Shown: positions 1-64,000, counted from the stretch's first letter. The stretch: 64,000 bases of DNA from an uncultured Spartobacteria bacterium (GCA_937919825.1 CALFPA010000131.1:36949-100948); one strand, 5' to 3'. The notes: generated from the letters alone by a model not told the origin. Made by a program: numbers and translations.

Positions 1-190
1 CCGAGATTTTCAGGACGACGCGGGAGCCGTTCTTGGAATCGATCAGCGCCGAAGCCTCACGGCCTTGACCATCAAAAACCGTCGCACGGTCGCCGATTTC
101 GAGGCGCAGGACATTCAGGCAGTGGTGGGACTCCGATTCGTCGAGCGTGGCGGATTCCCAGTTTTCAGGAGCGAGATGGAAGCGATGCAT
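1..190 (-). CDS. rsmE: 16S rRNA methyltransferase RsmE, N-terminal fragment (gene runs off the left edge)
   Basis: Manual minus-strand translation from ATG at 190 gives MHRFHLAPENWESATLDESESHHCLNVLRLEIGDRATVFDGQGREASALIDSKNGSRVVLKIS. This fits the RsmE N-terminal pattern (E..HH...VLRL..GD....FDG.G.E..A.I). It is truncated, so it is absent from the ORF track. Overlaps the rfbD 3' end by 26 nt. Confidence 0.6.
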   Translation of the reverse strand, partial: MHRFHLAPENWESATLDESESHHCLNVLRLEIGDRATVFDGQGREASALIDSKNGSRVVLKIS

Positions 191-1058
191 ATTTTTCGAA
201 AATGTAGTCTTGGAGCGCGGCGTGCCAGTGACGCGGGGTGATTCCCGTGGCGACCGCGAGCTTGGAGGTGGAAAGGATGGAAAAAACAGGGCGCGGCGCA
301 ATGAATTGTTTCATCTGCGAGAGGGGAACGCCTCCGACCTTCGTAGTCTTCAAGGCCAGACCCGCCTCGGCGGCGAATTCGAGGGCTTTCTCGCCATACT
401 CCCGCCACGAGCAGGAACCCGCGTTGCAGGCGTGGTAGAGGCCGCCTGGCAGGGGCTGAGCAAGAAATGGCTCGAGCCAATGGGCGACATCCGGCGCGTA
501 GGTTGGAGCGGAAAATTTGTCATCCACCGCTTCCACATGGTCGTTTTCGAGCGCGTGCTGAATGATCATATCCACAAACGAAGGCTTCGCCGGGCCGAAG
601 ACCCACGACACGCGCACGACGAGGTGCGCTGGCGAATCGGCGAGAACGAGGTTTTCGCCGTCGAGTTTGGTTTGGCCATACCACCCACCGGGATTCGCCG
701 GATCGGCCTCCGTGTAGGAAGCCTCTTTTTTGCCGTCGAAGACATAGTCTGTGCTGAAGTGAATGAATCGCGCGCCGCGCCGGGAGGCCGATTCCGCCAT
801 GAGCTGTGGGGCCAGCGCGTTGACCGTTTGTGCTTCCTCCCGGGCGCTTTCGCAGCCATCCACATTCGTCGCTCCAGAGCCATTCACCAAAACATCAAAC
901 TCGACTCCGGCGAGTTGTGTTCGGAGTTTTTCGAGATTCGAGACATCGGCCTCCGCGCGGCCCCAGCAAACGACCGTGTGGTTTCGCGACCAGCATTCCG
1001 CGAGCGACGCGGCCAAGCGACCCTGGCCGCCGAGGATCAGGATTTTTTTCGAGGACAT
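165..1058 (-). CDS. rfbD: dTDP-4-dehydrorhamnose reductase (RmlD/RfbD family)
   Basis: ORF 165..1112 trimmed to the internal ATG (MSSKKILILGGQGRLA, Rossmann GxxGxxG). Contains STDYVFDG and YGQTKL (YxxxK), typical of RmlD. Confidence 0.85.
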   Translation of the reverse strand: MSSKKILILGGQGRLAASLAECWSRNHTVVCWGRAEADVSNLEKLRTQLAGVEFDVLVNGSGATNVDGCESAREEAQTVNALAPQLMAESASRRGARFIHFSTDYVFDGKKEASYTEADPANPGGWYGQTKLDGENLVLADSPAHLVVRVSWVFGPAKPSFVDMIIQHALENDHVEAVDDKFSAPTYAPDVAHWLEPFLAQPLPGGLYHACNAGSCSWREYGEKALEFAAEAGLALKTTKVGGVPLSQMKQFIAPRPVFSILSTSKLAVATGITPRHWHAALQDYIFEKYASLPSRS

Positions 1059-1145
1059 GGAAAAAAGATTAAGCGTGCGGATTCGGCGCGCACAGCCGGA
1101 AAAATTTTCCAACGCGTCCTGTATGGCGTATCAACTTCGCTTTCC

Positions 1146-1982
1146 ATGATGACCGTCCTCGAAGTCTTGAACGCCGCGACCTCCTATCTCCAAAAGCAAG
1201 GCGTCGAGAGCCCGAGGCTGAATGCCGAGCATTTGCTGGCGCATTCGCTCGGAATGCCGAGGAGAATGGATCTCTACCTCGCCTTCGACCGTCCGCTTGG
1301 CGAAAAGGACCGTGCCCCGCTACGCGATCTCGTGAAGAGGCGCTCGGAGGGCGTGCCGCTTCAGCACTTGCTCGGCACGGTGGAATTCCTCGGCCGCGAG
1401 TTTCTTTGCGACGCCCGGGGATTGATCCCCCGACCCGAAACCGAGGAATTGGTCGAGTTGGTTTTGAAAGCCGCGACCTCCGCGATGTCATTTCTCGATG
1501 TCGGCACCGGCAGCGGAGCGATTGCGCTTTCTCTGGCTTTGGAAAAACCCGAAGCCCGCGTCACCGCATGCGACTTTTCACCCCAAGCGCTGGCCTTGGC
1601 TGCGGAAAACTGCGCCCGGCATGGACTCGAGGAGCGCGTCGGGTTGATCGAATCCGACCTGCTCGCGTCGGTGGAGGGTTCGTTCGATGTGGTGGTCGCT
1701 AATCTCCCCTACATCCCGACGGCTGAAATCTCCGGACTTTCCAGGGAGGTTTTGCAGGATCCCCTCTCCGCGTTGGATGGCGGTGATGACGGTCTGAGAT
1801 TGATCGAGCGTTTGGCGGACCAACTTCCCAAGCATCTTTCTCCGGGAGGCCTCCTTGCCCTTGAAATTGGCCACGACCAATCTGACAAAGTCCTCTCCAT
1901 GCTAAAAGACCGGGGATTTCAAGAGGTCCTCGCCCATGCCGACCATCAAGGTTGCAACCGCTTCGTCACCGCACGGAAATAA
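1146..1982 (+). CDS. prmC: Release-factor glutamine methyltransferase PrmC/HemK
   Basis: C-terminal 278 aa of ORF 147..1982, starting at ATG 1146 (MMTVLEVLNAATSYL). SAM motif LDVGTGSGAIAL. Catalytic tetrapeptide reads NLPY. The upstream part of the ORF is antisense to rfbD. Confidence 0.9.
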   Translation: MMTVLEVLNAATSYLQKQGVESPRLNAEHLLAHSLGMPRRMDLYLAFDRPLGEKDRAPLRDLVKRRSEGVPLQHLLGTVEFLGREFLCDARGLIPRPETEELVELVLKAATSAMSFLDVGTGSGAIALSLALEKPEARVTACDFSPQALALAAENCARHGLEERVGLIESDLLASVEGSFDVVVANLPYIPTAEISGLSREVLQDPLSALDGGDDGLRLIERLADQLPKHLSPGGLLALEIGHDQSDKVLSMLKDRGFQEVLAHADHQGCNRFVTARK

Positions 1983-2003
1983 ACCTCGGCTCTCGACCAG
2001 ATT

Positions 2004-2082
2004 TGGAGGGACGACCTCCGTGTCGTCCGCAAGTTCAACCTTCTAGACGCAGGAGTAGGCGCTGACGGAGCAACGCCCTCCA
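2004..2082. repeat. GGAGGG-hairpin inverted-repeat extragenic element, copy 1
   Basis: Left unit tggagggacgacctccgtg (2004-2022). Right unit gacggagcaacgccctcca (2064-2082), which is its imperfect reverse complement. The left unit forms a 7-bp hairpin GGACGAC/GTCGTCC with loop ctccgt. Lies between convergent prmC and pdhC. A second copy is at 54430-54545. Confidence 0.75.
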
Positions 2083-2113
2083 TTTGGCTTACGAGTGGCG
2101 CTGCTGCGCGGTT

Positions 2114-3370
2114 TTAGAACAGCAGTGTGGCAGGGGATTCGAGGCTCTTGCGGATTTCCGCGAGGAACTGGGCGCCCAGCGCGCCATCCACGACGCGGTG
2201 GTCGCCGCTGAGGGCGATGGACATCCGCTGGCCGGCGATGATTTGGTCATTTGGGCCGACGACGGGCTTTTTCACGATGGCTCCGACGGCAAGAATCGCT
2301 GCCTGTGGTGGGTTGACGATGGCGTAGAAGCTATCGACTCCGTAGGCGCCGAGGTTCGAGACGGTGACGGTTCCTCCGGCGTATTCCTCGGGCTTGATTT
2401 TCTTGTTTCGCGCGCGGACGGCGAGGTCCTTCACGGCGGCACTGATTTCGCGGAGCGAGAGTTTGTCGGCCTTGCGAACGACGGGAGTGATGAGACCGTC
2501 CTCGACCGCAATGGCGACCGAGAGATTCACATCGGCGTATTCCACCACGGAGTCACCCGCGAAGGCGGCATTGACTTTCGGGTGTAGTGCGGCGGCGCGG
2601 GCGGTGGCAAGAAGCACAAAATCATTCACCGTGATCTTCGGTGAACCGGCTGCCTCGGCGGCGGCGTTGATTTCCTTGCGGAGCTTCGAGAGCGGGGCGG
2701 CATCCACCTCCATCGTGAGATAGAAATGCGGAATCTGGGTTTTGCTGATCAGGAGACGCTCGGCGATCGTGCGGCGCATGCCCGTGAGCGGGATTTTTTT
2801 GTCAGCATCGGAGCAGGGGACATCGATCTTGGGAGCGGGAGCCGCAGCCTGAGCGCCACGCGGGGCGGCGGGGGCCGAGTCGAGATCCGCAACAACGATT
2901 CGTCCGCCAGGGCCAGAGCCTTGAAGACGGGAGAGGTCGATGCCTCGCTCTTGGGCGATTTTTTTGGCGAGAGGGGAGGCTTTCACGCGAGCGCCGTCAG
3001 CAGACGGGCGGGGCTTCGGACGGGGAGTGGCCGGAGCGCCGGAGGAAATGGCGGTTGCGGCAGGCGCGGGGGCAGGAGCCGCTGCTGGCGCGCTCGGAGC
3101 CTTGGCGGCTACGGGGAGCTTTTGGGACTCGGTGGACCCTCCGTCGAGAGTGGCGATCGGGTCGCCGACCTTCACCACGCCGCCCTCGGGAATGAGGATG
3201 TCGGTGAGCACGCCGTCATCAAAAGCTTCCATTTCCATGGTGGCTTTGTCGGTTTCGACATCGGCGATGACATCTCCGATGGAGATTTTGTCGCCGGTTT
3301 TTTTGTGCCATTTGACGAGTGTGCCCTCGAGCATCGTGTCGCTCAATTTAGGCATGGTAATCTGAATCAT
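2114..3370 (-). CDS. pdhC: Pyruvate dehydrogenase complex E2, dihydrolipoamide acetyltransferase
   Basis: ORF 2114..3526 trimmed to ATG 3370 (MIQITMPKLSDTMLEGTLVKWHKK). Lipoyl motif VETDKATME, Ala/Pro linker, E3-binding segment, catalytic DHRVVDG near the C-terminus. Confidence 0.9.
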   Translation of the reverse strand: MIQITMPKLSDTMLEGTLVKWHKKTGDKISIGDVIADVETDKATMEMEAFDDGVLTDILIPEGGVVKVGDPIATLDGGSTESQKLPVAAKAPSAPAAAPAPAPAATAISSGAPATPRPKPRPSADGARVKASPLAKKIAQERGIDLSRLQGSGPGGRIVVADLDSAPAAPRGAQAAAPAPKIDVPCSDADKKIPLTGMRRTIAERLLISKTQIPHFYLTMEVDAAPLSKLRKEINAAAEAAGSPKITVNDFVLLATARAAALHPKVNAAFAGDSVVEYADVNLSVAIAVEDGLITPVVRKADKLSLREISAAVKDLAVRARNKKIKPEEYAGGTVTVSNLGAYGVDSFYAIVNPPQAAILAVGAIVKKPVVGPNDQIIAGQRMSIALSGDHRVVDGALGAQFLAEIRKSLESPATLLF

Positions 3371-3398
3371 AAGAAATCGGGTGTAGCGGGGTGTCGGG

Positions 3399-4373
3399 TC
3401 AGAGGATTTGCAGGGTCTTGGCGATGATGCGCTGGGCCGTGGGAAGTTGGATCGGCTCGAGCGCGGGGGAGTAAATGGCCGGGGCGTCGAGGGCACAGAC
3501 GCGTTGGACGGGGGCGTCGAGTTCATCGAAGCATTGCTCCATGATCATGGAGGAAATCTGCGCGGAGACGCCGCAGAAAGGCTTGTTCTCGTCCACCAGC
3601 ACGGCGCGGTGGGTTTTGCAGACGGTCTTCATGATCGCCTCTTCGTCCAGCGGACGGATCGAGCGGAGGTCGAGGACTTCGGCGTTGATGCCATGTTCGG
3701 CAGCGAGGATTTCGGCAGCCTTGAGCGCGGTGATGACGGCGCGGCCGTGGGCGATGAGGGAGACATCGGTGCCCTCGCGCTTGATGTCGGCGACACCGAG
3801 CGGGATCGTGTATTCCTCCTCGGGAACCTCCCAACTTTCGCCGTAGAGCAGGGTGTTTTCCATGACGCAGACGGGGTCGTTGTCGCGGATGGCGGTTTTC
3901 ATGAGGCCCTTGGCGTCATAGGCGGTGGCGGGGCAGACGACTTTGAGGCCGGGCGTGTTCGCGATGAAATTCTCGGGCGTGTGCGAGTGGGTGGCGCCAA
4001 CATTCGTGCCGCCATTGGCTGGGCCGCGGATGACGATCGGGCAGTTGATGAGGCCGCCGCTCATGTAGCGGACCTGACCGGCATTGTTGATGATCTGGTC
4101 CCAGGCGACATAGGCGAAGCTCCAGAACATGAGTTCCATGACAGGGCGGATGCCGAGCATCGAGGCGCCGATGCCCATGCCGATGAAGCCGGCCTCGCTG
4201 ATCGGGGTGTCCACGACGCGTTTGTCGCCAAAGCGCTCCCAGAGGCCTTCGGTGACTTTGTAGGCTCCGTTGTAGCGGGCGACTTCCTCGCCCAAGAGGA
4301 CGACATTTTCGTCGCGCATGATTTCCTCGGCGAGGGCGTCATTCAGGGCTTTGCGGTAGGTGATGAGTGGCAT
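3399..4373 (-). CDS. pdhB: Pyruvate dehydrogenase E1 component, beta subunit
   Basis: 324 aa. Contains LGEEVARYNGAYKVTEGL and DTPISEAGFIGMGIGA, typical of transketolase-like E1 beta. Sits between E1 alpha and E2. Confidence 0.9.
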   Translation of the reverse strand: MPLITYRKALNDALAEEIMRDENVVLLGEEVARYNGAYKVTEGLWERFGDKRVVDTPISEAGFIGMGIGASMLGIRPVMELMFWSFAYVAWDQIINNAGQVRYMSGGLINCPIVIRGPANGGTNVGATHSHTPENFIANTPGLKVVCPATAYDAKGLMKTAIRDNDPVCVMENTLLYGESWEVPEEEYTIPLGVADIKREGTDVSLIAHGRAVITALKAAEILAAEHGINAEVLDLRSIRPLDEEAIMKTVCKTHRAVLVDENKPFCGVSAQISSMIMEQCFDELDAPVQRVCALDAPAIYSPALEPIQLPTAQRIIAKTLQIL

Positions 4374-4442
4374 GGGTGTGCTCTTTGGATTGAAAAAATG
4401 TATTGGCGCCGTGGTGGAATCCGACGGGCACCTTTGTGGAAT

Positions 4443-5555
4443 CTAGTCGCCGAAGAAGTGGCGACCGGTGTTGCCGGCTTCGGTTTGGTTATCCACTTCC
4501 CAGTAGACATCCTCGAAAATCGATTCGGGTGAGGGATTTTCGCTGGCGAGGGCAAATTCGGCGGAGGCGTTGGCCTCAAGTTTGATCTCGTCATCCATCG
4601 CATCCATCGCGGCGTCGGTCGTCACGCCTTCCTCGAGGAGGCGTTTTTTCCAAAGTCGGATCGGGTCGTGGTGGGTCTTGTAGCGCTCGATCTCATCAGC
4701 GGCGCGGTATTTTTTCGCATTCGCGTCGGCAACCGAGTGGCCGTAGTAGCGGTAGGTATCAATCTCAAGAACGGTCGGGAGCGATTGCTCGTGGGCGCGG
4801 CGCATGGCGTTCGCAGTCTTGGCGCGGACTTCGTAGAGGTCCTCGCCATTGGCGATGTCCCACACGATCCCGTATCCATCAGCACGCTCGGCGAGGCAAT
4901 TTCTCATCGCCGAGGAGCGATCGAGGGTGGTGCCCATCGAGTATTTATTATTCTCAATAATGTAAACGACGGGGAGTTTCCAAAGGGCGGCGAGGTTGAG
5001 CGATTCGTGGTAAGCGCCTTGGTTCACGGCGCCGTCGCCCATGAAGCAGAGCGCGCAGCCTTTGAGGCCATGGTATTTGAGGCCGTAGGCGAGTCCGAGA
5101 CCGAGCGGGGTCTGGCCGCCGACGATTCCGTGGCCACCCCAGTAATTTTTGTCGGGTGCGAAAAAGTGCATCGAGCCGCCCTTGCCGCGCGAGCAACCGG
5201 TGGCTTTGCCGAGGAGTTCGGCCATGCATTCATTCATTCCCATGCCGACGGCGAGGGCGTGGCCGTGGTCGCGGTAGGCCGTGATGACATGGTCGTTTTT
5301 CCCAAGAAGGGAAACCGTTCCGACCGCCACCGCCTCTTGGCCGATGTAGAGGTGCAGGAAGCCGCCCATAGCTCCTTGGTTGTAGTATTTCAACGAGACC
5401 TGCTCGAAGCGCCGGATACGAAGCATTTGCCGGAGGATCCCCATTTTTTCATCCGGGGTGAGGTTGGCATTGACTTCGGCTTTGGAGAAATCCACCGGAT
5501 CCACGGCAACTTCGTCTTCGGTAGGGCTGGGCATGGTTCGTGAAGTATTGGGCAT
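4443..5555 (-). CDS. pdhA: Pyruvate dehydrogenase E1 component, alpha subunit
   Basis: 370 aa. Contains MLRIRRFEQ, YRDHGHAL and the TPP-binding GDGAVNQG..ESLNLAALWKLPV..IENNKY. An alternative ATG at 5534 is possible. Confidence 0.9.
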   Translation of the reverse strand: MPNTSRTMPSPTEDEVAVDPVDFSKAEVNANLTPDEKMGILRQMLRIRRFEQVSLKYYNQGAMGGFLHLYIGQEAVAVGTVSLLGKNDHVITAYRDHGHALAVGMGMNECMAELLGKATGCSRGKGGSMHFFAPDKNYWGGHGIVGGQTPLGLGLAYGLKYHGLKGCALCFMGDGAVNQGAYHESLNLAALWKLPVVYIIENNKYSMGTTLDRSSAMRNCLAERADGYGIVWDIANGEDLYEVRAKTANAMRRAHEQSLPTVLEIDTYRYYGHSVADANAKKYRAADEIERYKTHHDPIRLWKKRLLEEGVTTDAAMDAMDDEIKLEANASAEFALASENPSPESIFEDVYWEVDNQTEAGNTGRHFFGD

Positions 5556-5739
5556 CGTTTTGAGAATTTCTATCGGGCTGACCTATTGAAAAACGCGGGC
5601 AATTTCTTTCAGTTGCCACGGCTTTGGCAATTCCCAAATCACCACGAGCGAAAAATAGTCGTCACCGGGTAACAAAATCGGGCGTCACTCGGGGATTTTT
5701 TCGATTGGGTGATAGAGGGGTTTGCCCCAAGATCGTGCA

Positions 5740-6438
5740 ATGAAAAGGGTGCTTTTCGTGCAGCATGGGGATGTAGACAAGCCCGGCCTTCTCGCCGAGG
5801 TGCTCGAGGAATGTGGGATCGCGTGTGAGGTTTTTCACGCTTGGCAGGGTGGGGGATTTCCGAGATTGGACGACTACGGGGGATTGGCTCTCGGTGGGGG
5901 CGGGCAGAGTGCGTGGGAAGTTGTGGCTTTCCCGTATTTGGAGACGGAATGCGGCTTGGTGCGTGACGCCATGCAGCGAGGCATCCCGGTGCTGGGGCTG
6001 TGCCTCGGAGCGCAATTGATCGCTCGGGCGCTGGGAGCGGAAGTCCGCCGAGCCGAGTCGAAAGAGATCGGTTTTTTCCCTGTGTCACTGAACGCCACGG
6101 GCTGTTTGAACCCATTGGTCAACGCGCTACCGAGTGTTTTTCCAGCGACGCATTGGCATGGCGATGTTTTTGAAATTCCAAAGAACGGCGAATGCCTCGG
6201 CTCCTCCGCGATGACTCCGCACCAAATTCTCCGATGCGGCCCGCGATGCATCGGGTTTCAATTCCATCTCGAAATGACACCCGCGCTTTTCGAAGAATTG
6301 GTTTGGGACTCGGTGGATTTTTTTCGCGACGCCGGTCTTTCGCCTGAGGCCTTGATTCACGAAGCCCGCGAGGTTTTGCCGAGGGTGGAGGCACCGGCTC
6401 GAGAGGTTTTCCGGAGATGGGCCTCTTTGATCTCTTGA
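5740..6438 (+). CDS. Class I glutamine amidotransferase-like protein
   Basis: ORF 5722..6438 (TTG) trimmed to ATG 5740 (MKRVLFVQH). Nucleophile elbow GLCLGAQL and FQFHLE (His/Glu) fit a GATase1 fold. Confidence 0.75.
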   Translation: MKRVLFVQHGDVDKPGLLAEVLEECGIACEVFHAWQGGGFPRLDDYGGLALGGGGQSAWEVVAFPYLETECGLVRDAMQRGIPVLGLCLGAQLIARALGAEVRRAESKEIGFFPVSLNATGCLNPLVNALPSVFPATHWHGDVFEIPKNGECLGSSAMTPHQILRCGPRCIGFQFHLEMTPALFEELVWDSVDFFRDAGLSPEALIHEAREVLPRVEAPAREVFRRWASLIS

Positions 6439-6466
6439 TCGCCTAAAAAAATTCCCGTCCCCAATC

Positions 6467-6494
6467 TTGACATCGCGGCATCGAACTTTAATCT
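6467..6494 (+). promoter_or_regulatory. Candidate sigma70-type promoter upstream of rplI
   Basis: TTGACA at 6467-6472, a 16-nt spacer, then TAATCT at 6489-6494. About 34 nt upstream of the rplI ATG. The -10 box is weak. Confidence 0.3.
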
Positions 6495-6527
6495 CCGCAC
6501 CCCGCCTGACAACGGCACACAAATTCT

Positions 6528-7067
6528 ATGGCATTTACTGAAGTTATTCTCACCGCGAACATTTCTTCCCTCGGCGCCGAAGCCGATATCGTGAAAGTGC
6601 GTCGCGGATACGCTCGCAACTTCCTCCTTCCTAACGGCAAGGCTCTCGAAATTAATTCCGGCTCATTGCGTCAAATCAATCACCTCAAAGCCAAGCGTGC
6701 CGAGCGCGAAGCCCGCGAGGTGACTGCCGCCGACGAACTCGCTTCGAAGATCAATAAGCTCTCGCTCGTTTTCACGCTCGACGCCGGCGAGACCGGCAAG
6801 GCGTTTGGCTCCGTCACGGCGAAGGACATCCACGACCGCATCGTGGCCGACCTCAAGCTCGAAGACCTTCCCAAGCACGCCGTGGTCCTTGAAAAAGCGA
6901 TCAAGGAAAGCGGAGAGCACACCGTGGCCGTCAAACTCCACGCGGATGTGAGCGCCAAGCTCAAACTCACCGTCAAAATCAACGCCCCGGCACCTACCGA
7001 GCGACATGCCGACTCCGATGGAGACGCCGTTCGCAAGCCTCGCCGCAGGACCTCCACTTCGGAATAA
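6528..7067 (+). CDS. rplI: 50S ribosomal protein L9
   Basis: MAFTEVILTANISSLGAEADIVKVRRGYARNFLLPNGKA is the classic L9 N-terminal domain. Has a basic/acidic C-terminal tail. Confidence 0.95.
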   Translation: MAFTEVILTANISSLGAEADIVKVRRGYARNFLLPNGKALEINSGSLRQINHLKAKRAEREAREVTAADELASKINKLSLVFTLDAGETGKAFGSVTAKDIHDRIVADLKLEDLPKHAVVLEKAIKESGEHTVAVKLHADVSAKLKLTVKINAPAPTERHADSDGDAVRKPRRRTSTSE

Positions 7068-7082
7068 CTGCTGTTTTTCAAG

Positions 7083-7124
7083 CCACCGGTCCGCCTTGTG
7101 CGGACCGGTGGTTTTCTTGTTTTA
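7083..7124 (+). terminator. Rho-independent terminator after rplI
   Basis: Perfect 12-bp stem ccaccggtccgc/gcggaccggtgg, loop cttgt, followed by ttttcttgtttt. Confidence 0.75.
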
Positions 7125-7173
7125 ACTCCCGAAGTCCCCTCCATTTTTCCTCAGAAACACTCACACGCCAGAC

Positions 7174-8649
7174 ATGTCCAACGCCAATGAATCCTCAGGC
7201 TCTGTGACGCCTTCCAGCAATGGCGGCCACGATGCCAAGGGCCGAAAGAAAAAACCGGACTACCAACAGCGGGGCGCTGCCTATTTGCCGGACGCGCACC
7301 GTCCCCTGCCGCAAAGCCTCGATGCCGAAAAGGGACTCCTCGGCTCGATCCTCCATTCCGCCGGTGTGCTCGATGATTGCATCGCGCAAATGGAACCGCG
7401 CCATTTCCACCTGCCTGCGCACCAGAAGATTTTCGAAATCCTCGTAGAAATGCGGAATTCCGGGCGGCCGATCGATCTCATCTCGCTCACCCAAATCCTC
7501 GAAGATCGGCGGATGCTCGACGAAGTCGGTGGCACCGGTGCCGTCACCGATCTTTTCACATTCGTCCCCACGGCGGTGAATGCGGATTACTACCGCGAGA
7601 TCATTCACGAAAAATTCCTGCTCCGCCAAATCATCGGCACCTGCACGGAGTATGTCGCCCGAGCCCATGAGGAGCAGGGGGACATCAAAATCCTGCTCGA
7701 TGAGGTCGAGGCCCGCGTGCTCGCGATCGGGGAGGAACGCCAGAAATCGAGCCTTCCGACGATGAAGGAAATGGTTAACGAAGCGATCGTGGGGATCGAA
7801 AAGCTTGTTACTTCGCGAGGCAGCATCACGGGGCTTTCCACCGGATTCCACGAACTCGATCGAATGACCAACGGCCTGCACGAAGGCGAAATGTTTGTCA
7901 TCGCCGCCCGCCCCTCGATGGGCAAAACCGCCCTTGCGATGAACATCGCCGAGCATGTCGCGCTCGATGGCGATAAGCCCGTTGCCGTGTTCAGCTTGGA
8001 AATGAGCGCGCAGCAACTCGTGCAGCGTCTCCTCTGCTCGCGGGCCCGAGTGAACTCCAAGAATCTCCGCGACGGCTTCATCGGAAAAAATGACCTCAAC
8101 AGCATCAGCTCGAACGCTGCCATTCTCGCCAAGGCGAAAATCTTCGTCGATGACACGCCCGGGCTCAGCATTCTGGAGCTTCGCGCCAAGGCCCGCCGCC
8201 TTCACAACCGCGAAAAAATCCAACTTGTCGTCATCGATTACCTCCAGCTCCTGCGATCAAATTCCCGCCGCGCCCAAGACAATCGCCAGATTGAAATTCA
8301 GGAAATTTCCTACGGCATCAAAGCACTCGCCAAGGAACTCAAAATTCCCGTGATCGTCCTTGCCCAGCTGAACCGAAATCCTGAGCAGCGCACGGGCTCC
8401 AGCGCCGGTCGGCCCCGCTTGAGCGACCTCCGCGAGTCGGGAACCATCGAGCAAGATGCCGATGTGGTCGGGTTGCTCGTTCGCGAAAAATATTATGCCG
8501 AAGATGAGGAGGCGAAAAAGGAAGCCGCCGGTAAGGCGACCCTGATCATCGCCAAACAGCGTAACGGCCCGACCGGCGATGTTTCGCTGACATTCCTCGA
8601 GGAATTTACCCGTTTCGAGGATCGCGCCGACGAGAAGCGCGAGCAGTAA
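7174..8649 (+). CDS. dnaB: Replicative DNA helicase DnaB
   Basis: 491 aa. PQSLDAEKGLLGSIL N-terminal motif. Walker A ARPSMGKTALAMN. DYLQLL and LAQLNR motifs. No intein-sized insertion. Confidence 0.95.
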   Translation: MSNANESSGSVTPSSNGGHDAKGRKKKPDYQQRGAAYLPDAHRPLPQSLDAEKGLLGSILHSAGVLDDCIAQMEPRHFHLPAHQKIFEILVEMRNSGRPIDLISLTQILEDRRMLDEVGGTGAVTDLFTFVPTAVNADYYREIIHEKFLLRQIIGTCTEYVARAHEEQGDIKILLDEVEARVLAIGEERQKSSLPTMKEMVNEAIVGIEKLVTSRGSITGLSTGFHELDRMTNGLHEGEMFVIAARPSMGKTALAMNIAEHVALDGDKPVAVFSLEMSAQQLVQRLLCSRARVNSKNLRDGFIGKNDLNSISSNAAILAKAKIFVDDTPGLSILELRAKARRLHNREKIQLVVIDYLQLLRSNSRRAQDNRQIEIQEISYGIKALAKELKIPVIVLAQLNRNPEQRTGSSAGRPRLSDLRESGTIEQDADVVGLLVREKYYAEDEEAKKEAAGKATLIIAKQRNGPTGDVSLTFLEEFTRFEDRADEKREQ

Positions 8650-8690
8650 GCAAGCCGCTTGGAGCAGGTTTCCAAGCCGCCCGACGGGAT

Positions 8691-9170
8691 TTACATGAAC
8701 AACTGCTCGCGGATTTTACTCAGCTCCGCTTGTTCCGACATCGTCTGAGTCAGATTGCGGATCCTGCGCCCCAGCGTGCCAGCCAAGCCCATCAGCAAGG
8801 TCGAACCCGCCGCTGGGCTGTCTTGTATGAATTTTTCGAGATCGGCACGGGGAATCACCCAATATTGCGATGGCTTCACAGTCACAACGGAGCAAATGGC
8901 ATTGGAAGGATCAAAAAGATCCACCTCGCCGACCCACTCACCCGCGCCCATCATGCCGAGAAGAATGTCGGTGTCCCCATCCGAGCGCCGGGCATGGAAA
9001 AGCCCGTCGGTAATGAAAAATAATTTCCCGTGGGGTTTTCCCTGCTCGATCAAAACGGCCCCGGGTTTGACTTCATGAAAACTCCCGTAGGAACTCAAGG
9101 TGATCCGATCCTCTTTTGACAGATTGGCGATTAGTCCCACGGGTGGAAGTTGTGGAGATTTCGGCGACAT
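8691..9170 (-). CDS. Stand-alone cyclic-nucleotide-binding (cNMP/CAP effector) domain protein
   Basis: 159 aa. The stretch VLIEQGKPHGKLFFITDGLF...GAGEWVGEVDLF has a beta-roll cNMP-binding pattern. No attached output domain. Confidence 0.7.
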   Translation of the reverse strand: MSPKSPQLPPVGLIANLSKEDRITLSSYGSFHEVKPGAVLIEQGKPHGKLFFITDGLFHARRSDGDTDILLGMMGAGEWVGEVDLFDPSNAICSVVTVKPSQYWVIPRADLEKFIQDSPAAGSTLLMGLAGTLGRRIRNLTQTMSEQAELSKIREQLFM

Positions 9171-9273
9171 GGAATCCCTCTAAAGCGGAATTGATCCCAT
9201 TCTGCAAACTGATTTCCACGCGGTGATCTTCAAATAGTTGTCCGAAGCGCGGACAGTGTGGAAAGATCGATCC

Positions 9274-9798
9274 ATGTTACCGAATTTCGTGCTCGTCGGC
9301 TTCATGGGCTGCGGCAAGACCACGGTGGGACGCCGCCTCGCGTCCATGACCGGCCATCGCTTCGTCGATGCCGACGAGTTGATCGTGAAAGATCAGAAGA
9401 AAAGCATTTCCGCCATTTTTGCGGAAAAGGGCGAGGAGGGTTTTCGTGAGATTGAGGAGCGTGTCATCGCGGATTTGGTGGGGGTGGCAGGCATCATTCT
9501 CTCCACTGGCGGTGGCGCCATTCTTCGAGAGGCCAATCGCATTTCTCTCAAAAAGATCGGCATCATCATCTGGCTCGATGCGGAGCCCGAGGTGTTATTT
9601 GAGCGAGCCATGCGAAGCGGACGCCGCCCATTGCTCCAAAATGAAAACCCGCGCCAAGTCTTCGATGCGCTCTTGGAGTCCCGCCGACCCATCTACGAAT
9701 CCACGGCCGATCTGCGCTTCGACTCCACCGGCATCGATCATGACGAGGTGTCCCGGAAGGTTCTCGACCTGGCCATGCGCCAATATCGAGAGCCCTGA
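9274..9798 (+). CDS. aroK: Shikimate kinase
   Basis: ORF 9238 (TTG) trimmed to ATG 9274. Contains LVGFMGCGKTTVGRRLA (P-loop), FVDADELI and GEEGFREIEE. Confidence 0.9.
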   Translation: MLPNFVLVGFMGCGKTTVGRRLASMTGHRFVDADELIVKDQKKSISAIFAEKGEEGFREIEERVIADLVGVAGIILSTGGGAILREANRISLKKIGIIIWLDAEPEVLFERAMRSGRRPLLQNENPRQVFDALLESRRPIYESTADLRFDSTGIDHDEVSRKVLDLAMRQYREP

Positions 9799-9803
9799 TT
9801 TTT

Positions 9804-10607
9804 TTAAAACTCCGCCTGTCCATGGAGGACTTGGGCTGGGGTTTTGCCCAGGTTGCGGAGGGTTTGGATTTCGAGTCCGCCCGTGCGTTTGGCCAGGCGG
9901 TTTCCTTGGGCATCGCATACGAGCGCGCAGTGGAACCACTCGGGCGGCTTCGCGCCGAGGGCTTGATGCAGGAGGATTTGGCGCGCGGTGGAGGTGAGGA
10001 GATCGGCGCCCCGGACGACTTCGGTGATTCCGGTAAGGATGTCGTCCACCACAACCGCGAGTTCGTAGGCCGGGATGTCGTCGCGGTTCCAAATCAGAAA
10101 GTCGCCAAAGTCCCTGCCCGCGAGTTTTTCGACGGCACCGAAATTTCCATCCTGAAATGAAATGAACTCCCCGTCAGGCACACGAAACCGCCAATTCATG
10201 CCGGTCGGGGAGGCGAAGGATTTTGCTTCCTCCGGATCGCGACGCCAATGGCTCGGGAAAATCGGTTCCTCGGAATGTGGGGCGAGGGTGGAGATTTCCT
10301 TTCGCGAACGATGACAGGGGTAAAGGAACCCCATATCGCGGAGGCGCTCCCAGGCTTTCAGATAATGGCAACGCCGTTGACTTTGAAAAACCGGCTCCCC
10401 GTCCCAATCCAGGCCCAGCCATTTCAAGTCCTCCATGGCGGCGGTGGTGAATTCGGGTTGGCATCGTTGGGGGTCGAGGTCCTCGATTCGAAGAAGGATT
10501 TCGCCTCCGGCGTCGCGAGCGCGGCGGTGAGCCGTCGAGAAGGTGGCGGCATGGCCGATGTGGAGAAGTCCTGTCGGGGTGGGAGCGATTCGGCCTCGGT
10601 AGTTCAT
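9804..10607 (-). CDS. gluQ: Glutamyl-Q tRNA(Asp) synthetase
   Basis: 267 aa truncated GluRS-like catalytic domain. Contains RIAPTPTGLLHIGHA (HIGH) and RIEDLD. No anticodon-binding domain. Confidence 0.85.
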   Translation of the reverse strand: MNYRGRIAPTPTGLLHIGHAATFSTAHRRARDAGGEILLRIEDLDPQRCQPEFTTAAMEDLKWLGLDWDGEPVFQSQRRCHYLKAWERLRDMGFLYPCHRSRKEISTLAPHSEEPIFPSHWRRDPEEAKSFASPTGMNWRFRVPDGEFISFQDGNFGAVEKLAGRDFGDFLIWNRDDIPAYELAVVVDDILTGITEVVRGADLLTSTARQILLHQALGAKPPEWFHCALVCDAQGNRLAKRTGGLEIQTLRNLGKTPAQVLHGQAEF

Positions 10608-10684
10608 CGCGTGGGGAGGGGTGGGAAAGAATTTATTAAAATCTCCTTGGAAAGCTTCTGCAAAATAGCAACCTGCGAAAAAGG

Positions 10685-11842
10685 ATGTTGTCCGATATCA
10701 CTACGAAAATCATCCGCTCCCGGAAAGAGGCTTTCGATTTGGAGGAGGACTTCTCCGAGCTCTACGCGGCTTTGCCGTCCCCGAATGTCTATTTTTCGCC
10801 CGAGTGGGTTTACACATGGCTCTCGACACTGGGCCGGAGGCACGAGGTGTTTTTTGTGATCGCGATCAAGGACGGTCATCTTGCCGGTGTGTGGCCATTT
10901 TTTGAATACCCGCTTCCGGCTTTTGGCAAGGCCTTGCTTCCAGCGGCTTCGCAGGCGGCCGATCTGTTCGACCCCGTGGCGATCACCGAGGCTCGGGAAC
11001 CGTTGGTGCGTGCGCTGATGGAGGGGCTGGGGGAGTTCAACTTCGCTTGGCTGCCATTGCTCACAAGGAATTTTGCCGAGGAAGTCCTGGAGCCTGTCAT
11101 GAAGGTTCAGCGCCACCCGCATCTCCTGCGGCAGCGCACGCCAAGATTTCTGGTCGATTTGGATCGTTTCACGGATTTCACATCCTACACGGCCACGGTT
11201 TTCGGTCCCAAGACGCGCCAAAACCTCCGGCGCAAAGCTCGTAAACTTTCCGAGATCGGTGAAGTGGAAATGCGAACCCTCGACACGGCCCAAGAGATCG
11301 CGCCTTGGATTCCCAAGATGGTTGAGCTGGAGAAGGGGAGTTGGAAGTGGCAGGAGCGGGCCGGGATTTTCCAACTCGCGGAGATGCGGGGCTTCTATCA
11401 AATCCTGCTCGAAAACCTCGCGAAAAGCCGCCGGGTGCGGGTTTCCATCCTCACGGTGGATGGTCGATTGGTGGCTCACGAGATCGGTTTTCTGGGAATG
11501 GATTCGTATTGCATGCACAGCACGGTTTTCGACCCCGAGTTTTCGGCGAACAGCCCCGGGCGGTTGCTCATGCTTTTCTCGATCCAGAAGTGCATTGAAG
11601 AGAACCGGCGGATTTACGATTTCCTTCAAAACGACGCCGAATTCAAACGCCAGATGTCCACCAGCGAATCGCGCCTCTGGGATTGGATCATTCTCCCGAA
11701 TTCCCTCCGTGGCCGCCTCTGGAAGCAACTCATCCGAGCGGTGCAATTGTGGAGGGATTGGCGCTACAACCCCACGCGCCGCGAAGGTTCTCTGGAGAGG
11801 GAGACGATGGCGGCCGCCGCTGCGGAGAATGCCAAAGAGTGA
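10685..11842 (+). CDS. GNAT-fold acetyltransferase, CelD/BioF2-like
   Basis: 385 aa. Layout resembles CelD-type proteins: FSPEWVYTWL at the N-terminus, then C-terminal SPGRLLMLFSIQKCIEENRRIYDFL. Assignment by pattern only. Confidence 0.6.
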   Translation: MLSDITTKIIRSRKEAFDLEEDFSELYAALPSPNVYFSPEWVYTWLSTLGRRHEVFFVIAIKDGHLAGVWPFFEYPLPAFGKALLPAASQAADLFDPVAITEAREPLVRALMEGLGEFNFAWLPLLTRNFAEEVLEPVMKVQRHPHLLRQRTPRFLVDLDRFTDFTSYTATVFGPKTRQNLRRKARKLSEIGEVEMRTLDTAQEIAPWIPKMVELEKGSWKWQERAGIFQLAEMRGFYQILLENLAKSRRVRVSILTVDGRLVAHEIGFLGMDSYCMHSTVFDPEFSANSPGRLLMLFSIQKCIEENRRIYDFLQNDAEFKRQMSTSESRLWDWIILPNSLRGRLWKQLIRAVQLWRDWRYNPTRREGSLERETMAAAAAENAKE

Positions 11843-11861
11843 GCGGAAAACCTGAGGCCGT

Positions 11862-12509
11862 TCAGCGGCCGTAGCGTTCGGACCAAAGGCGGCGGAATTC
11901 GCGCATGTGGTCCACCACGCGATTGCGGATCGAAAAAACCAAACGCCGCCCGTGGTTGGCGCGACGGCGGTCGAGCGTTCCGGAGTCGGCGAGGTTTTGG
12001 GCGGCTTCAAGGGCATCGTTCGCTGCTTTCAAGGCACGCTTGAGGTAGGCGATGGTCATTCCGATTTCTGTCTCGTCTTGTCCGCACAGAGCGGCGGCAA
12101 GTTTGGCTCCGCAGATGGCGGATCGGGTGGCAAAGCGGACGGCTTCCGGGTGCTCCCTCAAGTCCTCACGCGCATCGAAAAGTCGATTGATCCATTTGTG
12201 CAGACGAAGGGTGTCGGCGTAGACGGGAGATTGGGTGAATTCCTCGAACTCGTCGTCTCCGTCGTCCTCTTCGTTCTCGAGGACGAATTCGGGTGCTTCC
12301 TGGTCATCTTCCACATCGTCTACCGAGGCCTCGTAAATGCTCCACCCCATTTCCTCGGCGATGATCTCGTCGCGGTTCGGGTGGTCCATGTAGGTCTCGA
12401 GGAGGCGAAAGTATTTTTCGGTGTTTCGGTCCTGTTCCTGAAGGAAGCGCTCCCACACATACTCGTCCCAAACTTCCTCGGGCTGAAAATCGTCGTCTTT
12501 GTCCGACAT
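11862..12509 (-). CDS. Hypothetical acidic protein
   Basis: 215 aa with a strongly acidic central run (DDVEDDQEAPEFVLENEEDDGDDEFEEF). Last gene of a tightly spaced minus-strand operon, 10-nt gap after rlmN. Confidence 0.6.
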   Translation of the reverse strand: MSDKDDDFQPEEVWDEYVWERFLQEQDRNTEKYFRLLETYMDHPNRDEIIAEEMGWSIYEASVDDVEDDQEAPEFVLENEEDDGDDEFEEFTQSPVYADTLRLHKWINRLFDAREDLREHPEAVRFATRSAICGAKLAAALCGQDETEIGMTIAYLKRALKAANDALEAAQNLADSGTLDRRRANHGRRLVFSIRNRVVDHMREFRRLWSERYGR

Positions 12510-12519
12510 GCAAGAACCG

Positions 12520-13590
12520 CTAATTCAAGACCGATCCCTGCGCAAAGGATTTTTCCACTTGAAGGCGGAGTTGTCCGCAAGCGGCAGCGATGTCGTGACC
12601 CTTCTCGCGGCGCAGTGTGGCCTCGGCGCCGGCGTTTCGGAGGATGCCGAGAAACTGATCCTGGCGCGGTTCGTCGGGTCGATCCCACTCGAGGCCCTCG
12701 ACGGTGTTGTAGGGAATGAGGTTGACCTTGGCATTCACACGCCGCGCCTGTTGGGCGAGAAGACGGGCTTGATCGGGCGAGTCGTTGATGTCGCGGATCA
12801 GGATGTATTCAAAAGTGAGCCGCTGTTTTTTGATGCCGACATATTCCTCGCAGGCGGAGAGGAGTTCCTCGATCGGGTATTTTTTATTCACCGGCATGAT
12901 GCGGCCTCGGACCTCATCCGTGGCGCCATGGAAGGAAATCGCAAGACGCACTTGGAGGGGTTGGGCGGCGAGGTCGCGGATGCGTGGGGCGAGGCCGGAG
13001 GTTGAAACCGTCATGTGCCGTGCTCCAATACCAACTCCCCACGGGGCGTTGAGGACGGAGATCGCGCGAAGGAGGTTGTCGTAGTTGGCCATCGGCTCTC
13101 CCATGCCCATGAAGACGATGTTGTTGATCTTCTCGCCGCTCTCGGCCTCGACTTGCAGGAACTGGTCCACAATCTCGGCGGCGGTGAGGTTTCGTTTCCA
13201 ACCATCAAGTCCGCTGGCGCAAAATTTGCATCCGTAGGCGCAACCGACCTGACTGGAGATGCAAATCGTGCGGCGGTCCGAGGCTTCGCCGTAAAGAGCC
13301 GGTGAGGCGGGGATCAGGACGCTTTCGATGAGTTGGCCGTCGGCGAGTCGAAACAGAAATTTGCGAGTGGTGTCCTTCGAGCCGGTTTCGCGGATTTTTT
13401 CGAGGCGCCGGGTTGGAAAATCGTCGGCGAGGTTTTGGCGAATGCTGGCGGGAAGGTTCGACATGTCACTCCAGTCGCGCACGCGGCGACGGAAAAGCCA
13501 GTCGAGCACTTGGCCGGCGCGATAGGTGGGCTGGCCCAACTCCTGCATGCGGGCCTCCCATTCGGATTTGGTGAGCGATAGGGCGTCCAT
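12520..13590 (-). CDS. rlmN: 23S rRNA/tRNA (adenine-C2)-methyltransferase RlmN (radical SAM)
   Basis: ORF 12520..13725 trimmed to ATG 13590 (MDALSLTKSEWEARMQELGQPTYRAGQVLDWLF). Contains CISSQVGCAYGCKFCASG (CxxxCxxC) and GMGEPMANYD. Confidence 0.9.
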   Translation of the reverse strand: MDALSLTKSEWEARMQELGQPTYRAGQVLDWLFRRRVRDWSDMSNLPASIRQNLADDFPTRRLEKIRETGSKDTTRKFLFRLADGQLIESVLIPASPALYGEASDRRTICISSQVGCAYGCKFCASGLDGWKRNLTAAEIVDQFLQVEAESGEKINNIVFMGMGEPMANYDNLLRAISVLNAPWGVGIGARHMTVSTSGLAPRIRDLAAQPLQVRLAISFHGATDEVRGRIMPVNKKYPIEELLSACEEYVGIKKQRLTFEYILIRDINDSPDQARLLAQQARRVNAKVNLIPYNTVEGLEWDRPDEPRQDQFLGILRNAGAEATLRREKGHDIAAACGQLRLQVEKSFAQGSVLN

Positions 13591-13595
13591 AAAAA

Positions 13596-15587
13596 CTACT
13601 CCCGGCGGGACCATCGGTCGCGATCGGCGTAAAGGATGCATTCGCCATCGATCGGCAGCGGAGTGAAAAAGGGAAGGGCGAATTGGAGAGGATCTGGCGG
13701 GGGACGCTGGATGAGCAGCACCCAATCATCATAGGGGCCTTTGTAGATCTCGGAGAAGAGTCGTCGATTCCCAGTGACCGGGGTGAGGTAAATGCCGGAA
13801 ATGGATTCGCCGAGGAGGCGGAAGTCACTGATGTGGGTAAAATCCTTCATCGTCTTTGGGAGGAGGATTGAGTGGCGATTCGCATACCAAGCCACGGCCC
13901 AAGGCATGTCGGAGGCGATGATTTCGTTTTGTTCAAACCACTCGCCCAAGATCGCTATGAATGGAGGCACATACGGTGGCCACTGGATCGCGGCTGCAGG
14001 CTTGGAAACGAGGCGCGAGACGAGCGGGAGAGCCGAGATCAGAATCAAAAAAATCAGGAACGCGGAGCGAAGGGATGGGGTGGAAATTCCAAGGCGGCTC
14101 CAAAGTTCGAGGACGAATGCGAGTCCGAAGAATATAAAAACGGGCAGGAAGAGGACATGGAGTTGGTTTGAGTGGATCGGGCCATCGACTCCGCAGAGGG
14201 CCATGCCGAGCCACGCGCCAAACCACATGAGCAGAACGGCGCGGCGGAAAAGCTCGGTGGATGGGGGTTGGAATTTGTGAAGGAGGGATGCAAAAAACAT
14301 GAGCGCCAGCAGATTCATCCCGAGGAATGCGAGGATTTGGCCCGTGTGGATTCCGAGGGCGTTGGTAAGGCGGTTGAGGGTGCGTGTGGCGTTGAAAGTC
14401 GGCGCATCCGTCAGCGAGCGGAGATAGCCGGATTCTGATTCCAGGGCAGGTGCCAGCAATTCGTAGCCGGCGATGCCGAGAGGGTTGCCACAGACCTCCT
14501 GATTACGCCACAGCCAAGGGGCGACGACGATCAGAGCGCCGGCTAACGCGGCAAGGACGGCGATCCCGCGTGGCCGAAAAACCATGCCCGCAAAAACCAG
14601 CCAGCTTAGAAAAATCCAAGTCGCCGCGCCGTGGGTAAGAATCAGAAGGCCAAATAGGAGCCCCGTCGTCAAAGCACACGCCGCAACCGCTCGGCGATCG
14701 GAATGTTTTTCCAAAGCCCGGAGGGTCGTCCAGCACACGCCGGAAAAAATCAGCAACATCAACATTTGCGGCAGGCCCGAGAGAGAAAACTCCCAAAAGA
14801 GATCGGTGAGCAGAATCATCGTGCTGCCGAGCGCGGCGAGTTTGGGATCGAAAAGCCGCCGCGCGATGAGGAACCAGACTCCCACGGAAACGAGAAAGAA
14901 GAGGATTGCGGTGCCGGCGATCATCCGGTCGGCGATGTAAACGACATCGAGCGGGCCGAGTTTCCAGGAGGATTGAACGATTTTCAGCGGCAAGGCGTTG
15001 GCCAGGGGATTGAGGGGGGACTGGAAGAAATCCGGGAAGTTGTCGGTTGGGATCGGTTTCCCTGCCTGTTCGAGTTGGCGGATGGCGAATGGGCGGAGGT
15101 AATTGGTGGAAAACCCTAGGCCGGCGGCGAGGGCGCGGGCGATCTGGGCCTGATCCATGGCGGTCGGAGAGGAGAGGCCGCGGAATTGGACGAAGAGATA
15201 GAGGCAGGCCAAGGTCGCTACGAAGGCGGCGACAGCGCCCCAGCGGACCAGCGGCAGGGTGGGGATTTTCGAGAGATTTGCCCCCCAGGAGCGCAGCCGT
15301 TCGGATCGTCTTGGTTTTTCTGGCTCGGGAGTTGGCGCTGGCTCGGGAGAGGCTTCGGGAGTGGTTTCGGAAATTGGCTCCGGTGGAGTCTCGATAGCCG
15401 CGGCGGCGGGCTTTCGGCCTCGTTTTTTGACTGTCGGCGTCGGGAGGGGGTTCTCTGGTTCGGTTGTTTTTTGGGCGCGAGGTTTCTTGGGTGTTTCGTC
15501 AGGTGACTTGGCCTTGGGGGGGCGTCCTCTTTTTTTGGGTGGGGCCGGAGTTTCGGCGATTTCCTCGTTGTTTGGAGATTCCGACAT
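13596..15587 (-). CDS. Polytopic membrane protein, GT-C (ArnT/PMT-like) glycosyltransferase-like, with a Lys/Pro-rich N-terminal tail
   Basis: 663 aa. About 95-aa charged tail, then at least 10 hydrophobic segments and a soluble C-terminal domain. The first loop (MDQAQIARALAAGLGF..PDFFQSPLNPL) resembles GT-C family 39/83 loops. The coding call is solid. The function is tentative. Confidence 0.55.
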   Translation of the reverse strand: MSESPNNEEIAETPAPPKKRGRPPKAKSPDETPKKPRAQKTTEPENPLPTPTVKKRGRKPAAAAIETPPEPISETTPEASPEPAPTPEPEKPRRSERLRSWGANLSKIPTLPLVRWGAVAAFVATLACLYLFVQFRGLSSPTAMDQAQIARALAAGLGFSTNYLRPFAIRQLEQAGKPIPTDNFPDFFQSPLNPLANALPLKIVQSSWKLGPLDVVYIADRMIAGTAILFFLVSVGVWFLIARRLFDPKLAALGSTMILLTDLFWEFSLSGLPQMLMLLIFSGVCWTTLRALEKHSDRRAVAACALTTGLLFGLLILTHGAATWIFLSWLVFAGMVFRPRGIAVLAALAGALIVVAPWLWRNQEVCGNPLGIAGYELLAPALESESGYLRSLTDAPTFNATRTLNRLTNALGIHTGQILAFLGMNLLALMFFASLLHKFQPPSTELFRRAVLLMWFGAWLGMALCGVDGPIHSNQLHVLFLPVFIFFGLAFVLELWSRLGISTPSLRSAFLIFLILISALPLVSRLVSKPAAAIQWPPYVPPFIAILGEWFEQNEIIASDMPWAVAWYANRHSILLPKTMKDFTHISDFRLLGESISGIYLTPVTGNRRLFSEIYKGPYDDWVLLIQRPPPDPLQFALPFFTPLPIDGECILYADRDRWSRRE

Positions 15588-15592
15588 TCGAT

Positions 15593-16960
15593 TTACCTAG
15601 GGGACTTTTTAAAGATGTTCAATTCCTTGAGGCGCCGGTGGAGGGTTCGGCGGCTGATGCCGAGTTTTATGGCGGCCTCGCTACGGTTGCCACGGCACTC
15701 CTCGAGGGCGCGAAGGATGAGCGAGGTTTCGGTATCGTGAAGATTCCATTCCCGGCCGGGGGCGGTTTTTTCCAGAGCGGGGAGGGGGCGCGGGGCTCGA
15801 AGGGTAGCCGGGAGGTCCTTCGGCGTGATTTTAGGGCCGGTGGCCATGACGACGCCATGCTCGATCGTGGTGCGGAGTTCGCGGACATTGCCGGGCCAGT
15901 CGTAGTCGAGGATGTGCTGCATGGATTCCGGCGAGAGTTCGCGGTGGGGTTTGCCATTTTCCAGGGCACAATCCTTGAGGAACGATTCGGCCAAAAGGGG
16001 AATGTCGATTTTTCGGTCCCGAAGCGGCGGCATGGTGACGGGCACGACATGGAGACGGAAAAAGAGGTCGTCACGGAATTTGCCCTCCGCGACGAGTTTG
16101 GAGAGGTCCTTATTCGTCGCGGCAATCAAGCGCACATCGGCGGTGAGCGTTTCGCTGCCGCCCACCCGCTCGAAGGTTCTCTCGCCGAGGACGCGGAGGA
16201 TTTTGACCTGGGTGGTGAGATCGATCTCGCCGATTTCATCGAGAAAGAGCGTGCCACCCTTGGCTTGCTCAAAGCGGCCGATGCGTCGCTCGAACGCGCC
16301 GGTGAACGCACCTTTTTCGTGGCCGAAGAGTTCGCTGGCGAGCAGCTCCGGGGTGAGCGATGCGCAGTGGACGGCGAGGAATTTCCGCTTCGCCCGGGGG
16401 CTGAGGTGGTGGATGGCATGGGCGGCGAGTTCCTTGCCGGTGCCGCTCTCGCCCTGGATCAGAACGGTCGCCCGGGATGGGGCGACTTGTTTGATTGTTT
16501 CAAAAACCTCCACCATCGCAGTCGAGCGGCCGATCATTCCCTCGAGGGTGATTTGGCGCTCGACCTTGGTGCGGAGTTCCTTGTTTTCCCGGGAGGTGTT
16601 GCGCTCGCGGATGGCCCGCTTGATGAGAATTTCCAGCCGATCGATATTCACCGGCTTGGTGACAAAATCATACACCCCGCGCTTCATCGCCTCCACAGCG
16701 GTATCCACCGAGCCGTAGGCGGTCATCATGATGCAAATCGGTGCATTCGGGCGGCGTGAGATTTCTTCCACCAGTTCCATCCCATTTCTGGCACCGAGTT
16801 GGAGGTCGGTGAGGACCAAATCCGCGCGGATGCTCTCGAGGGTCTTCAGGGCGCCATCGACATCCGGTGCGACATAGACCTCGAACTCACCCTCCAGCGC
16901 ATTGCGCAGCCCGTCGCGGGTGTTTTTTTCATCATCAACAATCAGCAGCGTGGGTGACAT
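15593..16960 (-). CDS. Sigma-54-dependent response regulator (NtrC family: REC + AAA+ + Fis HTH)
   Basis: Contains LLIVDDEKNTRDGL..VLTDLQL (REC), GESGTGKELAAHAIH (Walker A), the sigma54-contact loop in ELFGHEKGAFTGA, and C-terminal RSEAAIKLGISRRTLHRRL. Confidence 0.9.
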   Translation of the reverse strand: MSPTLLIVDDEKNTRDGLRNALEGEFEVYVAPDVDGALKTLESIRADLVLTDLQLGARNGMELVEEISRRPNAPICIMMTAYGSVDTAVEAMKRGVYDFVTKPVNIDRLEILIKRAIRERNTSRENKELRTKVERQITLEGMIGRSTAMVEVFETIKQVAPSRATVLIQGESGTGKELAAHAIHHLSPRAKRKFLAVHCASLTPELLASELFGHEKGAFTGAFERRIGRFEQAKGGTLFLDEIGEIDLTTQVKILRVLGERTFERVGGSETLTADVRLIAATNKDLSKLVAEGKFRDDLFFRLHVVPVTMPPLRDRKIDIPLLAESFLKDCALENGKPHRELSPESMQHILDYDWPGNVRELRTTIEHGVVMATGPKITPKDLPATLRAPRPLPALEKTAPGREWNLHDTETSLILRALEECRGNRSEAAIKLGISRRTLHRRLKELNIFKKSPR

Positions 16961-17006
16961 TTTGTCTCTTCATCCGGCACACGAGGGCCGGGAAATGGAA
17001 AAGCGG

Positions 17007-17291
17007 TTAGTAATCGAGCGAAACGGGTTCCGGCGGAATGTAGGTGCCGGGAAGCTGTTCGCAAATGCGCAATTTCGAGTTCCACTGCCCGCCAGACTCC
17101 ACGCATTTGTTGATTTTCAGAAAATCTGGATCAAAGCCATGGATCGCAAACAGGGATAAATAGAAGCCACCGATGAGCAAAACGACGGTTCCCAGGAGCA
17201 TAAGCATAGGCTTGAGCGGAAACAGTTCGCTCAAGTTTTCCAAGGTATTAGAACGAGGAAAACCGTCCTTGTTAGGATCGGGGGGCTTCAT
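17007..17291 (-). CDS. Small single-pass membrane protein, hypothetical
   Basis: ORF 17007..17348 trimmed to ATG 17291 (MKPPDPNK). One TM segment (MLMLLGTVVLLIGGFYLSLFAI) and two Cys in the C-terminal part. Confidence 0.4.
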   Translation of the reverse strand: MKPPDPNKDGFPRSNTLENLSELFPLKPMLMLLGTVVLLIGGFYLSLFAIHGFDPDFLKINKCVESGGQWNSKLRICEQLPGTYIPPEPVSLDY

Positions 17292-17413
17292 CACCGAATT
17301 ACTTAACACCTTTCCCGAGGTCGGGCAATGGTTTCGATACGAGCGCATGAATAATTTTTTTCCAACGGGTCATACCACTTGCCAGACGGGTTCATTCGCT
17401 GAACGATCCATCC

Positions 17414-17800
17414 ATGAATCAGGTGAAGGACACGCTGCGCGCCACGGTGAGGATCGGCTATGACGGGCGAGTGCACAAACAGTTCCGCGGCCCGAAAGCC
17501 GAGGAGCGGTTTGCGAACGAGGTGAGGGTCCTGCAGTATCTCGAACGGCGGAAGTGCCCGTTTGTTCCCCGGTTGCTTGAGCACGACCCGCAAACTTTGC
17601 AGATGGTGACATCCAATTGTGGGATGCGGGTTGATCACCTCGACGAAAAGCGCCTGAAGGAGTTGTTCGCCGAGTTGGAAAAATTCGGAGTGCGGCATGA
17701 CGATGCGGAGATGCGGAATGTGACCTATCGGCGGTCCGACGGCCGTTTTTGCCTCATCGATTTTGAATTCGCCACGATCCTGGATCCCAAAGTCGCCTGA
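17414..17800 (+). CDS. Minimal protein-kinase-fold protein (128 aa)
   Basis: Candidate kinase landmarks: VHKQF (beta3 Lys), ANEVRVLQYL (alphaC Glu), HDDAEMRN (HxDxxxxN catalytic loop, residues 95-102), LIDFE (DFG-equivalent, 115-118). The protein ends 10 residues after the DFG-equivalent. Its stop overlaps the PP2C start (ATGA at 17797-17800). Confidence 0.55.
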   Translation: MNQVKDTLRATVRIGYDGRVHKQFRGPKAEERFANEVRVLQYLERRKCPFVPRLLEHDPQTLQMVTSNCGMRVDHLDEKRLKELFAELEKFGVRHDDAEMRNVTYRRSDGRFCLIDFEFATILDPKVA

Positions 17801-18636
17801 TGAAAAAAAAGAAAATGCCACTCGCCTCCGCCCTGTCTTGGAGCGGACACACGGATTGTGGGAAGGTCCGCAAAAACAACGAGGATTCCTTTCTTGGTCT
17901 CTTAATCGACGCCAGCGGGGCTCGATACCTTGGTAAAATCGGGGAGGCGGATTCGGCCGGGGCGGATTTCGTTTTTGCTGTGAGCGACGGGATGGGTGGC
18001 GCGATGGCGGGGGAGTTCGCGAGTAAGATCGCGGTGGAAAAAATCACCAAATTCCTGCCGGATCATTTTGAACGCACATCCGAGGAGTGCTCGTCCACTT
18101 TCGAGGCCGTCCTGCGCAACATTTTTGGCGAAATCCACCGGGCTCTCGAGTATTTGGGATCCAGCTACGAGGAGTGCCGCGACATGGGCGCCACGCTCAG
18201 CCTGTGTTGGTTCACGCCGCATTGGATGTATTTCGCCCATGTTGGCGACAGCCGGATTTACCGGCTTCCGAAAAATGGACCCATGACGCAGATCACGGAG
18301 GATGACACCTATGTCGCCTGGCTTCAAAGAAGCGGAAAAATCAACGAGCGGGAGGCAAAAACCCACCCGCGTCGCAATGTGCTGCAGAAATCGCTGGGGG
18401 GAGGGCACCAATTTGCGGAGCCGCAGGTCGGCGCTGTGGCCTTGCAGCCGGGCGACCGGTTTCTGCTTTGCACCGATGGCGTCACTGACGGGCTCTACGA
18501 TGAGCGGCTCGAGGAGTTTCTCCGCGTGTCGCAGGACGACCCTGGAAAAAACATCGTTCGCCTCGCGATAGAGGCTTCGGGACGGGACAACGCCACGGCG
18601 ATGGTGATCGATGTCCTCGATCCGTCAGCCAAATAG
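17800..18636 (+). CDS. PP2C-family Ser/Thr protein phosphatase
   Basis: Contains GHTDCGKVRKNNEDSF, FAVSDGMGGAMAGEFAS, HVGDSRIY, LLCTDGV and DNATAMVIDV, the canonical PPM motifs. Confidence 0.9.
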   Translation: MKKKKMPLASALSWSGHTDCGKVRKNNEDSFLGLLIDASGARYLGKIGEADSAGADFVFAVSDGMGGAMAGEFASKIAVEKITKFLPDHFERTSEECSSTFEAVLRNIFGEIHRALEYLGSSYEECRDMGATLSLCWFTPHWMYFAHVGDSRIYRLPKNGPMTQITEDDTYVAWLQRSGKINEREAKTHPRRNVLQKSLGGGHQFAEPQVGAVALQPGDRFLLCTDGVTDGLYDERLEEFLRVSQDDPGKNIVRLAIEASGRDNATAMVIDVLDPSAK

Positions 18637-18647
18637 GGTGGGGTAGA

Positions 18648-20954
18648 TCAGGCTTTCTTGAGAGCCTCGGTTTCGAGCACTTCGCGGCGAACGCTCTTTC
18701 CACGAATCCGTGAGGCCCAAAGAACCACCGGGGCGGCGACGAAGATCGAGGAGTAGGTGCCGATCGCGATGCCCATGAGAATCGCAAAGGAGAAGTCGCG
18801 CAGCACCGCGCCACCGAAGAAATAAAGCGCCCCCACGGAGAGAAGCGTGGTTCCTCCAGTGAGGATCGTGCGGCTCAGCGTTTCATTGATGCTCGTGTTC
18901 ATGAGCGACTGAATGCTTCCCCGCTCGCCGTGCATGAGACCTTCGCGGATGCGGTCGAAGACCACGATCGTGTCGTTGATGGAATAGCCGGCAATGGTGA
19001 GAATCGCACCGACCATGACGAGGGAAAGTTCGCCGCCGATCAGGGAGAAAATGCCCAGCGTGATGACGACATCGTGAATGAGAGCCACGACCGCGCCGAT
19101 AGCGAAGGAAAATTCAAAGCGAAGCGTGACATAGAAAAGAATGCCGAGCATGCCGAGGCCGAGGGCGAGCATCGCGCTTTTGGCGAATTCCATTCCGATC
19201 TGTGGCCCGACCGTGTCTTGGCCAATGACCGAGATTCCCTTGTCGGGATAGGCGGTTTGGAGTTCCTGCACGAGAGCGGGCGAGGAGCCTTGCGGAGAAC
19301 GCAGGGTGAGGTGTTCGCGGGTTCCCTCGCGCTCGTATTGAATAACCACTCCGGAGTCTTTGATCGCGCTCCGGGCTTCGGCGATGGAGATCGGCTGAGC
19401 GGACTCGAGAATCATGAGATCGCCGCCACGAAAGTCGATGCCGAGGTTTTTCTCTCCGCGGATGGCGAAGACGGCCACGGACCCGACAATCAAAAGAATC
19501 GAGAGGCCGGCGGCGAGGTGGCGCTTGCCGAGGAAGTCGATTTTTCTCGAAGGCACGAGATTCAGCATGGAGACCTTGGTGAGGCTGAATTTATCAACAA
19601 GCCAGCGGAAGGCGGTGCGGGTGAAAAGCAGCGCCGAGAACATCGAGGCAATGATGCCGACGATCAGTGTGACGGCGAAACCCTTCACGGATCCGGTAGC
19701 CTGCCAGAAGAGAATGAGCGCTGTGATGAGCGTGGTGATATTCGCATCAAAAATGGCGCTGAAGGCCTTGTCGTAGGCTCCCGTGAGGGCCGCGGTGAGA
19801 GATTTTCCGGCCTGAAGTTCCTCACGGAGGCGTTCGTAGATCAGCACATTCGCGTCCACCGCCATGCCAATCGTCAGAATGATACCGGCGATACCGGGGA
19901 GGGTCAGTGTGAAGTTGAACATCGCCATCGCCCCGAAAAGCAAAACCATGTTCAGCAAAAGCCCGACCACAGCCACAAGGCCGACGAAGCGGTAGTAAAG
20001 CATGGTGAAAATCATCACCAGCACGAGACCGGAGACACCGGCCAGCACGCCGCTCTTGATCGAGTCGGCACCGAGCGTGGGCGACACGCTGCGGGTTTCT
20101 TCGATTTGAACGGGCACCCGAAGCGGGTTTTCGAGGGCGCTTGAGAGATCGCGGGCCTCCTTGTCATCGAAATTCCCTGTGATTTGTGCGCGGCCACCGT
20201 AGTGGTCGCTTTGGAGCACGGGAGCCGAAATGACCTCGCCGTCGAGAATGATGGCCATCTGGCGGCCTTTGTTTTGGCGGGCCACCTCGTCGAAAATCGC
20301 AGCGCCCTCGGCATCGAGTTCGAGCGAGACTCCGTAGCCCTGTTGGTCGAAATAAGCGAAGGCGCGTGTCACCGACTCGCCGGTGAGGGCTGGGCGGCGT
20401 TTCACGAGAATGTCCACGGTCTCGGTTTTATTTTTTCCGGCCGTCATCGGCATGATGACCAGCGAGGGATCCATGATTTCCTCGCCGTTTTTGATTCGGT
20501 CGAGGCGGGCGGAGCCTCCGTCATCCACGATGGAAAACTCGAGTTTTGCCACGCGTTGGAGTTGGTTCTTGGCATCCTCGGTCTGCTTTGTGTCGAGGCC
20601 GGCGATCTGCACCAAGATGCGGTCACGCCCTTGCGGGGTGATGACCGGCTCGCTGACTCCGTATTGATCCACGCGCTTGCGGATGACTTCCACGGCCTGC
20701 TCCAGCAGGTCTGGGGTGATGCCATTTTCTGTCTGAGGCACCAATCGGATCAGGAACGAAGTGCCGCCCTGCAAATCCAATCCCAAGCGAATTTTTTTGT
20801 CTGGAGGAACGATCTGCTCGATGCAAAACGCGGCGAGCAACACCGTCAGCACCAAGCCGAGCCAGCGTTTCCGCGCCGGGAGGTCGCTGGCAAAATACCA
20901 GCCGAAGAGAACGAGCAAAAGCAGGCCGAAAGCAAAAGTCAGCGCGGGTGACAT
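18648..20954 (-). CDS. secDF: Protein translocase subunit SecDF (fused)
   Basis: 768 aa. SecD periplasmic domain and TM block, followed by a SecF-like second TM block (GIDFRGG..). Directly downstream of yajC. Confidence 0.93.
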   Translation of the reverse strand: MSPALTFAFGLLLLVLFGWYFASDLPARKRWLGLVLTVLLAAFCIEQIVPPDKKIRLGLDLQGGTSFLIRLVPQTENGITPDLLEQAVEVIRKRVDQYGVSEPVITPQGRDRILVQIAGLDTKQTEDAKNQLQRVAKLEFSIVDDGGSARLDRIKNGEEIMDPSLVIMPMTAGKNKTETVDILVKRRPALTGESVTRAFAYFDQQGYGVSLELDAEGAAIFDEVARQNKGRQMAIILDGEVISAPVLQSDHYGGRAQITGNFDDKEARDLSSALENPLRVPVQIEETRSVSPTLGADSIKSGVLAGVSGLVLVMIFTMLYYRFVGLVAVVGLLLNMVLLFGAMAMFNFTLTLPGIAGIILTIGMAVDANVLIYERLREELQAGKSLTAALTGAYDKAFSAIFDANITTLITALILFWQATGSVKGFAVTLIVGIIASMFSALLFTRTAFRWLVDKFSLTKVSMLNLVPSRKIDFLGKRHLAAGLSILLIVGSVAVFAIRGEKNLGIDFRGGDLMILESAQPISIAEARSAIKDSGVVIQYEREGTREHLTLRSPQGSSPALVQELQTAYPDKGISVIGQDTVGPQIGMEFAKSAMLALGLGMLGILFYVTLRFEFSFAIGAVVALIHDVVITLGIFSLIGGELSLVMVGAILTIAGYSINDTIVVFDRIREGLMHGERGSIQSLMNTSINETLSRTILTGGTTLLSVGALYFFGGAVLRDFSFAILMGIAIGTYSSIFVAAPVVLWASRIRGKSVRREVLETEALKKA

Positions 20955-20994
20955 GGTGGGATTGTTTTGATCTTAAAAAATGCCGGGCCCGAAA

Positions 20995-21336
20995 TCAGGC
21001 GGCGTTTTCGCTGGAGGATGCCTCGATCGTGACGATGGCCGCACGATCGAACTCGACCTTCACATTGTCGGCGATTTTCACGATGACGGTCTTGTCCTTC
21101 ACATTTGAAATCACACCGTGGATGCCGGCATTGGTCACCACCGAGTCGCCGGTTTTAAGGGCCGAGACGAGCTTGGCGTGGTCCTTGGCTTTCTTCTGTT
21201 GAGGACGAATGAGGAGGAAGTAGAAAATGATGAAGATGAAAACCAAAGGCATCATCGACATGAAGACATTCGGTTGCTGAGGAGCGCCGGCGGGAGCGGC
21301 TGCTTGGGCTAAAAGAAGGAGATTGGCTATGTTCAT
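20995..21336 (-). CDS. yajC: Preprotein translocase subunit YajC
   Basis: 113 aa. Contains FIIFYFLLIRPQQKKAKDHAKLVSALKTGDSVVTNAGIHGVI, the YajC signature. Confidence 0.9.
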   Translation of the reverse strand: MNIANLLLLAQAAAPAGAPQQPNVFMSMMPLVFIFIIFYFLLIRPQQKKAKDHAKLVSALKTGDSVVTNAGIHGVISNVKDKTVIVKIADNVKVEFDRAAIVTIEASSSENAA

Positions 21337-21435
21337 AAATGAGCCGTGGAGACTATCGGCGGCGAATATCTTGGCAAGACCGATCGCCGCGCTTTCGGCT
21401 TGCCCCTCCGTTCGTTCGTGTCGATTGATGGCGTC

Positions 21436-22134
21436 ATGAAATTTTGGATGGTCGCGGTTTTTCTCTTGGGGTTTTCAGTCGTTCGGGCAGAGGTCGGGCG
21501 GGAATACATTTTGCTCAGCGGCGGGCCGTCACTTGAAGAGTGGGAAAAATACAAAGCCGAGCCACACGACCGCTGGTGGGGGAATTTCATCCGAGCTGCC
21601 CGCGTTCGCATTCAGGAGATTCAAAAGAAAACCCCCGGCGCCCGGATCACCTGGCTCGTCCACCGCCCCAGCTACCAGCGCCGGGGCCTGCGCCAAGATA
21701 AGAGCGACATCCTCGGAAACATCACTTCAGTCCGCGACAAATACGGGGTCAACCTCGTGTGGTTCGACCAAGGCCAGGAGGTCATCGACTACCTCAACCA
21801 GGGAAAACCCCGCGACCGCGTGAAGATTTCCAATTTCGAATTCTACGGCCACTCGAACCGTGCTTGTTTCATGTTCGACTACAGCAATGAGATCGACAGT
21901 GGGTCCAAAAGCTGGCTCCACGAAAACGAACTTTCCCGCATTCATCGAGGCCTTTTTACCCGCGACGCCTTCATCAAAAGCTGGGGCTGCCACTCGGGCG
22001 AGAGCATGACCAAAAAATGGCGCCGCGCCACCGGCAAGAAGATGATCGGAGCGATCGGCAAGACGGATTACGCCTACGGACACCTCCGCAACTGGGTCCC
22101 CGGCCTCTCCCAAGGCAGCCGCTGGGGCGGGTAG
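21436..22134 (+). CDS. Secreted hypothetical protein
   Basis: ORF 21346..22134 trimmed to ATG 21436. Signal peptide MKFWMVAVFLLGFSVVRAEV. Contains YGHSNR and GCHSGES motifs of unknown meaning. Confidence 0.55.
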   Translation: MKFWMVAVFLLGFSVVRAEVGREYILLSGGPSLEEWEKYKAEPHDRWWGNFIRAARVRIQEIQKKTPGARITWLVHRPSYQRRGLRQDKSDILGNITSVRDKYGVNLVWFDQGQEVIDYLNQGKPRDRVKISNFEFYGHSNRACFMFDYSNEIDSGSKSWLHENELSRIHRGLFTRDAFIKSWGCHSGESMTKKWRRATGKKMIGAIGKTDYAYGHLRNWVPGLSQGSRWGG

Positions 22135-22187
22135 GGGAGGCTCGCCGAGCGGACCGCCTCTCGCGGCGAAGCCGTTTTGGCATTAAA

Positions 22188-22350
22188 CCCGAATCCAGCA
22201 GAATTAACCACAGAGGACACAGAGATCACGGAGGGGGAATGAATTACCCAGAATCGCCTAGGATCGTTTTGTTCGATCCATTGCTTTCAGAACCAACTCC
22301 TGAGAATTTTTTTCATCCTGTCCTTCAGTTTAAAAATCCGTATTCGGGTT
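22188..22350 (+). repeat. About 160-bp extragenic repeat element, copy A
   Basis: Alignable along its whole length with 45454-45607, same orientation. Shared blocks: gaatccag.agaattaaccac.gaggacacagaga.cac.gaggg and taaaaatccgt.ttcggg. The ends form a 9-bp terminal inverted repeat (aacccgaat/attcgggtt). The internal hairpin has different sequence in the two copies. Confidence 0.8.
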
Positions 22351-22669
22351 CAAGAAACAGGCCATCGGTCCTGTTTCATATTGCCGGATATTCTGAATAT
22401 ATCTCGCCATATTGAAATGGTCGGGAAAGTTCCATTTGCATCAAGTCTTCCAGTGTTCTCCGCACGAGGTCTGGCTTGCACTGGATGGCAAGGCGCGGGG
22501 TCCCAAATCAGACTCCCTGGCGCTCCGGATCGTCCCATTCAGCGGAGACGTCCTGTGCGAGGGAATGGAGGAGCATTTGATCGAGGGGTTGACGATGAAA
22601 ATGAACAACCTGCCAAAGGCAGCGTGAAGATTACTTTCCGCTGCCCGGCGGCGTTGAAATGACGAATCC

Positions 22670-22693
22670 GGACCTGACAAGCAGGTCCCTCCT
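22670..22693. repeat. Short GC-rich hairpin repeat (GG-N2CTG-ACAAG-CAGN2-CCCTCCT family), copy 3
   Basis: ggacctgacaagcaggtccctcct. Stem GGACCTG/CAGGTCC, loop ACAAG. Lies immediately 3' of the nuoF stop on the other strand. Related copies at 35134-35157 and 35186-35209. Confidence 0.8.
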
Positions 22694-22698
22694 GAGGG

Positions 22699-24039
22699 TT
22701 ACTTCACCCGCTTTTCGAATTCGTCGGGGAATTTGGCGAGGAAGCTTTGGGTGGGCCAAGAGCACGCTTCACCGAAAGCACAGACGGTGCGGCCGGCGAT
22801 GTTGTCGGCGATGTTTTTCAGATTCTTCGCGTCGTCGTGGCGGGCTCCCTCGTCGATGATGCGGGTGGTGACTTTCGACATCCACAGGCTGCCTTCGCGG
22901 CAGGGGGTGCATTGGCCGCAGCTCTCGTGGGCGTAGAATTGATTGAGGTTGTTGAGCGCCCAAACCATGTCGCGCGAGTCGTCCATGATCATCACGCCAC
23001 CGCTACCGACCATCGTGCCGGCGGCTTGGAGCGTGGAGGCGTCCATCACCAAATCCAGAAGCGGGACATCTTTTTCCACCATCTGGCCATCGGCGCCCTT
23101 GACCTTCATTTTGAAAGTCTCACCCGCGCGGAGGACCTTGGCGGAACTGCCGCCGGGGATGACCGCTTTGAGGGTGCGTCCGGGTTTGAGACCGCCGCAG
23201 ACATCGTTGATGAGTTCGCCGAGGGTGACGCCGCCGCAGGGGATTTCGTAGAAACCGGGACGCTGGACATCGCCGCTCACGCACATGGTGCGGGTGCCGC
23301 CGTCGCCTGGTGTTCCCATTTTGGCGTATTCCTCAGGGCCCATCGCGAGGATGTGCTTCACATGGCAGATCGTCTCCACATTGTTGACGATCGTGGGCTT
23401 CATGTAGAGGCCGAGGACGGCTGGAAAGTAGGGCGGCTTGATGCGGGGGTAGGGGCGTTTGCCCTCGAGGGATTCGAGGAGGCTGGTCTCTTCGCCGCAG
23501 ATGTAAGCGCCGGCGCCTTGGTGGACATAGATGTCGAGGTCGAAGCCAGTGCCGAGGATGTTTTTACCAAGGAAACCCTTGGCTTTTGCTTCCTTGATGG
23601 CTTCCCAAACGATCTTCGCGGCCTTGGGAAATTCGCAGCGGATGTAGATGTAGGAAAGGTGGACATTCGTGGCGAAGGCGGCGATGGCGAGGCCTTCGAT
23701 CAACTGGTGCGGATCCTGGTGCAGGATGTAGCGGTCCTTAAATGTGCCAGGCTCGGATTCGTCGGCATTGACGACGATGTAGTGGGGCTTGCCGTCGTCG
23801 TATTTGATGAAGCTCCACTTGGCGCCGGCGGGAAATCCCGCGCCGCCGCGTCCGCGGAGGTTGGCGGCTTTCACCATGTCGATGATCTCGTTCGGCTTCA
23901 TGCCGAGTGCCTTTTTCAGGGACTCGTAACCGCCGTGGGCGAGGTAGGTCTCGATGTCCGGAGAGTAACCGGGCTTGGAAATGTTGCCGAAGATGATGCG
24001 GCGTTCCTTCGGGTGAGGAGTGGGCAGGAGCGAGACCAT
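22699..24039 (-). CDS. nuoF: NADH-quinone oxidoreductase subunit F (51-kDa, FMN/NADH-binding)
   Basis: Contains GRGGAGFPAGAKWSF, ADESEPGTFKDR and the N3 4Fe-4S motif ESCGQCTPCREG. Confidence 0.95.
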   Translation of the reverse strand: MVSLLPTPHPKERRIIFGNISKPGYSPDIETYLAHGGYESLKKALGMKPNEIIDMVKAANLRGRGGAGFPAGAKWSFIKYDDGKPHYIVVNADESEPGTFKDRYILHQDPHQLIEGLAIAAFATNVHLSYIYIRCEFPKAAKIVWEAIKEAKAKGFLGKNILGTGFDLDIYVHQGAGAYICGEETSLLESLEGKRPYPRIKPPYFPAVLGLYMKPTIVNNVETICHVKHILAMGPEEYAKMGTPGDGGTRTMCVSGDVQRPGFYEIPCGGVTLGELINDVCGGLKPGRTLKAVIPGGSSAKVLRAGETFKMKVKGADGQMVEKDVPLLDLVMDASTLQAAGTMVGSGGVMIMDDSRDMVWALNNLNQFYAHESCGQCTPCREGSLWMSKVTTRIIDEGARHDDAKNLKNIADNIAGRTVCAFGEACSWPTQSFLAKFPDEFEKRVK

Positions 24040-24040
24040 A

Positions 24041-24577
24041 TTATTTGTAGGATTCCACGAGGGAGGGGATCTCGGAGGTTTTGATGTTTTCCACGAGGTC
24101 GTCGTTGATCAGGGCGACGGGAGCGGAGCCACAGCTGGCGAGGCACTCGACGAATTCGACGCTGAACTTGCCGTCGGCGGTGGTGGGTGGCGCATGACCG
24201 AATCCGTGGTGTTCGCAGTCGGGGTTGAGACCGACGGCTTGGCAGAATTTATCCTTCACCTCGTAGCTTCCGGCAAGGGCGCAGGCGAGGGTGCGGCAGA
24301 CGCGGATGATGGTTTTTCCAGCCTGCTCGCGGCGGAACCAGGGATAGAAAGTGACAAGCTCGATGATATTCACCGGCGTGAGGTCGAGCCGGGCGGCGAT
24401 CCACTCCATGGCGGAGTCGTCAATGAATCCAAAGTGGTTTTGCCACAAATGGAGGAGCGGCAGCGACGCACTGCGTTTGGAAACAGGATAGTGGGAAACG
24501 AGTTCATCGGCCTCGGCGACGAACTCGGCTGAAAGGGAGTCCGCTTGGCGCGTCAAGGATTCGGTCATGGCGCGCAT
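24041..24577 (-). CDS. nuoE: NADH-quinone oxidoreductase subunit E (24-kDa, 2Fe-2S)
   Basis: 178 aa. Cys pattern VCRTLACAL ... CLASCGSAP, typical of the NuoE thioredoxin-like 2Fe-2S fold. 1-nt gap to nuoF. Start could be ATG 24577 or 24568. Confidence 0.9.
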   Translation of the reverse strand: MRAMTESLTRQADSLSAEFVAEADELVSHYPVSKRSASLPLLHLWQNHFGFIDDSAMEWIAARLDLTPVNIIELVTFYPWFRREQAGKTIIRVCRTLACALAGSYEVKDKFCQAVGLNPDCEHHGFGHAPPTTADGKFSVEFVECLASCGSAPVALINDDLVENIKTSEIPSLVESYK

Positions 24578-24686
24578 TTATCGGCGGTCGGGCGCGTGGC
24601 CTCAATGAAAAAACACATCCTCGATGTTTGCGGGTTTGAAAAAAATCGGCTTGTCGGCTTGAGGGGACGGTCTCATTTTTGCCGGC

Positions 24687-25121
24687 ATGATTCCCTTTTT
24701 GATCGCTGGTGGATCCGTTCTCACCACTCTTGTCGCTCCGGAGCCAGTCGATTTAAACAACCACACACTTCTTGGTGTGAAAGTGAAGGCCAAGGAAGTG
24801 GTGGCCCGCAACATGTGGGGCACGCCCATGATGCCCGATGGCAAGGGAAGCTACAGCCTCATCGAGCCGCCCGATCCGGTCTTGATCGAGCGCAGCCTGA
24901 TCCAACCTCCGAAGACGGATGCTCCAATCTATCATCCGGACAAACCCTATCCGCTGGCCTCGCAGGCCAACGCTGTCGAAGAAAATCCCGTGCCGGTCGT
25001 GGAGCCATCGGTCCCCGTTATTGAATCCGCCGCGATTGAAGAGGTGGAGCCTTCCGAGGAGCCGGCGGCTTTCGAGGAGCCAGCGGCGGAAACCTCAGCC
25101 GAGCCTGCACCAGAGCCTTAG
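24687..25121 (+). CDS. Hypothetical membrane-anchored protein with Pro/Glu-rich tail
   Basis: 144 aa. N-terminal hydrophobic segment MIPFLIAGGSVLTTLVA. C-terminal low-complexity stretch EEVEPSEEPAAFEEPAAETSAEPAPEP. Confidence 0.45.
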   Translation: MIPFLIAGGSVLTTLVAPEPVDLNNHTLLGVKVKAKEVVARNMWGTPMMPDGKGSYSLIEPPDPVLIERSLIQPPKTDAPIYHPDKPYPLASQANAVEENPVPVVEPSVPVIESAAIEEVEPSEEPAAFEEPAAETSAEPAPEP

Positions 25122-25170
25122 TGTTTTCCTCGCCTCGGATGACGCCATCCGGCAGGAAAACTAAAACTCC

Positions 25171-26448
25171 GTGAGTTCGAAAACCTGTCCAGCGGGATCG
25201 TTCAATATCCATTGGTTCAATCTGATGAACGCCGTGTCGTTCCAGATCATCCTGGGAGCGCCGCTGATTCTTTACGCGAAAAGCATCGGGGCGAGTTCCA
25301 CCATCATCGGAGTCCTTGCCGCGTTCACGCCCATCATGACGATGCTCCAATGGCCTGCGGCGAAATACCTCCATGTTTACGGCTACAAAAGATTCGTCCT
25401 CACCGGTTGGAGTCTTCGCTTGGTCTTTGTGTTTGTGGTTTCGTTGGTGCCTTTGTTGGGGTTTCTCGATTCCGCGAGCAAGCTCGTGCTGCTGGTCCTC
25501 TCGCTCTTTGTTTTTAATACCCTTCGTGGGATCGCTTCGGCGGCGTGGATGCCATGGATCACGGGGCTGATTCCTGATGAGGCCCGGGCGGCGTTTCTCT
25601 CCCGGGACCAAGTCGCGATGTTTGTCGGCTCGCTGATTTCGCTTTTTCTCTCCTCGCTCCTGCTCAGCGGCGAGGTGTCTCCCGGGGAGTATTCGTTGGT
25701 TTTTTTCGTGAGTGCGCTGGCGGGTCTCGCCTCTTTGGTTTTCATCAAAAAAATCCCGGAGGTGTCCGCCGGGGAGGATTTGGTCATGACCTCGCACGCG
25801 GTGCCGTGGCGCGAGATTTTTTTCTATCCGCCGTTCTTTGCGCTGATGATTTTCAATCTGCTGTTCGTTCTCGTGGTCGGAAGTCTTGGGGTTTTCACGG
25901 TCGAATACCTCCACGAATTTCCCGACTTTGATGTCTCACAGGTTCTCACTCTCACGGGGATTTCCTTTCTCGGTTCGCTGACGGCTCTGAGTTTTGTGAG
26001 TTATCTCGTGGATCGCCATGGAGCGAAGCCGGTGCTGGGCCTCTCGCTGTGCGTGATCAGTCTGGTCATTGCCGGTTGGTTTCTTGTCGCGGCCGGGGTG
26101 CTGCCTTGCTCGAAGCGGCTGATCGGCGGGCTGAATTTCGCCTCCGGCATGGCTGGGGCCGCCTTCAATGTCGCGAATGGCCGGCTCGCCATGGCGACGA
26201 TGCCCGTGATGGGGCGGAATCATTTCTTCGCTCTGTTTTCCGTGATCACGAGCTTGGGGCTGGGTGCGGCGCCGGTCGCGTGGGGGATCTCGCTCGATAT
26301 GATCGGAACCTTTGAGGTGATTACCGGCGACTTCAACTGGAAGCGGCACAGCATCTACTTCGCGGTGCTTTTCGGGCTGAATATTTTCACCATCCTGCAA
26401 ACGCGCCGCCTGCACGAAAAGCCCATCGAAAACCTCGGCAACGCGTAA
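25171..26448 (+). CDS. MFS transporter
   Basis: 425 aa with about 12 hydrophobic segments. GTG start at 25171 is needed to include TM1. Substrate unknown. Confidence 0.75.
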   Translation: MSSKTCPAGSFNIHWFNLMNAVSFQIILGAPLILYAKSIGASSTIIGVLAAFTPIMTMLQWPAAKYLHVYGYKRFVLTGWSLRLVFVFVVSLVPLLGFLDSASKLVLLVLSLFVFNTLRGIASAAWMPWITGLIPDEARAAFLSRDQVAMFVGSLISLFLSSLLLSGEVSPGEYSLVFFVSALAGLASLVFIKKIPEVSAGEDLVMTSHAVPWREIFFYPPFFALMIFNLLFVLVVGSLGVFTVEYLHEFPDFDVSQVLTLTGISFLGSLTALSFVSYLVDRHGAKPVLGLSLCVISLVIAGWFLVAAGVLPCSKRLIGGLNFASGMAGAAFNVANGRLAMATMPVMGRNHFFALFSVITSLGLGAAPVAWGISLDMIGTFEVITGDFNWKRHSIYFAVLFGLNIFTILQTRRLHEKPIENLGNA

Positions 26449-26453
26449 TCGCC

Positions 26454-26882
26454 TTACCCCAGGCCCTTCGCCACTTGAGCGCCGGCGTAGGCGAATCCCA
26501 CGCACCACGGCACCGCTCCGAGCGAGAGGGTCAGCGCGGCTTTCCAGGATTTCTCGCCAAGCGCGATGGCCAGCACACAACCCGCCTGGGGGCCGATCGT
26601 CACCGGAGCCAGCAGGCCGAGGCCGGGCAGACCGAAGCGAGACCAGACTTTCCAGATGAAGAGATCGGGATTTCGCTCGAGGGGGATTTTGAGTTTCCGA
26701 GCCACCCAATTTCGAAGTGGTTCCCCGGCAAAAATCATGACCCACGCGCCGGCGGAGTAGCCGCACCAGGCGATGAATGCCGAGGTCCAGGCGGACAATC
26801 CGGCGGCCATCCCGGCGGGCACAGCCCCGACGAGGTAAAAAAATCCGAAGCCCAGAACGGTGCCGATCGCGAGGGGGTTCAT
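26454..26882 (-). CDS. Small integral membrane protein, hypothetical
   Basis: ORF 26454..26996 trimmed to ATG 26882 (MNPLAIGTVLGFGFFYLVGAVPAG). About 4 TM segments. Its start overlaps the stop of the upstream HAD gene (ATGA). Confidence 0.55.
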   Translation of the reverse strand: MNPLAIGTVLGFGFFYLVGAVPAGMAAGLSAWTSAFIAWCGYSAGAWVMIFAGEPLRNWVARKLKIPLERNPDLFIWKVWSRFGLPGLGLLAPVTIGPQAGCVLAIALGEKSWKAALTLSLGAVPWCVGFAYAGAQVAKGLG

Positions 26883-27619
26883 TCCGCAGAATTTTCCGCC
26901 GGCCAGGCGGCGAGGAATTCCAGGACTTGGGCAGGAGATTCGAAGAGATAATCCGGCGCGGCCTCCTCCAGGGCGGATCGGCTGTTGTAGCCCCAAGTCA
27001 CCGCTGCGATGTGGACTCCCGTCTCCTGGGCCGCCTCGATGTCGCGGATCTCGTCACCGATCATCAAAATCTCGCGGGGCTGGAGCTGGCGTTTTTTCAT
27101 CAGCTTTCGCAGGACCGAGCTTTTGCCGAGGAGCTTGGAGGAACTCTCGATGAAATCGAACAACTCGAGCTGATGTTTTTTCAGAAACGCGCGGACATTT
27201 TCCTCGGAGTTCGAGGTGAGGATGCCGAGGTGGAATCCGGCGGCGTGGAGCTGGCGGACCATTTCGGGCACTCCCTCGAAGCTTTGCACGGAATCGATCC
27301 GCTTGCCGATTTCCTCGGTGCCGCGCTTCGAGATTTTGTGGAGTTTCATGCGCGAGATGCCGAGGTGCTTCATGAGCCCGGAGGTCGAGAGGTCGCGGGC
27401 GTATTGCAAGTCGCCGTGCGGCAGCGGGCGGAAGCCGAATTCCACGGCAAGGATATTTAAAATCTCGAAGCCCTGCAGGAAGGTGTCGCCGAGCGTGCCG
27501 TCGAAATCGAACAGCACATAGCGCGGGGAGTTTTGCAAGGGCCCGGCGGCTCCCACGCGGCGTCGGCCACCCCGAAGAACAAAGCGCGCCAGGCGTTTAA
27601 CTCGGGAGCGCTTTTTCAT
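26879..27619 (-). CDS. HAD-superfamily hydrolase (phosphoglycolate-phosphatase-like)
   Basis: Contains VLFDFDGTLGDT (motif I), GILTSNS (motif II) and MIGDEIRDIEAA (motif IV). The basic 30-aa N-terminal extension makes the start uncertain. An in-frame TTG lies closer to motif I. Confidence 0.8.
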   Translation of the reverse strand: MKKRSRVKRLARFVLRGGRRRVGAAGPLQNSPRYVLFDFDGTLGDTFLQGFEILNILAVEFGFRPLPHGDLQYARDLSTSGLMKHLGISRMKLHKISKRGTEEIGKRIDSVQSFEGVPEMVRQLHAAGFHLGILTSNSEENVRAFLKKHQLELFDFIESSSKLLGKSSVLRKLMKKRQLQPREILMIGDEIRDIEAAQETGVHIAAVTWGYNSRSALEEAAPDYLFESPAQVLEFLAAWPAENSAE

Positions 27620-27806
27620 GGGTAAAAACCAAAAACGGAGGGCATTGGGTCAGGAGTCGCCATGCAAGGATGCCGAAGGGTAGGGCAGCGCCCAACAAAG
27701 GCCAACTTTTCGTTTGCCGGGTTTTTCTCGGGCGGATGGCTCGGAAAATCCTCTCCACCCTCTCCACCAGCGGCACCAGCAGCCGAAATAGCGCCCGCCG
27801 ATCAGC

Positions 27807-30317
27807 TCAGGCGTTTTGGATGGAAAAAAAGGTCACGATGGCTCCTGCGCGGGCTGAATCCTTGCGAATGTAGGGTCTGGCGCGGAGGTGGATGGTTTCG
27901 CCGGATTCCCAAGGGAAGCTGGTTTCGACCACATCCTGGCCATGGAGGATTTGGCGCGCAGCTTCAGTGGCTTTGAGCAGGAGGGGGTGGGAGAGTTCGA
28001 TGATGGCGCGGCCGTGGTCGTGCGGGAGCAATCCGGTGCGCCGGGCGGCGCTAGGAGTGAATTGCTGGATGCGGAGATCGGAATCGAGAAAGATATTGGC
28101 GATGTCGGCGCTGGAAATGAAGTTATCCAATTCCTCGTTCGCCTTGCTGAGTTCTTGGATTTTCGTCTGGTGCTCGTTGTTGAGGTTCTGGAGCTCCTCG
28201 TTGACGCTCTCGAGTTCTTCATTCGCGCTTTGGAGTTCCTCGTTGGAAGCGTGCAATTCCTCGTTTGATGTCTGTAATTCCTCGTTGGAGGCCTCCAATT
28301 CCTCGACGGCGGCCTTGAGGCGCGAGCGGTTGTCGCGGAGTTCCTCCTCCAGAACGCTGATGCGTTGCATGCTCTCGCGGAGTCCGACCTCATCCTCCTC
28401 GTTGCTGTTTTTTTTGTCGGTAACCTCCAGATACACGAGGAGGTAGATCCGGTCATCCTGCGAGGGACGGAAACTCTCTACGGAGAGCATGAAAACGGAC
28501 GAGGTTTGCTCGGTGTCTTCATGAATCGGGCCAAAATGGCAGGGCTTTTCTTCGGCGAGGACTCTGGCGGCGACGGTGGTGAGGGCGGCTGAGACGCTTT
28601 TCGGCAAAAGCTCGGAGAGGTTGATGCTCGCGCGGCCTTGTTTGAAACCAATATAGCGGCGGGTTTGGCCGAAGCTGTAGAGGATCTCCAAGCGGTTGTT
28701 GAGCACGAAGCAGGCCTGGTTCATCCGGCCAAGGATTTTGTCGGTAAAAGCCTCGAGGAGCCGTGTGGATTGGGTATCCATAACCGAGGGGAGGGGAGAA
28801 GGAATAAAGTAGTTTGTGGCGAGTCCGCCGCTGGTGGCGAGCGGGATGACCTCGGGAAGAATCGTAGAGGCGGGTGTTTTTTTGAAGTAAATGTGGTTCT
28901 TGGCATCGACTGGGCCGAAATTCTCGGCGACTTCGCCGATGGATTCGCTCATTCCGAGCATGAGTGCCCCGCCCATGCGGAGGGCGAAGTTCAGGATCGA
29001 GAGGACGCGCTGCTGGCTGAAGGATTGGAGGTAGATGAGGAGATTCCGGCAGCTGATGAGATCGAGCCGGTTGAAGGGCGGATCTTTGAGAATGTTGTGT
29101 TTCGCGAAAATCATATTTTCGCGGATGGAGCGCCGGATTTTGAAGGTATCCCCCTCGGGTGTGAAATATTTTTCGAGGAGGTGCGGGGGGATATCCGCCG
29201 CGACGCTCGAGGGATAGATGCCTTGGCCGGCGACCTGGAGGGCATCGCGATCCAGATCGGTCGCAAAAATTTTGAAGGTCATCCCGGCGTTGCCATGCTC
29301 GGCGATCGCCTCGGCAATGAGGATGGCGATCGTGTAGGCCTCCTCTCCGGTGGCGCATGCGGGCACCCAAACCCGCAACTGCCGATTGTGGGATTCTTTC
29401 ACCAAGCCGGGCAGGACCGTCTCGCGCAATCGAGCGAAAGCCTCTGGATCGCGGAAAAACGAGGTCACGCTAATGAGCATGTCTTTGGCGAGATTCTCGC
29501 ACTCGGCGGGGTTGTTTTGCAGGTAGGCGAGATACTCATCAAAAATAGGGAGGTGGCAGAGGCCCATTCGGCGCTCGAGGCGGCGGTGCACGCTCTCCTG
29601 CTTGTAGTCAGCGATATTGAAACTGGCATGGCGCTTGAGGAGGCTCTCTAATGTGCGCATGCGGAGCTGGGCTTTTTCATCTCGTGAGACGAGGGGAGGG
29701 GGAGTCTGGGTCGCGGGTCGCCGGGCGAGGCGCACGACTTCGCGGGCCAGTGTTTCGGGATCGGCGACCATGTCGGCCGCCTTGGCGAGAATGACACTTT
29801 CTGGCATGGTGGGGAATTGGGCGGTTTCCGGGCTTTGGGCGAGGATCATGCCGCCGGCGTCATTCAAGGCACGGGCCCCGATCGCGCCGTCGGTTCCGGA
29901 ACCGGAGAGGATGACGGCCATGGAATACTCCGAGTAATTCCGGGCCATCGAGCGAAGGAGCGTGTCGAAAATCAACTGCGGTCCGGCCTCGGGATCGGCG
30001 GTTTTGGCAACGAGTTGGCCATTTTGGATTTCAAACAAATGGTCGGTGGGCAAAACGAGAATTTCGCCCGCAGTCGGCCGGTCACCTTCCTTGGCCAAGC
30101 GGATGGGCAGCGCGATATGCGGGGCGAGGATTTCGGGGAGGTGGGTTATGTCGTCGGCAGGAAAGTGTTGGACGACGAGGAATGCCGCATGAAGCCCCTT
30201 CGGGATCGACTCCAGAAATTGCTGCAAAGGGGGGAGGCCTCCGGCGGAACAGCCGATGGCGATGAGGGGGGTCACTGCGGAACGATCAGGTTTCACCATA
30301 TCCCAAGGAATCAACAT
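27807..30317 (-). CDS. CheB-methylesterase / CheR-methyltransferase / coiled-coil / PAS fusion protein
   Basis: 836 aa. CheB-like IAIGCSAGGLPPLQQFL. CheR-like FFRDPEAF..LRVWVPACATGEEAYTIAILI. Heptad run EELEASNEELQTSNEELHASNEELQSANEELESVNEELQNLN. C-terminal PAS-like domain. Confidence 0.88.
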   Translation of the reverse strand: MLIPWDMVKPDRSAVTPLIAIGCSAGGLPPLQQFLESIPKGLHAAFLVVQHFPADDITHLPEILAPHIALPIRLAKEGDRPTAGEILVLPTDHLFEIQNGQLVAKTADPEAGPQLIFDTLLRSMARNYSEYSMAVILSGSGTDGAIGARALNDAGGMILAQSPETAQFPTMPESVILAKAADMVADPETLAREVVRLARRPATQTPPPLVSRDEKAQLRMRTLESLLKRHASFNIADYKQESVHRRLERRMGLCHLPIFDEYLAYLQNNPAECENLAKDMLISVTSFFRDPEAFARLRETVLPGLVKESHNRQLRVWVPACATGEEAYTIAILIAEAIAEHGNAGMTFKIFATDLDRDALQVAGQGIYPSSVAADIPPHLLEKYFTPEGDTFKIRRSIRENMIFAKHNILKDPPFNRLDLISCRNLLIYLQSFSQQRVLSILNFALRMGGALMLGMSESIGEVAENFGPVDAKNHIYFKKTPASTILPEVIPLATSGGLATNYFIPSPLPSVMDTQSTRLLEAFTDKILGRMNQACFVLNNRLEILYSFGQTRRYIGFKQGRASINLSELLPKSVSAALTTVAARVLAEEKPCHFGPIHEDTEQTSSVFMLSVESFRPSQDDRIYLLVYLEVTDKKNSNEEDEVGLRESMQRISVLEEELRDNRSRLKAAVEELEASNEELQTSNEELHASNEELQSANEELESVNEELQNLNNEHQTKIQELSKANEELDNFISSADIANIFLDSDLRIQQFTPSAARRTGLLPHDHGRAIIELSHPLLLKATEAARQILHGQDVVETSFPWESGETIHLRARPYIRKDSARAGAIVTFFSIQNA
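28179..28304 (-). repeat. Six tandem in-frame 21-bp repeats (EELxxxN heptads) inside the CheB-CheR-PAS gene
   Basis: Minus-strand units GAGGAATTGGAGGCCTCCAAC / GAGGAATTACAGACATCAAAC / GAGGAATTGCACGCTTCCAAC / GAGGAACTCCAAAGCGCGAAT / GAAGAACTCGAGAGCGTCAAC / GAGGAGCTCCAGAACCTCAAC. Confidence 0.9.
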
Positions 30318-30320
30318 TCC

Positions 30321-31019
30321 TCAGGTTGTAAGGGCTTCGATCGGCGGTGTCATGCATTGTTGTGCGATCCAGGCCGAGGCGACGCTGATGAGCTGGCTGC
30401 AGGTTTCCACGCCCATCTTGATTTTGATCCGCTCGCGGTGGGTATCCACGGTCTTGGGGCTGAGATTGAGTTGCTTGGCGATTCGGCTTGAGGGGAATCC
30501 TTTTCCGAGGAGGCTGAAAATCTCGAACTCCCTCGGGGTGAGAGCCTCTATCCCGGTGCGATTTTTGCGGGATCGGCCGTTCATGTATTCCAACATCTGG
30601 GCCGAGGCGGCCGGGCTGAGATAAATACTACCGCGAAGGACGGTGTGGATCGCTTTGAGCAACTCGTCCCCATCCGCGGATTTCATGATGTAGCCTCGGG
30701 CGCCGATCTCCAGGGCGCGGCGGGCGTAGGTAGATTCCGAATGCATCGAGAGCATGAGCACCGGCAGGTGGGGACAGCGGGCCGCGAGATCTTGCACAAG
30801 TTCAAACCCGCTCCGGCCCGGAAGCGTGACATCGGAAATCACGAGGGCAGGGCAATGGGCGATGGCGGCCGATAAGCCCTCCGCCGCGGTGCCGGCCTCG
30901 CCACAGACCTCCAATTTCGGGTCTGTCTCGATCATTTGGCGCACGCCCACCCGGGCGAGGGGATGGTCATCCACAAGCAGAATCCCGCTTTTTGGTGATC
31001 TTCGGTTGTTTTTCTTCAT
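30321..31019 (-). CDS. NarL/LuxR-family response regulator (REC + HTH)
   Basis: Contains ILLVDDHPLARVGV..LVISDVTLPG (REC) and C-terminal LTPREFEIFSLLGKGFPSSRIAKQLNLSPKTVDTHR (LuxR HTH). Its start overlaps the stop of the upstream kinase (ATGA). Confidence 0.9.
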   Translation of the reverse strand: MKKNNRRSPKSGILLVDDHPLARVGVRQMIETDPKLEVCGEAGTAAEGLSAAIAHCPALVISDVTLPGRSGFELVQDLAARCPHLPVLMLSMHSESTYARRALEIGARGYIMKSADGDELLKAIHTVLRGSIYLSPAASAQMLEYMNGRSRKNRTGIEALTPREFEIFSLLGKGFPSSRIAKQLNLSPKTVDTHRERIKIKMGVETCSQLISVASAWIAQQCMTPPIEALTT

Positions 31020-32665
31020 TTTTTAAAAACGCAATGAACGCTGGTGCCGCTTCCATTGTGGGAGTTGACGCAGACGGTGCCGTGGATGATGGCGGCGCGG
31101 TGTTTCATGATGGTGAGTCCCATGCCGTTCCCTTCGCCTTTGCTGGAATTCTTGTTTTCGATTCCAGAGCCGTTGTCGGTGATGGTGAGGATGCCTTCGC
31201 GTTTCTTAAAATGCAGGGCTACCCGGATGTGGGTGGCTTTGCCGTGCTTGATGGCATTTTGGATCGATTCTTGGGCGATGCGGAAGAGATTCGAAGAAAC
31301 TTCCGGGGAGAACTTGATGCCGGCTTCCGAGCACTCGAATTCACAATTTATTTGGAAAAGCGAGGTGGTGTCGGCGGCGAGTTGCTCCAGGGCCGTGGAA
31401 AGCTCCCCGTTTTCGAGTTCGACCGGGGCGAGACCTCGCGAGAGCAAGCGGGTGTGCTGGATGGAGCGCTGCACGGCTTGGATGATGGCGTGCAGCGAGG
31501 TCTGGACAGGGGAGCTTTTGCCGAGGCGCTTGGCGATGGCTTGGATCGAGTAGAAAATCCCGGCGAGTTCCTGACAAATGCCGTCGTGCAAATCGTGTCC
31601 GAGCCGTCGGTGCTCTCGCTCGCTGACTTTCACCAACTCCCGCTCGAGGTGCTTGCGGATCATGATCTCGTGTTCGAGTTCCTCGTTGATACGGTGGAGG
31701 GTCGTCGTGCGGCTCAGGACCATCTCCTCGAGATCCTCCTTGCTGCGAAGAAGGGCTTGTTCCACCTGCTCGCGGTCACTCACATCATTGAGGAAGCACA
31801 GGATCGATCGGCAGGTGACATTCTCATCAACGAGGCCGGAGAGATACCACTCGCCGTGCAACACATTTCTGTTCCGGTGGATGAATCGGGTGGTCACGAA
31901 TCCACTCATCTGCGTGCAGTTTGCCACGGATTCGTAGGCTTCCTGAAAACGCTCACGGTCCTCGGGGTAAACCAGCGGCATGGGAGCCGTGAGGGGTTGG
32001 CCATCGCGGAATTTCGGCGGGCCGAAAAACTCCTCCGCCTTGTGGTTCCACGAAAGGCACTGCCCTTCGGAATCGAACTCAATCACGGCGAGAGGGGAGT
32101 TGTTCATGTGATAAAGCAAGCGCTGGCCGGCCTCGGCGAGTCCGCTTTCACAGATCCGGTGCCGGGTCAAATCCCGGACGATGGCGATGATGGTTTGCGC
32201 TTCGAGGGTGTCCTGGGATTCCGGGCATGCTCGCACCTCGTAGCGCTTCGCTCCATGGGGTGACTGGATGGTAAACTCCCGGCAGGTTGTCGTGCGAGCG
32301 GCGATCGTGCTATCGATGAGTTTTTTCCAGAATTCACACATGGCCTCGGGCAAGCCGATCTCGCGACAATTTTTTCCAATAAGAAACTCCGGCTTCGTCC
32401 CAAGAATCTCCTCGCTCCGAGGGTTGGCGTAGAGCAGGCAACCGTCCGCGCCGATCCTCAGGATGATGTCGGGCGAATGATCGAGGATCGATCGGTGATT
32501 GGTTTTCTTGGAACCAGGAGGCAGAACCTCTGCTGGGGTGACATCGACCGGCCGAAGAATCTCCCCTGGGTGCAAATCGATCCTGTTGCCAGGTGTGGGA
32601 TGAGGAATGATGGGATGAGTTAGGGAGGAGGTGGGGGATATTGATCCCATGCGTGTGGAATGCAT
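31016..32665 (-). CDS. PAS-domain sensor histidine kinase (HisKA_3/NarX-type)
   Basis: 549 aa with two PAS-like segments. H-box HRRLGHDLHDGICQEL. HATPase motifs ITDNGSGI and GNGMGLTIM. No TM segment seen, so probably cytoplasmic. Confidence 0.88.
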   Translation of the reverse strand: MHSTRMGSISPTSSLTHPIIPHPTPGNRIDLHPGEILRPVDVTPAEVLPPGSKKTNHRSILDHSPDIILRIGADGCLLYANPRSEEILGTKPEFLIGKNCREIGLPEAMCEFWKKLIDSTIAARTTTCREFTIQSPHGAKRYEVRACPESQDTLEAQTIIAIVRDLTRHRICESGLAEAGQRLLYHMNNSPLAVIEFDSEGQCLSWNHKAEEFFGPPKFRDGQPLTAPMPLVYPEDRERFQEAYESVANCTQMSGFVTTRFIHRNRNVLHGEWYLSGLVDENVTCRSILCFLNDVSDREQVEQALLRSKEDLEEMVLSRTTTLHRINEELEHEIMIRKHLERELVKVSEREHRRLGHDLHDGICQELAGIFYSIQAIAKRLGKSSPVQTSLHAIIQAVQRSIQHTRLLSRGLAPVELENGELSTALEQLAADTTSLFQINCEFECSEAGIKFSPEVSSNLFRIAQESIQNAIKHGKATHIRVALHFKKREGILTITDNGSGIENKNSSKGEGNGMGLTIMKHRAAIIHGTVCVNSHNGSGTSVHCVFKK

Positions 32666-32707
32666 AGTTCTTCTTTATTTCCTAAAAATGAGACAACAAG
32701 CTAATAC

Positions 32708-33400
32708 TCATGAGAAGAGTTGGTGGGTGTAGCTCGACTTCCAAGATTCCTTGCTCCGGTCCCCATCGTGAGTTGCGAGGTGGACAAAGCGAGCGCGCAG
32801 GTCGGCCGCGAAATCCTCGACCAACTCGAAGGTCGAAGGCGCCGTGAGGGGTTCCTTTTCCTCACCTGGCCGCCATTCATCGGGATTCTGGGAAGAAGAA
32901 GGGCGGAGAGCGCGTTGCAAATCGGAGGCGGCACTGAGTCGGTGGCTAGCGATCGGGGGATGGCAGAAAAAATCCAGGCCGTTGAGAATGGTCTTTTGCC
33001 GAAGGTAGGCGGCCACCGAGATCGCGCCCGGCCCGACATGGTCGCTGAAAAGTGCGAAGAGCGCGGCGCGTCCGCAGGGATCGAGTTGCAACCAAGACTC
33101 CACCCATTGGCGGAATGCGGATGGGATTGGCTCGCGACCGGAGGCCGAGACGATCACCACATCGGCGAGCGATGAGGCATGGACTGCGGCACGGCGCGAG
33201 TCGCCATCTTGGAGGAGGTCCATTTTCCAGATGTTCACACCGAGCGAGACGGACTCGCCGACTTCCCCGCGAAGAAACTCGCAGGCCCGGAGGGCCCGGG
33301 CGGCGGAGACGAGGTTTTCATAAACGATGACGATTTGAAATTTCCGGTGACCGGGCTTCACACCGGCGATGTCGCTGCATTGTTCGATCAGGTGGTCCAT
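32708..33400 (-). CDS. Hypothetical protein, first gene of the HK/RR/CheBR operon
   Basis: 230 aa, no motif recognised. The N-terminal KFQIVIVYENLVSAARAL..DVVIVSASG stretch hints at a flavodoxin/receiver-like beta-alpha fold. 42-nt gap to the kinase gene. Confidence 0.5.
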   Translation of the reverse strand: MDHLIEQCSDIAGVKPGHRKFQIVIVYENLVSAARALRACEFLRGEVGESVSLGVNIWKMDLLQDGDSRRAAVHASSLADVVIVSASGREPIPSAFRQWVESWLQLDPCGRAALFALFSDHVGPGAISVAAYLRQKTILNGLDFFCHPPIASHRLSAASDLQRALRPSSSQNPDEWRPGEEKEPLTAPSTFELVEDFAADLRARFVHLATHDGDRSKESWKSSYTHQLFS

Positions 33401-33616
33401 TGGGATGATGAATTTTTAGAGTGGATGGTTTGTCGGGAAGTTTGCCGGCCCGGTGCCTGCATTTCCTGGGCAGAGTTATCTAATGCCGAGGGTCGGTGAT
33501 CTATGGGGTGATGGCCCCAGCCTGCTCTAGGAAATGGCTGCCACGGGGGACGGGAGGGTTTTTGAGGCGATCACCCCATGGAGGCGGGGAGCCGGCGCGT
33601 TTATCGATGCCCGCCT

Positions 33617-33817
33617 ATGAAACAAAAACCATTCTTCGACCTCGAAGCGGAAGAGCAGCTGGAACTCTTCGATGTCATCCCCGACATGCCGCTGCCGGGT
33701 CTCCTCGATGATCCAGCCAATGAACCGCACATGGAATGGCTGAAGCGCCAGTCCAATGACGGGCTCCGGATTTTCCTCCAAATCCTCGAAAACACCCAGG
33801 GGTTCCGCCGCTCATGA
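33617..33817 (+). CDS. Small hypothetical protein (66 aa) coupled to cfa
   Basis: ORF 33578..33817 trimmed to ATG 33617 (MKQKPFFDLEAEEQLELFDV). Its stop overlaps the cfa start (ATGA at 33814-33817). Acidic, no known motif. Confidence 0.4.
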   Translation: MKQKPFFDLEAEEQLELFDVIPDMPLPGLLDDPANEPHMEWLKRQSNDGLRIFLQILENTQGFRRS

Positions 33818-34995
33818 GCACCGCCACCGCACCCGCACCTGCGCCGCGTCTCAAACGCGGTGCCGCGCCCGCCAAAGTCGCCCGCGCCGAAAAGATCGTC
33901 ACGGATCTCTTCGCCGAGGCGGATATTCAAATCAATGGAGTCCGTCCCTGTGACATCCGCGTGAATGATTCGCGGTTTTTCGCGAGGGTTCTGGCGGAGG
34001 GAACGCTCGGCTTCGGCGAGTCCTACATGGAATCCTGGTGGGACTGCGACGACATCGAGGAGCTTTGCTTCCGATCGATCCGCAGTCGCATTTACGACCG
34101 CATCCAGCCGAGCTTCGGAGCGATCGTGGAAGTCGCCCTCTCGATTCTTCTGAACCTGCAAACCAAATCCCGCGCCCGGGTGGTGGCTCGGAAGCACTAC
34201 GAACTCGGGAATGATTTTTTCGGATCAATGCTCGATCCCTCGATGCAATACTCCTGCGCCTATTTCCATGGCACGGCGGACCTCGCCACCGCGCAGGAAA
34301 TGAAGATCGAACTCATCTGCCGCAAGCTGGGTCTGAGCCCCGGAATGCGGGTGCTCGATATTGGTTGTGGCTGGGGTGGCCTCGCCCAACACATGGCCTC
34401 GAACTATGGCTGCGAGGTGGTGGGGCTGACCATTTCGGAGGAGCAGCGCCGCTACGCCAACAACCTCTGCGCGGACCTGCCGGTGGATATCCGATTGCAG
34501 GACTACCGCGATGTGGATGGCGTCTATGACCGCATCGTGAGCGTCGGAATGTTCGAGCATGTGGGGCCAAAAAATCACCTGACCTACATGAAAAAAGTCC
34601 GCCGTTGCCTCAAGCCGGACGGGCTTTTTCTCCTCCACACGATCACCGCGAATGAAATCCGGCGGACATGCGACCGGTGGATTTCGAAATACATCTTCGC
34701 GAATTCCATGGTCCCAACCGCCTCGGAAGTGCTCCAGGCGTCGGAGGGATTATTCGTCACCGAGGACCTCCACAACCTGGGATTATACTATGTGCCGACG
34801 CTCCGTGCGTGGGAGTCGGCGTTCATGAAGTCCCGCGAGGAATTCCGTTTCCGCTACGGCGAGGAATTCGTCCGAATGTGGAGACTTTACCTACTGAGTT
34901 GCTCCGGCGCTTTCCGCGCAAGAAGCCTGCAAGTTTTTCAATTCCTCCTCTCTCCCGAAGGCGTGGAAGGCCACGAGCCACTTCGCTTCTCCTAA
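33814..34995 (+). CDS. cfa: Cyclopropane-fatty-acyl-phospholipid synthase
   Basis: 393 aa. Contains HYELGNDFF..MQYSCAYF, SAM motif VLDIGCGWGGLA and SVGMFEHVG. Confidence 0.9.
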   Translation: MSTATAPAPAPRLKRGAAPAKVARAEKIVTDLFAEADIQINGVRPCDIRVNDSRFFARVLAEGTLGFGESYMESWWDCDDIEELCFRSIRSRIYDRIQPSFGAIVEVALSILLNLQTKSRARVVARKHYELGNDFFGSMLDPSMQYSCAYFHGTADLATAQEMKIELICRKLGLSPGMRVLDIGCGWGGLAQHMASNYGCEVVGLTISEEQRRYANNLCADLPVDIRLQDYRDVDGVYDRIVSVGMFEHVGPKNHLTYMKKVRRCLKPDGLFLLHTITANEIRRTCDRWISKYIFANSMVPTASEVLQASEGLFVTEDLHNLGLYYVPTLRAWESAFMKSREEFRFRYGEEFVRMWRLYLLSCSGAFRARSLQVFQFLLSPEGVEGHEPLRFS

Positions 34996-35008
34996 ACCCG
35001 GAAAAAAT

Positions 35009-35055
35009 CGCGGCGGGGTTCATCACCCCATACCCCGCCGCGACCGGGCTTTTTA
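35009..35055 (+). terminator. Hairpin plus T-run downstream of cfa
   Basis: Perfect 10-bp stem cgcggcgggg/ccccgccgcg with a 14-nt loop. TTTTT lies 7 nt after the stem, which is not an ideal geometry. Confidence 0.45.
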
Positions 35056-35133
35056 AGAGCCTTGCCGATCAACTTCTATTTGAGCACAGGGCTTCATCTC
35101 CTCTTCAAATTGAGATTGGAAAGGCGCTTCGCG

Positions 35134-35209
35134 AGGAGGGCTCTGCTTGTCAGAGCCGCATCAGCGTGATGGCGCGAGCCGCCCCGGTCCTGACAAGCAG
35201 GACCCTCCT
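35134..35209. repeat. Inverted pair of the short hairpin repeat (copies 1 and 2)
   Basis: 35134-35157 aggagggctctgcttgtcagagcc and 35186-35209 ggtcctgacaagcaggaccctcct, in opposite orientation, 28 nt apart. Same family as 22670-22693, with different but still pairing stem bases. Confidence 0.8.
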
Positions 35210-35394
35210 GGGGGTTTCGTAAAAACAAGGTGGTTTTGAATCCAGGAGGTGATTCCGGTCAAAGTTTAGGTGCGATTACCGGCGTTATAAAACCTGCCCC
35301 ATTCGCCGCAGTCGGACGCGGTGATTTATCTAACTACACAGTCGCGTCAGCACTCATTCTTCCAAGAACGATTGACTCAGCGATTCCAAGGTAT

Positions 35395-35904
35395 TCATGC
35401 CCGGTGGATTCTTTTCAGCAGTTCGTCCTCCGCGATTTGGCGCTCGCGCGTGCGTCCCTCCCTCAGCGCATCAATCAAAGCTAAAATCTCGTAAAGTCGT
35501 GCATCCTGGCGAGCGGCCATCGGGGCGGATGGGTGCAGTGGCTCCACTCCGTATCCGAGTTTTTCCCCCGAGGCGTTCGGCCACACTGGGATGTTTTCCT
35601 TATCGAAGGAAATGAATTCAGCCACTGGTGGTGCCGCGAAGGATGTCGGAATACCTCGGGTCAGCCCGCCCATGACCACTGGAAAAACATAGCGCAAACC
35701 GTGAATCAGAAATTCCCGCACCGCGCCTTGCCGAATCCTCCGCTCTTTTGGCTCAACCAAGCCCGAGTGTCCGAGCCGCTGCACGGCGGCGTGGAATTCG
35801 GACGCGCTCATTCCCAGCTCTCCCGCTACGACAGCATAAGGCCGGGCGCTCTCCTCGAGAGTCAGTTTGGCTAGTGCATAAATATCTAAGGACTTTGCGA
35901 TCAT
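35395..35904 (-). CDS. Hypothetical protein with N-terminal winged-helix/HTH-like segment
   Basis: 169 aa. VAGELGMSASEFHAAVQRLGHSGLV looks like an HTH recognition region. The rest is unassigned. Sits in a visibly lower-GC patch, divergent from the EPS operon. Confidence 0.5.
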   Translation of the reverse strand: MIAKSLDIYALAKLTLEESARPYAVVAGELGMSASEFHAAVQRLGHSGLVEPKERRIRQGAVREFLIHGLRYVFPVVMGGLTRGIPTSFAAPPVAEFISFDKENIPVWPNASGEKLGYGVEPLHPSAPMAARQDARLYEILALIDALREGRTRERQIAEDELLKRIHRA

Positions 35905-35927
35905 CTCTGTTGCTTAGTTGAATACGC

Positions 35928-35946
35928 TATTCGCGAATGGCGAATA
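35928..35946. promoter_or_regulatory. Palindrome TATTCGC-N5-GCGAATA upstream of the wHTH gene
   Basis: 7-bp perfect inverted repeat, 24-42 nt upstream of the ATG at 35904. Candidate operator. No experimental or comparative support. Confidence 0.3.
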
Positions 35947-36315
35947 TGCAACACCGAATTATCTCCTGCCAGAAGTAGAGTCTTCACCTACCGAACGGCT
36001 CGGGAGGTTCTGATACCAAAGTCTCCAAGGTTTTGGATTATCGGATGATTTCGCTTCGATGGGTCTCGTGGAGTGCGCCCTCGCGGGGCGATGGAAAAAA
36101 TCCGGCTAGAGGCCGCTGGAATCTCTCCAAGTCGGGCGCGGGGCGCACCCGACAGCACCCGAGGGCGGGCGCGCTCCCAAGGTCCAGACACTACCGCGCC
36201 GTCGTCTAAAATTCCAAAAGCCCACAGCCGTTGGCCTGATCACTGCGGAAATGGCGGTGGAGTTCGGGACATCACCCCATACCGCGCCAGCGTGCCCCTT
36301 TCTAAACTGCCCACC

Positions 36316-38601
36316 GTGAAAATCAAAAATCCTGAATTCCGAATCCTCACGATCGCCGCAGCGGTCGCTTTCTCCATGCTCCCCGTCCACTCCGCTCCGC
36401 TCGAATCGGGACCGAGCAAGGGCACATTTGATCTCCCACTTCTGCAATCCGGCGATGGCCGGCTCGAGGGAGTTCTGGCCGAGCGGGAATTTTCCTTCCG
36501 CCTGCCCGAGCATGTTCAACTCGATCCGGGCAGCGAGATGGTTCTGGGCTTCCGCTCCTCGCCGCTCCTCCTCGATGTCTCGACTTTTACTGTCACCATC
36601 AATGAGCGCCAAATCGCCAGCGCCCGACTCGGGCATGAGGCCGACGGGATCGAGAAGCAAACCGAGAACAAGCTCGTCGTTCCGATTCCCGAGGGGGTGC
36701 TCCAAGCGGGCTGGAATCGACTCACGGTTCGCTGCCTTCTGCAAACCACCCAGACCCTCTGTCGCGATGTGGACAATCCCGCGGCTTGGATGGAATTCGG
36801 GCCGGAGTCAGTCGTTCGCGTGGCCTACACCAATTTGCCGCTCTTCACGGAAATTCAGCGTTTCCCGGACTCGATCACCGAGCCCGTCCTCATGCAGCTC
36901 CCGGAGTTCCGGTCCCCCGATAAAAAAACCAAGGCCGCACCCGTTGTCTCGCTGCTGCTGGCAGAGGAGTCGGGTGATCCGGAACTCCGGTCTTTTCTCA
37001 TCGCCGCGGCCCGTCTTGGGCAGACGGTTTATACCCCGCCAGAGGCCGTTTCTGTCGGTGACATTGGAGAATTCTCGGATATCTGCGAACGCCGCAACGG
37101 GGTGCTGATCGGCACGCGCGACCAGTTGGCGGAGCAACCTCTGCCGGGCCATATCAGGAAAGCCCTCTCGGAACTCCAACCGGGTCAGGGATTCCTCGCC
37201 GAGTTGATCTATGGGCCGCCGGAAACCACCCAGCGCCGCTGGATCATTCTGAGTGGTGCCGACGGTGCCGGCCTGGAAAAAGCCGCCCTCACGCTCGGCA
37301 GTGCCGTCGCCCTGCGGAATGTGCCATCGAACCCCTGGATCATCGCCAAGGAGCCGGAGATTTCCCCGTTGGTGGAAAAAATCTCCCAGCCCGAGGTGGG
37401 GCCGCTGAAGCTCTCCTCGCTGGTAAACGGAGAAATCCTCCTGCGCGGAATCTTCCGTAATAGCACCTCGCGCCGAATCTCTTTTCCGCCAGGTTTTGAA
37501 ACAACCAAAGCGGGCTATGTGGAATTCGATTTCACCCACGCCGATCAGCTCGATAAAGCCTCCGCGTTCGAAGCGCGCTTGAACGATGCGGTTCTGGGCA
37601 GCGTAGCCCTTGCTCCCAATCATTCGGGTCGGGTCAAACAGCGTCTCTCGATTCCAGCTGGAATCGTTGGCCGGGACCCTTCGTTGATGACGGTATCGAG
37701 CTATCTGGACATCGGTAGTGTGGATTGTGCGCACCGAAACGAGGAGCGGGCTTGGCTGAATATCACGGGCGAGACCGTGGTGGACCTTCGCACGACTCCC
37801 TTGAAGATCGATGACCTCTCGCGCTTGAACCAGCTCTGCCTGCGGGATGCTTTCCTTCGCCGAGCGGCTCTGCTGGTGCCCGAGGATTCGGATTCCACTC
37901 GCAATGATCTGATCAAGTCGATCGGCATGCACCTGGGGGCTCGCCTTCCGGACATGCCGGTTCTTTGGCCGCAAGTCGCGACCTTTGGCCCTGAAATTCC
38001 TCCGGAGCCGCATCGCGTCGAAAAACGCTCCGGCTTGGTGCTGGGGTCCGCCTTTCAGTGGCCCGAAGCCTTCGGAGAAAACAGCCGACTCATCGTTCAG
38101 GGTGGGGGAATCAACCGCGACGAAATCATCCTTCGCGGGGAGAAAGTGCCGGTCACTGATTTCGATCCCAATCTCAGCTTTGTGCAACTCGTGGCCTCGC
38201 CATGGACGGATGGGGAGTTTTTTGCCGCGATCGGGGGACTCGAGAACTACGGCGGCAACGCCACGATCGCTCTCATCAACAATCCCGGGATTTTCGAGCA
38301 GCTGCGAGGCACCATCTCGGCGCTGGATGGAGATTCACGCCTTCTCACCTACGATGTGAGGTCGGTCCACGAGGTTTCGCTTTCGGATAAGATGCGCTTG
38401 GCGTTTTCCCCTGTCCGGCGCGTGGAGGATTTGGAGGCCAAAGAGATCAAGATTACCGAGGCAGGCTTGGCGGCAACGGCCTTGAATGTCGGCATCGGCA
38501 CGGGGGCCATGGCGCTTCTGGCGGGTCTGTTTCTCATCCAGCGGTTCGTCGTTCGTCGCCGCAAAAAAAATCATTCCGCCGAGGAGGGAGACGAGCTGTG
38601 A
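36316..38601 (+). CDS. BcsB-like periplasmic polysaccharide-synthase subunit with C-terminal TM anchor
   Basis: ORF 36073..38601 trimmed to in-frame GTG 36316, which gives signal peptide VKIKNPEFRILTIAAAVAFSMLPVHSA. About 760 aa with two repeated modules (REFSFRLPEHVQLDPGSEMVLGFRSSPLLLDVSTFTVTINERQI and GYVEFDFTHADQLDKASAFEARLNDAVLGSV). C-terminal TM GTGAMALLAGLFLIQRFVV followed by RRRKKN. Size and topology fit BcsB. Confidence 0.65.
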   Translation: MKIKNPEFRILTIAAAVAFSMLPVHSAPLESGPSKGTFDLPLLQSGDGRLEGVLAEREFSFRLPEHVQLDPGSEMVLGFRSSPLLLDVSTFTVTINERQIASARLGHEADGIEKQTENKLVVPIPEGVLQAGWNRLTVRCLLQTTQTLCRDVDNPAAWMEFGPESVVRVAYTNLPLFTEIQRFPDSITEPVLMQLPEFRSPDKKTKAAPVVSLLLAEESGDPELRSFLIAAARLGQTVYTPPEAVSVGDIGEFSDICERRNGVLIGTRDQLAEQPLPGHIRKALSELQPGQGFLAELIYGPPETTQRRWIILSGADGAGLEKAALTLGSAVALRNVPSNPWIIAKEPEISPLVEKISQPEVGPLKLSSLVNGEILLRGIFRNSTSRRISFPPGFETTKAGYVEFDFTHADQLDKASAFEARLNDAVLGSVALAPNHSGRVKQRLSIPAGIVGRDPSLMTVSSYLDIGSVDCAHRNEERAWLNITGETVVDLRTTPLKIDDLSRLNQLCLRDAFLRRAALLVPEDSDSTRNDLIKSIGMHLGARLPDMPVLWPQVATFGPEIPPEPHRVEKRSGLVLGSAFQWPEAFGENSRLIVQGGGINRDEIILRGEKVPVTDFDPNLSFVQLVASPWTDGEFFAAIGGLENYGGNATIALINNPGIFEQLRGTISALDGDSRLLTYDVRSVHEVSLSDKMRLAFSPVRRVEDLEAKEIKITEAGLAATALNVGIGTGAMALLAGLFLIQRFVVRRRKKNHSAEEGDEL

Positions 38602-39830
38602 GGCTTGCCGCATTGTTTCTAGGTTTCGCGTTAGCGGGAACGGCCTTGGCTGGTGGGAGCACCCTGCTGATCTACGATTCGCCTTCCAAACCGTTCTCGT
38701 TGCAGAACGAGATCGAGCCCCTTGCGATCCTGCTGGCGCGCTTTGACCCCACCATCGAACGCCGCATGGGGAGTGAGGTTCGTCTGGCGGATATGGAAAA
38801 AGCCGCCCGGATCGTGGTGGCGGGCATGGGAGCATTTCCGGCCATCTCAGCCCCGTGTCTTGAATATCTCGAGAAAACCAAAAAGCCACTCGTGGGTGTT
38901 GGGGCGGCGGCGACTCTGGCTATTCCAGGTTCTCCCCGTCCATCCAAGCCATCCGTGTCGTTGCCAAAGGGCCAACTCGTTTACCTCGGCCGGGAATGGC
39001 CTGCCCAGGTCGATCCCTATTTTCCGGCGGTCGTCGATTCCTCGCTGATCCTTGCTCGGATTCATGGGGCGAATGGCGAGAAGCCGCTTTGCTGGAGGTC
39101 TGGCAATCGTCTGGGATTTGCCGCGCTTCCTACGGCACCACCGCTCTCGATGGTTTTCTCGGATGCGGTGATGGACCTCTTCACCCCGGGAGTCAGCACC
39201 GCGCCGGGGATTCTTTTCATCGTTCGGGACTTCAATCCCTCGTGTTCCCCCGAGTCCTTCCGGAGGTTGGTGGATTATTTTTCCCACGACCGGATTCCCT
39301 TCGCGGTGACGGCGCAGATGCGAGACCTCCCCGAGGGAACGACCCCCATGCCGCGTGAGGAATTTCTCGCGGCGCTCCAATACGCCGAGATGCACGGCGG
39401 AAGAATTTTCATCCGGGGAGGCGAGGGGCTCAAGGACGCCGAGACATTCGCTCCCGTGAAACCTTGTGGGATCGAAGAACCCGCCCAGCCGGACCCGACG
39501 GCCATTCAAATTGGGCAACCGACTTTTGCTCGAACGCCGGACGATTCCAGTAGTCCCTTTTTTATCCATGCCCCGATGCGTCTCGCGGGCGGGGGGTGGT
39601 TGTGGCCGGCCAATGTGCGCGGGGGATTGGATGGGGACCTCGTTACCTCCATCCGCACGCAAGTCCGGGACATCATTCCATTCCGGGGAGCTGTCGCGGG
39701 CGTCGTGATCCCCGCCTGGCTTCCCTTCCAATCCATGCGTGCCCTGGCTGATGCCGCACGATCTCCGGGCATCGCCCTCATCGACCCACTCACCGCAGTT
39801 CCTGAACCCCTTTCACAACATCAACCATGA
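38598..39830 (+). CDS. Periplasmic protein, DUF2334 / polysaccharide-deacetylase-like (tentative)
   Basis: GTG start overlaps the upstream stop (GTGA). Signal peptide MRLAALFLGFALAGTALA. The stretch ILFIVRDFNPSCSPESFRRLVDYFSHDRIPFAVTAQM..EEFLAALQYAEMHGGRIFIRG resembles the DUF2334 core seen in Gram-positive EPS operons. Pattern-level call only. Confidence 0.45.
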   Translation: MRLAALFLGFALAGTALAGGSTLLIYDSPSKPFSLQNEIEPLAILLARFDPTIERRMGSEVRLADMEKAARIVVAGMGAFPAISAPCLEYLEKTKKPLVGVGAAATLAIPGSPRPSKPSVSLPKGQLVYLGREWPAQVDPYFPAVVDSSLILARIHGANGEKPLCWRSGNRLGFAALPTAPPLSMVFSDAVMDLFTPGVSTAPGILFIVRDFNPSCSPESFRRLVDYFSHDRIPFAVTAQMRDLPEGTTPMPREEFLAALQYAEMHGGRIFIRGGEGLKDAETFAPVKPCGIEEPAQPDPTAIQIGQPTFARTPDDSSSPFFIHAPMRLAGGGWLWPANVRGGLDGDLVTSIRTQVRDIIPFRGAVAGVVIPAWLPFQSMRALADAARSPGIALIDPLTAVPEPLSQHQP

Positions 39831-41422
39831 GATTCCTCCTTCCCTGCATCCTGGCCATTGCCAGCATCCACGCCCAACCGCTCGAACTCCTCGAGCAGGC
39901 CACGACTCTCTCCAACGAGGGATCCCACGCCGCTGCGGCTGATCTTCTCAAGCAAGCCAACACCGCCGATCCCGGCAACGAGGCGATATCGTTTCGATTG
40001 GCGAGCGCCTTGGTTTTCAGTCGCCGCCACACTGAGGCGAGGGTCCTATTGGGTCGTCTCTCCAAATCCTGGAATCCGGAAATGGCAACCATGGCGGCAT
40101 CGAGCTTGGCGGCTCTGGATCGTGCCGAAGAGCTGGAGCGCGCGGCCAAGGCGAAACCACCGAGCGCCGCGCAGTTGCAGGCCCGGCGGGACTATCTCGA
40201 ACGGAAAGCCCGGCTGGACCGCCGGCAGACGGTTTATGATCTCCTCGCCAGCGGAGAAGATGCAAAAGCTCTGACTGCGATCGAGTCTTTGGAGCGGAAA
40301 AACGAGGCGACGCCCGATCTGCTGCGGGAAAAGGCGGGCGTTCTAGATCGGATGGGGCGCACCGCCGAGGCCATCGAGATATCGAGGCCATTGGCGGAGT
40401 CCGAGAATCCCTCCAAGCCATCCCAACTCCAACTCGCCTCCCTGCTCATGAAGGAGGGAAAGGCTCGGGAGGCCTTTCAAATTTGGAGCGGCCTCCGGGA
40501 TCAATCCGGTGACGCCCCGGAGGGTCGGCAAGCAGCCATGGAAATCGACGCCCTGGCGGCTCCCTACGATCTCGATCGCTGGTCGTGGGGGGAACTCGAT
40601 CTCTACGCGAGCTATCTCCAGCGGTTCAACATCGGGGTGGCCAATGGACGCCTTCGCCAAGGAACCTTTGTGCCCGGAGCGCGGTGGATCGAGCCCTTCG
40701 TGCAGGCGGATTTTAGTTTGGACTCCGATCCCTACGGCACCGGAGCCGAGGGATTATCGACGATCTACAACGAAAACCTCGCAGGCTTCCACGCCGGCGC
40801 GAGGATTCGGCCATTCGCCACGCAGTCGTTCACCCTTTATGCGCTGGGGGGGATTCAAAAAGACCTTCGAGGAACCGAGCAACATCGAGGGCAGTGGTTT
40901 TGGGAACTTATTACCGGTGTGAATGGATTCTGGGCGTGGGGCCCCGGAAAGAAATGGGCATTTTCCGACCTGCAAGCGGTCACGCCGGGAGGCCTTCCGG
41001 TGATTCCCCGATCCGTCGCCAACTGGATGCCGAATACCTGGAGTCCCGCCCAGTTTCGCTGGGATTGGTTTATCGAGGCTGGAGGCGACGCGGCCTACTA
41101 CACGCGGCTTGCGGACTGCATTGCCTACGGGCAATCGCGGCAAGGATTCCGCTTCGCGCAGTTCGGCAAGGCGGCGGCCCTCGATGCCTATGCCTTCGAA
41201 AACCTGACGATGGATACGGAGGGGAACTACTACGACAATTACTTCGAGGCCGGCCCGGGAGTGCGCTTCGTCACCTCGCCGGTGGGCGCGGCGATTTTCA
41301 CCACCAGCGTCGAATATGTCGTCGGCAGTTATCTGGGCAGGAATGAGGGGGACACGCGAGGCAACCTCGACACCACCTACTCGGATTTCCGAATCACCGC
41401 CTCGTTATCCCTTCGCTGGTAA
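39827..41422 (+). CDS. Outer-membrane export component: N-terminal TPR region + C-terminal beta-barrel (NfrA/PgaA/BcsC class)
   Basis: ATGA overlap with the upstream gene. Signal peptide MRFLLPCILAIASIHA. Helical TPR-like N-terminal half. C-terminal half is rich in alternating aromatic/Gly beta-strand patterns and ends ITASLSLRW (terminal aromatic residue). Confidence 0.6.
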   Translation: MRFLLPCILAIASIHAQPLELLEQATTLSNEGSHAAAADLLKQANTADPGNEAISFRLASALVFSRRHTEARVLLGRLSKSWNPEMATMAASSLAALDRAEELERAAKAKPPSAAQLQARRDYLERKARLDRRQTVYDLLASGEDAKALTAIESLERKNEATPDLLREKAGVLDRMGRTAEAIEISRPLAESENPSKPSQLQLASLLMKEGKAREAFQIWSGLRDQSGDAPEGRQAAMEIDALAAPYDLDRWSWGELDLYASYLQRFNIGVANGRLRQGTFVPGARWIEPFVQADFSLDSDPYGTGAEGLSTIYNENLAGFHAGARIRPFATQSFTLYALGGIQKDLRGTEQHRGQWFWELITGVNGFWAWGPGKKWAFSDLQAVTPGGLPVIPRSVANWMPNTWSPAQFRWDWFIEAGGDAAYYTRLADCIAYGQSRQGFRFAQFGKAAALDAYAFENLTMDTEGNYYDNYFEAGPGVRFVTSPVGAAIFTTSVEYVVGSYLGRNEGDTRGNLDTTYSDFRITASLSLRW

Positions 41423-41429
41423 TCACACC

Positions 41430-43958
41430 ATGGACATTTTCAATTCACTCATCCTCTTGATGGCCTACACGGCCGCCGTCGGTTTTTTCCTTTTTGGAAT
41501 CGACGATTTATTTTTCGACCTTCAAATCCTCCGACGGCTGCGAGGGCGACGCGGAGAGCCTCCGGTGCCGATCGAAACCCTTCGCAATGAGCCGGAAAAA
41601 CTCATCGCGGTTTTCATTCCAGCATGGAACGAAGGGGGAGTCGTCAACCGCATGGCCGACTATGCGAGAAAGACGCTCCTCTATGAGAATTACGATCTTT
41701 TTATCGGCGTCTATGCCAATGATCCGGAAACCAACCGGTGCGTCGATGAGTTGGTGAAAGTCTCCCCGCGTGTGCACAAAGCGGTCGTGCCGCACGCCGG
41801 GCCGACCTCGAAGGCGGATTGCCTGAACCATATTTTCAACACCATGCGGGCCTGCGAAATCCCAGGCCGGCGCGAATACGCGATCATCGCCCTCCACGAC
41901 GCCGAGGACATCCTGCACCCGCTCACGCTGAAGGTTTACAACCACTATGTCCCCGAGATTTTGGACATGGGGCAGATTCCTGTTTTCCCCCTCGAGCTGC
42001 ATCCGTTGACGAATTGGGTTGGCAATACCTACCTCGATGAGTTCGCAGAGCTGCATGCGAAGGACATGTATGCCCGCGAAGCAATCGGTGGAGTCGTGCC
42101 CTCGGCAGGCGTCGGGACTGCCTTCTCACGCCAGTCGATCGATAAACTCGCGGAGGAGAACAACGGCGTGCCATTTCCTGAAGGAAGTCTGGCTGAGGAT
42201 TACTTTGTGGGAATGAAACTCGCCGGGATGGGCTTTAGGACAGGCTTCATTGAGCATCCAATCGAAAGGCAAGTGGTGCTCCGCGACGCAAAGGGTCGGG
42301 AGATTTCGAAAAAAATCATCAAGGAACGCGTGGCGGTGCGGAAGAATTTCCCCAGACGCTTCTTTCAGGCTGTTCGCCAGAAAGCCCGCTGGATTGTTGG
42401 CACGGCATTTCAAAGCTGGGAACACCAGGGATGGAAGGGGGGGGGGCTTGCTGCAAAATACACGCTGGCTCGCGATCGCCGGGCGCCACTCGTCCATACC
42501 ATCAATGCCGCCGGATACTGCGCGGTGGCCTATGTAATCGCGGATATCGGAATCCGCCACACGGTATTGGCCAACTCGATATATCTGCCGCCACTGTTTG
42601 AAGCGAACAGCCTTCTTTGGAAGCTCGTTCTCGTGGATACCGCCCTGCTTTGCTACCGGGTCGGGCAGAAGGTTTACCATGTCACCGATGTTTATGGATG
42701 GAAGCAGGGCATCTTTTCGATCCCACGCTATCCGATGGTGAATTTCATCAACATGGGAGCCACCTTCTGGGCGATTGTCGTCTACTCGCGCCATCGCCTC
42801 CTTGGAAAACCTCTCGCCTGGTCCAAAACGAAACACATTTTCCCCGGAAGTGCGGAACTCGAGGAATTCTCCCGCTCCGTGGAAGATCTGCTGATCGACG
42901 AAGGCTATGTCCTTCGCAACGACCTGGAGAACATTCTGGTAAAAAACCGTGATCGCTCCGCTCCGCGGTCGCTACTCGAGATGGGGCTGATCGATGAGGA
43001 GCAATTCTGCGATATCTGGGCGAAGCATTCCGGCCTCGATGTCGGCGATGTCGATGTGGCCAGCATCGACCTGAGTCTCCTCGATTCGTGGCCTGAAAAA
43101 AAGGCCCTTCGCCACGAGGCCATGCCCCTGCAGCGTCGTGATGATGGACGCACGGTCTTCGCCTTTGCGGAGCCCCCCACCGAGCGGGATTTGAATCGCG
43201 TGGTGGAAACAGCAGGAACCCCGGTGGAGCCAGTCCTGACCGCGCCGACTCAAATCACAAATCTTCGCAACCACGCCTATCCGCGCCGGATTTTGAAGCC
43301 GCGTGCATTTCCCCTCTTGCTGCCCGAGTCTCCCGCCGGCCTATCCCATGCCGCTCCGAGCATTTCGATCATTCGCGCTCTGGGGCCGTTATTTTGCGAA
43401 CTTCATGGGCTGCTGCCCATGCTGGATGGATCGATCGCCGCTCGCTCCCCCGTTCACCCCGGCATTGCGGCCAGGATGCACAAGATTCTTGGCACCGAGG
43501 CGCCCCTGGTTTCCGACAAAACACGGGGTTTCCAAATAGCATGGCGCAAATTTGAGCGCCTCCGAATGCCTCATTCCTCGCTTTTGAAGGAACTCGCCGA
43601 GGCTGAGATTCTGACCAAGGAAAACACCGAGCGTATCCAAAATATGGCCCGCCTTGTCAGCACGCCGATGGATCGCATGCTCGTTCAACTCGGCCTCGCA
43701 AACCGCAAACAAGTTTACACCGCCCTGCGTCGTTGCGGGGGCGTGGATGTCGCCGCGGATCATGATCATCAGGTCGCTCGGGGTTGTGAGGACCTTCTTG
43801 CTCCCGGATTCAGCGCCAAGACCGGAGTCGTCGTCCACCATCTCGATGAGGACGGCTTGGTCCTTCGTGTGAGCGGCATGCTGGCCCCCAGCGAACTGCG
43901 GGAAATCTTTGATCGCTGTGAGGGTTGGCCCCTCCGCTTTGAACTTCTCGCTCCCTGA
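41430..43958 (+). CDS. NfrB-like processive family-2 glycosyltransferase with two C-terminal MshEN/T2SSE_N-like domains
   Basis: ORF 41316..43958 trimmed to ATG 41430 (MDIFNSLILLMAYTAAVGFF, TM1). GT2 motifs AVFIPAWNE, ALHDAED and AEDYFVG. QxxRW signature QKARW at 42378-42392. About 3 further TM segments. Residues about 481-615 and 715-842 resemble type II secretion ATPase N-terminal (MshEN) domains. Confidence 0.8.
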   Translation: MDIFNSLILLMAYTAAVGFFLFGIDDLFFDLQILRRLRGRRGEPPVPIETLRNEPEKLIAVFIPAWNEGGVVNRMADYARKTLLYENYDLFIGVYANDPETNRCVDELVKVSPRVHKAVVPHAGPTSKADCLNHIFNTMRACEIPGRREYAIIALHDAEDILHPLTLKVYNHYVPEILDMGQIPVFPLELHPLTNWVGNTYLDEFAELHAKDMYAREAIGGVVPSAGVGTAFSRQSIDKLAEENNGVPFPEGSLAEDYFVGMKLAGMGFRTGFIEHPIERQVVLRDAKGREISKKIIKERVAVRKNFPRRFFQAVRQKARWIVGTAFQSWEHQGWKGGGLAAKYTLARDRRAPLVHTINAAGYCAVAYVIADIGIRHTVLANSIYLPPLFEANSLLWKLVLVDTALLCYRVGQKVYHVTDVYGWKQGIFSIPRYPMVNFINMGATFWAIVVYSRHRLLGKPLAWSKTKHIFPGSAELEEFSRSVEDLLIDEGYVLRNDLENILVKNRDRSAPRSLLEMGLIDEEQFCDIWAKHSGLDVGDVDVASIDLSLLDSWPEKKALRHEAMPLQRRDDGRTVFAFAEPPTERDLNRVVETAGTPVEPVLTAPTQITNLRNHAYPRRILKPRAFPLLLPESPAGLSHAAPSISIIRALGPLFCELHGLLPMLDGSIAARSPVHPGIAARMHKILGTEAPLVSDKTRGFQIAWRKFERLRMPHSSLLKELAEAEILTKENTERIQNMARLVSTPMDRMLVQLGLANRKQVYTALRRCGGVDVAADHDHQVARGCEDLLAPGFSAKTGVVVHHLDEDGLVLRVSGMLAPSELREIFDRCEGWPLRFELLAP

Positions 43959-43967
43959 TTTCTTATC

Positions 43968-45134
43968 ATGAAAAAAACGATCGCCGTCATTGTCGGAACC
44001 CGTCCGGAAGCCATCAAGCTCGCTCCCGTAATCCGTGCCCTCGGGTTTTCCGACCACCTCCAACCCATAACCATTTCGACCTCCCAGCACGGCGAGATGG
44101 TGGATCAAATCTTCGAGAATTTCGGCATCACGGCCGATGTGGATCTTCAAGTGATGCAACCACGCCAGAAGCTCTGGGACCTTACCGCGAGCCTCTCCAC
44201 AAAACTCGGCGCGTATTTTTCCGATCATCCCGTGGATGCCGTGCTCGTCCAAGGCGACACGACCTCCGCTCTCATCGGGGGGCTCGCCGCTTTCTACCAC
44301 AAAATTCCTGTCGGGCATGTCGAGGCCGGCCTGCGCTCGCATGATCGCTACTCGCCATTTCCCGAGGAATTGAATCGCACCCTCCTCTCCCGCATTGCGC
44401 AATGGCACTTCGCTCCGACCGCCTATGCCGCGGATTTGCTTCGAGGCGAGAACATCGACAACGCCTCGATTTATATCACCGGCAATACCGTTGTGGACGC
44501 CCTGCATTGGATGTCGCGCCACCTCCGCCACCGCGAAATTCGTCCCGGCATTCTGAATGGGCAGCGAAAACTCGTCCTTGTCACCTGCCATCGCCGCGAA
44601 AACATCGGGCTCCCCATGCGATCCGTCGCACTCGCCATCAAGCACCTCGCCGACTCGCATCCCGAGGCCCACTTTCTTTTTCCCATGCACCCGAATCCCG
44701 GAGTCCGTGAGTTGATCCAGCCCATTCTCTCCAAGCAAAACGGCGTCACACTTTGCGAGCCTCTGAAATACGAGGAATTCCTCTCCGCCTTGCACCAATC
44801 CTATTTTGTGATCTCCGACTCCGGCGGGGTCCAAGAAGAAGCCACCGCCCTCGGCAAGCCCGTCCTCGTCCTACGGCGCGAAACCGAGCGCCCCGAAGGC
44901 GTCGAAGCCGGCACGCTTCGTCTCGTCGGAACGGATGTCCAGGAAATCCTCCGTGCGGGCCACGAGCTTTTGGTGAACCCCGAAAGCCACGGAGCGATGT
45001 CCAACGGATCCGGAGTTTTCGGTGATGGGAAAGCCGCTCAAAAAATCCAAAAAATCCTCGAGCAAAACCTCACCACAGCCAATCGCATCCTGCCCTTCAA
45101 GAAACCGACAGGTAAACTGGTTTTGATGGAGTAG
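43968..45134 (+). CDS. wecB: UDP-N-acetylglucosamine 2-epimerase (non-hydrolysing)
   Basis: 388 aa. Contains MKKTIAVIVGTRPEAIKLAPV, VLVQGDTTSAL, HVEAGLRS, PFPEE.NR and SDSGGVQEE. Confidence 0.92.
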   Translation: MKKTIAVIVGTRPEAIKLAPVIRALGFSDHLQPITISTSQHGEMVDQIFENFGITADVDLQVMQPRQKLWDLTASLSTKLGAYFSDHPVDAVLVQGDTTSALIGGLAAFYHKIPVGHVEAGLRSHDRYSPFPEELNRTLLSRIAQWHFAPTAYAADLLRGENIDNASIYITGNTVVDALHWMSRHLRHREIRPGILNGQRKLVLVTCHRRENIGLPMRSVALAIKHLADSHPEAHFLFPMHPNPGVRELIQPILSKQNGVTLCEPLKYEEFLSALHQSYFVISDSGGVQEEATALGKPVLVLRRETERPEGVEAGTLRLVGTDVQEILRAGHELLVNPESHGAMSNGSGVFGDGKAAQKIQKILEQNLTTANRILPFKKPTGKLVLME

Positions 45135-45158
45135 GAGAATGGCGGAAGGGGCGGGATT
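45134..45158. repeat. 25-bp direct repeat of the tRNA-Ser 3' end (att-like scar)
   Basis: ggagaatggcggaaggggcgggatt at 45134-45158 is identical to 45269-45293. The second copy covers the T-arm 3' half, acceptor 3' strand, CCA and 6 nt beyond the tRNA-Ser gene. Confidence 0.85.
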
Positions 45159-45274
45159 GATTCCGGCCTGAGGCCTCCACCCCTTCGGGGCACTTCGTGT
45201 CGATGCCGCTGGCGCGGCGGTCGAACGGCGATCTCATCCCGCCCTGGGATAGAGAGTGTCCACTTTGCGGAGAA

Positions 45275-45364
45275 TGGCGGAAGGGGCGGGATTCGAACCC
45301 GCGGTAGCTTGCGCTACGTTCGATTTCGAGTCGAGTGCCTTAAACCGGACTCAGCCACCCTTCC
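45275..45364 (-). tRNA. tRNA-Ser (anticodon CGA)
   Basis: The reverse complement folds as a cloverleaf. Acceptor GGAAGGG/CCCTTCC. Anticodon loop CTCGAAA (anticodon CGA). Long variable arm GTAGC-GCAA-GCTAC. T-arm GCGGG-TTCGAAT-CCCGC. Encoded CCA. Confidence 0.9.
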
Positions 45365-45453
45365 TAAAGGTTCGATAGCGAACTAACTGCAATCTCGTTC
45401 AAGCTCCCACCCCTCAGCAAGAAAAATGCTGCGCCAATCTCCAAGCCGCTCAT

Positions 45454-45607
45454 CGCGAATCCAGAAGAATTAACCACGGAGGACACAGAGAGCACAGAGG
45501 GTGAGTGAATTGCTCCGAATTGTAGGGGGCGGTTTTGTCCGAACCGCCGCTTTCATAAACCGCTCCTGTGAATCCTGTTCTCCTGTCTAAAAATCCGTTT
45601 TCGGGCT
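45454..45607 (+). repeat. About 160-bp extragenic repeat element, copy B
   Basis: Homologous to 22188-22350. Internal hairpin GGCGGTT-ttgtccg-AACCGCC occupies the position where copy A has GGATCG-ttttgtt-CGATCC. Lies between tRNA-Ser and the DUF2233-like gene. Confidence 0.8.
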
Positions 45608-46400
45608 AATCGCGGTATTGGTTGGTGACTTCGATAAAATTTCGGACGCGTTTGATTTCGGAGAGGGAGATGGTGTTGCGGGCCCAGAGGGTGCTGGAGG
45701 ACCCACCGTCGAGGTTCAGGGCCGTGGTGGGTTTCCAGGAGCCGAGGATTTTTGGGAGCGCGAGGATTTCGGCGGTGTCGGCGAGGGAGACGGAGGTCAG
45801 GTAGAGGAGGGCAGCTTGGTTGGCGGAGCCGGTGGCGACGGCCGTGCGGCGGGCGATTTTTTCGGCGTTCAAGCCGGGGACGGGGGCGGAATTTTCGATG
45901 AGCATCGGGCCGCATTGGATGGCTTCGCGGTAAGCGCCGGGATTGGGGTCGAAACGGGCGGAGCGGAAAATCGACAGGGTGCCTTTCGGGGAGGTGGCCA
46001 CGATGCCGCTGAGAATTTTCGCTTTTTTGAATTTTTGGCGGGTTTTTCCCTCCGAAATGACGAGGCCGACGGGGGTGAAATCGGGCTCGAAATACCCGCC
46101 GTTGACTCCGCCGATCGCTTGGCGGGATTCCAAAAGGCTCGCGAGCCGGGTTTCGCCGGGTTTCGGGCTATCCACCAGGCGAATGGTGTGGGCGCGGGTG
46201 TTGAAAACGATGGCAACGAGCCGGGCGTGGCCATCTGGGTTTTTCCGCTGCAACTGGGTTTCCAAAACCTCGACGCCGTCGGCGGGGGTTCCGAGGATTT
46301 GGGTGGAGAGGATTTCCCAGTCGGCTCGGGTGGTTCCACAGAACGCAAGAAGGGCGGCAACGAATGCCGCCCTTTTGCTTTTTAGGATGCTTTTCAACAA
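45606..46400 (-). CDS. Secreted phosphodiester glycosidase-family (DUF2233-like) protein
   Basis: 264 aa with a TTG start. Signal peptide LKSILKSKRAAFVAALLAFCG. Contains GGVNGGYF, CGPMLI and LNLDGGSSSTL, typical of the NAGPA/DUF2233 fold. Confidence 0.65.
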   Translation of the reverse strand: MLKSILKSKRAAFVAALLAFCGTTRADWEILSTQILGTPADGVEVLETQLQRKNPDGHARLVAIVFNTRAHTIRLVDSPKPGETRLASLLESRQAIGGVNGGYFEPDFTPVGLVISEGKTRQKFKKAKILSGIVATSPKGTLSIFRSARFDPNPGAYREAIQCGPMLIENSAPVPGLNAEKIARRTAVATGSANQAALLYLTSVSLADTAEILALPKILGSWKPTTALNLDGGSSSTLWARNTISLSEIKRVRNFIEVTNQYRD

Positions 46401-46408
46401 GGCCGGAA

Positions 46409-48355
46409 CTATTCGCCGTTCTTGCTCAGGCGCGTGAGGACGCTGAGGTCTTCGAGCGTGGTGGTGTCGCCGGTGATCTGGACTCCGGCGGCGATTTGCT
46501 TGAGGAGGCGGCGCATGATTTTTCCGCTGCGGGTTTTTGGCAAGGCCTCGGCGAAACGGATTTCGTCCGGCTTGGCGATGGGGCCGATCGCCTTGGCGAC
46601 ATGGGAGCGGATTTTCTCGGCGAGTTCTTTGCTGGCGATATGGCCTTCCTTAAGGACGACAAATGCCACGACGCCCTGGCCTTTGATTTCATCGGGACGA
46701 CCGACGACAGCGGCCTCGGCGGCGGAATCATGGCCGACGATGGCGCTTTCCACTTCGGCGGTTCCGAGTCGGTGACCGGCGACATTGAGGACATCGTCAA
46801 TGCGGCCGATGACCCAGAAATAGCCGTCCTTGTCGCGGCGGGCGCCGTCACCGGTGAAGTAGCAGCCTTTGACTTCGGACCAGTAGGTTTTTTTGTAGCG
46901 GGCTTTGTCGCCGTAAATGGTGCGGAGCATCGAGGGCCAGGGCTTGCGGATGACGAGTTTTCCGCTTTCGCCGTGGGGCACTTCCTTCCCGTTGTCATCC
47001 ACGATGGCGGCGTCGACCCCGAAGAAGGGGAGGGTGGCGGTGCCGGGTTTGAGCGGCGTGGCGCCGGGGAGCGGGGAAATAAGGATCGCGCCGGTCTCGG
47101 TTTGCCACCAGGTGTCCATGATCGGGCAACGCTCGGCACCGATCATTTTGTGATACCACATCCAGGCCTCGGGATTGATCGGCTCACCGACCGAGCCGAG
47201 GAGTCGGAGTGAGGAGAGGTCGTGTTTTTTCGGCCAATCGTCGCCCCATTTCATGAAAGCGCGGATGGCCGTGGGCGCGGTGTAAAGAATGGTCACGCGC
47301 TGCTCGGCGATGATTTTCCAAAAACGGTCGGGCTCTGGCCAGTTCGGCGCGCCCTCATAGAGCATGCAGGTCGTGCCGTTGGCGAGCGGACCGTAGACGA
47401 GGTAGCTGTGGCCCGTGATCCAGCCGACATCAGCGGTGCACCAGTAGATGTCGTTTTCCTTGAAGTCAAAGATGTATCGGCTGGTGGCGGCGGTGCCGAC
47501 CATGTAGCCGCCGGTGGTGTGCAGGATGCCCTTGGGTTTTCCTGTCGAGCCGCTGGTGTAGAGAATGAAGAGGGGATGCTCGCTATCCACCGGCACAGCG
47601 GGGCAGTCGGCGCTGACATACTGGGCCTCTTGATGCCACCAGACATCGCGGTCCTCTTGGATGTTGACCTCAATATCGGTGCGCTTGGCGACGATCACGC
47701 GCTTCACCTGGGTATTGCCGACGAGGGCGTGGTCGACATTCTGCTTGATGGTGACGATCTGCCCACGGCGGTAGCCGGCGTCGGCGGTGACGACAATTTT
47801 CGCGCCACTATCGGCGAGGCGGTCCTTGATGCTATCGCTGCTGAATCCGCCGAAAACCACGGTGTGGACGGCGCCGATGCGGGCGCAACCGAGCATGGCG
47901 ATGACGGCTTCGGGAATGAGCGGCATGTAGATCAGAACGCGGTCGCCTTTTTTCACGCCGTTCCGCTTGAGGATATTTGAAAACACGCAGACCTCGCGGT
48001 GGAGTTGCTGGTAGGTGAGGGTCTTTTTGTCACCGGGTTCACCCTCCCAAATGATGGCGGCCTTGTTGCGGCGGGGACCGTCGAGATGGCGGTCGAGGCA
48101 GTTCTCGCTGGCATTGAGTTGTCCACCGACGAACCACTCGGCGTAGGGGAGTTTCCAGTTCAGGACTTTTTTCCACTTTTTGCTCCAGACAAGATGCGAA
48201 GCCTCGCGGGCCCAGAATTTCTCGGGGTTCTTGAGGGATTTTGCGTGGAGTTTTTTGTATTCGGCGAAGGATTTGACCTCTGCCGCGCGGGCGATTTCTT
48301 TCGAAGGTTTGAAAACGCGGGTTTCTTCTTGGTGGGATTCGGTGTTTTTAGCCAT
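46409..48355 (-). CDS. acs: Acetyl-CoA synthetase
   Basis: 648 aa. Contains [28 protein letters not shown] and the C-terminal [14 protein letters not shown]. Confidence 0.95.
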
Positions 48356-48461
48356 AGGGAACGGGGCGGAGATTTAATGCAGAATCCGGAGCCGTTGGCA
48401 ATGGGGGTTCAGAAAAAATCCCTTCTTGCCAATCCAACCAGGCTGTCGGCTAAGTGATGGC

Positions 48462-48824
48462 GTGTTTCAGGTGATATTCAACTCCATCAGCGCCGGGGAA
48501 ATGGCCGCATTGCCGAAAGATCTGCAGCTCGATCTTCTGGCTGAGTTCCATTTTTTGCCGAGTGATTTGGACTCTTTGGAGGATGAGAAATTCGGCCGCG
48601 TCTCGAGAGATGGCCGTTCACTGCATCGCTACCGGGCGCGGGATTACCGGATTTATTTCGAGCGCCACCCCGACGGGATTCTCATCCACCGCGTGCTCCA
48701 CAAAAACACCATCCGCGATTTTCTTTTCCGCTCGAACCTTCCGCTCGACGAGGAGGACGGTGCTCTGGAGAAAACCAGTGGCTTCTGGTCCCTCATCCGC
48801 GAAGCGGAAGAGGCTCGGGCGTAA
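48462..48824 (+). CDS. RelE/ParE-fold protein with acidic C-terminal extension (no adjacent antitoxin)
   Basis: The core HRYRARDYRIYFERHPDGILIHRVLHKNT matches the RelE/ParE pattern (YR.R.GDYR.IY....D.I.I..V.HR). Start uncertain: TTG 48426, GTG 48462 or GTG 48471. Confidence 0.5.
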   Translation: MFQVIFNSISAGEMAALPKDLQLDLLAEFHFLPSDLDSLEDEKFGRVSRDGRSLHRYRARDYRIYFERHPDGILIHRVLHKNTIRDFLFRSNLPLDEEDGALEKTSGFWSLIREAEEARA

Positions 48825-48876
48825 TTCACGCCGCCGCTTGCCAACTCTCTTACGGATTGGTTATCTCCATTTGCTT

Positions 48877-49599
48877 ATGAAATTTTATGCAACCGCGATC
48901 GCGCTTTTGGCGTCCGTCATGTCCTCACAGGCTGCTCCCCAGGAAGCCGCTGAGACAAACCTCTGGCAGGTTTTGGTGTCGGGCGGGCCGGTGATGTATC
49001 CGCTGGCTGGTTTGTCGATTTTGGCGTTGATGCTGATCGTGGCTTACACCTTTTCCATGCGGCGGGGATCTGTTGTCAGCGGGCGCTACATGCAGGCGGC
49101 GGAGGCTCTGATCCGAAAAAAGGATTACCTTGGTCTTCTCTCGCTCTCCAGTCGCCACAGCCAGGCGATCGCCGGCGTGATGGAGCGCTCCATGAATTTT
49201 CTCACTCAAAACTCCAACGCTTCCCTCTCCGAGGCCCGCGAAATCGCCCAAGCCGAGGGCGTTCGTCTCGCCGGGCTGTGGAATCAGCGCATCAGCTATC
49301 TTGCGGATATCGGATCGATCGCACCGATGCTCGGGCTTTTTGGAACGGTTTTGGGAATGATCAAATCCTTCTCCGTCGTGGCGAGTGACATCGCGGCCTC
49401 GCGTCCGATGATGCTGGCTGATGGCGTCGCCGAGGCGCTTGTGACGACCGCCGCCGGTTTGATGATCGGGATTCCGGTCATGGCCGCCTACGCGTTTTTC
49501 CGTGGCCGGGTGCAGTCGATGGTTTCGGATCTTGAGGCCGCCTCCACCATTCTCATGGCCCAACTCGGGGCAGGCAATTCCGACTCCTCGAAGAATTGA
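48877..49599 (+). CDS. exbB: MotA/TolQ/ExbB proton-channel family protein
   Basis: ORF 48562..49599 trimmed to ATG 48877 (MKFYATAIALLASV). Contains LADIGSIAPMLGLFGTVLGMI and ALVTTAAGLMIGIP. Confidence 0.85.
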   Translation: MKFYATAIALLASVMSSQAAPQEAAETNLWQVLVSGGPVMYPLAGLSILALMLIVAYTFSMRRGSVVSGRYMQAAEALIRKKDYLGLLSLSSRHSQAIAGVMERSMNFLTQNSNASLSEAREIAQAEGVRLAGLWNQRISYLADIGSIAPMLGLFGTVLGMIKSFSVVASDIAASRPMMLADGVAEALVTTAAGLMIGIPVMAAYAFFRGRVQSMVSDLEAASTILMAQLGAGNSDSSKN

Positions 49600-49603
49600 A
49601 CGA

Positions 49604-50017
49604 ATGAATTTTCGTGGCTCCATTCAAAACAACGCGCCGGGGTTTCAGATCGCCCCGATGGTGGACATTGTTTTCCTGCTGCTGATTTTCTTTCTCGTGA
49701 CTTGGAATTTTTCACGCAACGAGACCGAGTTGGATGTCAAAGTCCCGAAAGCCCGTGAGGGAAAGGAAACCCGGCGGGCTGTCGGGGAAGTCATCCTGAA
49801 TGTCAAAAGTAACGGCACCGTGGTCATGAACCGCCGCCAAATGAACGCGGCAGAACTTCAGGACACGCTCCAAAAAATCGCCTCCCTCTACCCCGATCAG
49901 GCCGTGATCCTGCGCGGTGACGAGAGCACTGACTACCGTCATGTCGTCGAGGTTCTGGATACTTGCCGTCGGGCAAACATCTGGAATGTCGCATTTGCGA
50001 CCAGTCGCCCCGAATGA
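49604..50017 (+). CDS. exbD: ExbD/TolR biopolymer transport protein
   Basis: ORF trimmed to ATG 49604. Contains IAPMVDIVFLLLIFFLV (conserved Asp TM) and a periplasmic domain with VILRGDESTDYRHVVEVLD. Confidence 0.85.
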   Translation: MNFRGSIQNNAPGFQIAPMVDIVFLLLIFFLVTWNFSRNETELDVKVPKAREGKETRRAVGEVILNVKSNGTVVMNRRQMNAAELQDTLQKIASLYPDQAVILRGDESTDYRHVVEVLDTCRRANIWNVAFATSRPE

Positions 50018-52518
50018 GGATTGCCGGCCTGCTGCTTCTCGCGGCAACCCCGCTGATCGCCCAAGAACCCATCGAGGTGCGGCGTGCTCTTCCGGCGACC
50101 GCTGTCGACCCGGCGGGTTATCAAAATCCCGCCTGGATGGATCACTTGCCTCCAGAAATCCGCCGCGCCGAACCCGTTCATCCGGTCCAAATCCCCGCGC
50201 CGGTCGTGATCGCCAATCCAGATCCTGTGCCGACTCCCGTGCCAGTAGCCCCGCCGGTTCCCGTTGCGACTCCAGAGCCCGCGCCGGTGGCTGTGGAAAC
50301 CACACCGACGAACAGCAAAGCCGAGGAAGCGCTTGCCAGAGCGAATAATTTTTACGCCCGAAAAATGCCGGAGTTCGCGATTCCGGAATACGAGAAATTC
50401 CTGATCTTGCAGACCAGTGGGCCGGGGAGGGACGGGGCGCTTTTCCGACTCGCCGAGAGCCACCGCATTTCCGGCAACCCAGCGGCGGCTCGCATCGCCT
50501 ACGAAAAGCTCGTGAATGAATTCCAGTCTGGCGAGTTCGCCGCCGCCGGCGCATTCCGTTTGGGCGAAATTCTCTTCGCCGAAAAATTCTACGAACCCGC
50601 GACGATCCAATTCGAGTTGGCCGCTCGTGAGGCCACGGAGCCGGGCATTCGTCTCGCTTCCACCTATTTTGCCGCCCGTGGGCTTGATGCCTTGAAACGC
50701 GACGATTCCGCCGAGGAGCGGTATCGCTCCGTGCTCGAGCAGACGGCTGATAATCCCTATCTCGAAAATGCGGCCATGGCGCTTGGGGCGCTGCAACTCC
50801 GTCGTGGAAAAAACGAGGCCGCTCTGAAGACCTACGAGACCCTTTCGCAAATCGCCACCGCGCCCGATGTCTCCGCGAGCGCCGCCTTGCAAGCGGCACG
50901 GCTTGCCAAGGAATCCGGCGCGAACGCGAAAGCCTTCTCGCTTTTCGAGGCCGCGGCCCAGAAATCCGCTGATCCGAAAACCCAATCCGAGGCGCTCGTG
51001 GAATCCCTCCGCCTCCGCTATCAAGCGAAGGACTTCGAGGGCGTGGTGAAAGCCGCCACGGCCGCCGTGGCATCCATGGACCCCACCGCCCGCGCCGAAG
51101 TCATCCAAATCCTCGCCGCCTCCCTGCGCCAGACCGGTCGTGAAAACGAGGCCCGCCAAGCCTACGACCGGCTTCTCGCCGAACACGCCGCTTCGGCCAC
51201 GCCCGAGATTCTCTACCAACGCCTGTTGACTCTCTATGCGTTGAAAGATCCGACGCTGCCTGCCGAAGCCGACAAGTTTTTGCAAACCTCCGCCGAGCCC
51301 AAGCAGAAAGCCGCCGTGTCATTGCTCAAAGCCGAATCCCTTTTTCAACGCAACGAATACGCCGCCGCCGCGCGGGCTTACGAACCGATCTTGGCGAACA
51401 CCTGGCTCACCAAAGATCAGCAAACAGCGGCTCTCTACAAATTCGCGTGGGCACTCAGCTCCTCGGGAGATTTTGCCGGAGCGGTGCGTGCCTATACCGA
51501 ATTCCTTGCCAAAAATCCGAACGACAAACTCGCTTCCGGGGCGCTCTTTCAGCGCGGGTTGGCCCAGCAAAAAATGAAAGCCTATCCCGAGGCCGTGGCG
51601 GATTTTGATTTGCTCCTGAAAGATTACTCGATGAGCAAGGATGTGGAATTGGCCTTGCTCCAAAAGGCTCTCACGCTGGGCACGCTGAACAAATATCCCG
51701 AGATGGCGTCCGTCTTTCGCGAGTTGCTCGCGAAGTATCCGCAGTCCGCCGCCGCCGCGCAGGCGAATTACTGGATTGGTTGGGAAGCCAGTGAAAAGAA
51801 GAACCACAAGGAAGCCCTGCCATTCCTCGACCGCGCCCGCACTCTCGACGCCAAAAACTACGGCGAGCGGGCCTCGCTTCGCATCATTCTGTCTTTTTAC
51901 CAACTTGAGAATCTCGAGTCCCTCGGTGCCGAGGTCGATCGCTATCAGGGCGCGCCTCTGCCTCCCCAAATCCTCGCTTGGCTCTCGCAAGGCTTGATCG
52001 AAAAAGGCGAATTCGCCAACGCTGCTAAAATCCTCCAACCCCTCGCCGATCAGCCGGCCTCAGCCACTCCGGATATTTTGATTCTTCTGTCCGAGGCGCG
52101 TCTCGGTTTGGGAGATTTTGCCGGAGCGGGTCAGGCCGCCGACAAATTCCTCGCCGCCGTTTCCCAGCCTCCCGCTCAAGCGAGAGGAAACATCGCCAAG
52201 GCCCGAGCCGAAGCCGGGCTGCAGCGTTATCCAAGTGCCCGTCAAGCGGTGGACCAAGCCCTCTTTCTACAACCCGAAGGCCGCCTCAACTCCGAAGCGC
52301 GTATCGCTTCCGGGGATGTTTATTTTGCCGAGGGGGACTACGACAGTGCCGCTCGGGCCTTTCTTTCCGTGTCGGTTCTCAGTGACGACCAAAAGCTCGC
52401 CCCGAAGGCCTTATCGCGCGCTGCCGAATCCTACGAGCGGGCCAACAACCCCGAGGAAGCCGACAAGGTTCTCAAAGAACTCGCGGAGCGTTTTCCAAAC
52501 TACCGTCGCGATTCTTGA
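50014..52518 (+). CDS. Secreted Pro-rich linker + multi-TPR repeat protein
   Basis: ATGA overlap with exbD. Signal-like MRIAGLLLLAATPLIAQEP. Pro-rich run PVQIPAPVVIANPDPVPTPVPVAPPVPVATPEPAPV. Then about 700 aa of TPR-like helical repeats. Confidence 0.8.
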   Translation: MRIAGLLLLAATPLIAQEPIEVRRALPATAVDPAGYQNPAWMDHLPPEIRRAEPVHPVQIPAPVVIANPDPVPTPVPVAPPVPVATPEPAPVAVETTPTNSKAEEALARANNFYARKMPEFAIPEYEKFLILQTSGPGRDGALFRLAESHRISGNPAAARIAYEKLVNEFQSGEFAAAGAFRLGEILFAEKFYEPATIQFELAAREATEPGIRLASTYFAARGLDALKRDDSAEERYRSVLEQTADNPYLENAAMALGALQLRRGKNEAALKTYETLSQIATAPDVSASAALQAARLAKESGANAKAFSLFEAAAQKSADPKTQSEALVESLRLRYQAKDFEGVVKAATAAVASMDPTARAEVIQILAASLRQTGRENEARQAYDRLLAEHAASATPEILYQRLLTLYALKDPTLPAEADKFLQTSAEPKQKAAVSLLKAESLFQRNEYAAAARAYEPILANTWLTKDQQTAALYKFAWALSSSGDFAGAVRAYTEFLAKNPNDKLASGALFQRGLAQQKMKAYPEAVADFDLLLKDYSMSKDVELALLQKALTLGTLNKYPEMASVFRELLAKYPQSAAAAQANYWIGWEASEKKNHKEALPFLDRARTLDAKNYGERASLRIILSFYQLENLESLGAEVDRYQGAPLPPQILAWLSQGLIEKGEFANAAKILQPLADQPASATPDILILLSEARLGLGDFAGAGQAADKFLAAVSQPPAQARGNIAKARAEAGLQRYPSARQAVDQALFLQPEGRLNSEARIASGDVYFAEGDYDSAARAFLSVSVLSDDQKLAPKALSRAAESYERANNPEEADKVLKELAERFPNYRRDS

Positions 52519-52632
52519 GTTGATGCTCCTCTTTGGCGGGTGCCTGCTTCATCTCCACCAATAATCAGAAGAGGCCGGTGCGAGGGTTTCCCTGATCTTG
52601 ATTGGAGAAACCCAGTAGACCATGGTGGTCGA

Positions 52633-53568
52633 ATGACAGCTGTTTCGACCGATTTGATCTCGGAAATCCTCGAATTGAAGCGCGCCCGCAACGCGGTGAT
52701 CCTCGCGCACAACTACCAAATCGCCGCGATCCAGGAGGTGGCTGATTTTGTGGGCGACTCTCTAGGGCTCAGCCGCCAAGCGGCCGCGACCGGTGCCGAG
52801 GTGATCGCCTTTTGCGGCGTTCATTTCATGGGCGAGACGGCGAAGATTTTGAGCCCGGGAAAAACCGTGGTCATTCCGGACATGGATGCTGGTTGCTCGC
52901 TCTCAGATTCCTGCCCGCCGGAAAAGCTCGCCGCGTTTCTCGAGGAGCACCGCGATAAGAACTACTATGTCATCGCCTACATCAATTGCAGTGCGGGTGT
53001 GAAGTCACTGTCCGATGTGATTGTGACGAGTGGCAACGCCGTCAAAATCGTCAACGCCGCGCCGAAGGATCGCAACATCCTCTTCGTGCCCGACCAAAAC
53101 CTCGGCGCATGGGTAATGGAGCAAACCGGTCGCAAAATGGATCTTTGGCGGGGGAGTTGCTATGTGCATGTGGAGTTCACGCGTGAGAGCATCAACCGGA
53201 TCAAGGCAGAATACCCTGGGGCGTTCGTCGTGGCTCATCCCGAGTGCACGCATGCGGTGCGGCTTTTGGCCGACGAGGTCTGCTCGACCGAGAAAATGGT
53301 CTCGTTCTGCCGCGAGAACCCGGCGAAGGATTTCATCATCGTTACCGAGAGCGGCATGCTCCACCGGCTACGCCGCGAGGTTCCGGGGAAAAATTTCATC
53401 CCTGGCCCGACCGACCACTGCGCGTGCGCGGATTGCCGCTACATGAAATTGAACACGCTGGAAAAGCTGCGCGACTGCCTGGCGAACCTCGAACCGCAAA
53501 TCCACATTCCCGAGGAAACCCGGGCCAAGGCCGAGCGCGCGGTGCGTCGGATGTTGGAGCAATCCTGA
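52633..53568 (+). CDS. nadA: Quinolinate synthase
   Basis: ORF 52540..53568 trimmed to ATG 52633. Contains VILAHNYQ, FVGDSLGLS, GVHFMGETAKIL, VAHPEC and IIVTESGM. Confidence 0.92.
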   Translation: MTAVSTDLISEILELKRARNAVILAHNYQIAAIQEVADFVGDSLGLSRQAAATGAEVIAFCGVHFMGETAKILSPGKTVVIPDMDAGCSLSDSCPPEKLAAFLEEHRDKNYYVIAYINCSAGVKSLSDVIVTSGNAVKIVNAAPKDRNILFVPDQNLGAWVMEQTGRKMDLWRGSCYVHVEFTRESINRIKAEYPGAFVVAHPECTHAVRLLADEVCSTEKMVSFCRENPAKDFIIVTESGMLHRLRREVPGKNFIPGPTDHCACADCRYMKLNTLEKLRDCLANLEPQIHIPEETRAKAERAVRRMLEQS

Positions 53569-53611
53569 TCCAGCCTCGACACCGGCCGCGTGCTGTGGAA
53601 TGGGATGTGGG

Positions 53612-54400
53612 ATGGCAATAGACGCGATACTTTTTGATTTGGACGACACCTTGATCGTCGATGAGGCGGTTTCCAAAGAGGCGCTGGCCTCGACGGCGAA
53701 AAAAGCCGCGAGCGAATGCGGCATCGATCCCGCCTGCATGACGAAGGATGTGCACCGCATCGGCTCCGGCCTCTGGCGCGAGGGCCCGTGCCATCCCTAC
53801 ACGAAATCGATCGGCATCAGTTTTCACGAGTGCCTCTGGGGACGCTTCGAAGGCGAGTCGCCGGAGCTGACCGCTCTGAGGAATTGGGCGTCGCGCTACC
53901 GGGTCGAGGTTTTCTCTGCCGCTCTGGCCGCACAGGAGCAACCCGACGAGGATTTGGCTGAGACACTCGCCGCGCACTTCAGCACCGAGCGCCGCCGCCT
54001 TCAGCGCCTCATGCCCGACGCGGTCGAAACGCTCGTTCGTCTTAAAGCTGATTACAAAGTCGCCCTCCTCACCAACGGGGCCCCGGATTTGCAGCGCGAA
54101 AAAATCGCCGCCTCCGGCCTATGCGCGTATTTCGATGCCATCGCCGTTTCCGGCGAGCGCGGGGTGGGGAAACCCAAACCCGAAATCTTCCAAATGCTCC
54201 TTGCTGATCTCGGAGTCACCGCCGACCGCGCCGTGATGGTCGGCAACAGCCTCGAGCGCGACATCGCCGGGGCGCTCAATGCTAATCTTGCGTCCGCCAT
54301 TTGGATTCAAGTTCCCGGCTCCGAAGAGCGCGCCGATGTGGCCCCACACCACACGATCCGAGGATTGCACGAAATCCCTGCGCTGGTGGCGGGGATGTGA
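53612..54400 (+). CDS. HAD-superfamily hydrolase
   Basis: Contains AILFDLDDTL (motif I), ALLTNG (motif II), GVGKPKPEIF (motif III) and MVGNSLERDIAGA (motif IV). ATG 53600 or 53612. Confidence 0.8.
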   Translation: MAIDAILFDLDDTLIVDEAVSKEALASTAKKAASECGIDPACMTKDVHRIGSGLWREGPCHPYTKSIGISFHECLWGRFEGESPELTALRNWASRYRVEVFSAALAAQEQPDEDLAETLAAHFSTERRRLQRLMPDAVETLVRLKADYKVALLTNGAPDLQREKIAASGLCAYFDAIAVSGERGVGKPKPEIFQMLLADLGVTADRAVMVGNSLERDIAGALNANLASAIWIQVPGSEERADVAPHHTIRGLHEIPALVAGM

Positions 54401-54429
54401 TCCTCCGCGCATCGCTCTCCCGTTTCATG

Positions 54430-54545
54430 TGGAGGGCTGTCCTCCGTGACAGCCCATTTTTGCGAGCGAAGCCCGCCCCTGTAAAAAATGAGGGGGCCGC
54501 GCTGGCGCGCGGGGATTATGGGCGCCGACGGAGCGTCGCCCTCCA
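54430..54545. repeat. GGAGGG-hairpin inverted-repeat extragenic element, copy 2
   Basis: Left unit tggagggctgtcctccgtg (54430-54448). Right unit gacggagcgtcgccctcca (54527-54545). Same architecture as 2004-2082, again between convergent genes. Confidence 0.75.
54434..54461 (+). terminator. Rho-independent terminator after the HAD gene (formed by the repeat's left unit)
   Basis: 8-bp stem gggctgtc/gacagccc, loop ctccgt, then attttt. 34 nt after the stop at 54400. Confidence 0.6.
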
Positions 54546-54552
54546 AGTGGCT

Positions 54553-55320
54553 TCAGGCCTTCTTTGAGGGAAGGTGGTCCAGACAGAATTCTTGGCCGGT
54601 TGCGGTGACACGGAATTCCGCCTCGGGGTGGGTTAGTTCGGTGGCGTCGCAGTTTTCGCACCGGTGGAGGGCTTCCGAGGTTTTGGCGGATTGGAAGCGC
54701 GCACGGCGGTTGGCGGTTTGGCGTTGGTCCATCCGGTTTCGTAGGAATGAGGGGCCGAAAAAGAGGAGGTAGTTCCCGAGGCACATGACGACCATCATTT
54801 TGGCCGAGAGCGGCCCGAAAACCAGATACAGGGCCGGAAGCAGTAGGCTGAACAGCGCCACCCATTTCATTTTCACCGGCAGGATCAGGAACAGCAGAAT
54901 TTCGAAATTTGGAGCCAGCGTGGCGACGGCGAGGAACAGTGAGAGGTTGAGAAAAAAATTCCCGCCGCTGACGCCGAAGATAAAAGCCGAGGCGATGCAG
55001 AGGAACATCCCGAGGAGGTAATAGGCATTCAGGCGAAAAGCTCCCCAACTTGACTCGAGCATGTCGCCGATCCACCAGGTGAAGAGCAGGTAGAAAATGA
55101 TCCAAAGAATCCGGGTCGTTTCGGGAATGAAAATCCATGTCACGAGCCGCCAGACCTCGCCGCGCAGCACGGCGGAGCGGTCGAGATCCAGCACAGCCGC
55201 GTAGCCTGGTTCGAATGTGACGATCAGGAAAACCAGGGCGTTGAAGGCGACGACATAGCGGATCAAGCCGGGAATGGCGAAACGGCTGAGGGATTTTTCG
55301 AGGCGGTCGAGAAAGGTCAT
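54553..55320 (-). CDS. Polytopic membrane protein, rhomboid-like, with C-terminal CxxC...CxxH tail
   Basis: ORF 54553..55515 trimmed to ATG 55320 (MTFLDRLEKSLSRF). Contains WRLVTWIFIPE and FGVSGG (GxSG-like). Tail HRCENCDATELTHPEAEFRVTATGQEFCLDH. The family call is tentative. Confidence 0.5.
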   Translation of the reverse strand: MTFLDRLEKSLSRFAIPGLIRYVVAFNALVFLIVTFEPGYAAVLDLDRSAVLRGEVWRLVTWIFIPETTRILWIIFYLLFTWWIGDMLESSWGAFRLNAYYLLGMFLCIASAFIFGVSGGNFFLNLSLFLAVATLAPNFEILLFLILPVKMKWVALFSLLLPALYLVFGPLSAKMMVVMCLGNYLLFFGPSFLRNRMDQRQTANRRARFQSAKTSEALHRCENCDATELTHPEAEFRVTATGQEFCLDHLPSKKA

Positions 55321-55336
55321 GGTTGCGGGAAGTTCT

Positions 55337-56290
55337 CTATTTCGAATGCGTGTTTGTAAATTTCGGAAGCTCGCGGAGGGAGGCCTCGCGGGCCCATTCG
55401 GGGAAATCCTCGGGCAATGGTGCGGTGAAGGAGAGGACTTGGCCCGTGGCGGGGTGGGTGAAGGCCAGCTTCCATGCATGGAGCATGTGACGCTCAAATT
55501 TTCCGCGCCGGCCATAGGCAGGGTCTCCCGACACGGAATGCCCGAGGTGTTTCAAGTGAACGCGAATCTGGTGCGTGCGGCCGGTCTTGGGATGGCATTG
55601 GACGAGAGCTTTTCCCTCGCGGGAATCCAACACACGGTAGTGAGTCAGAGCCTCGCGGCCCCGATCAATGACGGCCATTTTTTGGCGGTGGATGGCGTGC
55701 CGACCGATGGCGGCATCGATTTTTCCGTGAGGCATGCGGGGGACTCCATCGACCAGGGCGAGGTAGGTTTTTTCGACATTCCGGGAGGCGAACTGATCGG
55801 CAAGCGAGCGGTGGGTTTGTTCGGTTTTCGCGACCACGAGGACTCCGGAAGTTTCCTTGTCGAGTCGGTGGACGATGCCCGGACGCTCCGTTCCGCCGAC
55901 GACCTCGATGCCTGCGCAGTGGTGAAGGAGGCCGTTGGCAAGGGTGCCTTCGCGGTTTCCCGCGCCCGGGTGGACGACGAGGCCAGCAGGTTTGTCGAGG
56001 ACGAGGAGGTGTTCATCCTCGAAAAGAATGCCCAACGGCATCTCCTGCGCAGCGAGGGGGGAGGGGAGGGTTTCCTCGGGAATCTCCAAAACCACGGAAT
56101 CACCCTCGCGCAGGACGAGCGAGGGTTTGGCCGGAGTGCCATTCACGCGGGCGCGTCCATCACGGATGAAACTCTGTAAGCGGGAGCGGGAAAAATCGGG
56201 ACAGAGACCGCCGAGAAACCGGTCGAGGCGCTCACCGGCATCGGCGGGCCCGGCAATGGATTCGACGCGGTTGGAAGGCGGGTTGGACAT
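55337..56290 (-). CDS. rluD: RluA-family 23S rRNA pseudouridine synthase (RluD-like)
   Basis: S4 domain (RLDRFL..SRSRLQSFI). Catalytic HRLDKETSGVLVVAK. HQIRVHL motif. Confidence 0.9.
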   Translation of the reverse strand: MSNPPSNRVESIAGPADAGERLDRFLGGLCPDFSRSRLQSFIRDGRARVNGTPAKPSLVLREGDSVVLEIPEETLPSPLAAQEMPLGILFEDEHLLVLDKPAGLVVHPGAGNREGTLANGLLHHCAGIEVVGGTERPGIVHRLDKETSGVLVVAKTEQTHRSLADQFASRNVEKTYLALVDGVPRMPHGKIDAAIGRHAIHRQKMAVIDRGREALTHYRVLDSREGKALVQCHPKTGRTHQIRVHLKHLGHSVSGDPAYGRRGKFERHMLHAWKLAFTHPATGQVLSFTAPLPEDFPEWAREASLRELPKFTNTHSK

Positions 56291-56344
56291 GGAGGAGAAG
56301 GTAGTGCAGTTTCGCCACCGCCGTAAACTCCAGTCCCTTCCTTC

Positions 56345-57277
56345 ATGCCAAACTACGAGGATTATCCATCAACTCCTGGCGAGGATTCGCCACTTTACGA
56401 ATCATGTCCCGAATGTGGTGAGGTGATGGATATGGGCACGATTCAGATTTTCTCCCGCGTGGCGTGTTCAGCTTGTGGAGTGGAGTTCATGGCCCGGTGT
56501 CATATTGACCGTTTTCAAATCCTCGAATCGATTGCCGAGGGGGGGACCTCTTCGGTTTTCAAGGCCGTGGAGAAAAATTCAGGCCGCGTGGTGGCTTTGA
56601 AAGTCATGAAACAGGATGCTCAACACGAAATCCAAACCCTCGCGATCATGGAGGTCAACCATCCGAATATCGTTAGTTTTTTTTCGTTAGGGCACGCGCA
56701 AGGGAACTTATACCTCGCGATGGAGTTTCTTGGCGGAGGTTCCCTTGATGATTTGATTCAAGAGAGGGGACCGATCAATGAAGCGACTGTGTTGAGCATC
56801 GGGATTCAGGTGGCGGAGGGCCTGTCAGTCGCTCTAGCGCGTGGGTTGATCCACCGCGACATCAAACCTGCGAATATTTTATTCACTGATTCACAGACCG
56901 CGAAATTGGTGGATTTCGGTCTTAGTGCCCAACCGCTCGGCGAAGTTTGGGGGACGCCTGACTATATCGCCCCCGAGAAACTCGCCGAGCAACCCGAGGA
57001 TTTTCGTAGCGATATCTACAGTCTCGGCTCGACGCTCTTTCATGCCCTAACAGGTCAGCCTCCTTATAAAACAGACAATGTCCCACTCGCGGACTTGCGG
57101 GATTTAAAAAATCACCCGGTCGATCTTCGTGAGTTGGCGCCCGGCGTTGGCGAGGAAACTGCGCGAGTCGTTCATCGCATGATGGCTCTTGAGCCATCCG
57201 AGCGCCTAGCGGACTATCACGAATTGATCACTCAACTCCAAATGGCTTTGGGGGAAGTCCCTTCTCGCTCACATTGA
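56345..57277 (+). CDS. Hanks-type Ser/Thr protein kinase with N-terminal zinc-ribbon
   Basis: Contains CPECGEVMD..CSACGVEF, VALKVMK, HRDIKPANILF, DFGLS and GTPDYIAPE. The Gly-loop is degenerate (AEGGTSSV). Confidence 0.85.
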   Translation: MPNYEDYPSTPGEDSPLYESCPECGEVMDMGTIQIFSRVACSACGVEFMARCHIDRFQILESIAEGGTSSVFKAVEKNSGRVVALKVMKQDAQHEIQTLAIMEVNHPNIVSFFSLGHAQGNLYLAMEFLGGGSLDDLIQERGPINEATVLSIGIQVAEGLSVALARGLIHRDIKPANILFTDSQTAKLVDFGLSAQPLGEVWGTPDYIAPEKLAEQPEDFRSDIYSLGSTLFHALTGQPPYKTDNVPLADLRDLKNHPVDLRELAPGVGEETARVVHRMMALEPSERLADYHELITQLQMALGEVPSRSH

Positions 57278-57319
57278 CGCCACTCGTTGTTGACGAGTAG
57301 TCTTTAGCTCATTCGCGAA

Positions 57320-58450
57320 ATGAGCATCCTTGATCGATATGTCCTGAAAAAATTCCTCGTGCCGTTCGCGTATTGTTTTTTCGGGTTTGTGAGCATTTGG
57401 TTCATCTTCGACCTAGCCGATAACATTGGGGATTTTATCAAAGGCCAGCCGAGTTTTGAGGTTTTGCTAGGGTATTATGCCACGCAGGTTCCGGAGATTA
57501 TTGTTATAGCCCTCCCGCTCGCCGCCTTGCTGGCCATCTTGTATGCGTTGGCCGCGATGTCCCGGGCAAATGAAATCATTTCCATGCTCGGAGCTGGCAG
57601 AAGTGTTGTGCGAATCTTATGCCCTCTCATTTTTGCGGGCGTGATTCTTTCAATAATAAATGCCTATTTTAACTACGAGAGTGCCCCGAAGGCCTCTGGG
57701 GTAAAAAAAATAATTATTAGTGAGATAAACGACGGTAAAAAGAAGGATCGCACGATCCGCGGAAATCTTTTTATCAATCGGGAGGACAAGCGTTTTTGGT
57801 TTGCTTCAAAATTATCAATCGAAAGAAGTATATTGTCGGATATACATGTGGTTCAGCAGGATTCTGATGGGAAAATAATTGAGCAATGGTATGCCAATGA
57901 AGCAAAATTTGAACCGGATACCGGTGTATGGTTTTTCAAAAATGCCCGTCATGTGATTGTGGACCAAAATGGTGACATCACTACAAATGAGTTACACGAC
58001 TCGATGGTTATTGATAAATTTAATGAAACAATATGGAGGCTGGCGAGTTCTACGCTTAAGGCGGATTTTTTATCGGTTCCAGAACTCCGAGAATACCTTA
58101 AGTTCAACAGTGATTATCCCGAAAAACGACTCGCGCCTTATCGAATGCATCTTCACTACCGATGGGCAACCCCTACAGTTTGCTTTCTTGTCGTCTTGGT
58201 AGCCGCGCCTTGTGGGATTGTTTATTCCAGACGGGGAATGCTTGGAGGTGTGGCGTTGGCGATCGGGCTGTTTTTTTCACTGGTTTTCCTGAGCAATCTT
58301 TTCTTGGCACTGGGTAAGGGGGGGCGCGTTTCGCCGTTTATAGCGGCTTGGGGGCCGATGATCGCTTTTTTCGCCGTCGGGCTGTATCTCCTCTGGATGC
58401 GTTCGACAAACAGGGACCTCCCCCGACTCCGAATTCCGGGACTTTCATGA
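57320..58450 (+). CDS. LptF/LptG-family LPS export permease
   Basis: 376 aa. MSILDRYVLKKFLVPFAYCFFGFVSIWFIFDL is the family N-terminus. 3+3 TM layout around a periplasmic beta-jellyroll region. Only one family member is present in the window. Confidence 0.8.
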   Translation: MSILDRYVLKKFLVPFAYCFFGFVSIWFIFDLADNIGDFIKGQPSFEVLLGYYATQVPEIIVIALPLAALLAILYALAAMSRANEIISMLGAGRSVVRILCPLIFAGVILSIINAYFNYESAPKASGVKKIIISEINDGKKKDRTIRGNLFINREDKRFWFASKLSIERSILSDIHVVQQDSDGKIIEQWYANEAKFEPDTGVWFFKNARHVIVDQNGDITTNELHDSMVIDKFNETIWRLASSTLKADFLSVPELREYLKFNSDYPEKRLAPYRMHLHYRWATPTVCFLVVLVAAPCGIVYSRRGMLGGVALAIGLFFSLVFLSNLFLALGKGGRVSPFIAAWGPMIAFFAVGLYLLWMRSTNRDLPRLRIPGLS

Positions 58451-58938
58451 TGCAAGCCGATTGGGAAATCAAATCACGGGCCCACCAGTGCTCACGCACC
58501 GGGAGGGAATTTGCTGAGGGTGAGTTTTTCTACACGATCCTTGTTCGAGAGGGGGAGGGTTTCCTTCGAGAGGACATGAGCGAAGAGGCGTGGAACGAAC
58601 GAAACGAAAACATTCAGCCGTTCTCATTCTGGCGTTCCAAATACGAGCCGCCGGCCCCGCCGCCTGCCGAGCCACTGCCTCGCGATGATGCCGAGGGATT
58701 GCTGCGCCGATTGATCCAGGAAAACGACCCCACCTACTCGAATGTCCGCTACATTTTGGCCCTCATGTTGGAGCGCAAGCGAGTGATCCGGCCGCTGGAA
58801 AGTTCGGACGACGACATGCTGGTTTACGAACACCTCGCCACGGGGGAGACTTTCGTGCTGGCGAATCCCAAACTTTCGTTCGAACGCATTCCCGAGGTTC
58901 AACGCGAGGTCTCGGCGCTGCTCGCTCCTGCAGCCTGA
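58447..58938 (+). CDS. Hypothetical protein coupled to the Lpt permease gene
   Basis: ORF 58348..58938 trimmed to ATG 58447 (ATGA overlap with the lptF/G stop). 163 aa, soluble, no motif recognised. Confidence 0.55.
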   Translation: MMQADWEIKSRAHQCSRTGREFAEGEFFYTILVREGEGFLREDMSEEAWNERNENIQPFSFWRSKYEPPAPPPAEPLPRDDAEGLLRRLIQENDPTYSNVRYILALMLERKRVIRPLESSDDDMLVYEHLATGETFVLANPKLSFERIPEVQREVSALLAPAA

Positions 58939-58939
58939 C

Positions 58940-59917
58940 ATGGCGGCGCAAAACGCCCCGCTGCTTTTCCTCGCGCCCATGGCGGGTGTGACGAACACGG
59001 TCTTTCGCAGACTCTGCAAAAATCTAGGTGCCGATGTGCTCACCACGGAGTTCGTATCCGCCGAGGGGATTCTTCATCGCAACGAGCGAACCCGGCGCTA
59101 CATCGAGTTTCAGCCCGATGAGCGTCCGGTGGGAGTTCAGCTTTTTGGTGCGAGTCCCGAGCGGCTCGCGGAGGCCGCAAAGGCTGTCATTGACTGGGTC
59201 GGGCCGGATTTTATCGATCTGAATTTCGGTTGTCCGGTGAATAAAGTGGTCTCGCGCAACGGAGGCTCCTCGCTGCTCAAAGATTGTCCGCTTTTGAAAA
59301 AAGTCGCCGCGTCGGTGGTCTCGGCGGCCGGGCCGGTTCCAGTCACCGCAAAAATCCGGATCGGCTGGGATTCGAAAACAATCAACGCCACGGAAACGGC
59401 GCGGATTTTGGAGGGCGAGGGGATTAAGCGTTTGGCCGTTCACGGGCGAACCAAGGAGCAGGGCTACACTGGGCAAGCCGATTGGGCGGTGATTTCGGCG
59501 GTTGTTTCTGCAGTTCGGATTCCTGTGATCGGTAATGGCGATTTGGATTCCGCCACGATCGCCTTGGCGCGCTGGAAAGAATCCGGAGCCGCTGGTCTCA
59601 TGATCGGCCGTGCGGCGATGAACCACCCGTGGATTTTCCGGGAAATCCGAATGGCTTTGGATGGTGGGGCGAGTGCTCCAGTGGTTGGTCTCCGCGAGAA
59701 GTGGGATTTTATCCTTCATCATGCCGAACTCGAAATCGCTTGGTGGAATGGCGTGGAGGAGCCGGCGATAAAATCCATGCGTTCCCGTCTCATGTCTTAC
59801 ACCCGGGGGCTGCCGGGTGGAGCCCGCTTGAGGGAGAGTTTGCAGCATCTGGACTCATTAGCCCGCCTCCGCGAAATCGCCGAGGAGCATTCCTCCGCAC
59901 ATAACGAGTGCGCATAA
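58940..59917 (+). CDS. dusB: tRNA-dihydrouridine synthase
   Basis: Contains LAPMAGVTNTVFR, VQLFG, DLNFGCP and HGRT, typical Dus motifs. Confidence 0.9.
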   Translation: MAAQNAPLLFLAPMAGVTNTVFRRLCKNLGADVLTTEFVSAEGILHRNERTRRYIEFQPDERPVGVQLFGASPERLAEAAKAVIDWVGPDFIDLNFGCPVNKVVSRNGGSSLLKDCPLLKKVAASVVSAAGPVPVTAKIRIGWDSKTINATETARILEGEGIKRLAVHGRTKEQGYTGQADWAVISAVVSAVRIPVIGNGDLDSATIALARWKESGAAGLMIGRAAMNHPWIFREIRMALDGGASAPVVGLREKWDFILHHAELEIAWWNGVEEPAIKSMRSRLMSYTRGLPGGARLRESLQHLDSLARLREIAEEHSSAHNECA

Positions 59918-59970
59918 AAGATGGGAAAATCTTTGCGCGATCGAAATCCACGCGGATAGGATCGAGGCAC

Positions 59971-60792
59971 ATGGCAAAGCGTCGCCCTATCAAGATCGGC
60001 CGTCACACCCTCGGCGGCCGGGAACTCCTTTTTATTCTAGGCCCCTGCGTCATGGAGTCGCCGGCCTTCACTCGCCGGATGGCGACCCGGATCAAAAAAA
60101 TCTGTGATGGCGAGGGGGCTTCCTTCGTATTCAAAGCCTCCTATGACAAAGCGAATCGCACCTCGGTGAAATCTTTCCGCGGCACTTCGGTTCGCGATGG
60201 GGGTGCCCTCCTGGCCGAGATCGGAGCTGCCATCGAGGCCCCGGTCACCACCGATATCCACTCGCCCGAAGAAGCCCAAATCGCTGCCGAGTTTGTCGAT
60301 ATCCTCCAAATCCCCGCGTTCCTCTGCCGTCAAACCGATCTCATCGTGACAGCGGCCCAAACCGGCCGGGTGGTGAATGTCAAAAAAGGCCAATTCCTCG
60401 CTCCGTGGGATATGAAAAATGTTGCCACCAAACTCGTGGGGGCCGGTTGCCGGGACTATTTCTTCACCGAGCGCGGAACGACCTTCGGCTACAACAATCT
60501 GGTTGCCGACATGCGCTCGATCCCCTGGATGCAGGAACTCGGCGCACAAGTGGTATTCGACGCCACCCACTCGGTTCAGCGCCCCGGTGGGGCAGGGGAT
60601 ACCACTTCCGGCGATGGGACGTTGGCACCTGTCCTGGCCCGGTCGGCGGTTTCCGCCGGTTGCGACGGGGTGTTTCTCGAGACTCACGAAAATCCCGCCC
60701 GTGCCCTCTCCGACGGTCCAAACCAAGTGCCGTTGCGCGACCTTCCGCGTCTCATCAAACAACTCCGAGCCCTTCGTGAAATTGTCGCCTAG
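59971..60792 (+). CDS. kdsA: 3-deoxy-8-phosphooctulonate (KDO-8-P) synthase
   Basis: ORF 59908 trimmed to ATG 59971. Contains FKASYDKANRTS, LQIPAFLCRQTDL, NVKKGQFLAPWDM, FDATHSVQ and ETHENP. Confidence 0.92.
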   Translation: MAKRRPIKIGRHTLGGRELLFILGPCVMESPAFTRRMATRIKKICDGEGASFVFKASYDKANRTSVKSFRGTSVRDGGALLAEIGAAIEAPVTTDIHSPEEAQIAAEFVDILQIPAFLCRQTDLIVTAAQTGRVVNVKKGQFLAPWDMKNVATKLVGAGCRDYFFTERGTTFGYNNLVADMRSIPWMQELGAQVVFDATHSVQRPGGAGDTTSGDGTLAPVLARSAVSAGCDGVFLETHENPARALSDGPNQVPLRDLPRLIKQLRALREIVA

Positions 60793-61261
60793 AATTTTCC
60801 TGCTGACTCTGGGGTTTGCCATCCTTCCCTTGCAGGCGGATGACACGCCCAAGCCCTCGTCTTCCCCCGAAGAGAAGGAATTGGATCTCCCCGTTCCGGT
60901 CGGCATTCCCGTGAATGGCATCAAGATTCCACATTACAATTCGGATGGGAAATTGGCGCTGCTTCTCGAAGCCGATACGGCCCTGAAAAACGATGACGCC
61001 AATGTCCAATTCACCAATCTCAAGCTGGAGGCGCTGGATGAAGAGGACCGGAAAATTTTCGTTGAACTCCCCCAAGCGGTTCTTAACCTCGACACCCGAA
61101 TCCTGACTGGAGACAAAACCGTCAACATCCGCCGAGAGGATTTTACCATTTCCGCCGATTGGATTGAGTTCAACACCAAGACCCGTTTCGGAACCGTGAG
61201 GGGAAATATCCACATGGTTCTCACCTCAGATGATCCTGATCTAGAAGTTACAACCCCATGA
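60776..61261 (+). CDS. lptC: LptC-like periplasmic LPS export protein (tentative)
   Basis: In-frame GTG at 60776 gives VKLSPRIFLLTLGFAILPL (anchor/signal), then an OstA-like beta-rich domain. Position between kdsA and lptA fits lptC. Overlaps the kdsA end by 17 nt. Its stop overlaps the lptA start. Confidence 0.5.
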   Translation: MKLSPRIFLLTLGFAILPLQADDTPKPSSSPEEKELDLPVPVGIPVNGIKIPHYNSDGKLALLLEADTALKNDDANVQFTNLKLEALDEEDRKIFVELPQAVLNLDTRILTGDKTVNIRREDFTISADWIEFNTKTRFGTVRGNIHMVLTSDDPDLEVTTP

Positions 61262-61833
61262 AAAAAATCGCTTTATTCAGTCTTTCATTGCTTTGCCCGC
61301 TGCTCGTTGCGTCCGCGCAGGAGTCCACGGGGGCCATTTCTACCTTGGAAGCCGACTCCAAAAAGAAGCCCGGTTTTCTGAGTCCCATGGGGGAGCGCCC
61401 CAAAGGTGCGAAAACCGAAATCACCGCTTCCGAGGAGGCCTCTTTCGATAACGAAAAAAATGTCGCCGAATTCAAGGGTGGCGTCGTGGTGAAGGATACC
61501 CAGTTCACCCTCTCCTGCGACACGCTGACCGTGAAGCTCGCCAAAGACCGAGGCGGCATTGAGGTCGCGGAGGCACGCGGGAATATCGTCGTCGTTCAAG
61601 CGACGGACCCTGCCAACCCCAAACAGGAAAAAGCCATCGGCCGTGCGGGCCAAATGACCTACAAGCCCGACACGGGCGATATCACCCTCCGAGAATGGCC
61701 CTCGATTCAGCAGGGCATCAACAATCAAGTCGCCACCGAGGTCGGCACAGTGATGTATCTCAAGAGTTCCGGCGAATCCCGCACGGTGGGTGGTAGCAAA
61801 ACCGTCATTTCCGACACCGCAAAAGCCCAATGA
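61258..61833 (+). CDS. lptA: LptA/OstA-family periplasmic LPS transport protein
   Basis: Signal peptide MKKIALFSLSLLCPLLVASA. The OstA_N-like repeats include AEFKGGVVVKDTQFTLSCDTLTV and GNIVVVQ. Confidence 0.75.
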   Translation: MKKIALFSLSLLCPLLVASAQESTGAISTLEADSKKKPGFLSPMGERPKGAKTEITASEEASFDNEKNVAEFKGGVVVKDTQFTLSCDTLTVKLAKDRGGIEVAEARGNIVVVQATDPANPKQEKAIGRAGQMTYKPDTGDITLREWPSIQQGINNQVATEVGTVMYLKSSGESRTVGGSKTVISDTAKAQ

Positions 61834-62576
61834 GCGACGCTGTTTCCTCCGCTGGCTCTCTCCTCCGCACCGAGGGGTTGGTGAAAATCTACAATGGCCG
61901 CCGCGTTGTGAACGGTGTGGATATCAATGTCAAAAGCGGTGAGATCGTTGGTCTGCTCGGTCCCAATGGGGCCGGAAAGACGACGAGTTTCTACATGATC
62001 GTTGGCCTCGTGCGCCCGAACGGGGGACAGGTTTTTTTCCGCGATGCAGATGTCACCTCGATGCCGATGTATCAACGCGCCCGCCATGGCATGGGTTACC
62101 TGCCCCAGGAGGAATCGATTTTCCGAAAACTCACGGTGGAGGAAAACATCCTCGCGATACTCGAAACCACCGGCGCCTCGAAGAAGGAGCGCAAGCAACG
62201 ATGTGAGGAATTACTCACCCGCTTCGGCATCGAGCACATCGCAAAAAATGAAGCGCTGACTCTCTCGGGCGGCGAGAAGCGCCGACTCACCATCGCCCGC
62301 TCGCTCGTCACGAATCCCTCGCTCCTCATGCTCGACGAGCCATTCAGCGGCGTGGATCCGATCGCCGTTCACGATGTTCAGCAAATCATCCAGGACCTCC
62401 GCTCGCAGGGACTCGCGATTCTTATTACCGACCACAATGTCCGAGAGACGCTCAATATCGTGGACCGCGCCTACCTCATCTTCGAAGGTCGCGTGGAGAG
62501 CCAAGGGAACAAGGAATTCCTGCTGAATGACCCGATTAGCCGCAAACTCTACCTCGGCGAATCCTTCTCCATGTGA
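61830..62576 (+). CDS. lptB: LPS export ABC transporter ATP-binding protein
   Basis: Contains GLLGPNGAGKTT (Walker A), LSGGEKRRLTIAR (signature), LLMLDEPFSGVDP (Walker B) and C-terminal YLGESF. Confidence 0.95.
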   Translation: MSDAVSSAGSLLRTEGLVKIYNGRRVVNGVDINVKSGEIVGLLGPNGAGKTTSFYMIVGLVRPNGGQVFFRDADVTSMPMYQRARHGMGYLPQEESIFRKLTVEENILAILETTGASKKERKQRCEELLTRFGIEHIAKNEALTLSGGEKRRLTIARSLVTNPSLLMLDEPFSGVDPIAVHDVQQIIQDLRSQGLAILITDHNVRETLNIVDRAYLIFEGRVESQGNKEFLLNDPISRKLYLGESFSM

Positions 62577-62648
62577 GAAATTAGAATTTCCCGCTTGCGG
62601 ACGCCGACTTGATGGGTCCACTTAGGTAATCTTTTTCCGATCTTTCCA

Positions 62649-63611
62649 ATGACCCAATCGCCAAAAAAGGTAACGCACATCACCGTTGGCCATTTTTACG
62701 CGACCCACGCCGAAAAACTCGGTCTTCGTCTGGAGGGGAGTTCGCGTGGGCTCAATCGCCTCATCCGCGAGCCCACGATCAACCGCCCCGGCTTGGCTCT
62801 GGCGGGATTTTACAGTTATTTCGCCGTCAAACGCATTCAAGTCTTTGGCTCTGCCGAGATGGGCTATCTCAAGAGCCTCAGCCCGGTGACGCTGAAGGAA
62901 CGCGTGCGCGTCATGCTGGCTCGTAAGATGCCGTGCATCGTTGTTGCGCGAAACCTTCCGATTCCGCCAGCCCTCCTCGATGCGGCCTCGGAATTCGAAA
63001 TTCCGATCATGCGAACCAGCATGATCACGATGAAATTCATCAACGCCGCCACCATCCTGCTCGAGACCGATTTTTCGCCCTCGACTACCGAGCATGGAAG
63101 CATGGTCAGTATCCTTGGTGTGGGAACACTCATCCGTGGCGCCAGCGGAATCGGCAAAAGCGAGTGCGTCCTTGGCCTCATCGAGCGTGGATACAGTCTC
63201 GTTGCCGACGACCTCACGCGCTTCCGTTCCGTCGAGGGCTCCGAACTCATCGGCACGGCGGACGGCATTTCCCGATACCACATGGAAGTCCGCGGCATTG
63301 GCATTATCAACATCGCGTCGATTTTTGGCGTAGGCGCCGTGGTGCCACAGAAAAAACTCAACTTCGTCGTGACATTGAAGGATTGGCACGAGGTCGAGAA
63401 TGTGGATAGAATAGGACTGGATCGCGAAACTTATGAAATCCTTGGCATCAAAGTCCCACATGTCACCTTGCCGGTTCGCATCGGCCGTGACATTGCACGG
63501 CTCGTGGAAGTAGCCGCGTTGGACCAGAAGCTCAAGGACATGGGAGAAAACAGCGCTCAGGAGTTCAACCAAAAGCTCCTTCACATGATCAGCGAACGCC
63601 GGAACAGATAA
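62649..63611 (+). CDS. hprK: HPr kinase/phosphorylase
   Basis: 320 aa. P-loop GASGIGKSECVLGLI. Contains LVADD, MEVRGIGIINI and LPVRIGRD. Confidence 0.92.
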   Translation: MTQSPKKVTHITVGHFYATHAEKLGLRLEGSSRGLNRLIREPTINRPGLALAGFYSYFAVKRIQVFGSAEMGYLKSLSPVTLKERVRVMLARKMPCIVVARNLPIPPALLDAASEFEIPIMRTSMITMKFINAATILLETDFSPSTTEHGSMVSILGVGTLIRGASGIGKSECVLGLIERGYSLVADDLTRFRSVEGSELIGTADGISRYHMEVRGIGIINIASIFGVGAVVPQKKLNFVVTLKDWHEVENVDRIGLDRETYEILGIKVPHVTLPVRIGRDIARLVEVAALDQKLKDMGENSAQEFNQKLLHMISERRNR

Positions 63612-63920
63612 ATGGGAATCCTTACTAAGAAAAAAACCACGGACGACGCGCAGCGCTGCAATAGCGAAGTGGTGATCGAAAATCGCAATGGCCTCCACGC
63701 TCGCCCTGCGGCGATGTTTGTTAAAATCTCCAGCCGCTATCGTGCCGAGGTTTGGGTTGAAAAAGACGGTGAGCGTGTGAATGGAAAAAGCATTATGGGC
63801 CTCATGATGCTCGCGGCTGGCAAAGGGTCCAAACTCATCATCCACGCCGAGGGTGCTGATGCTGAAAAAGCCGTCGCCGAAATCAAAAATCTCGTCGAAA
63901 CCCGTTTCGGGGAGGACTAG
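63612..63920 (+). CDS. ptsH: Phosphocarrier protein HPr
   Basis: GLHARPA (His-15 site) and NGKSIMGLMML (Ser-46 site) are both present. The start follows the hprK stop with no gap. Confidence 0.9.
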   Translation: MGILTKKKTTDDAQRCNSEVVIENRNGLHARPAAMFVKISSRYRAEVWVEKDGERVNGKSIMGLMMLAAGKGSKLIIHAEGADAEKAVAEIKNLVETRFGED

Positions 63921-63933
63921 TCACTTTCCCTCA

Positions 63934-63960
63934 CACCCCATGCGGGTGATTTCTTTTTTT
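63934..63960 (+). terminator. Weak hairpin with a strong T-tract after ptsH
   Basis: 5-bp stem caccc/gggtg, loop catgc, followed by atttcttttttt. Confidence 0.4.
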
Positions 63961-64000
63961 CACCGCTTGGCTTAGATTTTTATCCGCCATGCGACCCGAA

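Follow-up and report, generated by a model that had tools for sequence, protein, structure and literature searches.

A conserved five-gene operon, most likely for synthesis and export of a surface sugar polymer, in a freshwater Terrimicrobiaceae bacterium

What is produced by five tightly coupled genes, P1 to P5, that occupy positions 36316-45134 on one strand of a 64,000-nucleotide window (the whole stretch of DNA analysed here), and how is their activity controlled? The window comes from a freshwater bacterium of the Terrimicrobiaceae (Chthoniobacterales, Verrucomicrobiota). The operon is a conserved unit by which, most likely, a surface sugar polymer is made and exported, and the explanation as a whole, that of a synthase-dependent exopolysaccharide (EPS) biosynthesis and export machine with the mechanism and regulation set out below, is in our judgment likely to be right. 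The preliminary description had proposed a complete machine of this kind, which is plausible, and the gene layout it gave was confirmed by inspection of the open reading frames (ORFs) and junctions: P1 and P2 overlap in GTGA (P2 from 38598), P2 and P3 overlap in ATGA (P3 from 39827), and gaps of 7 and 9 nt separate P3 from P4 and P4 from P5, respectively. The features are as follows.

36185..36212, + strand: tentative sigma-70-like promoter match, the only one upstream of P1, inside a strain-specific insertion
36316..38601, + strand: P1, BcsB/PssD-like periplasmic subunit, 761 aa, with a signal peptide, duplicated BcsB modules and a C-terminal transmembrane (TM) anchor
38598..39830, + strand: P2, secreted two-domain protein, 410 aa, with an N-terminal GATase1/ThuA-like flavodoxin fold and a degenerate DUF2334/CE4-like C-terminal domain
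39827..41422, + strand: P3, TPR plus beta-barrel outer-membrane protein, 531 aa, with a signal peptide and the ending ...SLRW
41430..43958, + strand: P4, NfrB-like processive GT2 synthase, 842 aa, with an N-terminal TM helix, a GT2 domain and a C-terminal MshEN-like tail
41604..42536, + strand: GT2 catalytic domain of P4, residues 59-369 (Pfam Glyco_tranf_2_3, E 2e-34)
42885..43286, + strand: MshEN-like module 1 of P4, residues 486-619 (Pfam MshEN, E 2e-9 at 536-619)
43593..43946, + strand: second complete MshEN-like module of P4, residues ~722-839 (module-1 HMM match, E 5e-5)
43968..45134, + strand: P5, non-hydrolysing UDP-GlcNAc 2-epimerase (WecB), 388 aa (TIGR00236, Pfam Epimerase_2)

The GTG start of P1 is backed by orthologue alignment; a longer ORF starting at 36073 was rejected, its extra part being strain-specific inserted DNA. 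The single sigma-70-like site upstream of P1 compares with 2.8 in shuffled sequences and carries no statistical weight.

We then determined how far this arrangement is kept in related genomes. Among 35 Chthoniobacterales/Terrimicrobiaceae genome loci, across which the identity of P1 spans 95% to 36%, the five-gene order was identical in every sufficiently long locus, with the sole exception of L026, a remnant from which P2, P3 and the GT domain are gone. Since the gene order is kept in every such locus but the remnant, the arrangement is not due to chance. The synteny extends to the metagenome loci L037, L040, L045 and L047; the soil relatives L040 and L042 (type-A) have a four-gene core with no adjacent wecB. 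Within the operon, as described earlier, neither a glycoside hydrolase nor a diguanylate cyclase or phosphodiesterase (DGC/PDE) is encoded; PilZ and GH8 genes are likewise absent, domain searches found no GGDEF-like gene, and a search for a c-di-GMP riboswitch found none.

P4 aligned with E. coli NfrB at 35% identity over 640 aa (BLASTP, E 1e-107) and conserves the counterparts of D169, D267 and W330, which NfrB needs for its function (PMC8669469). The GT2 motifs read NDPE97, DAED157, AEDY255 and QKARW317, so that P4 has the DxD, TED and QxxRW motifs expected of NfrB as a processive GT2, but its scores stay under the equivalog cut-offs, with 445.7 bits against 1170 for the NCBIfam NfrB model (NF008411) and 469.8 against 537 for PRK15489. 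Similarity to Listeria PssC was of the generic GT2 sort only (E 0.007, 128 aa), and PilZ and Cellulose_synt gave no Pfam match in P4.

P1 matched Pfam BcsB (PF03170) at E 5e-26, and its family profile matched the solved E. coli BcsB at 2e-8. The duplicated BcsB-like modules and C-terminal TM anchor that had been read from the sequence were both found, with residues 73-186 and 341-506 each matching the N-terminal module of the solved BcsB and the TM helix placed at residues 723-741 by hydropathy. The P1 family also aligned with Listeria PssD (hhalign 99.2%, E 3e-19, 590 columns), and a tblastn search of a plasmid collection that includes mislabelled Listeria chromosomes returned Listeria PssD only. 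On profile similarity, then, P1 is homologous to Listeria PssD.

As to the DUF2334-like core attributed to P2, all 15 of 15 orthologues matched DUF2334 (best 1.6e-8), but the window protein reached 15 bits, under the cut-off of 26, and has lost the canonical motifs. Those found in the DUF2334 partners of NfrB (HGxxH, EFW, PHY and PENLG) are all missing: RGGEG replaces HGLHH/HGYSH, the EFW segment is deleted, and no invariant His was found in the P2 family. The AlphaFold2 (AF2) model (pLDDT 87) placed PelA (9cgy) on top in Foldseek, followed by a HisH-type GATase and the chitin deacetylase 2vyo, and Listeria PssB, with the same two-domain layout, gave a weak match (hhalign 67%, E 5e-5). The fold is thus kept without the Asp and His-His metal/catalytic motifs of CE4 and canonical DUF2334 proteins, and sequence conservation within the clade is high even in the degenerate regions. 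As far as its sequence can be read, P2 is probably a polymer-binding or scaffold module and not an enzyme; we call it non-catalytic because the family-conserved residues are lost, DUF2334 itself being a family with no demonstrated activity.

For P3, the predicted TPR and beta-barrel architecture ending in Trp turned out to be correct. Residues 1-245 form about 13 TPR-like helices, with the Pfam TPR matches in this N-terminal part, and residues 253-531 form a barrel of about 12 strands up to the terminal Trp in the AF2 model (pLDDT 81, two barrel loops poorly modelled). Foldseek ranked E. coli BcsC (9b8h/9b8a, E 2e-9) first, then PgaA (4y25) and BcsC again (6tzk), all with barrels larger than that of P3, and P3 is homologous to a small TPR outer-membrane protein adjoining nfrB in another locus, L052 (hhalign 98.5%). 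An NfrA-type assignment was rejected: NfrA_C (PF13283) gave no match in P3 at E 0.1, and hhalign values were 0.9% against E. coli NfrA and 25%, confined to the TPR part, against a Ralstonia NfrA-like protein.

For the tail of P4, the earlier reading of a GT2 with two MshEN-like domains stood in so far as QKARW317, module 1 and a weaker second module were found: Pfam assigns one MshEN domain (536-619), the module at ~722-839 is weaker, and a truncated module (~640-700) lies between the two complete ones. Longer P4 orthologues have three full modules, the module-1 HMM matches the tail twice in orthologues of 887-891 aa, and the window P4 has a 48-aa gap relative to orthologues. What did not stand is the canonical c-di-GMP motif, the glycines of which are replaced. 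E. coli NfrB is activated by c-di-GMP through MshEN (PMC8669469, PMC8669472), and P4 could be a canonical member of such a system, its MshEN-like modules binding c-di-GMP made by cyclases encoded elsewhere in the genome. The E. coli precedent and the Pfam match (E 2e-9) agree with this, as do the hydrophobic motif positions mostly kept in module 1 (L6, L7, G10, L11, L12, L17, L21); the strong conservation of the modules within the clade, moreover, implies that they are functional. The signature RLG...LG glycines of module 1 are replaced, however, motif I reading RSVE and motif II SAPR, so that Glu and Pro stand at the positions of NfrB G491/G519, equivalent to VcMshE G11/G40. All 14 distinct clade members compared have E at the first glycine and a gap or P, with a 2-residue deletion, at the second, against G/G in all but two of the 41 other NfrB-like proteins (39 of 41); in the window clade of 21 sequences (window plus 20 loci), the first position is E in 20 and G in one, and the second is P in 21/21. 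The motif Arg residues are lost too, the third module has Asp instead of glycine, and P4 reached 17.7 bits on the NCBIfam c-di-GMP_motif model, for which the cut-off is 38. In MshE, the G11L/I and G40I substitutions abolish c-di-GMP binding (PMC5013675), and NfrB G491L abolishes the NfrB-dependent infection by phage N4 (PMC8669472). We therefore regard canonical c-di-GMP activation as doubtful. Because both glycines are replaced in this BcsB-linked clade, P4 is probably activated by means other than canonical c-di-GMP binding, to judge from these residues. As the motif's other hydrophobic positions are kept, the modules might still bind c-di-GMP in a non-canonical way.

P5 is a WecB, as had been stated: it scored 424.8 bits against the TIGR00236 wecB equivalog (cut-off 210) and E 3e-105 against Pfam Epimerase_2, versus 80 bits only for NeuC. 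From WecB only we infer that the polymer contains ManNAc. It is unlikely, in our estimate, that the polymer is instead of a GlcNAc- or glucose-type, like PNAG or cellulose, with WecB serving another pathway or a primer. Such a product would fit the type-A soil relatives lacking an adjacent wecB and the fact that BcsB and DUF2334 partners accompany synthases of other polymers, BcsB being tied to cellulose; to our knowledge, moreover, no chemical determination of the NfrB product exists. For Bacillus Yda, the lectin data on its product indicate Gal/GalNAc (PMC13274460), which points the same way. Against it, wecB adjoins nfrB-like genes in many loci of unrelated lineages and in different gene orders, and its translational proximity to P4 (9-nt gap) holds for every one of the Chthoniobacterales loci. 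The Nfr and PGR glycans both depend on WecB (PMC8669472, PMC8669469, PMC12507263): of the ECA pathway, the former needs WecB alone (PMC8669469, PMC8669472), and the PGR receptor is blocked by a SNP in the wecB homologue (PMC12507263).

That the cluster is a decaying, non-functional relic, its degenerate DUF2334 and MshEN motifs being signs of pseudogenisation, is very improbable, for although the catalytic-type motifs of P2 and the MshEN glycines are gone, the window P4 bears a 48-aa deletion and L026 retains neither P2 nor P3 nor the GT domain, the five ORFs are intact in an order unchanged over 95% to 36% identity, the degenerate regions are highly conserved inside the clade, the GT2 catalytic residues are invariant, and the AF2 models of P2 and P3 are confident.

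Returning to the operon as a functional EPS machine, the following course of events can be proposed. WecB would convert UDP-GlcNAc to UDP-ManNAc and so supply the donor, and the inner-membrane GT2, an NfrB homologue with intact catalytic motifs, would polymerise the sugar, putatively ManNAc, and translocate the chain. By analogy with BcsA-BcsB, tail-anchored P1 would adjoin the synthase on its periplasmic side and guide the nascent chain. Secreted P2, devoid of the conserved His motifs, probably binds the polymer or acts as a scaffold and may dock onto the TPR array in the manner of PelA on PelB, and the polymer would cross the outer membrane through P3 with its TPR part and small barrel.

Known parts of E. 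coli Nfr, Listeria Pss and Acinetobacter PGR are recombined in this operon, and the set of components is not unprecedented. The mosaic of Bcs/Pss and Nfr parts suggested at the outset is borne out by the PssD and NfrB matches, more weakly by that to PssB, but not by P3, and the claim that the combination was uncharacterised could not be maintained, as similar sets occur in Achromobacter, in the A. baumannii PGR locus and in Variovorax. Sellner 2021 noted nfrA, nfrB and wecB together with a BcsB homologue in Achromobacter (PMC8669472). The PGR locus (pgrA-G) was named and genetically tested in 2025; it encodes a synthase, the BcsB-like PgrD, the WecB-like PgrF, a porin and a YbcH-like protein, its BcsB homologue is essential for the receptor, and a ManNAc-containing EPS was proposed (PMC12507263). 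Compared by role description, all five PGR roles (an NfrB/BcsA/PgaC-related GT2, BcsB, WecB, a porin and a periplasmic accessory protein) are present in the window (PMC12507263). PGR differs in that PgrE resembles YbcH and the PgaB C terminus rather than DUF2334 and in having its own degenerate DGC-like PgrA; PgrC is ~16% identical to Pseudomonas soli NfrB over 359 residues in a structural alignment (supplementary table, PMC12507263).

The pairing of a BcsB-like gene with an NfrB-like GT2, central to the preliminary description, recurs in the related loci and in Variovorax, where the order is wecB-bcsB-nfrB-nfrA; in Ralstonia it is nfrB-nfrA-wecB-x-DUF2334. A BcsB or a DUF2334 accessory thus occurs beside NfrB and WecB in these lineages, but neither has both accessories together, and hhalign (3%) detected no close relation between P1 and the BcsB-like protein of Variovorax. 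The betaproteobacterial nfr-type clusters also differ in their NfrA_C-type outer-membrane proteins and in MshEN motifs that keep G/G.

With E. coli Nfr (nfrB-nfrA-ybcH plus an unlinked wecB, making the N4 glycan receptor), the operon shares a true NfrB homologue with the GT2 motifs and the GT2-TM-MshEN layout, the dependence on or linkage to WecB, a TPR-barrel outer-membrane exporter and the synthase-dependent logic. It differs in its 531-aa outer-membrane protein, which is not of the NfrA_C type, in the replacement of G491 and G519, in the extra MshEN-like modules of P4, in carrying wecB inside the operon, and in having BcsB-like and DUF2334-like subunits but no YbcH (DUF4434) gene, P1 and P2 being without similarity to YbcH. 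With Listeria monocytogenes pssA-E and Bacillus ydaJ-N, the operon has in common the triad of a GT2 synthase, a BcsB-like protein and a DUF2334 protein, the last being degenerate and only weakly matched in the window; unlike Pss, however, the window has an NfrB-type rather than PssC-type synthase, lacks the PssA membrane protein, the degenerate-GGDEF receptor (PssE/YdaK) and the glycoside hydrolase, and adds a Gram-negative outer-membrane exporter and WecB. In overall architecture the operon agrees with the Bcs (cellulose), Pga (PNAG) and Pel systems, which likewise combine a GT2 in the inner membrane with a periplasmic partner and a TPR-barrel protein for export, and the folds correspond (P3 to BcsC/PgaA, P2 to the PelA/CE4 region, P1 to BcsB). 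These systems are set apart by the PilZ-free synthase of the window, the lack of BcsZ or of a PgaB/PelA hydrolase activity domain, the loss of the CE4-type metal/catalytic histidines from P2 and the much smaller barrel; as to the BcsA-PilZ/BcsB/BcsC/BcsZ set, the BcsB domain is present and P3 is BcsC-like in fold only.

If c-di-GMP is not the signal, another ligand or a protein partner may act on the MshEN-like modules. A stand-alone receiver-domain (REC-only) gene lies directly after wecB in 15 orthologous loci and is absent from the window's own clade. We tentatively put forward, as a possibility, that the tandem MshEN-like tail of this BcsB-/DUF2334-linked NfrB-like clade has been repurposed to sense a different ligand or a phosphorylated stand-alone receiver. 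If that were true, the operon would represent a synthase-dependent EPS system that is gated by a phosphorelay, works independently of c-di-GMP and uses a pseudo-enzyme, the degenerate DUF2334 protein, as its scaffold.

Five ORFs lie on one strand within 36316-45134 of the window, with a tRNA gene on the other strand closing the block:

36316-38601, plus strand, P1, BcsB/PssD-like protein
38598-39830, plus strand, P2, DUF2334-like protein, overlapping P1 by a GTGA start/stop
39827-41422, plus strand, P3, TPR and beta-barrel outer-membrane protein, overlapping P2 by ATGA
41430-43958, plus strand, P4, NfrB-like GT2 synthase, 7-nt gap after P3
43968-45134, plus strand, P5, WecB, 9-nt gap after P4
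45275-45364, minus strand, tRNA-Ser(cga)

The starts proposed in the preliminary description proved correct, and the alignment of P4 with Escherichia coli NfrB begins at the first residues. A longer P1 ORF from 36073 was rejected, since that stretch is inside an insertion of ~1.25 kb missing from the 95%-identical relatives. The insertion (35021-36288) separates a CMAS-like methyltransferase gene (33814-34995) from P1, a gap of only ~78 nt in the 95%-identical loci L002 and L003, which are without it. It has the 19-nt direct repeat CATCACCCCATACC(C/G)CGCC on both sides, contains one ORF (35395-35904, minus strand, 169 aa, weak match to an AsnC/NirDL-type HTH), and displaces whatever promoter drove the operon. 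Scans for promoters and terminators gave a number of sites not above that of shuffles, and no riboswitch of the c-di-GMP or other kind was found upstream of the operon.

We then determined how widely the gene set is conserved. The profile of P1 homologues recovered 35 genome loci, all in Chthoniobacterales, Terrimicrobiaceae, or "Spartobacteria" MAGs, mostly from lakes, two of them about 95% identical to the window. Every locus of sufficient length kept the order P1-P2-P3-P4-P5 (tblastn), over a range of P1 identity from 95% down to 36%, the single exception being L026. Such a shared order across this range is strong evidence that the five genes form a functional unit and excludes chance. The five-gene feature of the preliminary description, which was largely correct, is both real and conserved. 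The exception, L026:9914-14130, is a remnant or variant in which P1 (768 aa) is intact, P4 is represented only by a 230-aa ORF that matches its MshEN-like tail, wecB is present, and P2, P3, and the GT2 domain are missing; it occupies the same genomic position, behind the same upstream CheB/R-RR-HK-CMAS block.

Conservation of the flanking genes did not extend beyond the nearest subclade. The upstream block (27807-33400, minus strand, and 33814-34995) encodes a CheB-CheR-PAS fusion, a REC-LuxR response regulator, a PAS histidine kinase, a 230-aa protein with no Pfam match, and the CMAS-type methyltransferase. It is syntenic with the EPS operon in L002-L004, L006, L026, L029, and L032 only, and was therefore rejected as part of the system, although it could be a transcriptional regulator of the operon. 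The DXP synthase gene and other neighbours at the distant loci are unrelated and were likewise rejected. Beyond the tRNA-Ser gene, and convergent with the operon, lies a gene for a NAGPA-type phosphodiester glycosidase domain (45606-46400, minus strand), also present in L002.

P4 (842 aa) shares 35% identity with E. coli NfrB over 640 aa (E 1e-107), which marks it, as judged by sequence, as a true NfrB homologue. It carries the motifs NDPE97, DAED157, AEDY255, and QKARW317 and one Pfam MshEN domain; the GT2 catalytic residues are invariant in all the NfrB-like proteins compared. The assignment of P5 to WecB was confirmed by a score above the TIGR00236 equivalog cut-off.

The MshEN domain contacts c-di-GMP via two RLGxx...G... 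motifs, and binding is abolished by G11L/I and G40I in VcMshE (PMC5013675); of the equivalent NfrB substitutions, G491L abolished N4 infection and G519S had a partial effect (PMC8669472). In the P4 of the window, Glu and Pro stand in place of these two glycines, two residues are deleted, and neither Arg of the motifs is kept. The same pattern recurred in all 14 distinct synthases of the window's clade, and both glycines were present in 39 of the 41 other NfrB-like proteins, those of Ralstonia, Variovorax, and L052 included. Pfam gave no MshEN match on the P4 tail alone, and a custom HMM was needed to detect further MshEN-like modules there. In the window these are a complete module plus a truncated one, in the orthologues of 887-891 aa two modules, and they, too, are without the glycine. 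The strong conservation of the MshEN-like region inside the clade shows that it has a function, though probably one other than canonical c-di-GMP reception. In the window's subclade (window, L004, and L029; 842-845 aa), a segment of ~48 aa, which in the 887-891-aa orthologues makes up the helical half of the middle MshEN-like module, is missing at 43287-43350 (P4 residues ~620-640).

In 15 more distant Chthoniobacterales loci (e.g., L012:18919-19302 and L036:11181-11639, with 13 others), a REC-only gene (about 127-152 aa) follows wecB on the same strand after 17-77 nt. It is the sixth gene of the locus, missing from the window's subclade, and offers only a hint of another regulatory input.

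The second unusual component is P2 (410 aa), whose window copy scored below the DUF2334 threshold (15 bits), while all 15 P2 orthologues matched DUF2334, the best at 1.6e-8. Its AF2 model (pLDDT 87) has two domains, the N-domain resembling GATase1/ThuA folds and the C-domain a CE4 chitin deacetylase, and structurally it comes closest to PelA (9cgy), the modification enzyme of the Pel system; the P2 profile had no significant match among PDB sequences, and the fold search alone was informative. The canonical DUF2334 partners of NfrB (L052 and L101; 128-164 bits) have the motifs HGxxH, EFW, PHY, and PENLG, whereas the window P2 shows RGGEG and PANV, lacks PHY, and has lost about 48 residues in a deletion, with the P2 proteins of soil relatives intermediate in these motifs. 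No histidine is invariant across the P2 family. P2 thus appears to be a degenerate DUF2334 protein that has kept the fold and most likely not the chemistry; we take its role to be binding or scaffolding. P2 and P1 were both rejected as equivalents of YbcH, a DUF4434 protein with no similarity to either.

P1 (761 aa) matched Pfam BcsB at E 5e-26, and its family profile matched the solved E. coli BcsB at about 2e-8. The proposed duplication of BcsB modules was borne out, as residues 73-186 and 341-506 both match the same N-terminal BcsB module, and the signal peptide and C-terminal TM helix (723-741) are present. Among 1.84 billion cluster representatives, the P1 profile matched 212 at E up to 1e-30. 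No more than a few dozen of these are close full-length relatives, and the others make up a tail of BcsB-like proteins (680-800 aa, about 135-190 bits). The P1 subfamily is small. The Variovorax BcsB-like protein was rejected as a near relative (hhalign, 3%).

P3 (531 aa) has N-terminal TPRs; its AF2 model (pLDDT 81) shows about 13 helices and then a beta-barrel of ~12 strands with a terminal Trp, with E. coli BcsC as the best fold match, followed by PgaA and generic porins. Homology to NfrA was rejected (no NfrA_C match; hhalign, 0.9% and 25%). Since P3 shares homology with the small outer-membrane protein at L052 (hhalign, 98.5%) and has no detectable kinship with NfrA/NfrA_C, the NfrB-type synthases are served by two unrelated families of outer-membrane proteins, NfrA_C-type and small P3-type.

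The preliminary description had also proposed that Pss-type accessories are joined here to an Nfr-type synthase. To compare P1 and P2 with the Listeria EPS operon, whose PssB is annotated as DUF2334, PssC as GT2, and PssD as BcsB-like, we used pss sequences from Listeria chromosomes mislabelled as plasmids (NZ_LR134402.1 and NZ_CP030101.1; 0.57-2.9 Mb pieces). PssD aligned with the P1 family over 590 columns (hhalign, 99.2%, E 3e-19) and PssB with the P2 family, N-domain included (67%, E 5e-5), while PssC shares only generic GT2 similarity with P4. Together with the NfrB homology of P4, these test results support the proposal.

A metagenome scan with the NfrB profile, combined with HMM searches and annotated proteobacterial replicons, showed that NfrB-like synthases are modular, their accessories (canonical DUF2334, BcsB-like, or DUF4434/YbcH) being interchangeable and occurring in various combinations. 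The enterobacterial type is nfrB-nfrA-ybcH, and a widespread type is wecB-nfrB-nfrA-ybcH. A Ralstonia megaplasmid (L118) has nfrB, a short NfrA_C outer-membrane protein, wecB, and a canonical DUF2334; L052 (8639-15109) and L054 have wecB, nfrB, a small TPR outer-membrane protein, and a canonical DUF2334; and Variovorax (L119) has wecB, BcsB, an nfrB-like gene, and an NfrA_C outer-membrane protein. The window type combines a BcsB-like protein, a DUF2334-like protein, a small TPR outer-membrane protein, and an nfrB-like gene, with or without wecB, which adjoins the nfrB-like gene in most non-enterobacterial loci.

A BcsB homologue and O-acetyltransferases accompany nfrA, nfrB, and wecB in a cluster of Achromobacter xylosoxidans, as Sellner et al. 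noted in 2021 (PMC8669472). The phage glycan receptor (PGR) locus of Acinetobacter baumannii, named in a 2025 study, encodes, besides a synthase related to NfrB, BcsA, and PgaC, homologues of BcsB (PgrD) and WecB (PgrF), a YbcH/PgaB-like protein (PgrE), a porin (PgrG), and a degenerate DGC-like protein (PgrA); phage adsorption depends genetically on pgrD and pgrF, and a ManNAc-containing EPS was proposed (PMC12507263). By its parts list, the gene set thus belongs to a system already described and named, the outcome that the preliminary description had given as refuting it; by the family membership of each part, it does not. As a machine, the five-gene system is of a known kind, similar sets having been noted in Achromobacter and characterised genetically in Acinetobacter (PGR). 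What stands out most is that the glycines needed for c-di-GMP binding are lost throughout the clade and that the accessory P2 is a probable pseudo-enzyme.

From the homologies of P1 to P5, the intact GT2 catalytic motifs, export signals, membrane anchor, barrel and TPR fold, and operon conservation, a mechanism can be proposed in the light of established knowledge of the Bcs, Pga, Pel, and Nfr systems. WecB would supply UDP-ManNAc, P4 would polymerise and translocate the chain, P1 would cap the synthase on the periplasmic side, and P2 and the TPRs of P3 would pass it on to the barrel of P3.

Synthase-dependent EPS systems (Bcs, Pga, Pel, Alg, and Nfr) are central to biofilm and phage-receptor biology, and what is known of them comes, to our knowledge, nearly all from Proteobacteria and Firmicutes. 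With this operon, such systems have a conserved and as yet uncharacterised representative among the abundant Verrucomicrobia of fresh water, where it could set cell-surface properties, aggregation, and phage susceptibility in lakes, and the clade-wide glycine replacement is a clean natural experiment on the control of MshEN-gated synthases.
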